DNA from: Marsupella aquatica
Lineage: Eukaryota; Plantae; Marchantiophyta
Direction: 5' to 3'
Assembly: GCA_973895155.1 (NCBI GenBank)
Contig: OZ316893.1
Location: forward strand, 2,686,430-2,750,429
DNA: 64,000 nt
How positions within the stretch are numbered: the first letter of the stretch is position 1; each line of letters begins with the position of its first letter. The position numbers and the translations under genes were made by a program. Below are positions 1 through 64,000 of this stretch, piece by piece. The notes beneath the pieces are model-generated. The model made no database searches. It saw only the letters and a program-made list of their open reading frames with translations, and was not told the origin of the DNA.

Positions 1-149
1 CCAGTACAAAGTGAGCTCAATACCGTGAATCAAGTACAGAATTGACGGAGTATAGTAGTAAGAGTCTGACATGCACACTCAGCTACACCACTGACTTTAA
101 GAATGGCTTAGTCATTCGCATGTCGATCAAATACACACAATTCCGCTGT

Positions 150-3100
150 CACTACACTGTCTGTCGTTCATGATTTAATTGCGGGACTCGAAAGCTTTTA
201 GCACAAGGAATTCGACCTGGACCACTCGTGTATAAACACCTTAATTCCCGATTGAAACCGCCCAATTCATCTAATACCATGACATGACCACATGTCCTAC
301 TCGAGCTTGAAGAATGATAGCACAGAGGTAAAAAAATGGGGGAAGAGCACCTACCCGTCTTGCTTCCGAGAAGTATAACGGAACTTTCTGTGTTTCTATC
401 CATAAGATTTGATAATATAGATGACAATAATGAAGCTTCTCAAAACGATGCCGACGGAGGCCAAGGGGTGACGTCCCTGGCCAAAGTGACGTAGGCCAAA
501 GGGTGACGTAAGTCCAATAAGACCCCTTTTTATCACCGCATAATTGATGCACTCGCCTGTCCCAAGTAGATCAAGTGGAAAGTTGCCTGGAAACATCTTG
601 CATAGCTGCGAGGAAAACGTTTTCCCTAGCATTTCGATTGTCCTTAGCCATTCGATGAATGCCACCTACGCCTTTAGAGCTTTTTCACTTCATAAGATAG
701 CTTCCATATTTGTAGGAATCATGAGTTGACGGGATCTCCACCGAAACCTTTTGAACAAACTCTTGTCCAGGAACGAAGGAACAAACCTAGGCAGTTAGAT
801 TGCTTATCCTCTTCTCCCTGACTGTAGAGTAGAAATTTCTAATAACATGAAAAAAGTATGGGCATTCAGGCTTGTTTGACATAATCTTGGTGAAAATGCC
901 CCCTCTCTTGCCCAACTCTAAGCGAGTGGGGTTGGCCCCACCAATTGGACTAGGGACTGGACTCTCATTTCACATGTCCCCGGGGTCTTCACCTTTTTTT
1001 TTTCAATCCATCACGTGTAAATAAGTATAGGGGTTTTTTTATTGGGTTTAGTAAAATATTTTTGAATTTTTGTTGAAGAACATTAAGGTTATTTTAATAC
1101 AATTTTGAGAATAAGAATAATAAGGTTTTTTAAATCAAAATTGGGAATAAAAATTTATTGATTTAAGTTTTAGGGTGTTTATTCTCCCAAAAATTTGTTC
1201 GTGATATGAGACACCCCTTAGATTGAGACCCCGAGCACATGCCACACTGATTAAGGAGGACTTTACAAGACGTGCAGGCACTTATATATACCACACTACC
1301 AAAAAGACAGGAGCGCCAAACTGGGAGATATGGTCCCAAAGGCAAAAAAACCCAATTAGGGGGGATGGAAGCAAAAGACCCCAAGAAGACCAAAGAGGCC
1401 CAAGAAGTCAAGGAGTAACCTAGCAAATTAAACCAAAGCAAACTGGAGGGCCATTGCACACACTAAATATAGTGTCCTAGGGCTAGAAGCATTTTTTGTA
1501 TCCTTTTATTGCCCCCAAGGTCTTGTAAAACCAAGTGCAGCCAATGGTGTCAGATTAATTTACTAAAAGACAGATTGAGGACCCATTCCACATGAATGTC
1601 AGGTAATCTTTGGCTAAAGTCTTTCTAAATGTGAGAAGGGAAGATCTTATGAAGGACTTGTGGGTCCCTTTTAATATAAATGACTTAAAATAGAAATGGA
1701 CCAAGAGGCCAGAACACTAGACCACCAAGAGAGGTGGTCTAAAATCTAGGACAAAAGAGTGCTCCACATAAGCCAAAATTGGGCTGCACTACATTCCATG
1801 TAAGATTAGTAACAGGTTTGGTTGAAAGTGCCCCCAAGGTTTTGTAAAGTGAACAGCAGAAGTTTCTCCCAAATGGATGGCTCTGATCAGATCTTGGAGA
1901 CAAAAGAAAAAGTGGAAACTGCCCCCTACTTCTTGTAAAGCTTTCTTCTCACTTGTGTTTCAATGAACTTCTGTTTTGGCAATAATTTCAAAACAACAAC
2001 ACAATGACAACTATACAGATGTAGCGGGTATGTAGTTACATGTAATGTCCTTCCCAGACTAATCATCATAACTGCGATGGGACTGTAGCTGCCAGTAGTA
2101 TCAGGGTCATGTACTCTGCACAAATAGCCTTTGTAGACTGACCGCCATCATGCTTGTGGAAGTGCCAGTAAATTTGCTACACTGTACACCAGTGACAATA
2201 TAATTATTTAGTGCAACACCAAAATTAAAGTGGCTCGCACTAATGTGTGTGAACGTTTTTTTAAGATGTGAATCACACCAATTAAGTATGATATATCACA
2301 TTATTTACTTTGCATTGAGAGTCCGCTTGAGTCCCTGTTTTATACGTCAATTCTCAGTGTGCAATATTCAAGGCAAACACATCATTCAGTTCTAGTGTGA
2401 CCAAAAGTGTAACTCACTTCTTGTGAACTGTAAATAGTGTGACACCTGAAATAATGTGACTAACACTATTTTGTGTGACACATACAATTTAAATGGGGCC
2501 ATGCGAGGGGCCTGCAATTAGTATGACTAACACTAATTGTGGTGGACAGTGTAGCATTTTGGATTGTGTTTGGTGCATAATGATTTTTTGTTTTGGCATC
2601 CATTATACATTGTGAGCCAATGTGAGGCTTCACTGGTTATTTTTGATATGTGTAGGTGACCAGATTTAATTTGGGCCTAGTACATACCAATGATATAATA
2701 TAGGGGCAAGCTAGAAATTATGGTCAGTTGGTGGTACATTAGTAAAACACTGGATGATAGTATGGCTCTGGCAAGGGAATTAAACCCAATTTGTTCATTT
2801 TGTGGAAGCATAGATGTTTGCAACCTGATAGGTTGCAGTGAATCCCCTCTTTTGGGCCCTCTTTTCCCTCATATAGTATAGATTACACTGAAGGGTACGT
2901 GATATAGCAACTTTTGAAAGAGTAGAATGTGGACCTTTAGAAATTCTTAAATCTCTCAATTCTTGATGATAAGTAGAGATATTAGACTGGTTGGAAAGAT
3001 AGTTCCAACATGCTTCTAATGTGCTCAAGATAGCCCACTCCTTGGATAGAAAGGGAGATATTGAAGGTCAAACTTTTCCGATGAAAACTTATTGGAAATG

Positions 3101-3634
3101 AGAACTATATATGTCAATGAGTGTAGGTGCAAAAACTGTCAGAGTCCATTGGGATTGCAGGGTTCACTGCATGGGAGCATATATCACTTTTGAAGCTGAG
3201 CGGCAAAAAGTATTGTGAGTATTATGCAGTAGAGCTCAAAAAACCACATCACTCTGCGAGGGCCCAAATTATAGTAATTGTTGAGCTGTCTTGGCTGGTT
3301 GAAAATTTTTCTCAAGCTTATCTTTGAAGTTTAATCAAACCATACAAACTGGTTAGAGAAACAGCCAAAAATATCTTATTTGGAGTTACCTATTGCAAAC
3401 TTGGGGAAAGAAAGCCCCCTTACACACAAAGGTTGGTTCTGGAGACTCTAAGGGACTCCTGCACAACCAATCCCATGCTCCTCATAACCATAGTGTAATG
3501 TGATGATCTGACAGGATTAAAAAGGGTTATTTCAATAGGATATGGTGCTTGACACAATCACTTTCAATTCATTAACCAGTTATAGTATTTTCCAATTGGC
3601 TCGGTCATCACGCATTCCCATCACAACTGACATG
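150..3634 (-). mobile_element. Highly decayed L1-type LINE remnants, interrupted by the MITE and another small repeat
   Basis: Fragmentary W/C-rich minus-strand translations resembling the L1 ORF2 C-terminal region; no intact ORF. May continue on the far side of the hAT. Confidence 0.35.
2180..2551. mobile_element. MITE-like non-autonomous TIR element (372 bp)
   Basis: Ends CACTGTACACCA / TGGTGGACAGTG (1 mismatch) with TA on both sides; AT-rich interior with repeated GTGTGAC/GTGACTAACACTA motifs; no ORF. Confidence 0.65.
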
Positions 3635-3759
3635 CATGTGTGCCCGGTTTGATGTGACGGGCAACTTGTCGAGTTGCCCGGCACGTAAACTCGGCATTTG
3701 CCGGCCTGAAATGCTCTCATTTGACGCATATTCGTTTTTATTCCCCGACTCGACTCGAA

Positions 3760-4540
3760 CTTCTCCCGGCCCGGCCCGAACTCCTCCCGGCCTCTTCCCG
3801 GACCCAGCCCGGCCCCCCCCCCCCCCCTCTACCTCTCGTCACCCGGCCCCGGCTTTACGCCCCGGCTTTAAATCCCGGCCCGGCCCGGGTGGAGGGGGCC
3901 CGGGTGGGGGGGGAGGAGGCCCGGGTGGGGGGAGGGAGGAGGCCCGGCCCGGGTGGAGGGGGGCCCGGGTGGGGGGGTGAGGAGGCCCGGGTGGGGGAAG
4001 GGAGGAGGCCCGGCCCGGGTGGGGGGGGTGAGGAGGCCCGGGTGGGGGGGTGAGGAGGCCCGGGTGGGGGAAGGGAGGAGGCCCGGCCCGGGTGGAGGGG
4101 TGAGGGGGCCCGGGTGGGGGGGGGAGGAGACCGGGTCGGGAGGAGGACGAGGCCCGGGTGGGGGGAGGGAGGAGGGCCGGCCCAGGGGGAAGGAGGCCCG
4201 GGTGGGGAGGAGGAGGAGGAGGCCCGGGTGGAGGAGGAGGAGGCCCGGGTGGGGGGAGGGAGGAGGCCTGGCCCGGGTGGAGGGGGGCCCGGGGAGGGGG
4301 GGGGAGGAGGCCGGGTGGGGAGGAGGACGAGGCCCGGGTGGGGGAAGGGAGGAGGGCCGGCCCGGGTGGAGGGAGGCCCGGGGGGGAGCAGGCCCGGGTG
4401 GGGGGGGGGAAGGAGGCCCGGCCAGGGTGGAGGGAGGCCCGGGTGGGGGGGAGGAGGGAGGCCCGGCCCGGGTGAAAGGAGGGGTGAGAGGAGGGAGGAG
4501 GGAGGCCCGGCCTGGGTTAAGGGAAGATAAGCCCGGGTTT
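3760..4540. repeat. Left subterminal GC-rich array of the hAT (GGCCCGGGTGG/GGAGGA units)
   Basis: Many GGCCCGG(G) units separated by G-runs; C-rich at ~3760-3880, G-rich after. Confidence 0.9.
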
Positions 4541-5198
4541 TAGAGTTATGGATAAACTCAATTGAGATAAGCCATATCTGCTAATTTGGGGTTGTGACGA
4601 TTTCTCGCCTATCTAGTATTTCAACCCCGCTAAATATAGAATGTTTTTCCATTCTAAATTGTATAAAACTTTGAGTTTTTCTCATTAGACACACTTCACT
4701 AAAAGTAGAGCACTCTATGTAAAGAGATAGAAAAGACTTTTGTGCGCGCGTGCTTGGAGGTTTTACTCGGCATGTGGTAATACGCATAATAACTTTTTTC
4801 TTATCCCTTAACATTTAGTGGTACTTGTGGGTATTGTGAAACAAATGTTGACAATGTTGACATTCATGTACGCATGTTTGGAGCTAAAGCTTGACATGTG
4901 ATATTTTACATGATTATCACTAATTGTCTCATATGTTTTCACAATGTCGGCAAATGCTCATTAAATTATAGATATCACATACGTCGGATAGGAATGTTAA
5001 CAACCAGAAAACAAAAGAGAACCGCTGTGCGCATGTTTGGAGTTTGACTCGACATGTGATATTTCACAGTAGTTTTTTTTTCTCGTTTTATTGTTGTTAC
5101 TTCAAAAGACTAACAAATAATCATTCAATTTTTATTAAGTGACTATGTTTAGCGACGTATAAGAAGACACTTTGTGTGTAAAGTTCTTGTTTTCGATC

Positions 5199-8053
5199 AT
5201 GTCTTCCGAAGAAGATAAGTCGGGCAACTCATCAGCTCATTCTACTCCTGTTAGGCACGGTGGAAATCACAATCGAGATCGTAGTGCAAAATTTTCTCCA
5301 GTGTGGAAATATTTTGAACGATGTGATACGCCATCAGCGTGTAATGATATTAATCGTATATATCGAAGATGCAAATTTTGCAAGAAATATACAACGCATC
5401 ATGCAACACGAGCAAAAGCACATTTGATGGGAAACATACACAAAGGAGATGCGCCACCTTGCACAGGCTTGTATGAAGTTGTTGACTTAGATAACATCAA
5501 TAGAATGTACAATGTCATAAAGGTTGACCCATCCATAAAGTATAAACGAAGTGATGGAAGTCATGTTTTGTTATCCATGAGAGGTCGTAGGTCATATAAC
5601 CCATCCAATTCGCAAGCATCAACTCGAGACTCAAATTTTGTTGACCTCGATGAGGATGGAAATATGAGTCATCGAAGTAGAGCATCAAATTTTGCAAACC
5701 CAATCATGGATGCTTATCAAATTCCAAATAGAGCTCATTTGGATAAGTTGTGGGCCAAAGCTTTTTATTCAAGTGGTATTCCGTTCAATGTGTCGGAGAA
5801 TTCTTTCTTCCGTGAAGCAGTCACAGAAACCTCGAAAGGGATTGTAAATGGATATTCTCTTTTGGGTATGCGAAATTTGAGAATGAAATTATTGGAGGAG
5901 GCTAGAGTTGATCTTACAAAGGACATGACAAAAACAATGAAGGAGGCAAAACCTTTTGGATATTCCCTTTCATCCGATGGATGGGAAAATATCCGAAGGG
6001 AACCTTTGATGAATGTCATGTTGTTGAGTTCAAAAGGAGATTTCTTTTTGGATAGTTGGAACGCTGCACAAGCCGACAAGAAAGATGGGAAGTATCTTGG
6101 TGACATGTGGTTAAAATACATAGATGATATTGGCGCCGATCACATCATACGAATTGTTACTGATGGGGCGCCTGCAAATCGTGTAGCAGGTGAAGAGATA
6201 GTCATGAAAAAATATCCGCATGTGACATGGAGTTGGTGTGCTGCTCACGTTTTTAATTTGTTGCTAGAAGACATGTGTGGCCACAAGAATGTAGTGCTAG
6301 ATGAGCGGAAAAAAAATCCATTCAAAATGATTTTTAAGCACTTGAGATGGATAGTTAAAGCAGTTACATCATCATAAAAGTTGTCTGCAATATTTGTGAG
6401 GAAATCTGGGGACAGGAAGTTGTTAAATCCAAATGCAACGAGATTTGCAACAAATTTTTTAATGGCGCAGAGAGCATTGGAGCTAAGAGGAGCTTTACAA
6501 CAAATGGTCATTGATGACAAGTGGCAATCCTATCGTGATCGCCTGCCAGTTCGACCAAAGTCACAGGGGCATATGACGAGGGGAAAGGCAGACGAACTTA
6601 AATCGTGGATACAGCAAGATACATTTTGGGCTCAAGTAAAATCTACAATTGCTTTTTTCCTGCCGTTGGTGAAGATGTTGCGAGAATTTGATGGAGTTTC
6701 ACCACAGTCTCCTTGGCTATATTGGAGCTTGAAAAAAGGAATAGCTAAACTGGAGGCGAGCATGGAGGGTTGTACATTAGTAACAGATTACTTAAAACCA
6801 AAGATAATGAAAGTGTATATGGATCGACGAAAATCACTTACTACTGATTTCATGTTAGCAGCAGCATATCTGAATCCTCAATTTTTCTTCGATGAAGATG
6901 AAGATGTGGCAGGAGATGCAAAACTGTATAGAGGCTTCAATGATTACGTTCGTAGATATGCAGAACACAAGGTGAAGGCAGGAATCAACCATGATCGAGA
7001 TGTGACGACACTTATTTCTGACATCCAAATGCAGGCATTTGAGGCTCAAAAAAATTGCCAAATTCATCGGTTGCAATTAGAGGAGCACAATCGAATATTG
7101 GGAAATTAAGTCCAGGAGAGTGGTGGCATTTGTATGGAGCTGATTACGCGGAGCTAAGATTGATGGCGAGAAGAATCACGCATCAACAAATCTGTGCATC
7201 TTCATGCGAACGAAATTGGAATTTGTACGACTTCATCCATTCAAAAAGCCGTAATAGGTTGACCAATGATCGGGCAAAAGACTTGGTTTTTGTATTCACA
7301 AATTCGAGGGTGCAAAAAGGGCTCATGAAGGTGAGAAACCCTCATACGTCTATGTATAGACAATATGAAGAAAGAACAGCAACAAATGATGGCCCGAGGC
7401 CTACTTCCATAGAAGGATGTCACACTGAACAACATGGTGTTACATGTGCGGCTCTTGGAGAGGATGATGTGGAGGATTTTGATACAATTGATGACGTAGA
7501 TGAGGCTTTGCAAGGATTATCATTACACAATGATAGTCACATGTTGACTCGTATTCCACCAGATACTGAAATAAGTGATGTCGGAGAATGGGAAGATGAA
7601 ATGGATTTAATGATGTTCCCTACAATCGATGAGTCTCAAATTCAGGATGACGAGGACTACTCATTTGATGCAAACTTTGTAGTGCCTTCCCAACCAAACC
7701 CATCCTTCACATACCCAACATTGAATGTACAAAATGATGTCCAAGCAAGTACTTCGTACTTATTTCAATGACGAGGTGCTGCATCGGAGCTCTGTCCTGA
7801 GAGAACAACACCAACTTTGTTTGCGCAACCTGATGATGCACAGTGGGGACAATATGCTTCTCCAGCACAAAATATGTATGAAAGGCAGAACATGACAAAT
7901 CCATACACATCAAGCATACATGCCCGTGTTGGGGCATTTCAAGAATATCATAGCGCAGATCCAGTCCAATGGATGACAAGACAATTTCAATTTGATCGAC
8001 AGTTGCAAGAAAATGAGAACAATAACACAAGGTACTTTTTGTCACAACCTTGA
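5199..8053 (+). pseudogene. hAT transposase (BED zinc finger, DUF659/RNase H-like DDE core, C-terminal dimerisation domain), disrupted
   Basis: BED finger SPVWKYF..CKFC..H..C; SSDGW and IVTDGA (catalytic D,D); WCAAHVFNL (CxxH); PNATRF; EWW..CASSCERNW..HSKSRNRL (E, dimerisation domain). Split by TAA at 6375-6377, a frameshift near the A-run at ~7048-7054 and TGA at 7769-7771; the same frame then continues to 8053. Confidence 0.92.
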
Positions 8054-8165
8054 CATCTGTTTAGGTATTACATGCTAGTACTATACGACAAACTATGATA
8101 TACTATGCCGGATTGTGCATGTCCTATGCAATAAAATATGCTATACTAAACATTGAGTGTGCAAT

Positions 8166-10133
8166 CTACTCATTTCGGTTTTCATTGTCTTGCGCTTCTG
8201 CTTTCACCTCTGCCAGTTGCTGACAACGACGATGGCGACGAATAGATCGCTGCATGTTTTGCTCATCTGTTGTTGGTCGATTGGTCATGGTATATTCCTT
8301 CCACTGTTGGAATCTACCGCTGAATAACAAATTGTCAAAGTCACCATCTGACAAGTTGTATTCATTAACTGTGAAGTTGTCAATGGGCCTTGAATCGATC
8401 ATTGCCATTGCAATACTCTCTTGAGTCATGTCTTCAGTGTCTTGCTGTGTCTCCATTGGTGGCATTTGTTTCAACAAACCTCGTTGCTCATACTCTCGTT
8501 CATGAAATGGTTTCCGACACCAACATTTTTGGCTCTTCTTCATCCACCGAAATAAGCAAGCATGATGCCATAAGTGACCGCATGTTCCCAAAATGGAAAC
8601 AGATTCAGGACCTCATGGATACAAGCACCAAATACATCTTCCATCCTTTTCTCGAACAAATTGGGCCATACTTTCATCGGTCTTCCACTTGTCAAAAAAT
8701 TTCTCTACATCTTCTGGATCCTCCTCCACATCCGGAAAAAGATGAGATTCTCCCGTAGGATCAATCATTTGCAAGTTCATATAATTGTAGTTCTTGCATC
8801 TTGATTTTTTCTTGTCTGACTGACCATCCACCTCAGCAGTGTTCATTTGCTCGATCTCCTCTTGCAGATTGCTTATGATCACCTCTTGTGATGCAACCTG
8901 ATTCTTCAAATCCTGAATGACTCTATCTGCCTCTTGAACTTGTTTCATTTGACTACATTGACCATCCTTTTGGGCAAGTTGTTTGTTGAGCTTTGCGATC
9001 TCCTCCATCTTGTCGTACAGTTGCACCTTGTATTCCTTCACCTCCGAAGTAGTTGCACTTTGAATGGGAATTTTTTCCATTGCTTTCATCTTCAAAAGAT
9101 TATCTTGCAACTTTGACTTATAGTAGTCAATGCTGCCAGCTTCACAAAGGTCAAGACAAAACTTTGTGCGAAGATTGTTCTCGATCAAATGACCAATCTC
9201 TGTGCTCAAACTCTTGCACACAATCTCCATGCTCAATGATTCTTTCTTTGGATCCAAAACACCAGTGAACTTTCCTGGTAAATTGTTACTTGTAGATGCT
9301 GCAATGTTTGATGTTTTGTCCACATATTTTGGTGCGCTGAAACTTTCAGATTTAGTGAAGAGTCATTCCAGTGCAGTCGGCTTATCTTTCTGATGTGCAT
9401 GAATGTCTTGCACATCATGTATCTTTCTTTTTGACCCTTTGTTGGTTGCTTGACTCGACATATCTTTTGTAGTATTTTTGTTGTTCTTCAAACCTGCAAT
9501 GTCCAGGACAGACTGATGCACAGAGTGAGTCATCTTGCCCTCTTCTGTTTCCCAACGGTAATCCACCTTCCACTTGAGAACAAATTCAGCAATTAGGAGT
9601 CGAAGAAAAGGAGGATAAACCGAGCTTGTTTTGCCTTGCGCTTTCTTTGGAGCATACTCTCGAAATCTTTGCTGCCAATGCTTGCCAATTTTCACATGTG
9701 TTACCTTGGACATTGTGTACTTCTCTTGCATCCAAGACCTTGTGGCCCATAAATTTTCATCATCAAAAATGATTTTCATCCATTTTTGGAACTCCACACG
9801 TGGCATCAATATCTCCAATTCTTTGGCGTTGATGGGCCATTCATTGTGAGGAGGTTTCACATTTGGCATTGTGATATTCCATTCAACATCCTTGGTGTCC
9901 TCATCCATTTTGGTTATGCTTTGCCCTGCATGATTGCTACTCATTCCAATGTCCTCGTCTATGGGTTGAGAATCTTCTTCAGCGTATTGATCCTGAGACC
10001 AAAGGTGTAAATCCTGAGCAGGTTGCAAATATAAATATGAAATCTTTTTAGATTTTTTCTCCTCGTCGGATTCCAAATCCCATTTTCCCATCCTTGCAGA
10101 TTCTACAATAACAAAAACATTTTTAGCATTCAT
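8166..10133 (-). pseudogene. Cargo gene: unknown N-terminal domain + coiled coil + C-terminal RING-H2-like finger (putative E3 ligase), two in-frame stops
   Basis: ORFs 9363-10133, 8613-9323 and 8166-8591 share one frame, separated by single TGA codons (9363-9365, 8613-8615). Read through, the C-terminus is CIWCLYP*GPESVSILGTCGHLWHHACLFRWMKKSQKCWC (C2..CxHxxHxxC..W..CxC). Heptad-like K/Q/E-rich segment upstream. Likely start is the ATG at 10091. Confidence 0.8.
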
Positions 10134-10275
10134 TCACCATACACCCTTCAAGATAAAATTGATAACAAAATACAATGAAGCAAAATGAGTAATACATTTA
10201 ATTCATATGACATGATTAAATAGACAATAGTTCATGACATCTATCATTGTCATTCACGATGAAACTATGAAATCC

Positions 10276-11934
10276 CTAATCTCTTAGATAAGGACTATTG
10301 TGCTGAACTAATCTACAATCTTGGAATGTTCTCATCATTCTCAAACTCCAATGAACACAATCCATTCTTTTCTTGACATCAATGGCCATCATGTCACGTA
10401 TCATAATATCCAATTTAGGGCCATGCTCTCTAGCATTCCAACCCCTATTCAAATATCGTGTCATTGGGGTCATTCCATCCCAATTTTCTGTGAGTAATGT
10501 CTCAAAGACATTGCCCAAAGCATATACGTCAGTTGCTTGACTGTACTCTGCTGGATCGGAACAAACTAGCTCAGGCGCCAATTGTGGATATTGTTTTTGA
10601 TATGCAATTGCTTTCTCTGTAGGGGTGGGCCACATTCAATTTTGTGGTAATGTGCATTGTGACTTGTGTTTGGACAACCCAAAATCACATATTCCTACAT
10701 AAACTCTAATTGCCAAATCATCATCGTGATCAAAGTGAAGAAGGATGTTTCCAAAATGAAGATCACAATGGAAACGGTCATGTGCATGCAAATATTGCAA
10801 GGTCTCCAATAGAGCCATAGCAATCCCCAAACGATGTTCCAAAAAGAGTTTCTTTTCGGATATGAATGTCACATCAACCTCAGAAGTGGATTGTGTCTTC
10901 CCTTTGCTCTTACTCCATTTCCCACACTTATCTATGAAACTTCCCAAGTCACCTCCATTGTAATGGTCATAGATAAGTTTTGGTGGATCTTCGATAGTCA
11001 TTGCCAAGGCCCCAATTATTCCTTTGTGATTCAAACCTCCCATGAGCACTTCTTGTAAAGCATCTGTTCGTCTCTTGTGTCGGTCTCCATCCTTAAATCG
11101 TTTTGCAACCAGTGTTGCATTTCGAGGAATCAATGGGCAATCCAATATATGACATATGAACACATGTCCTTGGATGCTGCTTCCAATGCGATGCAAATTC
11201 GATACTTGCTCCCTCCTCAAGAAATGAATACTCCTGACCATGGGAACAACTCGTGATGGACGCGTTCCTCTATCTGCAACCTCCACGCCAATCTCTCCAA
11301 ACTGCACGACCTTGCTCGCATATTTAACATTACTCTCCGATTTGGCCATTGCTAACTCTTTGCTCCATTTAGCTAGCAAATCTCTTCTATGTGTGTATAG
11401 CCCAGGAACTCCAAGCATGACGGCCCCAGCCTCATCCAAATTGGATTCCAACTTGTCCCAAAGATTCACCGCAAAATTCAACGCCAAATGTTCAACAAAT
11501 CCACCTGGCTTCTCAAAATCACTTATTAAGGAAGCAATTTCATCTCGGGTCATGTCCTCTTCTTTCTCCGCAGTCTCACGCATGCAACGTCCCATGTCAT
11601 TTAAAAGCTTTTTGTAACCCTCTGCTCCATGCATAGCATATTTCCTCTCAAAGCCATCCTGCTCATACTGTGCTGGCAAAGTGTAGGGATATAGAATCTT
11701 TTTCCAAATCGCAACTAACACATGTTGCCTTCTCTCTTTCAATGCAGCACCAATTGCTCCTCCTCTATGTTTCCGTTTCCCTAAGGTTTTACCATGTTTA
11801 CAAATTTCTAAGGTTTTGTGAGCATTCCTTAGAGCATTGAGAGCATGAGGATCTGGTTGGTATCCCTCGTTTAGCATGGTCTTCATTGCCTCAAAAAGTT
11901 TCATATACTCTACACTCACATTTGCAGCGGCCAT
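10276..11934 (-). pseudogene. Cargo gene: protein kinase (ePK fold) with N-terminal extension, one in-frame stop
   Basis: Subdomains in order: IGSSIQGHV (Gly loop), LVAKRF (Lys), QEV (alphaC Glu), YDHYNGGDL, YLHAHDRFHCDLHFGNILL, ICDFGLS, LAPEL, TDVYALG, DVKKR. ORFs 10636-12042 and 10276-10635 are contiguous in frame across TGA 10636-10638. First ATG at 11934. Confidence 0.88.
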
Positions 11935-12647
11935 GTTCTCAAGTAACCACAACAAGTTGTAGGACAAAGAAAAGGCGCTTACGGAGTGTGTTGGCTGCTT
12001 GCCGAGGGTATGGATGATGCAAGTACAATAAAGCTGGATCAAGAATCCTGAAATATCATTTCACACTTTGTGTTGGTACCAATAATACCCAAGCAATGAA
12101 ATTTTAATATTTGTTCAATTTTTTATTCGTTTGTTTAGTACTTTGAAAGTAACAACGATGAGGGGGAAAGACAACTATGTGAAATACCACATGCCAAGCC
12201 GAAACTCCAAGCATGCGCACAAAAGATGTCTTTTTCATCAAGTTGTTACATTCCTATTCCAATCTATGTGAAACCTATAGTTTAGATGTCATTTGTAAAT
12301 GTTGTGAGAATATTTACAAGGAATCGAGATATCCATGCAGAATACCACATGCCGAGCGGAAACTCCAAGCATGCGTACATGAAAATCTCTATCCTAAAAA
12401 ATACTCCACTCAATTCACAAATCACACTAAACTGTTAAGGCGATATTAGGTTCTCTCATACGAAATACCACATGCCAAGCATAAGCTCCAAGCATGCGCA
12501 TACGTGAGAACACTAATATCCCTCCAAATTAAAACTAAATGTTAAAGTCATACATGACAAAGCATAGCAAAAAAAAAGACCAAAAACAATTCAAAAACGA
12601 ATGAACTAAACTCAAAACAAAGCAAAACATAAGCAAAAGCAAGAAAA

Positions 12648-12736
12648 ACTTACCAAAGGTCTCTCCTACAAAACAAGCAAACTTAGTAATGAGAAGTGAC
12701 TAATGAGAGAAAGTGAGGAGACCTCCTCACTTTATA
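12648..12736 (-). promoter_or_regulatory. Putative TATA box, leader exon and splice donor for the cargo transcript
   Basis: On the minus strand: TATAAA (12736-12731), a CT-rich leader, then a perfect GTAAGT donor (12653-12648). Candidate acceptors are TTTCAG at 12048 and TTGTAG at 10103. Confidence 0.5.
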
Positions 12737-12737
12737 G

Positions 12738-13200
12738 GCCCGGTCCCGGTCTGCCCCCCCCCCACCTCGCGAGCCGACCCCGGGTGGCCGAGCCCGATCC
12801 CCCCCGGCGGCTGCCCTCCTCTCGCGTGACCTAACCCTAAAGTCCCCCCCGGCCCGGCCCACCCCCGCCCGACCTCCCGGCCGGGAGGGGGGGCTTTAGG
12901 GTCCGGGCCGCGAGAGGGGGGGGCTTTAGGGTCCGGGCCGGGAGGGGGGCTTTAGGGTCCGGGCCGGGAAAGGGGGGGGGGGGGGCTTTGGGGTCCGGAC
13001 CGGGAGAGGGGGGGGGGCTTTGGGGTCCGGGCCGGGGGAGGTTTAGGGTCCGGGGTCGGGAGGATGAAGGATCCGGGGTCCGGGCCGGGGGGGTTTAGGG
13101 TCCGGGGCCGGGAGGGAAGAGGACCGGGAGTACTCAGGCCGGGACCGGATTTACTCGGGCCGGGACCGGATGATGCCGACCGGGAGAGACCGGGTGTCGG
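12738..13200. repeat. Right subterminal GC-rich array of the hAT (G-run + CTTTAGGGTCCGGGCCGGG units)
   Basis: About 7 units of G(n)CTTT(A/G)GGGTCCGGGCCG at 12885-13110, plus CCGG repeats toward the TIR. Confidence 0.9.
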
Positions 13201-13262
13201 CTTGCCGGTTGACGGCCTTAAAACGGCCTATTTGCCGGGCAAGTCCAAACCGGGCATGTGTG

Positions 13263-14150
13263 CCACATATCCACCTACGCAAACGCATTGTGTCATTGAC
13301 AAGCCCACAGGTCCTGCCTACCAAATCACTAAAAAAAACAATTCATGGTGGGTGGAAAGTACCATAATTGCTGTCGTCCTCGGATTGTTTTGGACACTGG
13401 GTTGCCTATCTTAGTGCACACTCTTGGGAAGAATCCCATGCCTTGCGTTTACAGGTTGTTGGTATTACATGATAAATGTATTTTCTCTAACGCTTTGTAA
13501 AAACTGGTGCAACCCCCATAGCCTCACCTCTTACTTTATATGTAATGCCTCAAATAGTGTCTACAAACATTCCTCGTGCCTCTGTCCCTTGTCACATTCA
13601 AGAAGCCGCCACCTCGTGTTTGGGCACTATTCTAGTGGCTTCCCCGGGATAGTACATCATTTCCTAAAACTTTCTCCTATCTCCTAATTGGAACAGTTAC
13701 TCTATGTAAGATTTATAAGTCTTCCGCACAGGATTCAAATTCTTACCCATAATTTGACTCATACCTCTTACAAAAGCACTTGCACTTACATATTATTGTT
13801 AAGTGGAGATCCACTTATAGAACTGCAAAACAGTAGGGAAGAAAATGGTCTCCCTTGCAATAAGTCAGGGCTTGCACTTATCTAGAGTATATTCAGGCAA
13901 AAAATGCAAAATGGTAGGGAAAAGGGCGACCAGCCTGCATTGCAATAAGCCATGGTTTGCACTTATGGAGTGTGCATTTAGACAGAGGCAAATATCTTCC
14001 CACACTTGGCGGAGAGTAAAAAGTCATATCACGATAAGCCTTTTTTTTAGTGGCATAAGTTTGCTGGATTCCACCTTACGCAAAGTGTTCTGCACATTTG
14101 CCGCCAAATTTTGCTGGATTTGTTTTTCCACTAGCGAGATTCCCAGCTAC
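13263..14150 (-). mobile_element. Decayed LINE fragment (endonuclease-like region)
   Basis: Minus-strand pieces FYSPP / LRQVWEDI / KP*LIA resemble the APE endonuclease IYAP..LW..PWLIAGDFN motifs; heavily interrupted. Confidence 0.35.
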
Positions 14151-14477
14151 TGTAGCCAATCTTTCAATCGTTCACCAAGGGTGACATTTGCCACATAGGT
14201 GAAAACGGAAAAAACCTTGAAAATCCTTTAGCCCCGATCTAATCATTCTAAATTTAAGTAACCAATATTCTTAGCATCTTCTTCTTCACCCGTTCACCAA
14301 GGGTATCATTTGGTGAAAAGAATAAACCCTGAAATCCAATAGGCATAATCTTACGTTTATAGTCAAATCTAGGGAGATCTAACCCTCCATTCAAATGAGA
14401 TAACTAAGTAATATTATTAGAATCTTCTCCTTCACCCCTTCTGCCAAGGTTACCTTCTCCACCGAAAAGAATCACCC

Positions 14478-14893
14478 TCGGGGCATCACCTTGAAAATTA
14501 CACTAATCAAGGATCGACCACGGGGCATCACCTTGAAAATTACACTAATCAAGGATGACCCTCGGGTAACCATGAAAATTACGCTAATCAGGATCACCTT
14601 CGGGGCATCACCTAAAATAAAATTACGCTAATCAGGATCACCCCCGGGGCATCACCTAGAAAACAATTACGCTAATCAGGATCACCCCCGGGGCATCTTG
14701 AAAATTACGCTAATCAGGATCACCTTGGGAACACCTTGAAAATTACGCTAATCAGAATCACCTTCGGAACACCTTGAAAATTACGCTAATCAGGATCACC
14801 TTTGGAACACCTTGAAAATTTACGCTAATCAGGATCACCTTCGGAACACCTTGAAAATTACGCTAATCAGGATCACCCTCGGGGTATCACCTC
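14478..14893. repeat. Minisatellite, ~38-44 bp unit, ~10 copies
   Basis: Unit approximately GGG(G)CATCACCTTGAAAATTACGCTAATCAGGATCACCTTC repeated head-to-tail. Confidence 0.92.
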
Positions 14894-15557
14894 ATCAGCT
14901 CAGTGAGAGAGAGAGACAGAGAGCGAGAGATCGTCAGCAGACAGAAATAGCGAGACTGTCGGCACGGACACACACGCACACATGTATCTTCCATCGAAAG
15001 AACGGAGCTCGCGCATTTCTTGGACCTTTCTGAGACGGCCCACCATTTCAGACTCTCTCAGTGTCGAATTACGTGACGTTTTGCGGGCCCTTCCCTTGTC
15101 TCCGGTCCAGCTTCCCTTGTTCCCAAAGTCTGGGAACAGTGGAGAGAACTTGAGGTCCAACGCGCTATGGGCGTGTATGCTTCGAAAGTCGTGGCCTTGA
15201 GTCCTGAGATTCTACTTGGTAGCATTATCAGGAACCTTTCAGCGTGAGACCAGTGGCGTTCGCTGAGCTCGGGTGCAAGTTCAGAAGATCACGGTCTACA
15301 GTTTTGAGGTTGTGTGACTATAAAGCCGCGTTTCTACGAGAAAGGACCTCATTCACTTTACAACTTTACTATACTGCAAAAGCTCGAAATCCATCTTTTT
15401 ATCATCCGAGTCTGCAAAGACGCTTAGATCGTAGTGTTCGTGAACGGCAGAACTTTGCAAAACTTGACCGGTTCTGTGTTTTGCCGAAGATCACAATCAC
15501 ATCATTTGTTGCAGGGAAGACTGCTTGAGAACACTAGTGCAGCGTGAGCGAGTATTG

Positions 15558-16307
15558 ATGGACACCCGGGAGGGTGCTGCTCAGGTGAAGCAACAGCATC
15601 ATCAAGTCCTCGTGTACACAGAGACTCCGAAGCCAATCGTTGTGGGTGCGGATGATTTCCAGAACTTGGTTCAAAGTCTTACTGGTGGGAAGCGAAAGAG
15701 GAAGTCGGTCACCTTCGCCTTAGTAAATGCAGGGGAAGCAGCAGAAGCCCAGCAGGAGTATTTGCCGCAGGCACCACCACCAGCCAGGGTGCAGCAACAG
15801 CCATTGCTGGATTACTTGGACAGACTGGACAAGGAATGCCCTCCACGATCCACTGGGGCCCAGCGAAACCGAGGTTTCTTCGCCACAGCAGGACTAGTTA
15901 AAGGAGTGAGGAGGGAAGAAGGTTTGCCGCAATTTGACACGTTTGATTCTCCTTTGGGCTCTTCAGCCCGCAATTTTGAGCCCAAAGATGCAGAAATGGC
16001 TGAGAAAGCATCGACTACGGTTTGCAGTGTCAAGGTCTTGACTCCGATTAGTTCCCTCCAAGGTTGCAAGCGCGTGTGTTCTGAATGGGTCCCCGAATGG
16101 ACGGGCTGCCTTTCACCACGCTCCGGTCAGGTAGTCGAGGAAGCAAAGAGGACTGCGGCCCTTTGGAATCGATCCGGGTTAGGGCCTTGGAATATAAATC
16201 TAGAGAACATTGCAGAAAGTGATGGCTGCGGCCGGGATGACGATTGTGGCTATCCAGTGGACATCCTCTACTACAAGGGAGAAATCACTATGGTTGAGCA
16301 GACTTAG
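15558..16307 (+). CDS. VQ-motif-containing protein
   Basis: ADDFQNLVQSLTG matches the plant VQ motif FxxhVQxhTG, followed by a basic KRKRK NLS-like patch. TATA-like CTATAAAG at ~15319. The 3' end is uncertain because of the overlapping ORF 16210-16761. Confidence 0.75.
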   Translation: MDTREGAAQVKQQHHQVLVYTETPKPIVVGADDFQNLVQSLTGGKRKRKSVTFALVNAGEAAEAQQEYLPQAPPPARVQQQPLLDYLDRLDKECPPRSTGAQRNRGFFATAGLVKGVRREEGLPQFDTFDSPLGSSARNFEPKDAEMAEKASTTVCSVKVLTPISSLQGCKRVCSEWVPEWTGCLSPRSGQVVEEAKRTAALWNRSGLGPWNINLENIAESDGCGRDDDCGYPVDILYYKGEITMVEQT

Positions 16308-18327
16308 AAGAGAGAGAAGGAGGCTCCTCATGAACTTTGCAAGTCTTCAGTCTGGTGTTTATGCCCTTCCAAACACGAGCAGTAGCACCGATGAACTTCT
16401 CTTCTCCAATGGTTCTGTGGAAGATCTGCTTGACGCCCAGCCCCGACTGCAAACTTGTGGTCATTTAGATGGGGCTTGGATGCCAGCCCAGGCCAGTCAG
16501 AGCTTTGAAGGATGGAGGACGGGACGTATTTTGGCAAGGCAAATGATGGGTGTAGGCACCGGCACGGCTGCCAGTTGCTCCAACCGAGTATTGAGCGTCC
16601 TACATCTGCGTGCATCGATACCTCCTTTCAAACAGGTAATGAAGAACTCTTTAGAGGGAAGTGCAGATATAACGCGAGCTCACGTTGAAGAACTCGTTCG
16701 AGAACGGATCGATCGCCCACTGTTCCTTTCTGTTTCTGTGAGAAACAGAAATGGAATGTAGGAGTCGTAGAGCTTTCTGAATACCGGGCCTTTGCCACCG
16801 TCGCGGAACAAGTTGACATACAGGTTGGAAAGGGCACGGGAATTTCAGTCTAATAACTGATTGAATGGCTGTTTGACCGAACTGAAGGAACCCATTGTGG
16901 ACATTTGACAGAACGATGACCACCCTATGGACGCAATGTCTTCCACTGGGTGTCCTTCTGGCGTGAGATGAAATACTAAGTGGTCAGCTCTCGGTGAGTC
17001 CCAGACCGCTGAGATCTGAGCGAGCACCTGACTGATTCAATTTTCTGATGCAAGCTCAACTGGATTGAGAAGACTGACGCTTTAGAATGGGTATTATCTA
17101 TGTTCTATTTACTGACAGTCGTTTGTGGTAGCCTTTTCGCCGGGTCAGAGGTCTTCCCACTCATGTGAGCAGATTTGTTGAACGGGGAGTTTTATTTTCG
17201 TGAGACATACCATTTTTGCTGGACAAAGAAAGCTTGAAGCCAACCCAGTGCGAAGGCAAATTTTCCCCAGTTGGTTGAATGTTTTCTTCCATCAATGCAC
17301 TTATCTTTATCCTGACGAAAGAATTACTTGTAAGAGTCATTCCAGATTGGTACTTCGTTGCTTAACAATTGAGACGCACGCCACTATGGATGGAACAGAG
17401 CCAAAACACTTCCCGCCGTTGCTGCTATGCACATTTCTTGACATAAATTCCTTGATATCTGGGCACTGATGTAGTGAAATAGAATCTTTGATGATGTAGC
17501 GCTTGTCTGTAAGTATCGATCCATTTCCAGCACTCTCCTCCCCGTCTGCTACTTTGTTCACATGCGGCTTTGAAGTGCAAGTAACGTATCACAGGGTCTA
17601 ACGTAAAACCCCGAGGCCTCGTACCTTCCTCCACTTTCAGGGAGCAGGCTTTGCCCATGCTTCAATTTCCTCTCGGCACTGAAAACTTCGAATACTTTGT
17701 TACCGAGTTATAGCATCCAAAAAAGCACAATTCGTGCTTGAACTTTCACGACAATTTTCTTAAAACGGGCCTTTCGTCCCATTCAGACCTTAAAGAGTAT
17801 TTCCGAAACTAGTGGAAGGTGGGAGAATTTTCACATAGTTGGACTTGGTTTCAGGGGAAGTTAAGGTGGTGAGTCGGGTATCGACTTCTGCTTATTTGAT
17901 AGTTCAGGTTGCACTTTGCACCAAGAGTGAACCCTGTCAAAGTTACTTTGAGTTCTTGTGCCCAACTTTGTGCGCCACAATGAAGACTTTACCCGCAGTT
18001 TGTGAAAGGGTAGGATCTAGATAGACACAAGCTAAGAGTGACAAGAGACAACTATCAAGAATAATGCTTTGAGGTGCACAGACTGATATTCGCGAAGTTA
18101 TTGTCACATCGTCCTAATAAAGGGAATGTGATTTTCTACAGTTGAAATATAGTCAATTTTAAACACTGCTTAGTATATCTTGATAGTATATTTTAGTTCA
18201 TTCATTTAAAAAAAACAAATGGCATAAGTAGTTTTGATTTTTCTATTTGATGTAGATAACCTTTTGAAACCAAAAAGTATTATTTGAGACAATTGTCTTC
18301 AAACAATGTTTCCAACTATTGGTAGAC

Positions 18328-19720
18328 TTTTTTCTTTTTCTTTTTTTGCCTTGAAAAAAACCAAAGAATTCCATTCATTTAGTTAGCATACAAAAAGGGG
18401 GGCCTCAAAAAAGAGGCACCAACCCATGGGGACCAGACGTCAACATGCTCGGACCGGTGAGGCCAGAACCAAGTAAGAAACTAGGTCTCCAGAAAGACAA
18501 ACCAAACAAGCAATTTGTGTTGAGCATAGATGACATTCGTAACAGCAAGCCCATGAACCATCCAACGCACAATAGTCGACACAGAGAGATACGTGATTCA
18601 CCTCCACATGAGGCTACGTCCACGGGAACACACAAGAGCTTTACTGCACTCTAGGCCGACCGGCCATACCAAACATCCACAGCACAAGCTCTCCATATCT
18701 CTCAACTAGCTCCGTAACAATGAGCCTAAGTTCCACCAAGGTCTAGCATCAGCCCTGGCTATATGCACAACAGCACTACCGCTAACATTAGCTAAGTCCT
18801 AACCCGAGTTAGACTAACTGTAGTTAGCTCATGAGTCACAAGACTAGAGCAATATCTAACAATTTGGAGACTATGACAGGAGTAGCACACTCCCAAAGCC
18901 CGGCCAGTGGTCTGGGACCGGCGGGGCCCCATACACTGGGTCGGTGATAAGAAAGAACCTATTAGTCTAGAAGTAACACAGCCTCAAAACCTGAGGAACA
19001 TAAAGTCTAATGGTGGACAAGGTGGGACTGGTTGAACTTGGAGCAGATCTTAGTGAATTTGCTAGAGTCCATCCCAAGTTCCAAAGGCCATTGACATTTT
19101 GTATTGAGTTTCACCGCATGTGATCTTCCCATTTCTAACCCTGGTTTTAAGCCTGGCCCAATCCCTTTGGAGGTAAACTCCTAGAGGCTGCCAAGGTTTC
19201 TGAATAATTCTCTGTGGATTGGGCTGGGTGTGCTCAATAAAATGTACGCATCTATCTTTCCAGATGGTCCAGCAAATGATGGTTGGAACAATGTGCCACA
19301 AACGCTTAGGAATGTCCCATTGCTTTGGCAAAGGTTCCCCAACAAAAATATGTACGGGTAGCAGTTGTATCCGGGGTCCCTGAGAGAAAGCACATTGTTG
19401 AAGGATGGGTTGGACCCATGTCCAGACCAACTGCGATATGTTGCATTCCCAAATGCAATGAATGAGATCTTCATGTATATATTCCCAAATGCAATGAATG
19501 AGATCTTCATGTATACGTTCCATACAGTACAGACATTAACTAATACTTTGGAGCCCCTCCATGGAAGTGTATGGCATTGCGAGAATGCCCAAGTGAAGTC
19601 GTCTGCACCTCACTTCTGCATCAAGAGTTGCCTAATCTCAAATTGAAGTATGAGGGTGGTCTCCTTCAGCCAGGGCCCAAAGGATGAAGACTTTTCACTT
19701 CTGATATAGATCTCAATTTC
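18328..19720 (-). mobile_element. 5'-truncated L1 LINE 3' end (zf-RVT region) with poly(A) tail
   Basis: ORF 19062-19523 has EDLIHCIWEC..SQLVW and IICWTIWKDRC, with CLYC upstream, typical of the plant L1 C-terminus. The T-run at ~18328-18347 reads as poly(A) on minus. Interrupted by a solo LTR. Confidence 0.7.
18518..18861 (-). mobile_element. Solo LTR related to the copia LTR at 43497
   Basis: TG...CA ends; 5-bp TSD ATTTG (18513-18517, 18862-18866); 18518-18730 is the reverse-complement homologue of ~43705-43917. Confidence 0.88.
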
Positions 19721-20149
19721 CCCTCGATCTGTTCCAGAAGATGATTTCTTACCTGATCTTTTCATTCCTAAAATTCAAGCCCATTCCCATGTGAAGGTGA
19801 TTCACGTATCCCATTGGTGACGTTTCATAAGTATCCCATTGGTGACGTTTCATAAGTGTTCCGCTCACATCTTTCACCATTAGAATACTTTTTCACTTAT
19901 ATTATTGAATCGTAAGTTTAGATTAAGCAAATGAGTTCAGCTTATTGTGATCAAACTCCCTTTGGTCATGGGCCTTGTACATGCACTAATTGAAGTGTCA
20001 TAGACATCTAGCGGGGGAGACTGGAGAAAAGCAGATTGAGCAGACCGAGTCAATGACACATTTCCTCAAGTACATGGACTAAAATTTTACAGTTCACAGA
20101 GTAAATAGATAAACATCATTTTCAGAACATTTTAAGGTACAACTTATCA

Positions 20150-20800
20150 CAGATGTGGAAATTGGTTTTTTGAAAATTGACAATCACCTGGAGAGTACTT
20201 TATTCGGCCGACACTATTCCAGAAGCCTCTCGTCAATCCTTACACTACTCAATGTCTGGATGTGAGCAATTTATGCACGCGAAGCTTCTCGAAGCCATCT
20301 GAAAGGCAAGAGATTTCCTATACAGACTTCTCATACATTTCCATCAGAGACGTCAGTCTAATCTAGATATTTCTCTTCCTTACTCATTTGTCTAGAAATC
20401 TCTCTTCAGTTTCCATTCTTATCAATTTCTTATCTGTCTCTCGTAACAAAGAGTTCCGAACATTTCCAACAGAGAAATGTTGTAGTGTATAGGAAACTCT
20501 TCAAACATTTCCAACAGGGACTTCACTTCGTAACAAATAAATGATCTTTCCAACGTTGATCTAGTAGTTGAACGAAGGTGCGTTAGTCCAGAGGGTAAGC
20601 TTGGCAAGTTTAAGATAAGGCTTATTGACATTAAGGCTTGAAGTCTGGTAAGTCTGAGTTCGGTGCCGTGCAAACAAGTGCTGTTGCGCGTAATGAACGG
20701 GAAGATGCTAACCGACCGAACAGTGAGACCGCAAAACAATGTGAAAGGGTGCGTACTATTGGGCAATGCCAGATCATGCATAGTTCTCAAATTTATAATT
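20150..20800 (-). pseudogene. Decayed leucine-rich-repeat (NLR-type) fragment
   Basis: Minus-strand pieces LTRLQAL..LNLPSLPSGLTHLRS and SCLSDGFEKLR fit the LxxLPxxhxxLxxL pattern; many stops and frameshifts. Confidence 0.35.
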
Positions 20801-21806
20801 GATATTGCAAGACATGACGATGCAACCTTTTGATGCTGGGAATGAACAGGAACAGATAGTCCAAGGATTGTGTCTACTAGGAACTGTAACCCCAGCTTTA
20901 CACGCTGCTACTGGGTTTGCATGGTGGCCAAATTTGCTACAGAACTGACCCATGTGTCGTAAGAAATGGTTCGCATGGCAGCATGACAAACATTACCAAT
21001 TCGCTCAGTACAAGGTGTTGCTGAAATCAAATAAGACACCCCTCGTACTCACAGAAGGCAAAGAAGAGCTTAATTGTAGGATTCAAAAGAACAGAATCGA
21101 AGAAATTATCCAGTTTCGTTGCAAGAAAAAAGAGAGTTGCACACGATGATGAATGGAAGGAACGCTAGTCGGTTGATTCTCTAGCCGTTTCAGCTCCTTG
21201 GATGAGAGCAATAAGGAAACTGACGTCTGGTATCAAGATTCTCACTAAAGTCAACTACACAGAGGGAATCGCACATGCCGACCGCCCATTCTCACAATAA
21301 TTAATCATACTCTCCAGGCAAGGAGGAAACCATGGTGCCAGTGAATAAATATTTCAAGCGAACAGAGACTGGCGAGGAAAGAGAGCAAAGAACTGTTGAT
21401 TTGAATAAGAGCACAGTACTTCACCGTCTTGCCGTAAAGCACAGTAACTCTTTTGTCTTAATGTAAACGTACAAAATCCGTTATAAAAAATTGCACCTCT
21501 TGCACGTTGTCCCTGCTGCCGGGCCTGGAACAGATACTCTTCCTAAACTAAGATGGTGTGTTAACTCACCATGTCTACCTCCAATGTTCGTTCGCAAGTA
21601 CTCCAAAAGTTGACAGCACACTAAGATCCTAAGATCCCCTCAGGCGGAGGAAATGCTGCATACCAAGGCTTAATTTTGTATTCTTTACGAATACTGACTC
21701 AAATGAACTCTAATTTACTACTTTCGGGTTTAGAAAGGCACGCTCCACGAGTTCTGTTATTCCGGGCACTGTTTCGTATTAATGACTATGTGACATTGGT
21801 AATGAT

Positions 21807-25141
<3,335 letters not shown>

Positions 25142-27268
25142 TTTCAATCACCTCTCTGCTACCAAAGGTGATCTCTCTCTCTCTCTGTGTTTCGTTTCTC
25201 TCTGAGAGAAGATTCAGTGCCCAACAATCTTCAAAAGCGCCCACCCTCCCCTGTGAAAGCCTTATTAGTAGTCTCAATCGTCCACGTGAGAGGCTTTAGC
25301 AGAACGCAATCTTTCCGGATCACCCACTCTCTCCTCTCCTCTCCTCTGTCGAAGGAGTTGTGTAGTAGCGACGGGAACAATCCAGACGCACACCCTTTTC
25401 TCTCTCGCTCTCTCTAGCTCTCTCTCGCTCTCTCCTGTCTCCACGTCTGCGCTGATGAGGTGCTCGGCTTTGGTCGCGTTGCGAGGCACCGAGCCCTGAA
25501 CCCGGCCAATGAGAGCCATCCAAACCCAATCTACTGTAGCCTCTAATTTCGTCAGCGCCGAAGGCCCTTCGCTCACTTTGCGTACATCTCACAGAGAACG
25601 GCGCCCGCATACCTAGTCCACCTCCGCGATTCGATTGCGAACGCTCTTCTTCGCGAGTTTTCGCGATTTTATTGCGAACGATGTTTTTCGCGATTCGGTT
25701 GGGAACCATTCTTTTGTGATTAAATTGCGTTGTCGCGACTCGATTTTTGGACGATGTTTTCGCGATTTCGATTGAGAACGATTGTTTCGCGATTCAATTC
25801 CGTTGTGGCGATTTGATTGGGAGACAATTGTCGCGCGGTTCACTTAGGTTGTCACTATTCAAGAGGGGGTCTCAAATATGGGGCCGTCATAGGTGTTCTT
25901 GGGAGGTTACCATTGCCTGTGAAGAGGGCTGCCAGTGAGTTTAATGGTAGCAAGGAATTTGAATACCTCAATACTTTTAGGTAGGTATGTGTGACTTCCA
26001 GGTGGAGAAACTAGTTGTGATGGTGTCTGTTCAGCACTAATATGCCCTCAGCATACACAGAAGATTGAGTACATGTGGCCCGGCTTGCAAGTTCACACTT
26101 AGCCCGTGATGCCCGTGATGCCCGATTGGCCAAGGCCCTGTCTGGGAACTGTGAAATTCCTCGAGAGGAGTGTGTGGGCTAGCCTGAGGATGTCCTGCAC
26201 ATTTTTGGGCCACTTCCGCCGGAACCTACCTCGGACCCCAATACTTGAGGACCCATTGATAATGTTTTGCTCAAAAACCACTCATCATGAATAAGTTACT
26301 TGACCCCACTTTTGTATCTTTTCTTCTCATGTTTGTGTTATGTTTTGATTTTAAAAATAATTCATATACTATGAAGACAGTGTCTATCAATAAAATGCTC
26401 ATAACATTCTTACATTTGCATCACAAAATTATTTTGATGTTGCATATATAGACACCAAAATATTTGCTAGTCAGGTATAAAAGTTTAAGAATTGGGAACA
26501 AATATTTAATAGTGCCTACCCACATATTTCCCTGGCTCCCCTAGAGACTTTTGCCAGTTTGAAGAGCTTCCTCACAACATACAGACAGTCCAGGCAGAGG
26601 ACTTCACAATTTAGACCATCTCATTGGTAATATCGTTTTCTTCTTCTTCAACTTTTTGGCAAGTTAGGCGGCAAGAGCTATCAGCTCTTAAAGTGCCATA
26701 TAAGAGGATAAGTGTCCAAGATTTCTCCCTTTTTCACATTCTTCTCCTCTTAAATTGCCACTAGCCATATAAAAGAGAAAGTGTCCAAGATTTCTCTTTT
26801 ATTCACATTCTTCTCCTCTCCTATGCCATTTTGTTCCACAATTTCACGAAAAATATACTATACAGGTAAACACCCAGATTTTTGTCATAGCTAGTGGTGG
26901 TTTAAGGACATGAGGGCATCAGAAGCACAGTGGAAAGCTTTGCCATCCATTCCAGATTAGAACTTGAGGGTTGCTCTGAAGTAGCAAATGGCTCAGATCT
27001 TGTCCAAGATACTTGGAGATTAAAGACCTAGTCTCTATGAGGATTACTTATTCAACACTGTCCTAAGATTCTCAGGCATACTCGTTACACCAAAGGAGAG
27101 GAGTGGCGTGTACACCTAGCCAAGGCTTAGGTGATGCAAGGTTGACTCACTGGCTCTTTGAAATGCCTTTAAATCATGTGAGAAGATAATGTTTGGATAA
27201 TGTTCTCTTCTGGGTGCCGTCAAGCTATAAGCTCTGACAAGTGGGGTCCATCTACACATGTATTCCCA

Positions 27269-27506
27269 GCCTTAATCTTTCCCACATAGGAGTCCTAAGC
27301 TTATGTGGGGTTTATCTACACATGTACTTTCACTAGGACAGTTACACTATTGACTGAACCAAGTGAACTAAGTAATAATGGGTGTTTGCCTTAATCTTCC
27401 CACATAGGAGTCCTAAGCTTATGTGGGATCTATCTACACATGTACTTTCACTAGGACAGTTACACTGTTGAATGAACCAAGTGAACTAATTAATAATGGG
27501 TGTTTG
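27269..27506. repeat. ~120-bp tandem duplication containing a small hairpin
   Basis: GCCTTAATCTT..CCCACATAGGAGTCCTAAGCTTATGTGGG..AATAATGGGTGTTTG occurs twice; CCCACATA/TATGTGGG is inverted within each unit. Confidence 0.85.
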
Positions 27507-28099
27507 GAACAACTGAACAACAGATCATATTTCTGAATTAAAAAAAAACAGTACAAGGAGAAGATGGTATAAAATAACGAGGAGACATTTGTCAGGGTGT
27601 TTTCTTGTAACCAAAGAGCTCTTTGGTCATGCACTCGGTACTCATTGGATCCCAAAACTTCCCCCCTAATCTCATCTCAAGGTAGGGTAGTCAGGAAACA
27701 ATTCCTTGGTGAAGAACTTCGAACGATCCATCATGACTCAAACGAAGTGCAACCGAACCAGCTTTCAGATACACTAACTTTCGCTTGATTGCAATCAAAG
27801 ATGAGAAAGATATCTGCCTGGGAGTTTGCGGGTCTCTGCCAGTTGTTCTCGATTTCTTGAGGATTTCGATTCGATCAGAGTTGGGACGGGAGGTCCTTGC
27901 CACGCCCTACTACTACTAACTGACGGTACCTTCCCGTGGTTGTCTCTGGAATCCACCGAACGTTCGGTGGCTCTCTTCCAGAATTGCCATTCCGGATCCT
28001 ACGCAACCGTATGGTACCTATGCGCAATTCAGTTTCGCACCGGATGTGATAGCAGATTCAAATTCCTGCCACAATTCGGTCAAAATCGTACTTCTTCTG

Positions 28100-31000
28100 C
28101 GTCATGTTCGTGACGCAGAAAGCAACCTTTTAGTTGTTGGAGCCTGTTGAGGAGAGGGCCTGCAATAATGCATCCAAATATTTTCATTATTGAATTGATG
28201 AAGATTCTTTCGCTTGAGAGCTGATGTAGTTCCTGAGACTCCATTATAGAGCGGTTTGTGAGGGTCTCTCCTCAGAGATTTAAAAACTTGGTTCGGACTT
28301 TTGCAATTGGAGTTGCTATTGGTCAGGAATTGTGTGAGAACTTAGATTCAATCGGCCTGTATTCGATGACAAAAGTCGGAGCTCACGCAACATTTCAGGA
28401 TTTTGTCCCTCTGCTGAAAGGATAGGATTGTGAGCTATTGAGGGACTCTCAAGATTCACACTTCACTCGAAGACTTGTTTCTCAAGTGGTAGCTCACCCT
28501 GACAGTCCATCACGTACAACTAATCCTCGATGAAGCATTCTTTGTGCGGTTCTGGAATGTCTTCAAGAATCATAATTAAGCTGACATGCATTCGTCCACG
28601 ACTTGCAGGCAATGCTTGTGTAATGGCAAGCCGAAGGAATTTCCGTGTTCAGTACTAGAGTTTTGGAACCCAAGAAATGATCTTATTGTCTGCCATGACC
28701 CATAAGTAGACTAAATGCATAGTTCGTCCAGAAGGGCAGAGGAAACGGATACATGACTAGCAGACAGTCTCTTTCATGGTCTCAGTAGTTGTGGTTAATC
28801 AGCCTCTGAGAAAAATTGGAAGCACTGTGGCTATCCTCAGTACTTCTCCCGGGTTCGAAGGCGTAGAGGATTTCAAAGAAATGGAGGCTCTGTGAGGCAG
28901 AGCAATGACCGATTCGGCTCATCCAGACCCGCAAAACCTCTGGTGATATTCAATTGTTGCAAACGAGTCGTGTTACTTATCTCTTCCGGCACTCTAACAC
29001 TTGATCGTCCCCCTTTAGAAACCCTTCATTGCTGGTACATAATGATCTGCAACTTTCCTCACTAATCGGGTCGGGAACAGCCCGTTATTTTCTCTGCATT
29101 GAAATCTAGTGACGAAGTCGAAGCAGTCTGGTCCGAATTGTCCCCTGGCACGCATTCGTGAGGTTTCCGGAATCCCACACGCCAGGACAAGGATTGAAGC
29201 AATAGGGAAGAAGATTGAGGGGCTCCTTGCGAACAATTTCGTAAGCATGATAGGGTCTGTTGACGTTCGGCCCGGACCTTCAAGTGGCGTCCATACTTTA
29301 GCGGAAATACCGATCGGTTGTTTCTAAATGCTATGGCAACACAAAAAATTGTACATTGTGGGTTGCCCGTCTTCAATTTGGTGCCATTTCAGAGCGTCTA
29401 GTTCCTGAAGCAGGAAAATTGGGGTCATAATTTTACATCAAGTAGCGTCAAATACGATTTACATCTTTAGTTGTAATGTATCTGCGATAGGAAGTCAAAG
29501 GTGCTGGGAAAAATAACATGGAAAACAAGTGTGAAAATTTGTGTCATTAAACACTTCCTTGACAGGAATAAGGTGGAAATTGCAAATGAAGTCTTGAAAG
29601 AAGCAGCGTCTGTTGTCTTAGGTCTCTGCAGACGATATCCACCCAGATGAGGGAGGTGATAAGTGCATTGCAATGGGCACATCCCAAAAAAAATTTGATA
29701 AACGTCCCTTCAATGGATGGGAAAATACTGTGATTCGATGCATATCTGGTCAGCGAGTTCATGCTCATCACTTGAATAGCCAGAATGGCACTTGAATAGC
29801 CAGAATGGGGTTGTAGCGATAGTCGAGTGAACTCCCACCCTTCCTATGGCTGCTTCAGTATCTACAGATGTTTGCTTAGTTTCGCAAGAATCTAGTGGAT
29901 CTTTTTGAGAAAATAGAAAGATGTTTACTATCATGTGGACTCCTTACATGCCTACGTGAGGAGAGGTTGTTGCTTGCTATTCCTACGTACAGAATGGGGT
30001 ATGCCAACCAGAGAGCTAATGTCAATGATATCATTCAGCTGTACGGGATCACGATCAATTCAGACTGCCTTGCAAGTTTGCATGCCCATAGTTCTACCGC
30101 CGCGGTTGTCATTGGTGGATTTGAACAAATTCTGCGTTCACAATGGTTTTGATTGGTCAATCTGAGTATATCCTACTGCCAACTTGCTTTCTCAAAGATG
30201 AAAGTTTGTGGAGTTTTCTCAACTCACTGAATCACTGAAATTGTGAGTGGTTCAGGAGATACTAAAATGAATATGAATCCGACTTGATGTCTGAGCTGAT
30301 TAACTCAGTGAATGTTTGTCTTTAGCTTAAGGGTCATGGAGATTTTTGCCACACCGATACTAGAAATCCATAGCCATTTTTACCTATAACAAATGTTAGC
30401 CCAGAGATATTTCAGACGACTTCAAGTCGATTTTATCAATTGCAAGTGGAATTTTTGAAGTCTGGGTTTCTTCTTAGGATGGCCAGCTGGATTTGTTTTC
30501 CTGTTTTAGTTTTGAAGGTTAGTCCCCAAGTTTGCCCGATTTCCATCTGTCGTCAGCTCTAAAACGAAGTAATTGCTTTTCCATCAGGTGAGGACAGCAC
30601 AAGAGAAGTATCTGCATGTGCAGAAGGTTCATTGAGCAAGGAACTTAATCAAGTGAGTGAAGAAGTACGTCCTAGAGTGTGCTCATAAAGGTCCAAGGGG
30701 GACTCAACAGCAATGTCTACGAAAGAGTATGAATCTCATTCTATGACTAACCTGCCAGTTTGCAAGAAAGGGCTCCAAGAGAGCTGAAGAGAACCTCGCA
30801 CTACACCTTTTACGGAAAGGTGGTCTCTCTGATTCATCTGCTTGCATCAGTCAACCCACCACGACCGTCCTGGCAAACTGTCCTCACTGTTCTGTAAGAA
30901 ACAGAGCTAAACACGAAGCCATGTAGAGGAATGGTCTCAGTTGTGGAGTACTTGCTCAAATTGAATCAATTGTGGAGTTGATCATCTGTACGTCATGCCA

Positions 31001-31100
31001 AAGTGATAGTAATTTACGAAGACTTGAAACACGGCACACAATTCACTTCTGTGAAGTTCCTGGCCGGTCATAATGATCCCTCGATTTACAAAAGATGTCA
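28100..31100 (+). pseudogene. Possible highly decayed TORNADO1-like (LRR-Roc-COR) gene
   Basis: Coding-like composition with short remnant frames (29109-29327 ..FVSMIGSVDVR..GVHTL; 29895-30152 ..DIIQLYGITI..GG) loosely resembling TRN1 Roc/COR segments; no intact motif. Confidence 0.25.
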
Positions 31101-34100
31101 TTCTGAAATGGTTCAAGGTTAAAGTTGAGTGTCAAGAATTTGGGTTTTTAAGAAGGCGCGCGTGAAAGCATCGAATGCATTTAAACCTGTCTACATGTGT
31201 TGACTCCGCTTTGGTAGTATGACTACGATGCTGTTCGGAATTTTTTCCCCTTGTTTGATATTCCCGTTGTCTGGCAATGACCTGTAACAAGAAAAAAGAA
31301 GCCCAACTGCTTAAAAATAATCCCAAAGAACTGGCCAGAAAGCTGAAGCTGGACAATTGAGCTATGGCCAATGATTGATGCCTTATTTCAGAAGTTTAGA
31401 AAGGAATGCAAGATAATCAATCCCGAAACTAATAATCTATACGAGTGCTGTAGCATGACTTTTTGTCTAACGATAATGCTTTCAGATTGTTTCCCTGAAA
31501 TATTAGGACCAAAGTGGCATACATTCATTGCAAAGAGGAGGCTAGGAGCAGGCTACAAGATGCATTTCAAAGAGGAAGCCTCGGGGAAAGTTGGAGGCAC
31601 AAGGCTGCAGATTGTTTGCCCATATGGAGCCACACTTAGACTTCAACAAGCAGATTATGGAGCCACACTAGTCTTACACTTCAACAACCAGATGCCGCAA
31701 TCCTTTCTTCTGGAATGCTTGCTTATTGAGTCAACCGGGGTAGTTAAAAATGTTCTATGCATTTGTGCGCAGTATTTACTTTTGACATCTTCGACCGACT
31801 CTAATACCTCTCAGTAGACAACTTAGCTGGGTTCGGGACTTCTTAAGCTAGGGCAGAGGAAAGGGAATCGGTCCCTCAAATTGTTTAAAGAAAATTTAAA
31901 TTTGTAATTAAAAGTATGCATTTTTCGAACCCCTTGTCTTTTGTTTTGCTGTTTTGCTTGGAAGTGTGACATTTTTTCACAACGCTTGAAGGAAGACAAT
32001 TCAGAACTTCTCGATTTTCTGCTCCTGTCGCTTACACATCAAACTTCAATAGAGGTCGCCTTGTTATCATAGCTTGCCATAATAAGAAATAGTTTAACAC
32101 TATCAGACATAATGATACCTTCAGGTCAACCTTTCAATGAGCTTATCAAAGTGTCATGATTTTCCGTTGAGGATCTTTGAAAAAGAAATCCTAAACATTG
32201 AAACTTGACCTCAAAACCTTGATTGGGTTAGTCATCATGATTGGAGTTTGCCAATTGTTAGTAATTCAAATTAAAGAGTCATCCAAGATTGAAATGGTTG
32301 TTATGAAAATGACCAAAAATATACTTTCTTTAGTTATATTAGATTCTATTCATAAATATTTTATTAATATCACCATATAAAATTTGATTATCATCTTGAA
32401 ATTTTGACTAAATTTAATTTATTGTATAATAAAATTATTTTTAATTTTAATTTTTACTATATTTTATGGTATTATGGAGAATTACTTCACTCAAATATAC
32501 AAATAGAAAAGTAGCGAAAGGCTTTAAGTATTAAAAGTTGCAAGACTGCAAGAGGCAGACTACTTGCCAAAGCAGTTCAATATAGCATGCTCATCTTGGA
32601 ACATGCTTTACTTTTTGTCTTGTAGTGATATTAAGTGGACAAAATTAAAGCGTAAGACTAGAATACATATTAAATGTGAATGAAATCAATTAAAGCGTAA
32701 GACTAGAATACATATTAAATGTGAATGAAATCAAATAATATAAATAAAGTACATGCAATAAAAACACATAGTGACCAATGGAAAGTACAATTTTATTACA
32801 CAAAGTTGCTACCAGTTGTGCACAATGAAATCAAATAATATAAATAAAGCACATGCAATAAAAGTACATAGTGACCAATGGAAAGTACAATTTTATTATA
32901 CAAAGATCCTACGAGTTGTGCACGTATTTCAGTGTGTCTTATTAATGACTCTTATTCAATAAAAACCATAAGCTTAGGAAAGAAAGACACAAGGGGAGCT
33001 TAAGACAGGATGTGCTGACATTTCTTAGAATCATTCCTCTCACTCATGAGTATACTTAAAAGCTATAGAAAATGAAACCCTTAGTTTCTCTCTAGGACTT
33101 AACAAAGATAGAAAATGAAGCCCTTAATTTATCTCTAAGACTTAACAAAGTTTACAAATTATACAAATTAAGGGGGCTGCCAAAATAAATTCAAAACACT
33201 ATAGAATACCAAAAATTTAAAGGGGTCCAAAAATGAATTAAAAGTCTATGTGATACAAAGGATGCCCCTTGTTAAGTTATATTCAAATAACAATTCATGA
33301 TACACAAATATGAATAAGACAAAACATGAGAGTTGGATTCACCATATAGCAACTTCAAAAATTACCATATAGTCTTCCACTTCAACTAACTTTCACACTT
33401 CAACTAACTTTCACAGGCCCATTTCTTCTAGGAGCTACTTTAGGCAGCATAGGAGGCTGCAATCAAATAATCAAAGATATCTTCATTCTTCGATGCACGT
33501 ACCCAATGAGAGTTCCTCGGATCGGTCAGGGTGATGAAGAAGATCATGGCATTAAAGAAATCGATCAGTTTCTATGAATTCTGTCACCAAAGTGACCTAA
33601 ACTGAAAAGAGGCGGAAACCAATCACATTTCACTACCCTATTAACTACTCATACGGACGACATTTTTTTTTCGCGATTGGAGTGGCAGAAATTAAATCAG
33701 TTTTGATCACGAGGTGGAAAAGGAGTCTCCGTCCAGATTAAATTACGTACGGCCCAATGTTAAACGCATACAGCGTAGTCACCTTTTATCAAACTCCCTT
33801 TGGAGAAGATAAAATGGAAGATCACAGCAAAGCTCCGACCTCTGGCACGCAGCAAGCATCTACTTTACCTTGTCACCTGTCCAATCTCTCCCTCGGGGCA
33901 TCAGGCTCTACACGCCCCCACACTGCTTCAGCATCCTCTTGGACAGTAACACCAATTGACTGTCTTTGACTGAAACGTCGATTTCCCAATGTGGCCATCG
34001 ATGCAGCTTCCTTACGTTATGCTCGTGGACGCACCGTGTCTAAAATCGTCGTCCCGAAGTTGTCGCGCTGCTTCGTCTCGACCACCGTCTGTTAGCTACA

Positions 34101-36401
34101 GCAATTAGTCAAAGTTGCCGTGCTCGTTCCTCAAAAGACCCTCCTGGCCAATGACATAAATTTGTCAAAGTCCCCGTGCTTCCCTCAGTTGGTATACGGT
34201 AAGGAGCTTGTGGTGGGTCTGGCATCAATAGGCCGTAGCGTGCGGCTGGAAGGGTGGACAGTCATGTTCTTAGCCACGCACGTTGCAAACTTTAGGGGCG
34301 AGACGAAACCGTTTTTTTCGGGCCCGTTGGCGAGGTCCAAAAACGAGTCCAAAACCTGACCGTGAGATGCATGCTGTGCTCACTGTAGCCCTTCGCTGAG
34401 AAGCTTCATTGAGCACTAGCCTGGCCCTTCAGTGCTCGTGCTCAGTCCCTCACAAAACTAAAGGTGACATGCTCACAGTGACCTTCCAAAGCAGCAGAAC
34501 GAGTTTCACCTCTAGTCTCATATGTGTAAAATGCCACTCAGGTTTCGATACCACTTAGCGTCATCCAGCAGATACTTCCTTTTGTATTCCCGAATTTTTC
34601 CAGTTGCGATGTAGTTTCGCCCTCAGCTCAAAGTAGTCAATGCTCAGTACGTTACCTTGACAATGGAGGACCTACCATTTACACGAACCTAGTTGAAATC
34701 ATTGGTTCATTTGCGAATTAAAGTTCAATAAAATTAGTGGTTCGATAAAATTAGTGAATCATTCTAATCTCAGATTTACATTCATCTCCTTTCCTTTCAT
34801 CAAATAGCAGTGTAGAACAGATCATTACAATTATGTTGCAGTCATTAATGATCCCTGAGAAAGTAAGATCGAACAGACGCCGGCTCAGTATAATTCATGC
34901 TAGCTGCAACCCCTCCTTCGGACAACAGCATTAGTTGAGAAATGACAGTCAGTTGAGTACTCATGAAAAAATCACAGGGATGGGATTACGCGATTTCTTA
35001 ACCAATTGAAGCTCTGGCACCTTGTACTCATCACGAATTTAATTGGGGAACTAACGTGAGACAGTGCATGTCGCCTGATTTGAACAAATCTTCTAACGAA
35101 TAAACTGGCGTCGTAATCACCAATTAATTTGTCATTTATTGCGAAGAAATTCCCAACGTTGCTGCAATCTAGCAGTCTCAAACGAGCGTTGCTTACACGT
35201 CCTGTGTCTACTGCAGTCGTCTAAGTTTCTGCCACAAAGCATTGAATTTAATAATGGAGTGATTTTTCTAATTGCTTCAGCTCGAAGCCATTCTCGTCGT
35301 TCCAGAGGTGTCAGTCTCGTCGTTCCAGAGGTGTCATGAACACTACAGAGTAGCTGTAGACTGTCAGCACGAATGATCAATTTGAGTAGTCTGCTGAGAC
35401 CAGAGCTGACAGTACTACCAGCTACAATCCAATAAATGGAGTCCGTGAGCTCCAAGGTCTGTTTCATTGGCAAAAATTAGTCAAATTCCACCTCCTCCCA
35501 ATCCTTCGCCACTTGTCTAAGTCGTTCTTTCCGAGCACAAGTCCATGAGTCATAGGGCATTGGCCATTGGGTCACTTTAGCATAATTATAATATCTTGAG
35601 TGGTGTGATGACGCGACACGCCTTTAACTAGAGTAATATATCGTGCGCGTTTTAAACAATGCATTCTTCCAATTCTTCCAATTCTTCCAATTGCGAGAAG
35701 CTGTACGGAAGATTTCAGAAAGCGGAAACTTTCTCACAGTCTCACGTGGCCATGGTAAGCGTTTTGTTCTTGATGTCTACTTCAAGCCGATCATGGTTCT
35801 CGAGAAGAACAAATAGTTCAGTAAGTTGCCAATTGCGGTTCTCGACAATTTCTTTTGTTCATTAGGTTGCCAATCGTGGTTCTCGACAATTTGCTTTGTT
35901 CAGTAGGTTGCCAATCGCGGTTCTCGAGAAGAGAAACAGAGGGGTGTGGCACTTGGCCAGCGCCGTGGAAAGGAAGTAATCTTCTGAGGAAAAAGTCTTC
36001 ACAAAGACGACATAACTAAAGGCTTCAGGTCCCCCTCGACTGTTGAATGGTTCTTTTCCAAGTTTCGGCAGAGTAACAATAGTGATGAGAAGTGCGGATG
36101 GAAGGCTGGCGGAGGCATCATTGCCTTCCGTAGCTTTTGATATGACTTTCATGTTTTTTCACTCCGTGAGAGAAAGCGGAAGTGTGCACTGCTGTCTGAG
36201 TGTGCTTCAATGAGGCTATCCCAAGAGCTAGCATAATTTAGCCCGGTGGAGCTCATGACACCATAGGATAGAATTGAACGGTTGCGAGAATGGAGAATTA
36301 GAACACAGCGGAGGCAAACCCCTGTCAGGTTCTTTCTCAAGTTCGAAATACCAGCGAAGGAGTTTTATGTGCCCTTGCCTCTCAATCTGATTGAGTTGGC
36401 T

Positions 36402-37865
36402 ATGGGCTACAAAGAATCAATAATCGTTGTTGTTGGAACCGAGACAGACTGCAAAACTCGTGTGGCAGACGCACTTGCAGAGGGTCGCAATGCCTCTGAG
36501 ATTGAGATTTCTGAGGAGGGGGTCCGATTATTTAGGAAGAAATCGTCCCTTACCCCGTCAGTTATCGACACCGTAGCCTTGGCCACCTACGATGGTTGGA
36601 ACATCGTGGATACTTCCAGGGCATGGATTGCAAGGAATTCACTACGAAGATTGCTTGGAAAACCGATATTTGTGCTCTGTGTCGCCACATCGTCAGGTCC
36701 ACACGACGTCATCTATAAGGACGCTGATTTGGTTAAGAATCAATTCAGTTGGTTGAATCTGCTGGCTGCAATTTTCCCGGAGGACCAACGAGCGATAATG
36801 ATTATAGTGAAGTTACAGGGCACTAGTGATAGCGGGGCCACGGAGTTGGGCATGAGGCGTGTCCTCCAACGCGACGGATTCAACACCGAGAACGCAGTGT
36901 TCTCGACGTTGAGGGGAAGAGATCTAAATAGCCCGATCAACACAGCACTTGAACATAGTATCATTCATCACCGTTGGCCCAGAAGGTCCATGGCACCCTT
37001 CTGTCTCCGAGAGGTGACAAAGGACTCCAGTTATGCCCAAAAACTTGGGCCATGGGGTCCTGAAAGGGTGATTTTACTCGGGAGGACGGGCTGTGGCAAA
37101 TCAACTCTCGCTCAAATGCTCACATTGGGAAAGCTGGACCCTACTTCCGAACTGTTCGCGTCGAGCTCAGGTATCAGAGGAAAAACGAAGGAAGTCGCTC
37201 ATGGGGAGGGTAGAGGGTGGTACGTCGTGGACACGCCGGGGTTTGCAGAACCGGCCGATGGAGACCATACCATCAGCACTGAAGCCGCGGAAGCCAAGAT
37301 TAAGAAATACGTCCAACTAATCGAGGGAACTTACACACATTTCATACACGTGGTGATGAAGGACCGCATTGACTGGATGGAAGAGAGACTGTGGCAGTTC
37401 TTCTTACGACTCTTCGGCGAAGACATTAAAGAAAACTTCTCCATAGTGATTTCCGACGCGGAACAGAAATGGGTGGAGGACAACATAGAGACTTTGCAAC
37501 AGAGTTTCAAAGGCGCCGAGAGCTTTCTCAGTGCCGAGTTCCCGAAGTCACGCGAAAACGACGAAGAGTGGGAGGCAGAGTCTCAGGAGGTGCGCACAAA
37601 ATCTCTGAAGGACTTAGAGGACGGGCTTACGGTTCTCTTCAGAAGCCAAACGTACTGCGACTTCGGCCAATTCTCCAAGATGAACATCAAACGGGAGAGG
37701 TCAGGGCTAGATATCGCAACTCGCGACACTAGGAGTTGGAGAAAGAAGGCAACCATCTCCGTGAGAGCAGCAGCAATGGAGACATATGCTGACTTTCGCA
37801 GGTTGGCCTTGATGTTGGCCCCGGACGACAAGGGTGTCGTACTGGACTTGAATGTTAATATTTAG
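36402..37865 (+). CDS. Intronless AIG1/Toc34-like (TRAFAC) P-loop GTPase, 487 aa
   Basis: G1 ILLGRTGCGKST, G2 GKTKEV, G3 WYVVDTPGF, followed by HFIHVV and FLRLFGEDIKENFSIVIS as in AIG1/IAN proteins; uninterrupted ORF, first ATG at 36402. Confidence 0.85.
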   Translation: MGYKESIIVVVGTETDCKTRVADALAEGRNASEIEISEEGVRLFRKKSSLTPSVIDTVALATYDGWNIVDTSRAWIARNSLRRLLGKPIFVLCVATSSGPHDVIYKDADLVKNQFSWLNLLAAIFPEDQRAIMIIVKLQGTSDSGATELGMRRVLQRDGFNTENAVFSTLRGRDLNSPINTALEHSIIHHRWPRRSMAPFCLREVTKDSSYAQKLGPWGPERVILLGRTGCGKSTLAQMLTLGKLDPTSELFASSSGIRGKTKEVAHGEGRGWYVVDTPGFAEPADGDHTISTEAAEAKIKKYVQLIEGTYTHFIHVVMKDRIDWMEERLWQFFLRLFGEDIKENFSIVISDAEQKWVEDNIETLQQSFKGAESFLSAEFPKSRENDEEWEAESQEVRTKSLKDLEDGLTVLFRSQTYCDFGQFSKMNIKRERSGLDIATRDTRSWRKKATISVRAAAMETYADFRRLALMLAPDDKGVVLDLNVNI

Positions 37866-40619
37866 TTTCCAGCAGACTTCGCACCTGTGATCTGGGAGAA
37901 TCGATCGGAACGGGAGTCGGAACTGGAATTGGCTCTCTAGGGGCTCATAGCCAGACGCATACCCATTCATGATGTACCGGTAGAGAGGTGGTGGTAGATG
38001 TATACGGCAGAAAGAAGTTTATAGATCTTCGATTACAACCGGGCTCGTACAGCCCTTCAGTCAAGAATTTCGACCACTCTTCTTGGTAGTTGCCACTTAT
38101 TAGGGGCGAAAATTTGAAGCTTCTGGGTCCGCCAAACTAGTTGCTGCTCGATCCTCAGTTGTAATTAGAAGCTTAAGCTGCTTTGAGCTGTTGCATAGTT
38201 AGTCTTGCGGACCTAGGCCATAGCGCGATACTTTTTTCTTTTGCTGGAAAATATTATTGTTCTGTTCAGAGGACCTTAGCATCTATATGAGCTTTTTCGC
38301 TACGATCGATCAACACCAGCTGACTGTCGAAAGCCCTAGCATTTCGGTTCCTTGACTTACAGTGCTAGGCGTTTGTCTCCATGTCCGAATGTACGCCTTG
38401 GAGGGAGACCTGAGTTGCATGTGACATTTTTTACTGCATGCCTCGAAATGATGTAAGCGTCCTTCAAAACCCACGGATCCCTATCTCCACTTAGCTCCAC
38501 TTAGATGCAACCACTGTAGGGTCTAGGATCGACATCAACGGATGCCGAGTTCAGCGAGAGTGCGTGCTACAAAATTTCATGCCGAGTTCAGCGAGAGTTC
38601 GTGCTACAAAATTTCCTTCGTCTGTTGCATTGGTTTGAAATTCTTTGATCTCCAAACTTGGCAAAACGAAGGCCTTGTTATATAGGTCAGCCAGGCGTCA
38701 GTAATTCGAACCGTGTCATGCCTTTACTCTAGATAGTGGTCCATATCATCTCGACAAATGGCAATGTTCCCTTGGAGCTCTTCGGCAGAACTAGCAGACT
38801 TAGTCCTAACCACCTAGCTTGTTGTAATTGTTGGCCAAGCTCATAGGTTCAGTAGGCTTCTGGGCAATCCGATATTTCCGCGCCTGGTCAAATATGTTTA
38901 CGTGCTCTGAATATTTCATGGATCGGTAGGCCAAGAGAGTCGTGGGCAGGTCGTTTCCGATCGCGGCCGTGTGGATTGAGAGTTCAGGTTCAACTGAAAT
39001 TCACAAACCAAAATCACTTCTTCAACCTTAAATTAAAGCACTGGTTTTCGTAACCAATTTACACAAGCTCCTCGCGGCTTTTTCTTCACATGAACGGAGC
39101 TGGCGATTCGAGGATCTAGTCATTTAATGGATCAAAATTCAGCTTCCACAAGACAAGTGTGGCTGAAGGGGTCCCAGAACTGACGGATCCTCCCTGCCCA
39201 AGGTTCGCCGTGACGGGGTCGATCTGGCCGTGGACTCGGACCACGAAAGACCAGAATGACCCCATCGCAGCACCTTGTATCCGTTGAACGACTTTTATTC
39301 CGAAGGCCAAGCACCAACAAGACGGGGGCGTCCCACACTCTCTGAAAGGTTTGAGGAGCAGAGCTGACAGTCGCGTACATCAGGGTGGAAAAGCAGACCT
39401 GAATTGAACCAGGGCGATGACCAATCCTACATGACTTGTAAGCTACTAAAAGTAACTGCAATCTCCTCTCTATTTACAGTCATTCCCGGGAGTCATTCTG
39501 TATCCTCGGCAACTTGCACCTAATAATTATCAACTGTTATGATTAGAATACTTTCGACGTCCCATCGTGTGTCTGGAAAATAAGCTCTGATGGACCCCAG
39601 CGAATGAACAGGATTTTCCCCCGGTCACGCATGATGTCAAACCGGACTGCGCCCGAGTCACGCATGACGTCTAAGCGGCTCTCATACTTTACTTCCATTG
39701 GTGTGAAAGTTTCCATTACTAAGAAATCAATCCTTCCAGAAGCTATCATGGACGAATGGCTGAGCTAAAGCCAAAGAAACGACAGTAATAAAAGTGACCA
39801 ATGACACTGATGAACGAAGCCTGATCAAAAAGTGCACCTGGCTGCTTAGGTACCTGAAGTTGAACAAAGCTGAGCTCAATGAAATTGAACTAATTAAGCC
39901 CGATCAAAAAGTGCATCGATGCTCATGAACAATTTCATATGAACCTGGACTGAAATGGAAACAATGAAGTGATCATGGAGCGGCAGTACCAGCGTACTGA
40001 GGAAATATCGAGAAACAATTTCTGGGTTCACCTGGACATCAGATTTCAGACATTTTTCACATTCATCACACGTTTTTCTTTTTCTTGAGGATTCATTCAT
40101 TCAGTAAATGAATGGGGCGCATAGTGCCATGGAAACAATGAACTTGTTTTTTCCTTTCTAACCAATTTCAGCATCCTACTGCCCAAATCCATCGTGACAA
40201 GATTATCCAGGTTCTTCAATTCCTGCGAGCCGTGCTGTCACAATGCTTTCTATCTAATCCAATCAACAAATCAAACGCTTCATATGGCAGAACACAAGCA
40301 AACTTTCACTGATTTGGAGTTCAGCCGTACTGAACCAGTCTCGATTTGGAGCACAGTTTGATCTGTGTACAATTTCTCAATCAACCTCATGCTGGATTCT
40401 CTGAATTTTAAAAAGCACTTGATTCTTGTAGACTATGCTCAAAACGAACTAAATCCTCGAACCCCTATGCTCAAAACGAACTGAATCCTCGAACCCCTAT
40501 GCTCAAATCTCTTACACAGATTGGCAGCAAGTTACTCATTGTGAAGAACTCAATGCCAAGTAGTCTATACAATGGGATTAGCGCTGACAGGAGATGGGGT
40601 AACTGAAGTAAACCCAGTC

Positions 40620-41840
40620 GCTCAACCTGCTACAAATGGGTAGAGTACCTGTTGGAATGAAATGGTAGAATGGATAGAGCCTTTTCCCCTTCCTTTTCCC
40701 TCCCTTTAATGGGTTGCTTTGTGGGTTGCTTTGTGGGTTGCTTTGTCTTTGAGACATTGTCACCTAGTTTGGCACCTTTGACCTTTTTTCACTATCATAT
40801 ATATAGATAGAATACTTGTTTGCTTGGACAGAATAGAGACTGAAACCTGTGCCCGCCTATTTACATATCAAATTCAGTTAGGATTGTAAACAGTGTTCCT
40901 GCAGTTTCTAAATTTCATAAACTTTGAGGTCCATCCAGGTTTCAAAAATCCAAGGGAGCACTTACACAAACGTGAAGGTCAACGTGGGCTTCATTTTCCT
41001 GGTTTTATTTACTAAGCTAAATTTTTTGTTCTAATTTTAAGTTTGGCTTCTCAGGGCTGTCTTCTTTGTTATCCTTTTCATGATCATGAGGTTACCTCTC
41101 CACAACCAGGTACAATGGATAGAGTACCTGCTGGAATGAAAAGGATACAACCGATAACCTTGCCAAGTAACTTGCATGTTGTATTTCAGTGAGGACTGTA
41201 AACAGCATTACCAGAGTTAAATTTGATAAAACATTGGGGTCCATCCAGGGTTTCAGAAGTCCATGGGACAAGAAAAAATTTCAAAAGCCTATGGAAGTAT
41301 ATTGACAAACATGGGGGTCCATGTACTTGGGTTTCATTTTCCTCTTTCTATGCTAAACTCAATAATTTTGTTTTAATTTTAATTTTGGCCTGTGAAGATT
41401 AATTCCATGTTGAAATTGCATTTCCACAACCAGCTACAATTGATAGAGTTTCTGTTGAAATGAATAGGAACTTACAGGTCATATTTCAATAATAGGAAAT
41501 TTGATAAACCTTGCCGAGCAACTTACAGGTCATATTTCAATGAGGGCTGTACACAATGTTACCATCTGGAGGTAAATTTGATAAACATTGAAGTCCATCT
41601 GGGTTTCAGATGCCCAGCGGACACTAAACACCCCCGCCCCCCAATGGGAGAATCTCACAGACATGAAGGCCCATGTACTTGCGCTTCAATTGCCTGGTTC
41701 TATTTACTAAGCAAGCCATATTCTTGTTTTAATTTTAATTTTGGCCCATGAGGGTTTTCTTCTTTGTTACTATTTCCATGTTGAAACTGTCTTCTCACAT
41801 CTAGCTACAGCAGATTGATTACCTGTTGGAATGAACCTAA
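40620..41840. repeat. Degenerate tandem repeat, ~320-480 bp period, ~4 copies
   Basis: Block CAACC..TACAA..G.TAGAGTACCTGTTGGAATGAA recurs near 40623, 41103, 41427 and 41800, with shared AAATTTGATAAA..GTCCATC and TTTTAATTTTAATTTTGGC segments. Confidence 0.75.
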
Positions 41841-43529
41841 TATAGTCAGGTAACCCAGTGCCCACCAACTCACTAGTCAATGTTCACCAGGAACGCAATC
41901 ACCAGCTCACCCTTGAGTTGACCCATCTATGAGCTCTCAACGTGATTATAACTAGACATCAAGCTATTGCTAATCCAATTTAATTGTTGTTGCAAAAAAG
42001 TTGGATGTGCAGTGCTCAGGAGAATCACTACAATCAGTGTTGTTGTTAGCAGAACAGACACTAATAACTAGGCCAGCAATCAGTGTTGTTGTTAGCAGAA
42101 TAGACACTAATAACTAGGCCAGCAATCATGTCTCCTTATATTTTCTTATGCACTCTCTTTTGCACTTTGCCAACATGCCCAAGCATATTTCTTCCTCTGC
42201 CAAGTTCCTATGTAGCACATGAGGAGATAAAATAATCAGAAGACAGCATCTGGCCTATTGGACAGGATGACATGAGATATGGAGGGAATGGGTGGCAGAG
42301 ATAGAGGCAATGACACTGTCAAAGTCACAAAACTACTTTGTTACAACATCAAAAATTCAAGAATTAAAGAGACACTCTCAATTTTTCCAGGATATCAAGA
42401 ATTCCAAAAATAATCGAAGACATCCAATCTGTGATACGAATTTTCTTCTTGTGATGGGGAGAGTTTTTCTAGGGAAAGATTTTACTATCCTCGAATTGAT
42501 GAAGATCATGTACAATGCGCATAATGAGTAAGTTGGTTTTCCTACACCCTTTTGTGGATGGAGTGACTGTATGTTTGTACCATTAGTGCCAAAAGCCCTG
42601 ACAATGTTCTTTGATATCAAATTGAAGGCAGAGAACCCTAGTGTATGCTATTTCTTTGCCTTCACTCCTCGTAGCAATAGCCAACCTGCAAAAGCCATTA
42701 ATTAGCGTGAAGACACATGAGAGAATTCATGGTCATATATGATAGGCCGGAAGGTGCCTTTTGAAGGGTTCTACAAACATAGATTTTGATTCTACGCGTG
42801 CAAGGCTTAAACAAATTTTAAATTATTACCTGGGAAAAACATAAAAACCAAATTACAATTTGACACATATAGGGTTTAAACAAAATTGTAACCTGGGCAC
42901 AACAAAAAAACCAAATTACAATTTTATAGCAAAAATTTTATATACACATTTTCAAATTGGCTAAAATATGTACTAGCAAGGTATTGGAATAATGCACACC
43001 TATATTTCAGTGGCATATAGAAGTCAGCTCCTAGGGGGGTCACTTCCACGGAAGTGGCATATCAGGTGCGACAAAGTATAGGCCCATTTAAATGGGTGTG
43101 GCCTCAAGGGCCTCAATCCAAGGGGTGTCCCATATCACGCACGAAGTTTGGGGGAAATAAACACCCTAAAACTTAAGTCAATAAAGTTTTTTGAGGAACT
43201 TTGTTACCTTTAACTCGATAGAATATTCCCAAATTTGATTTCCAAAAACCCTATGATTGCCCACACAGGCATGACTTTATGGTAGTTCACTTAAATATAG
43301 ACTGATAGGTCTTGGGTTCAACTATTGTGGCTGACTCTTCCCTTTCTATGGGGTTTCATAGATTTCCTCCTTAGGGGTTTCACTTCCATAAAAATGACAC
43401 ATCACGTGCGATGAAGGATACAGTCATTTTATTGGTTCTAAGGGAAGACTTAAGAATTTATGCAGAAGAACAATAGGGTCTTTTAAATTCTATTTTTGTT
43501 GGGTATTTACTCTTACGTCTAGGTTAGGT

Positions 43530-43660
43530 ATGACGTGGTTGGTACAACAACGTGGGTTGGTACAACTACGTGGTTAGGTACAACTACGTGATTAGGTACA
43601 ACTAGGTGGTTAGGTACAACTACGTGATTAGGTACAACTATGTGGTTAGGTACAACTAAG
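43530..43660. repeat. 18-bp tandem array inside the LTR (also at ~49604-49734)
   Basis: About 7 copies of GGTTAGGTACAACTACGT and variants. Confidence 0.92.
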
Positions 43661-45071
43661 TTGCACACTATATCATAAGAGGCATGTGTGCTTGGAGAGG
43701 TAGAACCAAGGCTCATTGTTATGGAGCCACTTGAGAGATAGGGAGAGCTTACACTGTGGAGACTCGGTATAGCCGACGGGCTTAGAGTTCAGTAAAGCTC
43801 TCTTGTGTGTTCCCGTGGACGTAGCCTCAAGGAGGTGAACCACGTATCTCTTGTGTCGACTATTGTGCGTTGGATGGTTCATGGGCTTGCCGTTGCGATC
43901 GTCGTCTATGCTCAACAATTGGTATCAGAGCATGCTTGGGAGGTGACGTATGTTCGTGACGGGATTTCATGACGGTTTTTCCAGCGTTGAGTGTTGGTGG
44001 ATTTTCCAGAGTTCCATCGCATGGAACTTGGAGTTTATGGGCTCAACGGATAGATCAGGGCAAGAGCTTTCTAACGGTGTGAAGAAATCGTTGAACGGAG
44101 CTCGTGGTGCAGAGAGATCTAAGTTTTTGTCGTTCTGGATTTTGTGAAGAAAGTTGGCAATCGACTCGGAGGGAGAAGCGTCAAGTGTTTTGACTCAACG
44201 GAGAGATTGAGGCAAGACGATTGTTTTTGAGTCCGGGATTGGCTCTTTGATGCAAAGAGGAAGGCTAAGCAAAATCAATTACCTTGTTGGACTTGGTGAC
44301 GGCACCAAGTGCAATTGATCAACATTCGTTGTTGACAAGGTACCATTTATTTCTCTTTGAAAAACTGATTCGAAATTGGCTATGGCAATTGAAAGAAATC
44401 TGTCATCTTTACCAATTTTTTTCTCCCTCGTTCTTTCCTCGTTTTGGGTGCTTCTTATATCGATCTTCATCGCCTCGGAGTCTAGTTTCCAAATCTGAAA
44501 TCGGATCTTGATTTCGTCAAAACCCGAGTGAGATATCTTGCGTTTGGTGTCGAGGGGTACATTCTGCCGTGTGTATTTTCTGCGCGCGCGACCAGATTTC
44601 GACGACGAAGGGTGGTAGGGGGTTTTGGGGGTTCGAGGACACATGTCAGCCCCTCGATTGTTCTTCCAAAATTCCCACAGGGCCTGTACAAGGGTCATAG
44701 AATATTCCAAAAAACCAGAGAGCTATTTTTTGACCGTCCGACAAAGATTTCATCCGCCGAACGGTAACTTTTTTGGTTATTTTTCGGCGAGGTCATAGCC
44801 ATTGAAGTTGGCAATGCAGCGCACCAATCACATCGCAATTCCGACAACGGGTTGTACTTGGTATTTCGGTTATTCCCTGAGGTGGTCAAAACGGGGGAGT
44901 TTCCCAAGGTTTTACCCACCTCGACCAAAATTTGAATAACTTTTCCGTCAAATTTCGATTTTGATTTTGGTTTTCAGTATTGGACTCCTAGCTTTGTGGG
45001 CTACGCGGCGGTGTTGAGTTTCGAGTTTTTTGAGAAGTTGTGAAAAACAACATTTTTTGTGACTTTCTCAT

Positions 45072-46106
45072 ATGAGTGATTCGGAGGAGTTTTTCGAAGA
45101 CGTGGAACTTGAAGCACGAGGATCACCGCGGAGGTTTCAGGGGCAGAGAGAGGAGCAGGAGGAAGAGCACGTGACACCGATACCATCACCGGTGCGGCGT
45201 GTGGTGGAGGAAGCAGTACTACTACCGGAGCTCACGGTAAAGAAGAAGATGGGGACTTTCAAGCTTGGGGGACCCAAGTATGAAGTGACAAAGTATGATG
45301 GGCGCTCTGACTACTTGCTATGGGAGAAGCAGGTGAAGGGAGTGCTTTATGCGTCAGGGATGGGCCAACTGCTGAGCCCTCGTGAAGACGATGTTGATGA
45401 GAAACAATGGGACCGCATGCAGGAGCAGGGAGTGTGGTGTGTTACACTCTATCTCATGCCTCCCATCATCAAGCAGTTAGGTGCACATAAGGATTGCATG
45501 TCCTTGTTTGCGGAATTGCAGAGCAAGTATCACCGCAAGGAGTTGTCGAACCGGCTCTACACTTCCTACAAACTGATGAGTTTCAGGATGAAGGAATCTG
45601 GTACGAAGTTGCAAGACCATGTGGATGCTTTCAACGACATGGTCGTTGACTTGGAAAACCTTGGGGAGACTTTGAATGATGAGACGAAGGCTCTGCAGCT
45701 TCTTAGTTCATTGCCTCCATCTTACCAGTCCCTATCACGAGTGTTGTTGCATCGTGATAGGGATACCATTTCATACAATGACGTGGTAAGTTCTCTGCTT
45801 AGTGATGATCTTCAGCAGAAGATGCACATCACGTCACAGCCTTCATCATCTGGTGTTGCCCTCAATGTTAACCGTGGGAGGAGTATGCAGCGACCAACTG
45901 GGGACCGTAGAACCCAGTTTAGATCTAAATCCAGATCTAAGTCCAAGGGTAAATCCCCTCAGAGGAGGCAGGTGACATGTTGGAAGTGCAACCAAGTTGG
46001 ACACTTCAAGCGAGACTGTAAGGGAAAGGCAGCGGAAACTTCATCGGCAAATGTGGCTAGGGCTGATGGAGAAGCTGATTTACTCAATGATGAGTATGTT
46101 TTATGA
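45072..46106 (+). CDS. gag: Copia Gag with CCHC zinc knuckle
   Basis: KYDGRSDYLLWEKQVK, LLSSLPPSY, CWKCNQVGHFKRDC. Confidence 0.92.
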   Translation: MSDSEEFFEDVELEARGSPRRFQGQREEQEEEHVTPIPSPVRRVVEEAVLLPELTVKKKMGTFKLGGPKYEVTKYDGRSDYLLWEKQVKGVLYASGMGQLLSPREDDVDEKQWDRMQEQGVWCVTLYLMPPIIKQLGAHKDCMSLFAELQSKYHRKELSNRLYTSYKLMSFRMKESGTKLQDHVDAFNDMVVDLENLGETLNDETKALQLLSSLPPSYQSLSRVLLHRDRDTISYNDVVSSLLSDDLQQKMHITSQPSSSGVALNVNRGRSMQRPTGDRRTQFRSKSRSKSKGKSPQRRQVTCWKCNQVGHFKRDCKGKAAETSSANVARADGEADLLNDEYVL

Positions 46107-49100
46107 AGCTGGGGGTATGCCCTGTGCACGTCATCTAGGAGAGCAGATGATGTGTGGATTCTTGATTGTGCTTGCTCTTTTCATATTTGTTACATTCGTG
46201 AGTTTTTCAGTTCTTACTCTGTTTCAAACGGTTCAGTTCTGATGGGAAATGATCACTCCTGTCAAATTGAGGGAATTGGGTCTGTGAAGATTCAAATGTT
46301 TGATGGCGTTGTGCGCACAGTGTCCGGAGTCAGGTATGTACCTGGCATGCGTAAGAATCTGATTTCACTCGGTGTGTTGGATTCAAATGGTCATCAATGG
46401 AGCGTTATTGATGGTGAACTTCAAGTCAGGTCGGGAGAGACAGTGATTTTGAAGGGGAGTAGACAAAAGAATTTGTATGTGTTACAGGGCAATACTGTAT
46501 GTGGAGAGGCCAATGTAACCAAGTCTCACGAGGAGATGACTCAACTGTGGCATTCACGGCTAGGCCACATGAGTGAGAAGGGTTTGGCTATCTTACGGAA
46601 GAATGGACTCATTTTTGATTTGCAATCTTGTAAATTAGAGTTTTGTGAGCATTGCATTCTTGGAAAGCAGCATCGTCGTGCTTTTGGTGTTGGAACTCAT
46701 CGTTCCAAAGCGGTTCTTGAGTACATACATAGTGACGTGTGGGGTCCATCCTCGACTCCCTCACACTCTGGAAAGTTGTACTATGTATCATTTATTGATG
46801 ATTACTCAAGATTTGTGTGAATTTATTTCATGACGCATAAGTCTGATGTCTTGTCCATTTTTAAGAAGTGGAAGGCCCAGGTGGAGAATCAAACTGGAAA
46901 CACGATCAAGTGTTTGGATACAAGGGTGAAGAGTCTGAGGTCAGACAATGGCGGGGAGTACACTTCAATGGAATTTGAAGAGTACTGTTCAGAACAGGGG
47001 ATAACTCGCCATCTCACCACAGTTTATACTCCGTAGCAGAATGGTGTCGCTGAGAGGCTCAATCGGACACTGTTGGAGCGGTCACGGAGTATGTTGAGCC
47101 AATCAGGTTTACCACAAGAATTTTGGGCAGAAGCTGTCAATACCGCAGCTTATTTGGTAAATCTTTCTCCTTCTAGTGCTATCAATTTCAAAATGCCGTT
47201 TGAGATGCGCTATAAGCGGCAAGCAGACTATCATGGCTTGGTAATTTTTGGAAGTGATGCATATGCTCTCACACCAAAGCAGAATAGGACCAAGTTGGAT
47301 CCTACCTCCAGGAAATGTGTTTTTCTTGGGTACCAGAGTGGTGTGAAAGCCTATAGGCTATGGGATCCTATTGCCTGTAAGCTCGTTGTCAGTAGGGATG
47401 TTTCCTTCAATGAATCCAGATTATTGAAGGAGGGGGAGAATACTCAGGTCTCCGGTACTGACAAAGGAAAATCTCCTATCCCGGATCTCGTTGAGGGGGA
47501 GATTGGTTATGAGGTGCATGACCGGAGAGAAGGAGTTGCTCCAATTATGGAGCTGGTTCCTATGCCAGAGGAACCAGAGAAGTTTGTTGATGCTGGTGAG
47601 CAACAAGTGGATGCTGTTGAGCTTCAAATTGTACCAGCACACGCAGATCAACCGGAGTCATCGGCTAGAAGAACATCTGGTCGCACTGTACGCGCTCCAT
47701 CAAGGTATGGACAGTGGGTTGATTCATCTCAATTGCAAGAGGATGATTTTACAGCTGATGATGAGGGTGATGCGTTAATTTTGGAAGAAGGAGAACCTTC
47801 TTCATTTCATGAGGCAAGTGCTTCAAAAGAGAAGCAGAAGTGGACTGCAGCAATGCAAACGGAGATGCAGTCACTAAAGGATAACAAAACTTGGGAGCTT
47901 GTTAAGCTGCCTAAGGGTCAGCAAGTGGTGGACAGCAAGTGGATTTACAAGCTGAAGGATAATTCCATAGGAGGTGGATCGAAGGTCTACAAGGCTAGAT
48001 TGGTAGCAAAGGGATTCACACAAGAGAAAGGTGTGGATTACAATGAGGTCTTCTCACCAGTTGCTAAGTACTCTACAATACGACTATTGTGTGTACTTGT
48101 TGTAATGTTTGGTCTGCTCCTAGATCAGATGGATGTTGTCACAGCTTTCCTCTATGGCACATTGGAAGAGGTGATCTTCATGAGACAACCGCTAGGTTTT
48201 GTGAAGAGAGGACAGGAGGAATTGGTTTGCAGATTGCTGAAATCCTTGTATGGGTTGAAGCAGTCACCAAGACAGTGGAACAAGCGGTTTGACGATTGGA
48301 TTCGGTCATAAGGTTTTCACAGAAGTGTATTTGACCCTTGTGTGTATTTGAAACCGGTGAAGAATGTTATCTTTGGGTTCATTGTTTTAGTACTTTATGT
48401 GGATGACATGCTAATTGCAGCCAAGGATAGGTCTGAGATTGTTAAGCTCAAGGCATTGCTTAGTGCAGAGTTTAAGATGAAGGACTTAGGGCCAGCTAAG
48501 AGGATTTTGGGTATGGAGATCACTAGGGACTTGGAGGCTGGCAAGCTATGGTTGACGCAGAGCAGTTATGCGAGGAAGGTAATTGCAAGGTTCAACATGG
48601 AGAATAGCAAGCCAGTAAGTACCCCGTTGGCTCCATACTTCAAGTTATCATCAGCGTTCTGTCCTACGGATGACACAGAGAAGGGGTTGATGTCAAAGGT
48701 TCCATATGACAAGGCAGTGGGGAGTCTCATGTATTTGATGACTTGCACTAGACCTGATCTTGCCATGGCTATAGGCAAGGTGAGCAGGTACATGTCGAAT
48801 CCAGGGAAGGTACACTGGGAAGCAGTGAAGTGGATTATCAGGTACTTGAAGGGTACCGTGGATCATGGTCTTTTATTTGATGCGAATGCAAAGAATGCTA
48901 GATCATTGATTGGCTATGTAGATTCTGACTATGGACAAGATTTGGACCGAAGGAGATCAACAACAGGATACGTGTTCACACTTGGCGGTGGATGCATAAG
49001 TTGGAGGTCTACTTTGCAGAAGTGTATTGCTCAGTCTACTACAGAAGCGGAGTATGTTGCAGCTGCGGAAGCAGCAAAGGAAGCGATTTGGTTGGATAGA

Positions 49101-49379
49101 CTTATCACTGAAATGGGATTGCCACAGGGGAATGTGAAGCTCCATTGTGATAGTCAAAGTGCGCTCCACCTTGCTGTGAACCAGGTGATGGACAGCAGAG
49201 TGAAGCACATTGACGTCAGGTACCATTTTATCAGGCAGGCTGTGTCTGATAATTTATTTGAGCTAGTCAAGATTGATGGTAAACTCAACCCGGCTGACGC
49301 ATTTACCAAAGTGATTCCTTTGGAGAGTTTCTCTAGACACCGTGACGTATTGCAGGTTTTGCAATTGCATCACAAGTAG
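46107..49379 (+). pseudogene. pol: Copia Pol (PR-IN-RT-RNase H) with in-frame stops
   Basis: WILDCACSFH (PR); WHSRLGH..CEHC, HSDVWGP, FIDDYSR, RSDNGGEY (IN); [28 protein letters not shown] (RT); GYVDSD, TEAEY, ADAFTK (RH). Stops at 46818-20, 47034-36 and 48309-11, all in the gag frame. Confidence 0.93.
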
Positions 49380-52300
49380 AGTTTTCTTAAACATTCATTG
49401 TAATTACTGATATATGCTCTTCCTCATTCCTATGTATTAGGCTACGGCTTAGTTCTGGTTTGCTCTAGTTAGAGAGGGAAACCGGTTTGGTTTCTGTCCA
49501 GAACTTCCCGCTGAGGGATCATATACATTGGCAGTATTACTCTCCCCTAGACCAGAGTCAAGGGGAAGATTGTTGGGTATTTACTCTTACGTCTAGGTTA
49601 GGTATGACGTGGTTGGTACAACAACGTGGGTTGGTACAACTACGTGGTTAGGTACAACTACGTGATTAGGTACAACTATGTGGTTAGGTACAACTACGTG
49701 ATTAGGTACAATTATGTGGTTAGGTACAACTAAGTTGCACACTATATCATAAGAGGCATGTGTGCTTGGAGAGGTAGAACCAAGGCTCATTGTTATGGAG
49801 CCACTTGAGAGATAGGGAGAGCTTACACTGTGGAGACTCGGTATAGCCGACGGGCTTAGAGTTCAGTAAAGCTCTCTTGTGTGTTCCCGTGGACGTAGCC
49901 TCAAGGAGGTGAACCACGTATCTCTTGTGTCGACTATTGTGCGTTGGATGGTTCATGGGCTTGCCGTTGCGATCGTCGTCTATGCTCAACAATTTTGAGA
50001 CTTATAAGAACATTAGGGTCTTTTTTATCTAATTTTTGGAATATTCCAACTTTTTAGGGGTTAAAAAATTAAAAACAATTCCTTGCATTTTAGGGGGCCA
50101 AGGCCTAAAAACATCGCAGGTGATAGGGAGGTCCCCATATAATAAGACCCCCAAGATTTCCACTTTAAATTTTATTTTTTTAAACCATATGATTCTTATA
50201 ATTCTCAAAACTAGATTAAAACAACCCTTGAGTTCGTCACAAAAATTTAAAAGTATTTCACTAAACCCAATTACGAAACTCTATATTTATTTGCGCGTGA
50301 TGGGTTGGAAGAAAAGAAATGAGGAGCTCGGGGGTGTAGCGGAGGACTTCCAAAATTTTGCGGAAAAACAAGTAGGGCATGCTTTATTGATTGGTTTACT
50401 TGAAAGAAAACAATTTGCCTATTAATTATAAAACTATTTCCTTTAGATTTTTTAACAGTTTTTTAATTTTAAAATGGCAAAATTTTAAGTTAAAAGGGTG
50501 TTGCAAAAAACAATATTCACTTATAAGTTAGAGGGTCAAACACTAAAACGTTGCACATGATGTGCCACTTCTATGGAAATGACCCCCCCTCCCCCCTTCC
50601 AGTGGAGAAAATTAAAGATGGGTTGGAAGAAAAGAAGTGATGACCCCATGCTTGTATCCTGAAAATAACATGATGGTGATCCCCCAAGCTTTAATCTTTC
50701 AACTTGCTTAAATTTTTTTGTCACATACCAAACTGAAAGGACATTAATACATTATATCCTAATTAGTTCATGGACCCCTTGAACTCCTGAAAGTCCACCT
50801 TCCCATTACCGTCCGCATCGACTTCCTTGATTATCTGCTGACACTTCTTATAACTATGTCCTTCTTTCATGCCCAAGCTCTTCAACACCATCTGCACGTA
50901 GATGAGGCCCTTAGTGAACCCTGCTAAGTAAAGCTTGCTTCTCTTTCGTTCTCTCGTGCCTCATGCGTTGGACAATCTAACAGTAGCAAGAGGCATCACT
51001 GAGTTAGGAACTGCAATGATGACGCCATGGAAAAGAGTGTTGAGTGATCCAACATAGAATCATGTCCACTTCTTCCTTCATGGCAGCAGAAGGTTGAGAA
51101 AATTGCCACGATTCCTTTGTCATCAGATCAACTTGCCAAGAGAGATTTAGTTATTATTCAATTGAAACACAATTCAGAATGCGGGTGGACAGCGGTTACT
51201 CAGGGGTAAAAAACACGGAAGGTGGGCCTCCTACTAATTAAACAGTCTGTTACCTAGGGTAAATAAAACGATTATTTTCAAACATTTTTACATCAAGGTT
51301 TACCGCATGGCGTCCTCAATTTTACCAAAATCCTGCCACAAACACAAACCATGAAGTAATTTTGTTTTGTAAACCAATTCATACCTGTTTGGAGTGCGTC
51401 ATGATGATGTGGCGTGCTGTGGAGTCTCAAATTTGGAAGGGACCTCTAGTGGGGTCCGTAATTATATATTAAGATTGTTACCCTTGCAATATGTAGCTTA
51501 CTCTAAGGCTTTACCAGATTTTTTGAGTTTTATCCCTCATTAAGACTTTTATTCCTTTGCTATAAGGGGGGCCTTTTTTGTTTGCTTTTTGGACTTCTTG
51601 AGTAATCTCTTGTTTTTGCTTGTCATTTGGGTCTTCTACCATTGAGATCATATCTCCTTGATTAGCATTTTTTGTTCTTTGATAGTGTGATAGAGAAATG
51701 TTAGGCAATTTTGTCTTCAATCTAGAGTTATGACTCTTACCATTATCGTAAGAAATTATAGTATATGGTAAATAGCTTGGTTGTGTGCAACAGTAGCAAA
51801 ATAGTGATTTTCATAAAGATATTTGTAAGACTTTCTATGATAAAAAATACATGTTTGCTTTTACCAAAATAAAGTTATAAACCTTAGTAAATTTTGGAAA
51901 TGATCACGCTAACAAATAATTTCTAGAATATATAAAGGTAAAAAGGTAACATATTCTAGTAACTTCTAGAATTTAGTATAATGAATACTAATTTCTTGAT
52001 TTTTTAGGGTAAAAAGATAAATTCTACTAACTTCTAAAATTACCATAGTAAATAGTTATTTCTAGAACTACCATGGTAAAAAGGTAAGTCCTAATAAATT
52101 TTTAAAAAATATAATAGTAAATAATATTTTACAGAATTTACCACAATTAAACCTAGAAAGTTTTAGTTAGTTCTTGTATCTTCTAACATACTCTTGTAAA
52201 AGAACCAATGTGGTATGACTCCAACTACAAATAAGTGGTAGGCTTGTTTTCTAGTGGGTCCAATTTTTAACATTTCAAGGTATAAATTTGAGAATAGAGA

Positions 52301-52394
52301 GTATATATATTGTGTGCATTAGGGTTTGCATTGGATAAATGCTTGAACATTGGTCCTAGACTTAAAGGAATGACTATGTCATCGGTTATTATAA

Positions 52395-53400
52395 TGTTAG
52401 GTTATGTCTCAAGTATAACCTATATACTTCTATAGTACCAACTATACTTTAGTGGACTAGGATAGCACTAGTCTAAGTTCCAGGTTCACATAGACCATGA
52501 GACGGGTATACCCAAGGGGAACACACACTTGTGCTCACACTTAAAGGTTCACTCTTTAGGATAGAGAGTGAGAGAGTGAGAGGAGGAGCTCTAGGTCGTT
52601 GGTTGTGGCGGGTGTAATCATTTCACATTATTGGATTCTGCTCACAACCATGAACGTAGCCCAGACATGGTAAACCACATACTTTTAATTAGTGTCTGAG
52701 TCTATGGATAAATGTTCACACTTGTTGATGTTGTCTCATTCAGTCTAGACCATATCCCAACAATTGGTACAAGAGCTTGGGGACCAAGACTGAGAAGCGC
52801 TTAGGGCTCATGATGACCAATTTGTTGTATTTGGTGCGGGATGTGAGTGTGAATCTTCTTTTGGGCAGTCACCATGGAGTGTTGGGCAGAGTAGCTTAAG
52901 CTCTTGTCGGTTCCTATGTTATTTAGTTCCCAATTTTGTTGGAGGATTGCAAGCATTTTGAAGGTGGGAAGAGTTATTTTTGTGTTCGACAATTTTTTTC
53001 AATGTGAGCACAATCTGGGTTTGTTTGTTTGTTTTTGTTGTTGATTTAATCTGGGGAGTTACATACGGAATGAGGATTAGTTTGCAACAATTAGAAAACA
53101 CTTTGGTGGTGTGTACGACCAGTAATTTTATTTCAAAGTTTGTTGTTAAGCTTAGGTCTAGCCATAGCTTGGAGGTCAAAGTGGTGGTCGTAGAATCCAA
53201 AATTCATTGTCTTGGGTCGCACATAGGCTTGTTGGAAAGATCTCATTGCGCTCATTTTAACCATATAAATTATAGGTCAATTGGAGACTGGACGTCCGAG
53301 ATACGGGCAGTCAAAGTGAGTTTGACTTTGGCTGCATGGCAAAGCACGGGAAGGGTGACAGGGGGTAGTGGGGGTGGCAGGGTGCTTCATGTGGTGAGGT
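52395..53400 (+). mobile_element. Degenerate copia-like 5' LTR with PBS and leader remnant
   Basis: TGTTAGG at 52395; ..CCCAACA at ~52762 followed by TTGGTACAAGAGC (PBS-like); internal CCATGAACGTAGCC..GGTAAACCAC resembles the 43497 LTR. Confidence 0.5.
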
Positions 53401-53604
53401 GCAAGAAAATAGGCATTGTCCTATTTGTTGCAAGTACCACATGGCATTTTGCCCCCTGCACAGGGCCAAACGGCCCCTGTACTTTTATTCCATATATTTT
53501 CATTTTCCATTGATTAACATTCACAATGACAAACCCATGATTTACCACTTATTAACATTCACAACGACAAACCTATGATTTACCACTCATTAACATTCAC
53601 AACT

Positions 53605-53924
53605 CGTGACCAACCCATGATCATTCAATGCACAAGTAGTCAACACAAAGAGATACATGGTTCATCTCAACTGAGGCTATGTCCATAGGAATACACAAGA
53701 GCTTTATTGCACTCTAAGCCCATCGGCCACACTGAGTCTTTGCAAATACAAGATCTCTCTACTCTAAACTGGCTCCGTAACAATGACCTTGAGTTCCTAC
53801 TATCCAAACAAACACGGCTTTGGATATAGTGTGCAACATGACTAACCTAACCAAGTCTGCAACTAAGGTTAGCCCTAATTACAGTTACAGTTGTAAGTCT
53901 AGACCTACGAGTAAATGCTTAGCA
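53605..53924 (-). mobile_element. Degenerate LTR of the same family as 43497/18518
   Basis: Reverse-complement similarity: CCCATGA..GAGATAC..GGTTCA..TGAGGCTA.GTCCA..ACACAAGAGCTTTA..GGCTCCGTAACAATGA..GATATAGTGTGCAAC..GAGTAAAT. Confidence 0.72.
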
Positions 53925-55149
53925 AAAGCTATGGGTTAAAAAAAGAACAAAAAACTTATTTTGTGCTATTTTAGGATTTTAATTACCAAAACTGTTGTGC
54001 TATAATTATCTATGTCAACCTAATGCTCCCCAATTTTCTTGGGGCCTCGTATGCTGCCCGTCCTAGTCCCGAATGCGTTTTGGTAATATTAAACTTTAAT
54101 CTGCAATCTCTAAAGAAAAAGTTTTGCATGATGCTTGGGCCTCAATGAAAAGTCCCCTGCCCAAAGACATAGATCGCAACTCCATCTTCAATCATAGCAG
54201 CAGATTTTCTCTCAAAGAAGGTTTTCCATTTTTTTGTGACCAATACAATACTAGTGGCAACACATTTGAACAAAATGCCCTCTAGATATCCAAGCATAGT
54301 ACCAGAGCAGACCCAAAGCCATTATGCAAAGGCAATCATTCAAGATTATTCATTTGGTCCATCTACCTGAGTTGGTTGGGCTCAATCCTAACTTTCCAAA
54401 AGTAATAAGTGATACTAGAGCTGACCAGAAAAGCTTGGATTTGGAAGGGAGCTATTTGAGTCCAAAAAGGTTTCTTGCGGTTCATCTGGGCATGTTGTCA
54501 AATGACTAGGTCCATGGGCCCTTCAGTTTTCACCCTTGAAGATTCGGGCCAACTTTCCTTCAAGTTAAGATTTTACCTTTTCCACCAAGAGGCAAGCAGG
54601 GACAAATCTAAAAAATGCCCTTGCCCATGTGATGGGGCACCCTCGTCCATAAAGTAGAGAAAAAATAGTAAACGAAAATTCAGGGAGGGATTCACGATAA
54701 AACGAGTTGAAAGATTCGTTGGAATGCAATCCATTTGTGGTGGAGAGCCGCTCCTCAGCTCCTGTGGTGTTGAATTCCTCGACATAGCGTCCAAGACTTT
54801 GTGGTAAAGTGCTTCTGAACACTGTTCCGACACCAGTCCTATCTCTTCCGTCATCCAATCTCTTCCCTCGAAGCCACAATCTCTCCCCCCTTCGTCTGCT
54901 TCCGATCAGTAGCTCACCGTTCGATGTGCGCCGCTTTTGAGCAGCAACTATCACGGCTCACAAAAAGGAGAGTAGACTGGGGAGAGCCAACCAAATCATC
55001 AATCGCTGACGGGATTCCTGCTTTCTCACGCATTCCCAATCTGGCCACACTCGAGAACCATACAGCTTCTGTAGCCACAACTCAATTGCAGTCCAGGGCT
55101 CTCTCTAGAGCTTCTGTAGCCACAACGCAATTGCAGTCCAGGGCTCTCT

Positions 55150-55998
55150 CTAGAAGTGCACGCTGCATGAGTGCAAAACGTTGGATAGTTGCTAGGTGCT
55201 GTCTTTTCGTTGTTGGCACTTTCTGTAACGGCTGCAATGAACGACGGATATGCAGTGCGCTGAGTGCAAACCCTGGATATTTGCAAGGTGCTGTCCTTTC
55301 CCCTTTTTGCACTTTTTGTAAGGGCTGCAATGAGCGACAAATATTAAGTGTGCGCACTGCATGAGTGCAAACCCTGGATATTTGCAAGGTGCAGGCTTTC
55401 CCTTTTTTGCACTTTTTGTAAGGGGCTGCAATATATGAGCCACAAATATTAAGTGCGCACACTGCATGAGTGAAAACCCTGGATATTTGCACGGTGCATC
55501 CTTTCCCTTTTTTGCACTTTTTGTAAGGGGCTGCAATATATGAGCCACAAATATTAAGTGCGCACACTGCATGAGTGAAAACCCTGGATATTTGCACCGT
55601 GCATCCTTTCCCTTTTTTGCACTTTTTGTAAGGGCTGCAATATATGAGCCACAAATATTAAGTGCGCACACTGCATGAGTGCAAACCCTGGATATTTGCA
55701 CGGTGCATCCTTTCCCTTTTTTGCACTTTTTGTAAGGGGCTGCAATGAGCCACAAATATTAAGTGCGCACACTGCATGCGTGCAAACCCTGGATATTTGC
55801 AAGGTGCGTCCTTTCCCTTTTTTGCACTTTTTGTAAGGGCTGCAATGAGCGACAAATATTAAGTGTGCACACTGCATGAGTGCAAACCCTGGATATTTGC
55901 AAGGTGCTGTCCTTTCCCTTTTTTGCACTTTCTGTAAGGGCTGCAACGTGTCACGAATATGTAAGTGCAAAACTGTATAAGGGTGTATTCACAGTAGT
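55150..55998. repeat. ~100-105 bp tandem array (~8 copies), ending near a possible CACTA terminus
   Basis: Unit GTGCGCACACTGCATGAGTGCAAACCCTGGATATTTGCA..CCTTTCCCTTTTTTGCACTTTTTGTAAGGGCTGCAA..CACAAATATTAA; followed by CACAGTAGTG (reverse complement CACTACTGTG) at 55989-55998. Confidence 0.9.
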
Positions 55999-58900
55999 GT
56001 GTAAAGCCCACAATTCCTTCCACTTACAATCAATGATAAGTCCCAGTCATTTTCATGAGGAGTACATTTGTACTTATGAGATATCACAGTTAGGGTAGGG
56101 ACGTAAATTCCGGAAGGCAGTGACAAGGCCACATTGTTTGTACACTCTTATAGAGAAATGCAAATTCCACGTGTTTGCATTTATGATGTAGTGAAAAAAC
56201 CTCATTTAGTGCACACTGCAGGGGTTCTCCACAGTAATATGTGGGTGAAGTTTGAGCTACATTAGTGCACTTTCTTTATTAGTACTATTATATTTGTCCA
56301 CAAATCGTTCAAGTATAAAAAATCACACATTCGTTTGGATTTATCCACCTCAGGTGTCGGACAAAGTGAAAGACAAGGATATCTTTCACAAGAATTGGGC
56401 ACAGATTCACCTCTGTGGGGGCATCCTGCTTCCCCCAAAAATCTCACCCTCTCCCACAAAATAGTCATTTCTTGCTCATTGCTTTAATTTTTTTGATAGG
56501 AACATTATTGACAAATTATTGTAACCTGGACCCACCAGGTTTTGAAAATGAACAGTACATGGCAATTTAACTTAGAGATAGGACCACCAGGGTAGTCTCC
56601 AAGGCATGTTTTTTTCTGAAGTCATCTAGTATACACGTTCTTTGGTATTTCTCTGTAGCTCTGTACACATTTTCTGCCTAGGGTTAGAGAAAAGAATTAT
56701 CACCAGCCATGCATCATGCTCTCGAATGAGTTGTGGAACTTAACCTAGAGTACTACACACTTTCTACTTTCCCTTGTAAGAAATTCTGGTTCCTGTTCAC
56801 CAGTTCAGATAAAAGAAAATTGATAACTCACTTTGCATCCTGTTCTTGCGCGGTGTCTCCCAACACTTATCTCGCTAGATTCCAAGACGAAATCTTGCTG
56901 GATTCCAAGACGAAATCTTGCTGGATTCCAAGACTAAAAAGGGTTCATCACTCTTTGAGTGAAATTAGTTAGGTTTTCTATCTTCCATTCTAGTTTCACA
57001 CCTAATCATAGACCCATTGCCAAAATCTACCCTCATCCCTAAATATGGAGAGATCTGACAGTCAGAAAAATGAATCTAAGATAATGAATTTTCCTAACAC
57101 AAGGTGCCATGAGCAACAATGGCGAACAAGAAAAAACCTTTAAAGCTACCCTTGTACCCACCCGTCAGAATTATTTATACGTTTTGTTGTGCACTGAACT
57201 GATGAGTGTTTGCGTCATGAGCCACGCGGCTTCTGTGGCTGATTGGGTAGCCCAATGCGAACTGATGAGTGTATGCGTCTTGAGCCACGAGGCTGATGTG
57301 GCTCATTGGTAGAACAACGCGCCTGCAAGAATTTCATGATCGTGTCGTCCTGCCTCCTCAACAGACAGCCTCCTCAACAGACAGCCCCGAATCTTCCTCA
57401 GGCCCCTTAATTTTTAATAAGTTGAATTTTCAGGGCTAGATACCAAAACTACTGTAGGCGACAAGGTCCCAAGGGTCAGGTGAAGAGACCCGCGAATTGA
57501 AGGATGACGAGGTCGATTGCCAAATCTCTGCATGCAATCTGAATGAATTTTAAGGCGCCGGTTTAGTAAGATCGCCGGCTTATCGCAACCCCTGCTACCT
57601 TGAGTTCTCTTTTGGACTCTCTCGAGCTCTTTTGCTTTTACTCCATTGTGCTCTGTCTGGAACTTTTCAGTAAAATTGGTCCTTCTTCCACACTTTTGGC
57701 CTTAAAAGATTTCACTGAACAACATAAAGCGGTGCCCCCAAAACGAAAAAGCCCCAGTGGGTTTGAGTTCTCTGTTGCCTCCAAAAGAACAAGGTACAAT
57801 ATTGGGAATCCAGGGCGTTGAAGTTACATTCAGTGGCCAAGATTCACTGAGAGTACAGCAGGTTTATCTGCTTGCTTAGTGTATAAGTCAAGCTAAATTT
57901 CTACACTTTTGGGTCACCTACAGGTAAGTTATTTAAAAGTATTTATTCGAAACGGAAAAGAACACTTTCCTGTCATAGCTGTGGAAGAGATCACGGCGGC
58001 TCCCGGTTGGATCTGCAAACGAGAAGAGACTACTCGCATGGCTTGATGAGCTTGGGCCAGGCCGGGATAGTGGGTACGCCGGTACGGGGCGGGGGCCTTG
58101 CAGGGCGGGGCAGGGCATGATTTTGAGGCTGGTCATTAGCCTTTTTTCCTTTCTGGCATTGGCATGTCAGAACTGAGACAAGAGACAAGAGCTGGATTAC
58201 CTAGAAAGTACACTTCAGGTAAAGTACTTCGAGACCAGAATTACAGTGGTGATTTGAAGACGGCAGCAGTATCCATTCCCCGGTCTGTCTGTTAGGCAAT
58301 CCATCCATCCGTTGCCCTGCATCCCCCTGCACCCTACCCTCCTGCCCTACGTGCGTGCGGGTTCGCTGCCATCGATTGCAATCAATGCCGCGAAGGGAAG
58401 AACATCAACTTCAACTTATTACTCGTGAGGCAGACGCTGGTGCGGGAGCAGCACCGCACCAGAGTTTCTATAAAGGCTGTCAAGCGCGAAGTAATATACC
58501 AAGTAACTTGTTGCTCATCGCGGGGTGCACACCACCAGTCCATCCTCATTCTAATCCGAGATTGTTTGATTGCATGATCTCGAGAGCTGGGCGTGAAATT
58601 TTCACTGTCTTCGATGGCTGGCTAGATCCATTGATCAATGATCGTTGGGTAGTCCTTTTGAGCTAGTCAGCTTTGTAGACTCCTTGATCCAACAGCTGTA
58701 CCACGAAGAGACGAAGTACTCAGTAGACATGTATGGGAGAGAAGGCCTCGTGGCCTGGATCGATTGATGCCGGCCAACTAGCTTGTACGTGATAGTACTG
58801 TAAGAAATCCCGACCTGAATCGTGGTCTGGAATGAGTTACAGCAGCAGCCAGGTCAACTGACTGTCAATTCCGTGATTTCGTTTGCTAAGAGACAGCTGG

Positions 58901-59099
58901 TGGGGGATGGTAGTCTATTACCGATACAGCACCAACTGTGTGTATAACGGAAGTTGTAACTCACTTTAGAAACCGATGTAGTGGAGATTTCTCGATCATT
59001 GTCATTGCATAGCATGACAAATCGGCCTCCGCAGATTTACAGCAGAATCTGCGGAGGGCGATACAGCAGGAGGCAGGAGGGCGATTTACAGTAGAAAAG

Positions 59100-62000
59100 T
59101 CCATAGCTCGACTTAGACGTGAGATGCAATGCGAACAGCGCACTACTCTGTGTCTCGTGTCATGAGAGATTAAGTCCTGTAGACGTGACCTTTGTGAAGA
59201 TGGTGTGCGCAAGGGGTGACTTCCTTATTCCGGCAGACGGTCTTTGGGTCGCATAGATTGGCACGACATCCACTGTTGTTTTTCGCCATGCTGTAAACGC
59301 AAAGGGTTGAGACGTTGTCGTCCATGTATTTCATCATCCACCCACATATGGCGGTGTACACGGATGATGATGGAAAACATGCTCTTCCCTTGCGTTGATT
59401 TGCTTCTTGAGTTGAAATCCAGTACTAGGTGCCGTGCCAAGCTGTGTGCAATCCAAAGACCCTCCTCCGCTCCGCCGTGTTGGCTTCCAGAGTAATCGAC
59501 CTTCCCAACTTCATGGATTGAGAGAGTGACGGCAATAGGTTTATATCCATTCCCGTTAGAGTATAGCCATTTGGTGTTATCGTGTTATTGTGAGAGCGAA
59601 TCCCTGCAACTACCAGAATGTTACAGCACGTTAGTAGGACGGTGTATCGTACATGTGATTGTTATCTCGTTTAACTCTTAGTAGCATTAGTTGTTCGTCT
59701 CTTAAGTGTGATCCGAAGTCTCGTCATGATCTCTGTTGCGATGGTTGAGCTATGAAGCGTCAGGAGACTCTACAGACTGCCCAGCGCTAGCTGGAACGTC
59801 GAGGAAAGGGGTGGCAATCTCGAATGTTGCTGGAACTTCTTGTAGTTACAGCAGTCTACAGATCGGACAGTTGTTTACAACTCAGCTGTAAACGTGAAGC
59901 CAGTGAACTACTTATTCTCTTCTGTACATATGATTGCTGGAATATAAGTTGGTCTCGGCATATGAGCTTTGAAACTCGCATTTGGGCAATACTCAAGAGG
60001 TGTCACTTGTTCGATTGTTATCTCGCTTACCCACAGCATGATTTGTTCGTCTCATAAGTATAATCCGAATTCTCGTCATGATCTCGTTTGCCATCGTAGA
60101 CCTAAGAAGCTTCAGGAGACTCTACAGACAGCCCCAGAGCTAGCTAAAACGTCGAGGAAAGGGATGGCAATCGTGAACGTTGCTGTAACTTGTTATAGTT
60201 ACAGCAGTCTAGACATCGGTACTCTCTACATTTGTCTAGGACTCTGCTGTAAACGTGAAAGCAATGGACTATTTATTCTCTTCTGTACATTTTGATTGCT
60301 GGAATTCCAGTTGGTCTCGACATATGATCTTTGAAACTGTCACTGTCATTATGCAATACTCAGGGGTGGCAGTCGTTCTGTTGTTATCTCGCTTACCTAC
60401 AGCATGATTTGTTCGTCTCTCAAGTATGATCCGAATTCTTGTCATGATCTCGGTTGCCATCCTTGAGCTAAGAAGCTTCAGCAGACTCTACAGACAGCTC
60501 CAGAGCTAGCTAGAACGTCGAGAAAAGGGATGGCAATCTCGAACGTTGCTGTAACTTCTTGTAGTTACAGCAGTCTAGACATCGGTACTTTTGAAAAGAT
60601 TTTTACTACATTTGTCTACAACTCTGTTGTAAACGTGAAACCAGTGGACTCTTTATTCATTTATACATGTAATTGCTGGACTTCTAGTTGGTCTCGACAC
60701 ATGGTCTTCGAAACTCGCATTGAGGGGTGTCACTTGTTCTGTTGTTATGTCGCTTACTACAGCATAATTTGTTCGTCTCTTAAGTATGATCCGACTTCTT
60801 ATCATGTTCTCGGTTGCCATCGTTGAGCTAAGAAGCTTCAGGAGACTGCCCAACAGCTAGCTAGAACGTCGAGCTAGGAAAGGGATGGCAATCTCGAACG
60901 TTGCTGTGACTACAAAAAGTTATAGCAGTCTAGACGTCGGCAATGTACAACAGATATTTTCTACATGTGCCTACAACTCTGCTGTAAACGTGAAACCGAT
61001 GGATATTTGTTCATTTGTACAACCTTCTGTGTACGTGAAGCGAATGTCATTCATTCATTCAATCCTTGAGTTCTTATTGACTGAAACTAAGTGAAGTACT
61101 AGTAATGGGATCTGAAACTATCGACCTGTATTGAGGGTAAGGTTGTCCGGAATAATACTGTCATCCATTATTACGTAATGGAGAGGGGTAGGGAATACCA
61201 GTTCGAGAGAGGGATGGAGAAGGATTACTGACCAAAGAAGGAGCGTAGTCATTCAATCTTTGTGATCTGGTATGCAGATTTCCATGCTGTAAACATGAGA
61301 TTTTCCGTATTAAGCATGAGAGTCACGTATTTAGGATCACCAAATGATGATATATGTGGCTTGCGAGACACTGAAGCATTTTTTTCATGTGTGGAGCTTA
61401 ATGCAGTGTTTGCAGTGTTGTCAAGCTCGATACGTACAATAACAAAGACTGTTGGACTGCCAGTGCATATACTGCAGTCAATGTTGAGTTCCAATTATTT
61501 TACAGCAGCTGTTTGGCGTGCAGTGTCATCTCCTTAGCTATTCACACTAACTCTCATCTAATCCTCATCCCAGATGGGGTACAGTATCTCCCCTGGATGG
61601 ATTCAAGGCTATCAGATGATTTTGAAATGAAGAGGTTTTTGGCAAGAATCTCCTCACCAGTTTCGTTGATGATAACCGTAAACGAGCTACATCCTGTCGC
61701 TTCCCATTCCATCAGCGAGTACAGCGTAGCTGCTGTTGTCATCCATCAATAGCTTTGGGTATTGCTTGGTTTAAGGGAAGAATTGCGCGCACACTTAGTG
61801 ACAGTTGGTTGAACGTTGCTACCCATTTTAGTAAACTGGACGAGTGTACAGTTATGAAACTTCCCATGAGCCATATGTTGGAAAATGTCCGCGCCCATAC
61901 CATTGCTCGTCTGAAACAGCTGATATTCATACGATATCCTGGAGAACTAATTAAGTGTTTGTAACGTGAATGTGCGGACACACGAGGGTTCTAGCTAGGT

Positions 62001-62800
62001 ACTCCCCTTTGTATTAGTGGGCCTGTGGATGGCCCAATGTTCTTTTCACAGAGCTATCAATTCGAACCACCCTGAAGTGGAGGTGTTACAGCTCCACTAC
62101 AACTGCAAATGCATGAAACCGCATTTTTGAAGTGACAGTGGAGACGCGGCGTGTTTTGGAGTCATGTAACAAACACAGGAGAATCGCACTAAGTACCATT
62201 CCAGCCGGCCCATTCTTCAATGACAGACAGTTCTGCCCAGATCCGTAGCAAGGTTTCCCCCTCGACTCCAAGGCTCACAAGTCTGGAATTGTAACCGGGG
62301 AATTTGTTTGGGCTATAAAATTTTAAGATTTAAAAGGATTTGTCATACCAAACTCTGACTCAACCTGGTCCCGTCCATGGGTCTGCTACAAACTGTTCAG
62401 AAAGAGTCGATGAGCCCAACCAAGTCACCAATTGAATATGCAAGTGCTCTGCGAGTCCACGAGCCTTAAGGCAGCCATGCACACCTCCGGAGTTGATACC
62501 CAATGCATCAATCACTATCTTCGTTGGGTCTGTGATTTTCTTCTGTGTCACGAACACAGCCTGTCTGAGTATTGTGGATTACAGATATCTACGGTAGTCA
62601 TGGACCCACTTGTGTGATGTTCCTTCAAAGCATGGACAACTTTATTGTCGGTTTTGCAATGTCCCTTGAGCTCCTCAAGCTAGAGTTGCTTGCAGTTTTC
62701 TCACACTCCATACGAACAGGACTGATTATTATGCAGCTAGGACTTTCTCACAATGTGAACAACCCTTGATTGTGCATCCGACCAGGATTGATGATTAACC
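59100..62800 (-). pseudogene. Possible decayed TORNADO1-like (LRR-Roc-COR) gene
   Basis: Remnants in the expected order on minus: VVHALKEH (LRR-like), TRR..SIGDLVG (Roc G3-like IWDLAG), FTVIINETGEEILAKNL (COR-like), GWMMKYM..CAHHLHKG (C-terminus-like). All are weak. Confidence 0.3.
59650..61030. repeat. ~360-bp tandem array, ~4 copies
   Basis: GTTATCTCG..TTGTTCGTCTC..GTCATGATCTC..GAAGCTTCAGGAGACT..GAACGTCGAG..GGCAATCTCGAA..GTAAACGTGAA recurs from ~59661, 60017, 60383 and 60743. Confidence 0.9.
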
Positions 62801-62959
62801 TGCTAGGACTTTCTCACAACACGAACAAGATCTCATGATTGTGCTGTTTGGAGTTTCGTACATTGCTTACCAACAGGACTGATGATTGTGTTTTTGTTGC
62901 TTTGTGTCAATTTTATATATTGGCTGCAAGAAGAGGTACTTTTCGTACATATGTATTTG

Positions 62960-63910
62960 AGATTTTCTATATTTTCATTCTTTCTCATATAATAATTATT
63001 TATCGATAAATTTTTTATATTTATCATAATATTATTGTTTTTATTTATGAATTAAAAAATAAGTAATTTAGATTAATTTCATTACATTTACTGATAATTA
63101 TCAATGTACATAATTTAAAATTGAATTACTTATATATTTTTTAATATTATATTAATTATTTCGATAATTTATCAATGTGGAAGTTAAATATTTTCATTCT
63201 CTCAATTTTTATTAATGTTTTTATTCAAAGTTAATCTCGTAAAATATATAATCTCTATATTCATATAAAATAGATTCAAAATTATTTTCAAAGAAATTAA
63301 ATTTATTTATTACATTTTTAATATAATAATAATTATTAAAATAAAATAAATAATAATTAATTTATTTATGATAAAATAATTTTATAATTTTATAATTTTT
63401 ATAATTTTATAATTTTTATATATTGTTAAAATTATACTTTATAATAATATTATATATAAAAATTAAATAAAATATAAATTAATTTTTAATAATTTTTTAT
63501 TTTAATTTCCTTTATTTTTAAATATATTATTTATATAAAATATTTTAAAAATTATATTTATATTTAAATTTCTTTACAAATCCATATATTGTATATGATT
63601 AAATTATTTCATAAAATACAAAAATATAAATTTAAAAAAATTAAAATTTTAAATAATTTTATTATATATCAATAAATATTATTTAATGATAATTAATTAT
63701 AAATAAATAAATCATATTAAATCAATAATATGAATTTAAAAAAAATTAATTTAAGAATTTCTAAAATTATGTATATTTAATTATAATTCAAAATTTAAAT
63801 TGAAACTCTAAATTTTGAAAACATTATATATATTTTATAATACTTCGTAAATATGACAAAATTATAATAAATATTTATTTTAATTTTTTTTATAATATTT
63901 AAATACAAAC
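62960..63910. repeat. Extremely AT-rich low-complexity tract
   Basis: Nearly all A/T, with (ATAATTTTT)n micro-repeats and no ORFs. Confidence 0.9.
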
Positions 63911-64000
63911 CTTTGACTATAGTATGTCCATTGTACTCATTACAAGAGCATTATAAGATTTTGTCACCTAGTTGTCCCCTGGTAAAGAAAGTACAATTTG

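Follow-up and report, generated by a model that had tools for sequence, protein, structure and literature searches.

Transposons are known to counter host defences with DNA-binding activators (VANC, TnpA) or with DNA-modifying enzymes (TET/JBP). VANC recognises arrays of short motifs in the non-coding parts of its element (PMC5735166), and Spm3 relies on alternative splicing to make two proteins from a single gene (bioRxiv 10.64898/2026.08.24.746577). TET/JBP-encoding hAT7 transposons of rust fungi carry a conserved whole accessory gene that is proposed to act against silencing and is shared by hAT7, Dileera, IS3EU and others (Kojima 2025, PMC12730594). A hAT of Pseudocercospora fijiensis captured a recent host histone H3 gene, and its copies are inactivated (PMC6710886). 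Fungi thus provide precedents both for hATs with accessory genes and for DNA transposons with kinases. The published hAT7 families (PMC12730594) overturn the statement in the initial annotation that no hAT has been documented with an accessory anti-silencing gene. The literature searched, with subscription journals and Repbase Reports lying mostly outside it, contains no description of a hAT with a kinase or with a kinase and a RING gene; Table S1 and Data S1 of Kojima could bear on this point. The consulted parts of PMC12973397, PMC9297572 and PMC10045372 contain nothing on kinases in hATs.

We identified a 9.6-kb cut-and-paste hAT element within a 64-kb stretch of Marsupella aquatica DNA (the window). 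The element is a broken copy with three genes, and its kinase and RING genes lie on the strand opposite to the transposase, an arrangement that was first proposed from the sequence alone and is confirmed by the ends and gene calls. Its 9-bp terminal inverted repeats (TIRs) match perfectly (CCCGGTTTG, 3643..3651, plus strand; CAAACCGGG, 13246..13254, minus strand), and each is found once in the window. Identical 8-bp target-site duplications (TSDs; CATGTGTG) flank them at 3635..3642 and 13255..13262. GC-rich subterminal arrays of CCCGG/CCGGG units occupy 3760..4530 on the left and 12740..13200 on the right, and 49 of the window's 68 CCCGG and 49 of its 71 CCGGG occurrences fall within ~1.5 kb of subterminal arrays. 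The left array is likely transposase-binding.

The DUF659-type transposase gene (5199..8053, plus strand) is broken but encodes a BED-like finger (WKYF/CKFC/H..H), D..D..E motifs (SSDGW, VTDGA, SSCERNW), a CxxH motif (CAAH) and a dimerisation domain. Its Pfam matches, DUF659 (PF04937, E 6e-28) and Dimer_Tnp_hAT (PF05699, E 4e-8), are above cut-off. Upstream, a TATA-like box followed by the word TCTCATTAG (4662..4690, plus strand), which recurs on the kinase side, marks a putative transposase promoter. The 8-bp TSD, short TIRs, subterminal repeats and transposase domains are hAT superfamily traits, and the element shares with Ac/Tam3/Tag1-type hATs these features together with the BED-like finger, DDE core and dimerisation domain. 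It differs from them in its 9.6-kb length, its two extra genes and a TIR that begins with CCCGG, whereas the TIRs of most hATs start with CA or TA.

The copy is dead and recently decayed. In the transposase gene, stops at 6375 and 7769 interrupt the frame, which is also shifted in an A-run near 7046-7052; the kinase gene has a single stop at 10636-38, and the RING gene has two, at 9363 and 8613. These five stops and one frameshift correspond to ~1% decay in all three genes alike, consistent with the similar low decay noted initially. Over ~6.4 kb of coding sequence, the five stops observed fit neutral decay of ~1%, and decay of 30% would leave ~106 stops; all three frames were therefore open when this copy inserted.

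The kinase gene (10276..11934, minus strand) encodes 552 amino acids, in line with the ~550 originally claimed. A helical N-terminal region of ~230 residues with a basic cluster precedes a TKL-like kinase domain (Pkinase/PK_Tyr_Ser-Thr match, E about 1e-14). All kinase motifs are present (Gly-loop, VAK lysine, alphaC Glu, HCDLHxxN, DFG, APE), with HCD in place of HRD, as in a divergent, non-RD kinase. The Pfam matches and ePK motifs identify a conventional ePK, not an alpha-kinase as in IS3EU, an element of a different superfamily that likewise carries its kinase opposite in orientation to the transposase (PMC12730594).

Kinase relatives form 8 clusters at 45-72% identity, and 18 proteins match at E<=1e-30 among 1.84 billion. 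Intact, full-length members occur among the kinase and RING relatives (P0012, P0021 and P0025). The HxD(L/M)HxxN catalytic loop is kept in 18 of the 18 kinase family rows listed, and a basic cluster near residue 50 recurs in 15 of 17 N-termini. The family tree, a quick IQ-TREE build from 75 rows, lacks a true outgroup. No named host kinase occurs among the close matches, and the closest kinases of solved structure share about 20% identity. The predicted structure of P0012 is bilobed (pLDDT 84) and best matches RLCK/IRAK/Roco4 folds (Z 22-23, rmsd 2.5-3.1 Å over about 240 residues); the N-terminal region, modelled only within the whole protein, is uncovered by any fold match. Motifs and modelled fold indicate an active-type, TKL-like eukaryotic protein kinase with predicted activity.

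We found two related loci, L001 and L002. Between the kinase and its L002 homologue, which carries 2 stops, dN/dS is 0.13 (NG86) or 0.26 (LWL85) and fourfold sites are about 60% different. These sequence-based ratios, obtained for the kinase alone and from the L002 pair, the window-L001 pair being saturated, show purifying selection on the kinase and agree with the prediction of dN/dS<1 in the cargo.

The RING gene (8166..10091, minus strand) encodes 641 amino acids and matches the original description of a ~640-residue coiled-coil/RING-H2 protein. It comprises a conserved N-terminal domain (about residues 60-200), a basic cluster, a coiled coil, a RING-H2-like finger and a conserved helical tail. 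RING-H2 Pfam matches have E-values of 4e-5 to 2e-4 and, at 24.1 and 22.4 bits, lie below the curated cut-offs of 31 and 27.3. The eight ligands are invariant in all four complete fingers, with an atypical C-x-C last pair, and the best PDB sequence match is RNF165/Arkadia (E 7e-5). The Trp after the sixth ligand and the Arg after the last are kept, and we take both to have a role in E2 contact. Relatives fall in 3 clusters at 45-47% identity. Compared with the intact P0025, the N-terminal domain is 66% identical and the RING 83%, and the linkers are 25-31% identical; a basic cluster near residue 225 is found in three of four RING proteins. The N-terminal domain has no family, fold or Atlas match (NCBIfam, PHROGs and Atlas gave nothing useful), so DNA binding by this domain is a guess. 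The AlphaFold model of the protein (pLDDT 37) is unusable.

The three genes are tightly packed. Exactly 112 bp separate the convergent transposase and RING stops, as first reported. The kinase-RING gap of 142 bp had been counted to an upstream ATG at 10133, but RING homologues begin with the methionine codon at 10091, which makes the gap 184 bp. The RING-side ATG lies 184 nt past the kinase stop in the window and 182 nt past it in L002.

Upstream of both the transposase and the kinase/RING cassette lies a block with three copies of a 41-nt motif. In the transposase block (4746..5108, plus strand) the copies start at 4743, 4867 and 5026 (spacing 124 and 159), and in the cassette block (12141..12502, minus strand) at 12502, 12379 and 12221 (spacing 123 and 158), so that the spacing matches between the two. 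The blocks are inverted and 68% identical over 365 nt (4746-5108 versus 12499-12141, E 3e-43). The six motif copies score 39-57, and the best score elsewhere in the window is 15. By sequence similarity, the kinase-side block is a paralogue of the transposase-side block. It is also 65% identical over 173 nt (E 5e-19) to the region upstream of the L001 kinase, where the motif scores 33 and 28 (maximum in 300 shuffles, 13.7). The common block and its retention in L001 tie the cassette to the element, and speak against both nesting and Pack-type capture.

Motif arrays in non-coding regions are a VANC/TnpA-type trait. VANDAL/VANC and Spm/TnpA resemble this element as plant DNA transposons with accessory genes and short-motif arrays (PMC5735166; bioRxiv 10.64898/2026.08.24.746577), but the cargo here is enzymatic, the motif is 41 nt long with three copies per block, and VANC and TnpA factors have no sequence match in Pfam for the element's genes. 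The TET-encoding hAT7 of rust fungi is similar in carrying a whole conserved accessory gene on a hAT, one that passes between superfamilies (PMC12730594). The present element differs in being a plant DUF659-type hAT with an 8-bp TSD, in bearing a kinase and a RING protein, which would modify proteins instead of oxidising DNA, and in a cassette that carries a duplicate of the transposase upstream block.

Splice-like sites suggest how the cassette may be expressed. A TATAAA box (12736-12731), a putative first exon, a donor G|GTAAGT at 12653 and a T-rich tract (12648..12736, minus strand) form a candidate promoter and 5' intron. A GTAAGC donor-like site (11977..11982, minus strand), a candidate alternative donor for the RING mRNA, precedes the start codon of the kinase by 48 nt, and L001 has this word at an equal distance from its kinase start. 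A T-rich acceptor-like site (10103..10122, minus strand) ends 11 nt before the RING ATG; TGTAG, 11 nt and ATG occur likewise in L002, and P0024 has a compatible peptide upstream of its start. The genes had been described as intronless, which holds for the coding regions, but the sites 5' of both ATGs suggest 5' introns. With a donor-like site ahead of the kinase and an acceptor-like site ahead of the RING gene, these short consensus words suggest one promoter with two mRNAs made by splicing.

The L001 kinase is intact, 47% identical and keeps the upstream motif block. Downstream of it lies a DUF6729-type DDE transposase (DUF6729 E 2e-11), whose Atlas neighbours are DUF6729, MULE and ISL3 transposases (0.93-0.81) and which has no PF18758 (KDZ) match at E<=0.5. 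DUF6729 is presumably linked to Zisupton. No RING gene was found within 3.6 kb after the L001 kinase, on a 5.8-kb contig that ends inside the gene region. L002 probably continues from the kinase into a RING gene; this link spans 33 codons, and of the 4 comparisons made, the strongest was equalled in 9 of 2000 shuffles and the others in 52, 423 and 860. Independent copies with the same three-gene layout, which the initial annotation had sought, did not appear: L001 has a different transposase and L002 probably a RING gene, and neither of these 2 loci is a second complete three-gene copy.

Several observations implicate the kinase and RING genes as integral accessory genes of the element, as first proposed. 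Intact relatives at 45-72% identity, which make long-standing helper genes likely, are joined by kinase dN/dS of 0.1-0.3, equal decay, the common upstream block and the lack of a nested TSD or TIR at the junctions searched; the three-gene layout was not seen in independent copies. Very probably the element carries the cassette under selection rather than as a passenger. The explanation that we favour, and think on balance probable, is a recently decayed hAT with a long-standing accessory kinase and RING protein that would be expressed from one promoter, act in the nucleus and counter host silencing.

Alternative splicing of transcripts from a single promoter at the right end would account for both the RING protein and the kinase. 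Unspliced or early-ending mRNA would yield the kinase, and a junction between donor 11982 and acceptor 10103 would drop the entire kinase frame (1.9 kb) and yield the RING protein, a scheme that we consider slightly favoured. Through the common 41-nt motifs, one factor might switch on both halves of the element, with the conserved N-terminal domain of the RING protein as first candidate; we hold these two steps together only tentatively. Both proteins are predicted to act in the nucleus, where kinase and ligase would modify or remove a host repressor at the motif sites, a counterpart of VANC and TnpA systems that would work through protein modification. The anti-silencing function, which the initial annotation put as marking and degrading host silencing factors, is a hypothesis.

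Other origins of the cassette account less readily for these data. Whole-gene capture by a hAT is known from the histone H3 gene of Pseudocercospora (PMC6710886), and with no second three-gene copy among the 2 related loci, a Pack-type element might have picked up two host genes by chance and carried them neutrally. The H3-capturing hAT likewise carries a whole gene, but one taken recently from the host and with inactivated copies. Here the frames are whole, intact relatives lie at saturated synonymous distance with dN/dS of 0.1-0.3, named host genes are absent from the close matches, and the block that precedes the kinase is a paralogue of the one in front of the transposase. GC3 is weak evidence in the same direction: the element has 0.34-0.43, two host HSP70 exons have 0.44-0.66, and the AIG1-like gene has 0.58. 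We regard Pack-type capture as highly improbable. A separate element nested in a plain hAT at 8100-12700, for example a non-autonomous part of a DUF6729-type transposon, would fit the kinase and upstream block beside a non-hAT transposase in L001. Candidate junctions for such an insert, suggested earlier at 8100-12600, yielded no TSD or TIR: of 51 direct-repeat pairs of 6-7 bp across two junction zones, none extends to 8 bp and none has an adjoining inverted repeat >2 bp. The paralogy of the two blocks and the equal decay of the three genes also speak against nesting, which we regard as very improbable.

Two further readings accept integral genes and assign them other roles. The same structural evidence would suit genes that serve transposition itself, by regulating the transposase (activation, turnover) or host DNA repair and cell cycle at excision breaks. 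The common upstream block implies co-expression with the transposase, and the oppositely oriented alpha-kinase of IS3EU is a parallel (PMC12730594); in L001, however, the kinase adjoins an unrelated DUF6729-type transposase, and this is more in line with a host target than with one particular transposase as target. Ordinary hATs, moreover, move without kinase or RING genes, and we judge a service role unlikely. The genes could instead form a poison-antidote pair in which a toxic kinase is held in check by the RING ligase, favouring element-keeping spores or cells in a haploid-dominant plant. Two proteins from one putative promoter, a divergent non-RD kinase whose close relatives include no named host family and a ligase as natural antidote would suit such a pair, but the L001 kinase is intact with no RING gene within 3.6 kb and nothing in the sequence points to toxicity; this reading is quite improbable. 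The favoured anti-silencing explanation would place protein modification, by a conserved kinase and RING ligase under the transposase's cis-elements, among transposon counter-defences, and the substrates would point to host silencing factors that matter in bryophytes.

A broader generalization is conceivable, although we consider it doubtful. Bryophyte DNA transposons might share a portable cassette with a three-41-nt-motif promoter block, a divergent TKL-like kinase within an intron subject to alternative splicing, and a further position occupied by a RING gene in hATs and a DUF6729-type transposase in another superfamily. It would then be the first anti-silencing system of a transposon to act through phosphorylation and ubiquitination of host proteins, with a large unnamed HxDLxxxN/WNGG kinase clan that is transposon-borne throughout. 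That clan, which occurs in sequences from bryophytes and soil, may represent cargo of transposons and not host signalling genes, which would affect kinome counts.

A viral origin is unsupported. IMG/VR has no family member (queries: kinase, RING, HNDLS-clade and L001 transposase), one further search for viral relatives yielded 16 matches, all weak and to generic kinases (E 2e-5 to 6e-4), and fold matches of the kinase in BFVD are generic kinases at 11-20% identity. Prokaryote genomes gave no matches, and a third candidate locus, L003, was rejected as an unrelated bacterial kinase locus. CpG observed/expected ratios of the element are 0.49-0.71, indicating no CpG protection, a point against the favoured anti-silencing explanation.

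The liverwort Calypogeia fissa has dispersed homologues of all three genes, in keeping with the favoured explanation. Among the accessions listed, three belong to the kinase and one to the RING gene, and none of the accessions of the three genes adjoin one another. The transposase is dispersed in this species, which contributes all six members of the transposase cluster on contigs of five different sizes.

We identified a perfect 9-bp TIR and an 8-bp TSD bounding the hAT element at 3643-13254. The TIR occurs once per strand within the 64-kb window, and the subterminal arrays are CCCGG-rich. The element encodes a DUF659-type hAT transposase on the + strand (BED-like finger, DDE motifs and dimerisation domain) and, on the - strand, the genes for a kinase (11934-10276; 552 aa) and a RING-H2-like protein (10091-8166; 641 aa). 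The initial annotation placed the latter two genes 142 bp apart; the distance from kinase stop to RING ATG is in fact 184 nt. All three genes are broken in this copy: the transposase by two stops and one frameshift, the RING gene by two stops and the kinase gene by one stop. Intact relatives have Q, R/W and W at the positions of three of the five stops, which fits C-to-T or G-to-A decay. Because five stops match about 1% neutral divergence (simulated mean 5.0, versus about 106 at 30%; 30 runs each), all three frames were open when this copy inserted and have decayed jointly since, in agreement with the comparably low decay first noted for the three genes.

Upstream of the kinase, 12499-12141 repeats in inverted and diverged form the region that precedes the transposase (4746-5108), with 68% identity over 365 nt (E 3e-43). 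Each block contains three copies of a 41-nt motif, spaced 123/158 on the kinase side and 124/159 on the transposase side, and both blocks are preceded by a TATA-like box and a TCTCATTAG word. A matrix of the kinase-side motifs recovers the transposase-side copies at 39 bits (next best in the 64 kb, 15). It also finds two full copies, at 33 and 28 bits, upstream of a kinase 47% identical to that of the window on the metagenome contig L001 (maximum of 300 shuffles, 13.7). This retention of non-coding DNA where synonymous sites saturate implies a function for the block, and the kinase-RING cassette appears to be wired into the element. The TSD and the 41-nt motif both contain CATGTG, possibly by chance. 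The target site (3630-3642) includes CATGCATG, which we take to be an RY-like word and which may also be a chance occurrence.

Scoring of 7995 candidates placed relatives of the kinase in eight clusters, with identities of 45-72%. When 1.84 billion representatives were searched with a profile, 18 proteins reached E<=1e-30, rising to 63 at a threshold of 1e-10 and 870 at 1e-3. A quick 75-row tree puts the window kinase inside starred sets of 5, 16 and 18 rows, closest to copies from the leafy liverwort Calypogeia fissa. Outside the family is a broader unnamed clan with HNDL/WNGG motifs; the alignment of one of its clades to the family includes the N-terminal helical region (hhalign 99.8%, 418 columns), and another aligns across the kinase domain. 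The profile-search kinases P0068-P0136 form a large unnamed clan of 440-680 aa with an HNDL(H/S)xxN loop, a WNGG hinge and an xDWG motif. For an intact relative, AlphaFold gives a confident model (pLDDT 84). As the fold matches of its kinase domain (plant RLCKs, IRAKs and Roco4) have about 20% identity, the kinase is, on this model, TKL-like yet without a close host kinase.

The RING protein has three relative clusters at 45-47% (among 2990 candidates), and its family has intact members of 632-643 aa. Conservation is highest in an N-terminal domain without known family, the RING finger and the finger's tail. All eight ligands of the finger are present, with an atypical C-x-C end.

Several sites point to a possible splicing arrangement. 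A T-rich acceptor-like site within the kinase-RING gap ends 11 nt before the RING ATG, and an identical TGTAG + 11 nt + ATG arrangement lies 182 nt past the kinase stop on L002, a second metagenome contig with a kinase relative. In the homologous protein P0024, the peptide preceding the start is compatible with this acceptor. The window and L001 also share a GTAAGC donor-like site, in each case 48 nt ahead of the kinase ATG. Minimum intron size excludes introns this short, so the donor could not form one with any acceptor before the kinase ATG. Joined to the RING acceptor, it would remove the entire kinase frame, and one right-end promoter could therefore yield both proteins. Two proteins through splicing would resemble Spm3, described as making TnpA and TnpD in this way (bioRxiv 10.64898/2026.08.24.746577).

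One metagenome scan gave 211 pattern matches and, from these, three loci, two of them kinase family members. On L002 (1.6 kb), a frame with a RING-like position and start is cut off by the contig end after 33 codons; its peptide matches RING proteins weakly (best of four comparisons, equalled by 9 of 2000 shuffles). L001 (5.8 kb) encodes an intact kinase with the upstream block. Behind it, in the same orientation, come a DUF6729 frame (E 2e-11) and a frame resembling DDE transposases, the latter with DUF6729, MULE and ISL3 clusters as its Atlas neighbours. Neither RING nor hAT sequence was found on this contig. Acceptor-like sites lie 163 and 393 nt past the kinase stop, and an intron-containing DUF6729/DDE transposase gene occupies 2527-5821, directly 3' of the kinase. 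This transposase type may be Zisupton/KDZ-like, and the region could represent a bryophyte element of the Zisupton/KDZ type. Two readings are available: a second transposon landed immediately behind the kinase, or the cassette also moves in another superfamily. Under both, the kinase is in a transposon context. The second reading would parallel the TET/JBP genes of rust fungi, described as travelling between transposon superfamilies (PMC12730594).

The three-gene layout was seen once, in the window, against two related loci. Several independent insertions with that layout, first named as what would support the proposal, did not emerge from these loci: L001 carries another transposase and the RING match of L002 is weak. 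The cargo genes are, judged from their sequences, old and under selection; kinase dN/dS is 0.13/0.26 for the window-L002 pair and 0.11/0.25 for L001-L002, and the window-L001 pair is saturated. The proposal of integral accessory genes is upheld in part, by kinase dN/dS of 0.11-0.26, old intact relatives, the joint decay of the three genes and the shared upstream block, with the single layout counting against it.

Conserved basic clusters in the kinase and RING proteins suggest that both may be imported to the nucleus, and the 41-nt motifs common to both blocks hint that transposase and cassette are regulated together. VANC is reported to bind motif arrays in non-coding DNA of its own element (PMC5735166). 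By this analogy we tentatively favour a counter-silencing role, in which a motif-binding factor, possibly the N-terminal domain of the RING protein, would occupy the 41-nt motifs and direct kinase and ligase activity at a host repressor. Regulation of the transposase or of repair by the cassette is a live but rather unlikely rival, and a poison-antidote pair, also live, is improbable. A nested element is disfavoured as more improbable still: neither TSD nor TIR marks the cassette's borders as those of an insert. Least probable, and likewise disfavoured, is a captured passenger.

The general class is already known. Published cases include TET+ hAT7 of rust fungi (PMC12730594) and hAT capture of H3 (PMC6710886), both hATs with accessory genes, and IS3EU, DNA transposons described with an alpha-kinase (PMC12730594), whereas the kinase of the present element is an ePK. 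No plant hAT combining an ePK with a RING gene behind a duplicated upstream block was found in the literature covered, which took in few subscription journals and not Repbase.

For each of the three element genes, the only relatives with a species name are from C. fissa, at 75-77% identity for the transposase (six of six members of one cluster), 71-74% for the kinase and 47% for the RING gene. The host is probably a liverwort. The element is flanked by an intron-containing plastid-type HSP70 gene (21807-25147, -), an intronless AIG1-like GTPase gene (36267-37865, +) whose N-terminal half (~260 aa) is without known family, and a young copia element (43496-49869). The 300-nt terminal repeats of the latter are 99% identical, each with an 18-nt tandem array, and its pol has a few stops. 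An intronless GC-rich frame (15495-16800, +) has no Pfam match at E<=0.05 and contains an FQNLVQSLTG motif that, we presume, resembles plant VQ proteins. Tandem arrays are present at 14471-14883 (period 38, about 10 copies), 55261-55946 (period 105) and 59683-60940 (period 366), and GC falls abruptly to 11% at the window end (63001-64000).

What the first reader, a model, noticed from the sequence alone, without database searches (positions are those of the whole stretch)
4740..12504. Mirror-image triplets of a ~45-bp motif upstream of both the transposase and the cargo genes
Seen: three copies of about GCGCATGCTTGGAG-N5/6-CT(C/T)GGCATGTGGTATTTC at 4740-4781, 4863-4906 and 5026-5074, and three inverted copies at 12173-12224, 12341-12383 and 12462-12501. 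Spacing is mirrored (~125 then ~160 bp from outside in), and the middle copies share TTCATGTACGCATG. Both inward-facing transcription units thus have the same array in the same relative orientation. Inference: shared cis-regulatory or element-protein binding sites, arguing that the cargo arm is an evolved part of the element.
Basis: partly seen in the sequence, partly recalled or inferred. Interest (0 to 1): 0.7.

Follow-up and report, generated by a model that had tools for sequence, protein, structure and literature searches.

The report
Transposon with six matching RNA hairpins
In a plant jumping gene, the six mirrored 'motifs' are the tips of six long fold-back hairpins whose base pairs are preserved while the letters change; they likely work as RNA, in predicted introns ahead of both the transposase and its extra genes, probably as docking sites for a regulatory protein, and they match no RNA family in Rfam.

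Summary
The six copies are real, but they are probably not DNA-binding sites. A 9.6-kb hAT transposon (8-bp target duplication, DUF659 transposase) carries a kinase gene and a RING gene facing the transposase. One ~370-bp block is duplicated in inverted orientation behind both TATA boxes (70.6% identical, spacers included), which explains the mirrored spacing. Each motif is the apex of an 88-155-nt stem-loop. All six fold to the same shape on each gene's sense strand: a 12-bp upper stem with a UG bulge, then a 6-nt bulge. 110 of 114 cells pair, 7 of 19 pairs change on both sides, and none of 500 shuffles reaches the covariation score. In a more distant organism essentially only the apices still match (depth about 1,200-14,600 against 2-70 between them). 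Both triplets fall inside predicted 5'-leader introns that would remove all 34 upstream ATGs. Rfam has no match. Best reading: an undescribed, multivalent RNA cis-element that couples transposase and cargo expression through an RNA-binding protein (0.5). Main rival: loop-to-base small-RNA precursors (0.25). No RNA data were available, so transcription, splicing and the binding partner are inferred.

The parts
3635..3642 (+). left 8-bp target-site duplication (CATGTGTG)
   Evidence: identical 8-mer at 13255-13262; contig depth steps up and down near both ends
3643..3651 (+). left terminal inverted repeat (CCCGGTTTG)
   Evidence: exact reverse complement at 13246-13254; a 10-bp duplication with an 8-bp TIR reads equally well
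3760..4530 (.). GC-rich subterminal repeats (CCCGG core); likely transposase-binding region
   Evidence: the binding role is inferred from hAT biology (recalled)
4662..4692 (+). TATA box (4662-4668) and TCTCATTAG.CAC initiator-like element (4680-4692) of the transposase unit
   Evidence: the mirror element on the right arm is inverted repeat I22; start site predicted
4719..5152 (+). predicted 5'-leader intron (GTAAAG ... GACTAAC ... TTTAG) holding the three left hairpins
   Evidence: removes 15 of 15 upstream ATGs, 66% AU; donor only moderately consensus; not confirmed by RNA
4719..4812 (+). hairpin L1, apex core 4747-4782
   Evidence: -29.2 kcal/mol sense vs -17.7 antisense; z -2.55
4813..4966 (+). 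hairpin L2, apex core 4871-4906
   Evidence: 60 pairs, -54.9 vs -36.6; z -3.46
4992..5103 (+). hairpin L3, apex core 5030-5064
   Evidence: -34.3 vs -25.7; z -4.41
5199..7771 (+). hAT transposase (weak BED finger, DUF659, hAT dimerisation domain); broken in this copy by a stop at 6375-6377 and a frameshift near 7050
   Evidence: Pfam DUF659 E 4.6e-28, Dimer_Tnp_hAT E 2.7e-8; unbroken 801- and 807-aa homologues
8166..10091 (-). cargo 2: ~150-aa N-terminal domain with no fold match, coiled coil, C-terminal RING-like finger; stops at 9363-9365 and 8613-8615 in this copy
   Evidence: full-length homologue P0019 (624 aa)
10104..10130 (-). candidate distal 3' splice site (U-rich tract, TTGTAG) 12 nt before the cargo-2 ATG
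   Evidence: sequence; homologue P0017 reads through a similar FFFVGFAR stretch before its Met; predicted
10276..11934 (-). cargo 1: helical N-terminal region plus Ser/Thr/Tyr-type protein kinase (HCD, DFG); stop at 10636-10638 in this copy
   Evidence: Pfam PK_Tyr_Ser-Thr E 5e-13; 11 homologues, five of which end at the same ..YLRD/..FLRD terminus
12048..12653 (-). predicted 5'-leader intron (GTAAGT ... TACTAAAC ... TTTCAG) holding the three right hairpins
   Evidence: removes 19 of 19 upstream ATGs; 5' part 60% U; not confirmed by RNA
12145..12253 (-). hairpin R3, apex core 12217-12182
   Evidence: -36.0 vs -30.8; z -3.14
12279..12433 (-). hairpin R2, apex core 12375-12340
   Evidence: 60 pairs, -63.4 vs -39.5; z -4.16
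12437..12524 (-). hairpin R1, apex core 12498-12463
   Evidence: -41.2 vs -28.2; z -3.91
12696..12736 (-). TATA box (12736-12730) and TCTCATTAG.CAC element (12708-12696) of the cargo unit
   Evidence: predicted promoter
12735..13245 (.). right subterminal repeats (CCCGG core, six TTTAGGG/CCCTAAA units)
13246..13254 (-). right terminal inverted repeat
13255..13262 (+). right 8-bp target-site duplication

Best explanation
The six motifs are the conserved tips of six long stem-loops that likely form in RNA, three in the predicted 5'-leader intron of the hAT transposase transcript and three in that of the cargo (kinase + RING) transcript, and they probably serve as a repeated docking site for an RNA-binding protein that would control both transcripts together. 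Shown: one ~370-bp three-hairpin block was duplicated in inverted orientation behind two TATA boxes; pairing is conserved by compensatory change; the apex sequence outlasts everything around it in distant copies. Inferred: transcription through the block, its intronic position, and a protein that reads the apex (UG bulge, G.U pairs, 6-nt RUANUN bulge) held out on long helices during transcription and so promotes productive splicing or processing. Speculative: the protein is element-encoded (the basic, unmatched N-terminal domain of cargo 2), which would make a feedback loop like Tat/TAR or Rev/RRE (comparison recalled).
For: Same apical fold in 6 of 6 copies, sense z -2.55 to -4.41. The antisense strand is weaker in 6 of 6. 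110 of 114 cells paired, 7 of 19 pairs with double-sided change, 0 of 500 shuffles reach the covariation score; slid controls pair 21-48%. The structure predicted from one arm holds in the other: 116 of 147 pairs vs null mean 91 (0 of 5000), reciprocal 104 of 137 vs 87 (1 of 5000); outside the apices 63 of 83 (2 of 5000) and 69 of 102 (63 of 5000). Among other copies, 12 of 12 listed transitions at paired sites keep the pair (56% expected; 10 of 10 if three homologous sites count once), and 15 of 36 variants fall at the 22% of unpaired sites. In organism C nearly only the apices are covered: peak depth 1,300-14,600 vs 2-71 in spacer bins. Its loose-end letters give different lower stems that still pair (read by hand, table 7). 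Apex cores are 77-100% identical between copies, lower stems 28-69%. All 34 upstream ATGs fall inside the two predicted introns.
Against: No RNA run holds the element, so expression, strand and splicing are untested. No partner was identified: the cargo-2 domain has no fold match that would show RNA binding and is only mildly basic (24 K+R vs 19 D+E). 9 of 21 listed variants at paired sites (all transversions) break the pair against the window's partner; their partners may be among the 50 rows not shown, but this was not seen. About a quarter of cross-predicted pairs do not transfer between arms. The left donor site is only moderate. The six copies share ancestry, which inflates shuffle tests. 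In organism C, the link between apex and hAT element is suggested by co-abundance and tandem joints, not by a spanning contig.
Confidence: 0.5

Rival explanations
1. The hairpins are intronic, polycistronic small-RNA precursors cut by DCL1 from the loop. The apex is the processing signal, and the products (or the cut itself) tune silencing of the element or of host genes, as miR820 does in rice CACTA elements.
For: Lengths 88-155 nt and MFEI 0.79-1.13 are in the plant pre-miRNA range (threshold recalled). Every hairpin has 21-nt windows that pass a simple duplex filter (9-54 each). Loop-to-base precursors have a conserved ~15-17-bp upper stem (10.1101/129684, passages). A transposon-borne miRNA is known (PMC3459959, abstract).
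Against: The lower stems, where the small RNA would lie, are the least conserved part (28-69% between copies; under 80% like in organism C), whereas ancient miRNAs and their target sites are conserved. The apex changes on both arms in step, which is a structural constraint. A 6-nt one-sided bulge splits the apex from the stem. No Rfam match. The best complement within the element's own genes scored 3.5.
Confidence: 0.25
2. The motifs are double-stranded DNA binding sites with dyad symmetry for the transposase BED finger or a cargo protein.
For: Two CATG dyads 21-22 bp apart in each copy. Very high apex conservation. VANC proteins bind tandem repeats in non-coding regions of their own elements (PMC10398659, abstract).
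Against: A DNA site does not explain 30-60-pair flanking stems with compensatory changes, nor G.U pairs that work on one strand only (35 G.U pairs sense vs 9 antisense). Separate subterminal repeats exist. The cited abstract says VANC targets diverge rapidly; here the motif is the most conserved non-coding part.
Confidence: 0.1
3. The structures act without a dedicated partner: they shorten or organise the intron for the spliceosome, or bias the choice between the kinase acceptor (12048) and a distal cargo-2 acceptor (10104).
For: Hairpin 3 ends right before a branch-point-like sequence in both arms. Cargo 2 has no obvious promoter in the 185 bp before it but has a good acceptor.
Against: Pure scaffolding would not need an invariant apical sequence in six copies across three organisms.
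Confidence: 0.1
4. Neutral relic: captured fold-back DNA or MITE-like repeats, duplicated once and decaying.
For: This copy is a pseudogene (four stops and a frameshift). The block arose by duplication.
Against: Conservation is centred on the apex, not on the ends as in MITEs (recalled). Compensatory changes and persistence in organism C.
Confidence: 0.05

Closest known systems
hAT superfamily, DUF659-type plant elements
   Same: BED-like finger, DUF659, hAT dimerisation domain, short TIR, 8-bp duplication, subterminal repeats
   Different: second, convergent transcription unit with kinase and RING genes; duplicated leader with three RNA hairpins
Maize MuDR (mudrA/mudrB)
   Same: two convergently transcribed genes driven by related promoters at the two ends (PMC3440606, passages)
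   Different: MuDR's promoters lie in ~215-bp TIRs of a Mutator element. Here the TIR is 9 bp, the duplicated block is internal (1.1 and 0.75 kb from the ends) and 70% identical, and its conserved part is an RNA structure
ENE / double-domain ENE stability elements of plant transposons (TWIFB1, Evade)
   Same: structured RNA cis-element carried by plant transposons, including transposase mRNAs (PMC7583470 and PMC12501189, passages)
   Different: ENEs have U-rich internal loops, lie in the 3' UTR and bind poly(A). These hairpins lie at the 5' end, come in triplets and have no two-sided U-rich loop
miR820 in rice CACTA elements; loop-to-base plant pre-miRNAs
   Same: hairpins of precursor size inside a DNA transposon; conserved upper stem
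   Different: no conserved 21-mer in the lower stem; 6-nt asymmetric bulge; no small-RNA evidence
VANDAL/VANC anti-silencing
   Same: repeated non-coding motif beside element-encoded accessory genes
   Different: VANC targets are DNA tandem repeats that diverge rapidly; this motif is constrained as a single strand and is strongly conserved

Membership tests
hAT DNA transposon | hAT transposase with C-terminal dimerisation domain | tested here: met
   DUF659 E 4.6e-28, Dimer_Tnp_hAT E 2.7e-8; both domains in unbroken homologue P0025
hAT DNA transposon | short TIR and 8-bp target-site duplication | tested here: met
   9-bp TIR, exact 8-bp duplication; a 10-bp reading is also possible
hAT DNA transposon | current mobility | not testable with these tools
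   this copy is broken; contig depth inside is roughly 5-80 times the flank in runs X1-X3, which the tool says is no copy number
ENE stability element | U-rich internal loop on both strands of the stem | tested here: not met
   apex has a 2-nt UG bulge and a one-sided 6-nt bulge
ENE stability element | position in the 3' UTR near poly(A) | tested here: not met
   upstream of both start codons
plant pre-miRNA | stable fold-back able to hold a 21-nt duplex | tested here: met
plant pre-miRNA | miRNA/miRNA* region is the most conserved part | tested here: not met
   lower stems 28-69% identical, apex 77-100%; lower stems uncovered in organism C
plant pre-miRNA | precise 20-24-nt reads with a star strand | not testable with these tools
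   no RNA holder listed
any Rfam 15 family | match at the gathering score | tested here: not met
   best hit mir-6, 22.5 bits against 58, E 2.8
VANC-type DNA target array | DNA tandem repeat bound by an element-encoded protein | tested here: inconclusive
   binding not testable here; conservation pattern follows RNA pairing
MuDR-type element | Mutator transposase and long TIRs holding the promoters | tested here: not met
   hAT transposase, 9-bp TIR; only the convergent layout is shared
H/ACA snoRNA cluster | hairpin-H box-hairpin-ACA with internal pockets (recalled) | tested here: inconclusive
   no Rfam hit; no consistent H or ACA box seen by eye

The most novel reading that the evidence does not exclude
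A bryophyte hAT family runs its own RNA-level switch. An element-encoded protein (the unmatched N-terminal domain of the RING protein, perhaps tuned by the element's kinase) binds six intronic hairpin tips to license both transposase and cargo transcripts: a Tat/TAR- or Rev/RRE-like circuit in a cut-and-paste DNA transposon, possibly steering one leader into kinase or RING mRNA by alternative splicing.
Probability: 0.22. Interest if true: 0.9.

Novelty: new variant of a known kind. Interest (0 to 1): 0.72.

Why it matters
Structured RNA elements are known in plant transposons mainly as 3' ENE stability elements and as miRNA precursors. A strongly covarying three-hairpin module, duplicated so that transposase and accessory genes share it and with an apex that is kept across organisms, points to an undescribed post-transcriptional control layer in DNA transposons. 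It shows the kinase/RING cargo is a co-regulated part of the element and not a passenger. It also gives a small, defined RNA motif whose partner can be fished out directly. If the partner is element-encoded, it would add a new RNA-binding fold and a portable RNA-protein switch for plants.

Tried and rejected
No whole genome is held for this window, so copies could only be seen through contig pile-ups. No RNA holder listed. Motif scan of viral contigs: 0 hits. Metagenome motif scan: 28 loci, none similar to the element by blastn and none with the extended context, treated as chance. Kinase-profile scan of viral contigs: 44 pattern matches, none confirmed. Rfam: 5 hits up to E 10, all far below gathering score. 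Fold searches for the cargo-2 domain (pLDDT 84): no Foldseek hit at E 0.001 and best Z 2.9; this shows neither a new fold nor a function. The kinase model was poor (pLDDT 57) and matched only kinase N-lobes, Z up to 7.1. The protein atlas gave no answer. The sigma-70 promoter scan does not apply to a plant element. Folding as DNA is also possible but weaker and less strand-biased; nothing suggests a single-stranded DNA stage in hAT transposition (recalled). Literature: no description of this element or motif in searches (the 19 papers with sequence hits look unrelated by title), 48, 67, 70 and 79, seen as search listings only. Passages of PMC12973397 contain no mention of kinase or liverwort. 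The original ENE survey (PMC4864102) could not be read, and no supplements were opened, so TE libraries or miRNA tables in supplements could hold this family.
Full report
Element. The motif lies in a 9,612-bp element, 3643-13254, bounded by a 9-bp TIR and an exact 8-bp duplication, with CCCGG-rich subterminal repeats (66 and 30 occurrences at the ends, 2 inside). The + strand encodes a hAT transposase (DUF659, dimerisation domain) broken by a stop and a frameshift; unbroken 801- and 807-aa relatives exist. The - strand encodes two separate cargo proteins. One is a kinase whose full-length relatives end at the same terminus. The other is a ~620-aa protein with a conserved N-terminal domain, a coiled coil and a RING-like finger. 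Named homologues are from the liverwort Calypogeia fissa, so a bryophyte host is likely. Contig depth inside the element is many times the flank in runs of organisms A and B, consistent with a multi-copy family, though the tool warns that depth is not copy number.

Observation. The six copies, their coordinates and the mirrored spacing (124/159 vs 123/158) are correct. A covariance model finds no seventh copy in the window. But the similarity is not limited to the motifs: 4746-5117 aligns with 12499-12130 at 70.6% over 381 columns. Each spacer matches only its own mirror partner (0 of 1000 shuffles in each of three tests). In the alignment, identity is 86 of 108 columns in the apices and 122 of 211 between them. 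One three-unit block was therefore duplicated in inverted orientation. Each arm also has a TATA box followed by a shared TCTCATTAG.CAC element, which puts the block downstream of the predicted start sites.

The motif is a hairpin tip. Folded as RNA on each gene's sense strand, all six 66-67-nt copies give the same apex: an 8-bp stem, a UG bulge, 3-4 bp, a 3-6-nt loop, and below it a 6-nt 3' bulge and a lower stem (z -2.55 to -4.41). The antisense strands fold worse in 6 of 6, although four of them still score z -2.5 to -2.95, as any inverted repeat would. In context each tip crowns a stem of 88-155 nt with 32-60 pairs, and the three stand back to back (whole-leader z -4.94 and -6.27). On the six-copy alignment, 110 of 114 cells pair, 7 of 19 pairs change on both sides, and 0 of 500 shuffles reach the covariation score; slid registers pair 21-48%. 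The copies are related, so these counts are not probabilities. As a separate check, pairs predicted from one arm alone hold in the other: 116 of 147 against a null mean of 91 (0 of 5000) and 104 of 137 against 87 (1 of 5000). Outside the apices the figures are 63 of 83 (2 of 5000) and, weaker, 69 of 102 (63 of 5000). The sense folds use 35 G.U pairs, the antisense folds 9.

Other copies. One search showed 40 of 90 variant rows for 12120-12570; 4 lie outside the hairpins. Of the other 36, 15 fall at unpaired sites (22% of positions; binomial p 0.007). All 12 transitions at paired sites keep the pair, against 56% expected (10 of 10 if three homologous sites count once). The 9 transversions break it against the window's partner base, with any partner change unseen. 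In organism C (runs X5, X6), coverage at 80% likeness is nearly confined to the three apices: peak depth 1,300-14,600 against 2-71 in bins wholly between them. Over the whole element the only other high-depth bins in X5 are conserved coding parts of the transposase, kinase and cargo 2. Read by hand from table 7, the loose-end consensus letters flanking the apices in X5 give lower stems of different sequence that still pair: 11 of 12 positions beside R1, and 9 of 9 beside R3, two of them G.U on the sense strand only. The bulge stays 6 nt long (RUANUN). That the two ends come from the same contigs is inferred from matching counts (6/6, 15/14), and consensus agreement is only 0.56-0.72. Joints in X5 show two apices in tandem on one contig. 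Diverged contigs in organism B join the block to the transposase (X2 record 9, X3 record 16) and to the kinase (joints 11568-12114 and 4982-11723). No contig spans apex and gene in the diverged, high-depth copies of organism C.

Where it sits. The leaders hold 15 and 19 upstream ATGs. Predicted introns 4719-5152 and 12653-12048 remove all 34 and leave short ATG-free leaders. The right intron has a canonical GTAAGT donor; the left donor is moderate. In both arms hairpin 3 ends just before a branch-point-like sequence. Cargo 2 starts 185 bp after the kinase stop, with a strong acceptor 12 nt upstream and no clear promoter, so the one cargo leader may be spliced to either gene. All of this is prediction.

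Mechanism. An invariant bulged tip on a sequence-free helix, repeated three times per transcript, is the pattern expected of a multivalent protein-binding RNA element (inference). I put this at 0.5, with the partner either a host factor or the cargo-2 N-terminal domain. That domain folds confidently (pLDDT 84), has no structural match, and has not been shown to bind anything. The main rival is a loop-to-base small-RNA precursor cluster (0.25). The size fits and such precursors keep a conserved upper stem (10.1101/129684, passages), but here the would-be miRNA region is the variable part. DNA binding sites (0.1), a partner-free splicing scaffold (0.1) and a neutral relic (0.05) fit worse.

Known systems. 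The layout resembles MuDR's convergent mudrA/mudrB (PMC3440606, passages) but in a hAT. ENEs are the known transposon RNA structures but are U-rich 3' elements (PMC7583470 and PMC12501189, passages). miR820 is a transposon-borne miRNA (PMC3459959, abstract). VANC targets are fast-diverging DNA repeats (PMC10398659, abstract). Rfam has no match, and searches (listings only) found no description; supplements were not seen. Two earlier notes of this scan describe kinase-carrying hAT relics in other genomes, and their shown lines do not mention hairpins. They are unchecked leads, not support.

Verdict. The feature is real and conserved, and it is an RNA-type structure. New variant of a known kind; interest 0.72.

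Noticed in passing
window 12835-13100: The right subterminal repeats contain six TTTAGGG/CCCTAAA units (the plant telomere repeat, recalled); the left end has none.
   Followed up: no
window 10104-10275: U-rich stretch with a strong acceptor just before the cargo-2 ATG; one leader may feed two cargo genes by alternative 3' splice sites.
   Followed up: partly
window 9447-9899: Cargo-2 N-terminal domain: confident model, 9 relatives plus one repetitive chance hit among 1.84 billion representatives, no fold match.
   Followed up: partly
window 43496-49994: Two 425-bp direct repeats, 99.5% identical, starting TG and ending CA: a young LTR retrotransposon; related solo pieces near 18518-18737 and 53614-53837.
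   Followed up: no
window 14467-14893: Tandem array of a 38-44-bp unit (AATTACGCTAATCAGGATCACC core), 1.2 kb from the element's right end.
   Followed up: no
window 15558-16307: ORF with an FQNLVQSLTG stretch like the plant VQ motif (recalled); no Pfam hit.
   Followed up: partly
window 63001-64000: GC falls to about 11%; possibly an assembly artefact or foreign sequence.
   Followed up: no
window 4540-4700 and 12620-12740: Further low-energy windows (z about -3 to -5) around the TATA boxes, and a short inverted repeat at about 3657-3682 just inside the left TIR.
   Followed up: no
window 55156-55968 and 59657-61021: Two long tandem-repeat regions, units of about 100-200 and 350 bp.
   Followed up: no
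and 29 joints 4759-4862 and 12225-12321: High-depth contigs in run X3 skip about 100 bp between apices, suggesting subfamilies with different hairpin spacing or number.
   Followed up: no

Follow-up and report, generated by a model that had tools for sequence, protein, structure and literature searches.

A protein kinase gene with an HCDLHFGN catalytic loop inside a hAT transposon of the liverwort Marsupella aquatica

Results

A hAT element with two additional genes

The window, the whole 64,000-nucleotide stretch of Marsupella aquatica DNA that was analysed, contains a hAT element of 9,612 bp (3643-13254), and a kinase gene sits inside it. The element is flanked by an 8-bp target-site duplication, CATGTGTG, found in identical form at 3635-3642, where it abuts the inverted repeat, and at 13255-13262. 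The terminal inverted repeats (3643-3665 on the plus strand and 13232-13254 on the minus strand) begin CCCGGTTTG and are perfect over 9 bp and imperfect over about 23 bp. Further inward, GC-rich subterminal repeat arrays occupy 3762-4524 (plus strand), a CCCGG/CCGGG-rich tract delimited by repeat search, and 12740-13170 (minus strand). The density of CCCGG/CCGGG reached 76/kb in 3643-4540 and 56/kb in 12740-13254, against 0.75/kb outside the element.

Three genes lie between these arrays. The transposase gene (5199-7771, plus strand) carries a disabling stop (6375-6377) as well as a frameshift near 7054-7109; its product matched the Pfam families DUF659 (E=5e-28) and Dimer_Tnp_hAT (E=3e-8) above cut-off and zf-BED weakly (E=0.096), and the motifs SDGW, TDG, CAAH and SSCERNW could be read in it. 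A second cargo ORF (8166-10133, minus strand, with an approximate start codon) is positioned between the transposase and the kinase, on the same strand as the kinase, and contains stops at 9363-9365 and 8613-8615. Its C-terminal finger (about 8517-8636) is RING-like, with RING Pfam matches (E=4e-5 to 2e-4) that fell under the curated cut-offs. This ORF has about 640 codons and a helical or coiled-coil-like middle, and contigs from all four of the public runs described below cover it. The kinase gene (10276-11934, minus strand), defined by ORF translation and homologue alignment, has 552 codons and is dead in this copy.

The 8-bp duplication around terminal inverted repeats, a transposase with DUF659 and dimerisation domains, and dispersed related copies identify the element as a hAT. 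With the hAT superfamily of the Ac/Tam3 kind it has in common the 8-bp duplication, short inverted repeats, subterminal repeats and the DUF659/dimerisation transposase; it differs in adding two genes, for the kinase and the RING-like protein, and in an inverted repeat that begins CCCGG, where hAT repeats usually start with CA or TA. Structurally this is a complete cut-and-paste transposon. Because transposase, RING ORF and kinase are all broken, this copy is dead.

A repeat of about 50 nt, located by repeat search and nhmmer, occurs three times upstream of the kinase (12170-12221, 12328-12379 and 12451-12502, spanning 12170-12502, minus strand). A profile made from these kinase-side copies found three copies upstream of the transposase (4744-4791, 4867-4917 and 5026-5068, spanning 4744-5068, plus strand) at E-values of 2e-9, 3e-9 and 4e-7 (nhmmer), the best match in five shuffles being E=2. 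The repeat is also present three times before a kinase homologue (47% protein identity) on the metagenome contig L002, at E-values of 2e-4, 6e-4 and 0.03. Since it precedes both kinase and transposase, this repeat is the best sign that the kinase is part of the element's own control rather than a chance pick-up.

Outside the element, the window looks like a land-plant chromosome in its sequence content (Hsp70, AIG1 GTPase, copia). An intron-split Hsp70 gene at about 21800-24400 (minus strand) reads as the plastid type. In a long open frame at 36267-37865 (plus strand), the second half holds an AIG1-type GTPase domain and the first half has no assignment, and a copia LTR retrotransposon at about 43496-49994 has LTRs that are 99.5% identical over 425 nt and a polyprotein with stops. 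The ORF at 15468-16307 (plus strand) had no Pfam match at E<=0.01 and contains FQNLVQSLTG, which we take to be a plant VQ motif. Tandem arrays at 14450-14893, 55261-55946 and 59683-60940 have periods of about 38, 105 and 366 nt.

Divergent copies of the element in public runs

Evidence for further copies came from contigs of four public runs (X1, X2, X3 and X5, under three organism labels) that were matched to the element. In every run, divergent contigs of several identity classes covered 29 or 30 of the 30 bins into which the element was divided. The matching contigs numbered 744-2508 per run over four identity classes, contig depth being distinct from copy number. Multiple divergent copies of the element exist. 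A 3273-nt contig of run X5, which carries the third organism label, spans the kinase; its match ends at 13255, one base past the predicted end of the element, and the 32 letters beyond are unmatched. X5 contigs at a depth of 2 also tile the stretch 7298-13255, in which the gene order is unchanged. Contigs of X1 and X3 bridge 3701-11036 and 7876-11204, which suggests internally deleted derivatives that would retain part of the kinase.

The kinase reading frame, its lesions and its conservation

Translated from 11934 to 10276 on the minus strand, the kinase gene gives 552 codons with one internal TGA (10636-10638, codon 433) and a final TAG. The catalytic residues and motifs that an earlier sequence-only reading had listed for it are all present: GSSIQG at residues 251-256, VAK with K278, LQEVL with E295, HCDLHFGN at 389-396, DFG at 417-419, APE at 453-455 and DVY at 469-471. 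These comprise the beta3 Lys, alphaC Glu, HxDxxxxN, DFG, APE and alphaF Asp of an ePK. Two Pfam families matched the translation with scores that passed their curated cut-offs, PK_Tyr_Ser-Thr at E=5e-13 and Pkinase at E=1.3e-8. Homologues of 540-553 residues aligned over their whole length and finish with the C-terminal motif of the window kinase, whose reading frame therefore requires no intron. A full-length AlphaFold2 model was poor (mean pLDDT 57, 9 sequences); structure searches with it returned kinases, and these confirm the predicted kinase fold and nothing beyond.

The premature TGA falls in the activation segment, between DFG and APE, and would delete most of the C-lobe. The majority of contig depth at this position read CGA, an Arg codon, in each of the four runs (1130/1478 in X1, 1737/2918 in X2, 6102/7017 in X3 and 2/2 in X5), and the TGA is therefore a C-to-T change of this copy or of a minority of copies. 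The Gly-rich loop (11167-11184, minus strand) does read GSSIQG, as had been pointed out, but it is no oddity of the kinase as such, since Ser253 is specific to this copy: the third loop position is Gly in 122 of the 123 family rows having a residue there, and contig depth at position 11178 carries the letter giving Gly in all four runs. Judged by these alignments, GSSIQG is a second lesion, reflecting decay of this copy and not a family feature. This copy of the kinase is a pseudogene, and its value is only that of a pointer to the family.

Region 10530-10850 held 92 differences; variation among copies was assessed on the 40 of these with the best support, each change being scored alone. Among these best 40 variants, 26 fell at third codon positions (p=4e-5) and 22 were synonymous, compared with an expected fraction of 0.205 (p=2e-6). 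Against the L002 homologue, the window kinase gave pS=0.82, a saturated value, and pN=0.34; the corresponding pS and pN were 0.88 and 0.43 for the N-terminal part and 0.78 and 0.27 for the kinase domain. The kinase gene is thus conserved at the protein level. Purifying selection shows that it has a function and leaves the beneficiary undefined; a host-beneficial role or a role in drive would fit equally.

A kinase family with its own catalytic loop

The family set consisted of 185 rows scoring at least 100 bits on a kinase-domain profile built here. The close family showed 45-79% identity in single-sequence searches and full-length conservation at 45-67%, and its sole named members are proteins of Calypogeia fissa (74-79% identity). 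A wider group with H[NC]D[LI][HS]xxN loops, mostly with DWG, includes proteins of Riccia fluitans and Adiantum nelumboides, as well as about 100 more metagenome proteins that are unnamed or generically labelled. Two wider-family proteins on 2-3 kb MAG contigs are labelled 'Bacilli bacterium', a label that is likely the result of binning contamination. Intact homologues were widespread in the sequence collections searched.

Across the 185 family rows, the beta3 Lys was retained in 139/139, the alphaC Glu in 141/149, the catalytic Asp in 177/183, the Asn in 182/183, the DxG Asp in 171/176 and the APE Glu in 148/159. Canonical Ser/Thr ePKs have the Lys of HRDLKxxN and a GT before APE. Neither feature was found in the family: Lys two places past the catalytic Asp occurred in 0/183 rows, as did the RD Arg, and G[TS] preceded APE in 0/160. 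The residue two places past the Asp was Ser in 105, His in 55 and Thr in 12 of the 183 rows. In the close family, the loop read H[CA]D[LMF]HxxN in 24 of 24. The non-RD loop HCDLHFGN (10747-10770, minus strand), with His where Lys is usual, had been singled out by the sequence-only reading; it is real, its lack of the Lys is family-wide, and HxDLHxxN is a true family signature.

Tyrosine kinases have HRDLAARN or HRDLRAAN as their catalytic loop, and no DLAARN occurred in the close family. Searched against PDB, the family profile returned receptor tyrosine kinase domains in 60 of the 60 matches listed (best E=8e-27). These matches, PK_Tyr_Ser-Thr as the top-scoring Pfam family for the window kinase, and the missing G[TS] before APE are points of likeness to the TK/TKL groups (FGFR2, KIT, ROR1, B-Raf; plant RLK/Pelle); unlike them, the family is without the RD Arg and forms its own clade, and about half of its HNDLS/DWG proteins score Pkinase only. 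The PDB profile scores suggest a TK/TKL ancestry and leave specificity unfixed.

A comparable loop is found in haspin, which phosphorylates histone H3 Thr3. According to the available text of PMC11320660, its loop is Asp649-x-His651-x-Gly653-Asn654, and the His651Ala change is reported to matter for catalysis. The same D-x-H-x-G-N spacing is seen in the window kinase as D391-x-H393-x-G395-N396. Haspin has DYT (PMC11320660, available text), whereas the window kinase has DFG and APE; the latter gave no Haspin Pfam match at E<=0.01, and no haspin was among the PDB matches listed. The likeness is a convergent motif and not a sign of membership. As haspin is active with this loop spacing, HCDLHFGN implies neither inactivity nor tyrosine specificity. 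By analogy, the loop His may be a working substitute for the usual Lys, in which case it would take over the phosphate-contacting role of that Lys after the catalytic Asp, as in haspin.

A predicted helical N-terminal domain

AlphaFold2 modelling of residues 1-235 (36 sequences) predicted an all-helical domain over residues 6-198 with a mean pLDDT of 75. This N-terminal domain (about residues 1-200; 11335-11934, minus strand), which has a basic patch at residues 48-57, is conserved across the close family. Residues 1-235 had no Pfam match better than E=0.08. In the Foldseek search that had been proposed for the region, the model found no match at E<=0.001 in PDB or BFVD; there was no usable Atlas feature match and no named structure match, the best VIA Z being 5.8 (rmsd 3.3, 83 aligned). 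For a predicted structure, such an absence means no match and is not proof of a new fold. The motif K[KR]x[KR] occurred within the first 200 residues in 13 of the 16 family proteins checked, a count made without a shuffled control, and the window copy's basic patch, KRKHR, misses the strict NLS pattern. Comparison of the close family's N-terminal region with that of the HNDLS/DWG group gave an hhalign probability of 12% (E=0.003, 61 columns), and one-way HMM matches between them were no better than reversed controls; homology of the two regions is a weak lead.

Placement of the family

Trees were built with FastTree on 90 rows and with IQ-TREE (LG+C20) on 40 rows and 271 columns. The outgroups were matches of our own searches, most of them labelled by motif, and long branches may attract in these trees. 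Three HRDLHS-type rows were presumed to be fungal-type from a motif. The IQ-TREE run left out seven long-branch HxDL rows, and row P0184 was dropped, the motif pattern being absent.

Both programs held the close family together. IQ-TREE placed it in a 17-row HxDL[HS] clade with support of 100/97, separate from kinases of receptor-like, TKL, bacterial and other types. The four RLK rows, of which two were named and two were labelled by motif, grouped as a clade of their own (100/98), and the close family and these RLKs as one clade were rejected (AU p=0.0003); nesting within an RLK family, named beforehand as the finding that would count against a separate lineage, was thus not seen. In the best tree the RLKs were sister of the whole family clade, with support of only 67/82. 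Five TKL-type rows fell outside the family clade in a tree without named plant Raf-like kinases. A single clade of the close family and the three HRDLHS-type kinases was rejected (AU p=0.0005), and bacterial kinases as sister of the whole family were marginally rejected (AU p=0.04). A sister relation between the whole family and the HRDLHS-type kinases, represented by three motif-labelled rows, was not rejected (AU p=0.40). In the FastTree tree, the seven long-branch HxDL rows, including a repeat kinase of the prawn Palaemon carinicauda, fell between the family and canonical kinases. That protein (P0047, XP_068229785.1) has four repeated kinase domains with HNDLYLNN loops and matched the window kinase at E=3e-14.

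Scans with exact short patterns confirmed no family member in GTDB, and none among the matches listed for IMG/VR; one IMG/VR match looks, on reading its sequence, like an unrelated eIF2-alpha-type kinase. Three proposals of the sequence-only reading are borne out by these data, namely that the kinase is transposon cargo (it lies between hAT termini), that it belongs to a lineage of its own (the 17-row clade) and that its N-terminal region of about 230 residues is unassigned.

Other genomic contexts and earlier descriptions

Genomic context covered the window locus and two metagenome contigs, of which L001 was too short, and the transposon linkage of the wider family appears to rest on the window locus. 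L002 had no hAT transposase and has a DUF6729 ORF downstream of the kinase. Directly after the kinase homologue, L002 2527-5518 (plus strand) holds this DUF6729 ORF and then an unassigned ORF with DDE-like motifs; the second ORF had no Pfam, NCBIfam or PDB match, and a literature search on DUF6729 found no paper. As a guess, L002 could be a second transposon type carrying the kinase family.

Literature searches, with Repbase and subscription journals outside their scope, found no description of the family. By term look-up, 'kinase' is absent from PMC6839031, PMC7466625 and PMC13547354. It is absent too from the main text of PMC12973397, which surveyed 1,007 plant genomes and in whose available text the term Jungermanniopsida is likewise missing. 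As far as these searches reach, the kinase family appears to be undescribed. Transposon accessory enzymes are already known; an ePK-type kinase family in plant hATs is, within that scope, a new form of them.

Discussion

On balance, we favour the reading that intact copies make an active, probably nuclear accessory kinase. Its target would be either the transposase or a host protein of chromatin or silencing, and the phosphorylation would help the element to spread. Included in this reading, which we hold with moderate confidence, is the claim that the kinase gene is a constant component of a family of hAT transposons. Mechanistically, the 50-nt repeat would drive co-expression of the kinase with the transposase, the basic patch may mediate nuclear import, and the helical N-terminal domain may bind the substrate; phosphorylation of one of the targets just named would then promote the spread of the element.

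A bolder form of this proposal, which we put forward only tentatively, is that the kinase belongs to an ancient lineage residing on DNA transposons of liverworts, mosses and ferns, which would take its own promoter cassette from one element type to another and counter host silencing by phosphorylating chromatin or silencing proteins. For this it would rely on a His loop resembling that of haspin and on a helical domain of a new kind for targeting. If true, this would make a transposon-encoded kinase an anti-silencing weapon in plants.

Selection on the protein is also consistent with other beneficiaries. The kinase might be cargo that benefits the host plant, in defence or stress signalling, with the element kept for that reason. 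Non-RD kinases are common in plant immune signalling, conservation and the synonymous excess fit any selected function, and intact homologues are widespread. We consider host benefit unlikely, however, in view of the upstream repeat common to kinase and transposase and the joint decay of all three genes of this copy; moreover, the family is not nested in RLKs, and no signal peptide, transmembrane or ligand-binding domain was apparent in the kinase.

Less probable still is meiotic drive, in which kinase and RING protein would act as a poison-antidote or spore-killer module favouring the element in a plant whose dominant phase is haploid. Neither a nuclease nor any other killing domain turned up, and the L002 kinase is followed by a DUF6729 ORF instead of a RING gene, which argues against such a pairing even though the two cargo genes here sit one after the other on the same strand and encode an enzyme and what may be a ubiquitin ligase. 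The parallel would be the fungal Spok spore killers, which have a kinase domain and are carried on a giant transposon.

Passive capture of a host kinase (Pack-type), carried without function, is largely refuted already, and we give it very little credence. This copy is indeed a pseudogene, and active plant TIR elements seldom carry a kinase domain (supplementary Table S6 of the 1,007-genome survey, PMC12973397, lists Pkinase as an accessory domain for 1/337 hAT, 2/775 CACTA and 4/1,846 MULE clusters). Against capture stand the synonymous excess among copies (in the best 40 of 92 variants), full-length conservation at 45-67% identity with catalytic residues intact, and the lack of a conventional host parent, the best matches outside the family being weak and local.

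As to origin, the least credible account is that the gene arrived recently and horizontally, whether from arbuscular mycorrhizal fungi, from bacteria or from a giant virus; a horizontally acquired lineage was one of two options raised by the sequence-only reading, which linked HxDLHxGN loops with the first of these groups. HRDLH/HCDLH loops do occur in tandem TKL-type matches, one Atlas structure neighbour, at a TM of only 0.48, is a cluster made up mostly of Mucoromycota, and a deep sister relation to HRDLHS kinases was not rejected. Yet the clade uniting these kinases with the close family was rejected, two of them align by BLAST at 25-34% identity over no more than 123 residues, the pattern scans confirmed no member in GTDB or among the IMG/VR matches listed, and the deeply diverged subgroups that include proteins of liverworts and ferns suggest that the family has long resided in plants.

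The accessory kinase that we favour would act in a setting with some precedent. To our knowledge, it is with accessory enzymes that transposons counter host silencing, and plants have yielded few examples. Alpha-kinases, which enter the comparison below, form a separate class of kinases. TET/JBP genes are carried by fungal DNA transposons belonging to many superfamilies, and fungal IS3EU families also have an alpha-kinase gene opposite the transposase (PMC12730594, available text). In these elements, as proposed here, an enzyme gene is a stable part of a DNA transposon, and the alpha-kinase lies opposite the transposase like the window kinase; in contrast to IS3EU, with its fungal hosts and alpha-kinase, the window kinase is ePK-type, with DFG/DWG and APE, and is found in plants. 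Accessory proteins with a shown effect aiding their element include VANC of VANDAL (PMC5735166) and MURB of MuDR (PMC12973397), and AACRNL, a modifying enzyme beside hAT elements, has a shown effect on a host silencing protein (PMC12957317), each according to the available text of its source. All three are transposon-linked accessory proteins like the one proposed here; none as described there is a protein kinase, and the role of the window kinase is a predicted one.

With a family of well over 100 divergent members, most of which are unnamed or called hypothetical in sequence collections, and which selection maintains within a hAT element, phosphorylation would join the accessory toolkit of transposons. 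The family also suggests that a whole kinase group may be overlooked or misfiled when the kinomes of seedless plants are surveyed.
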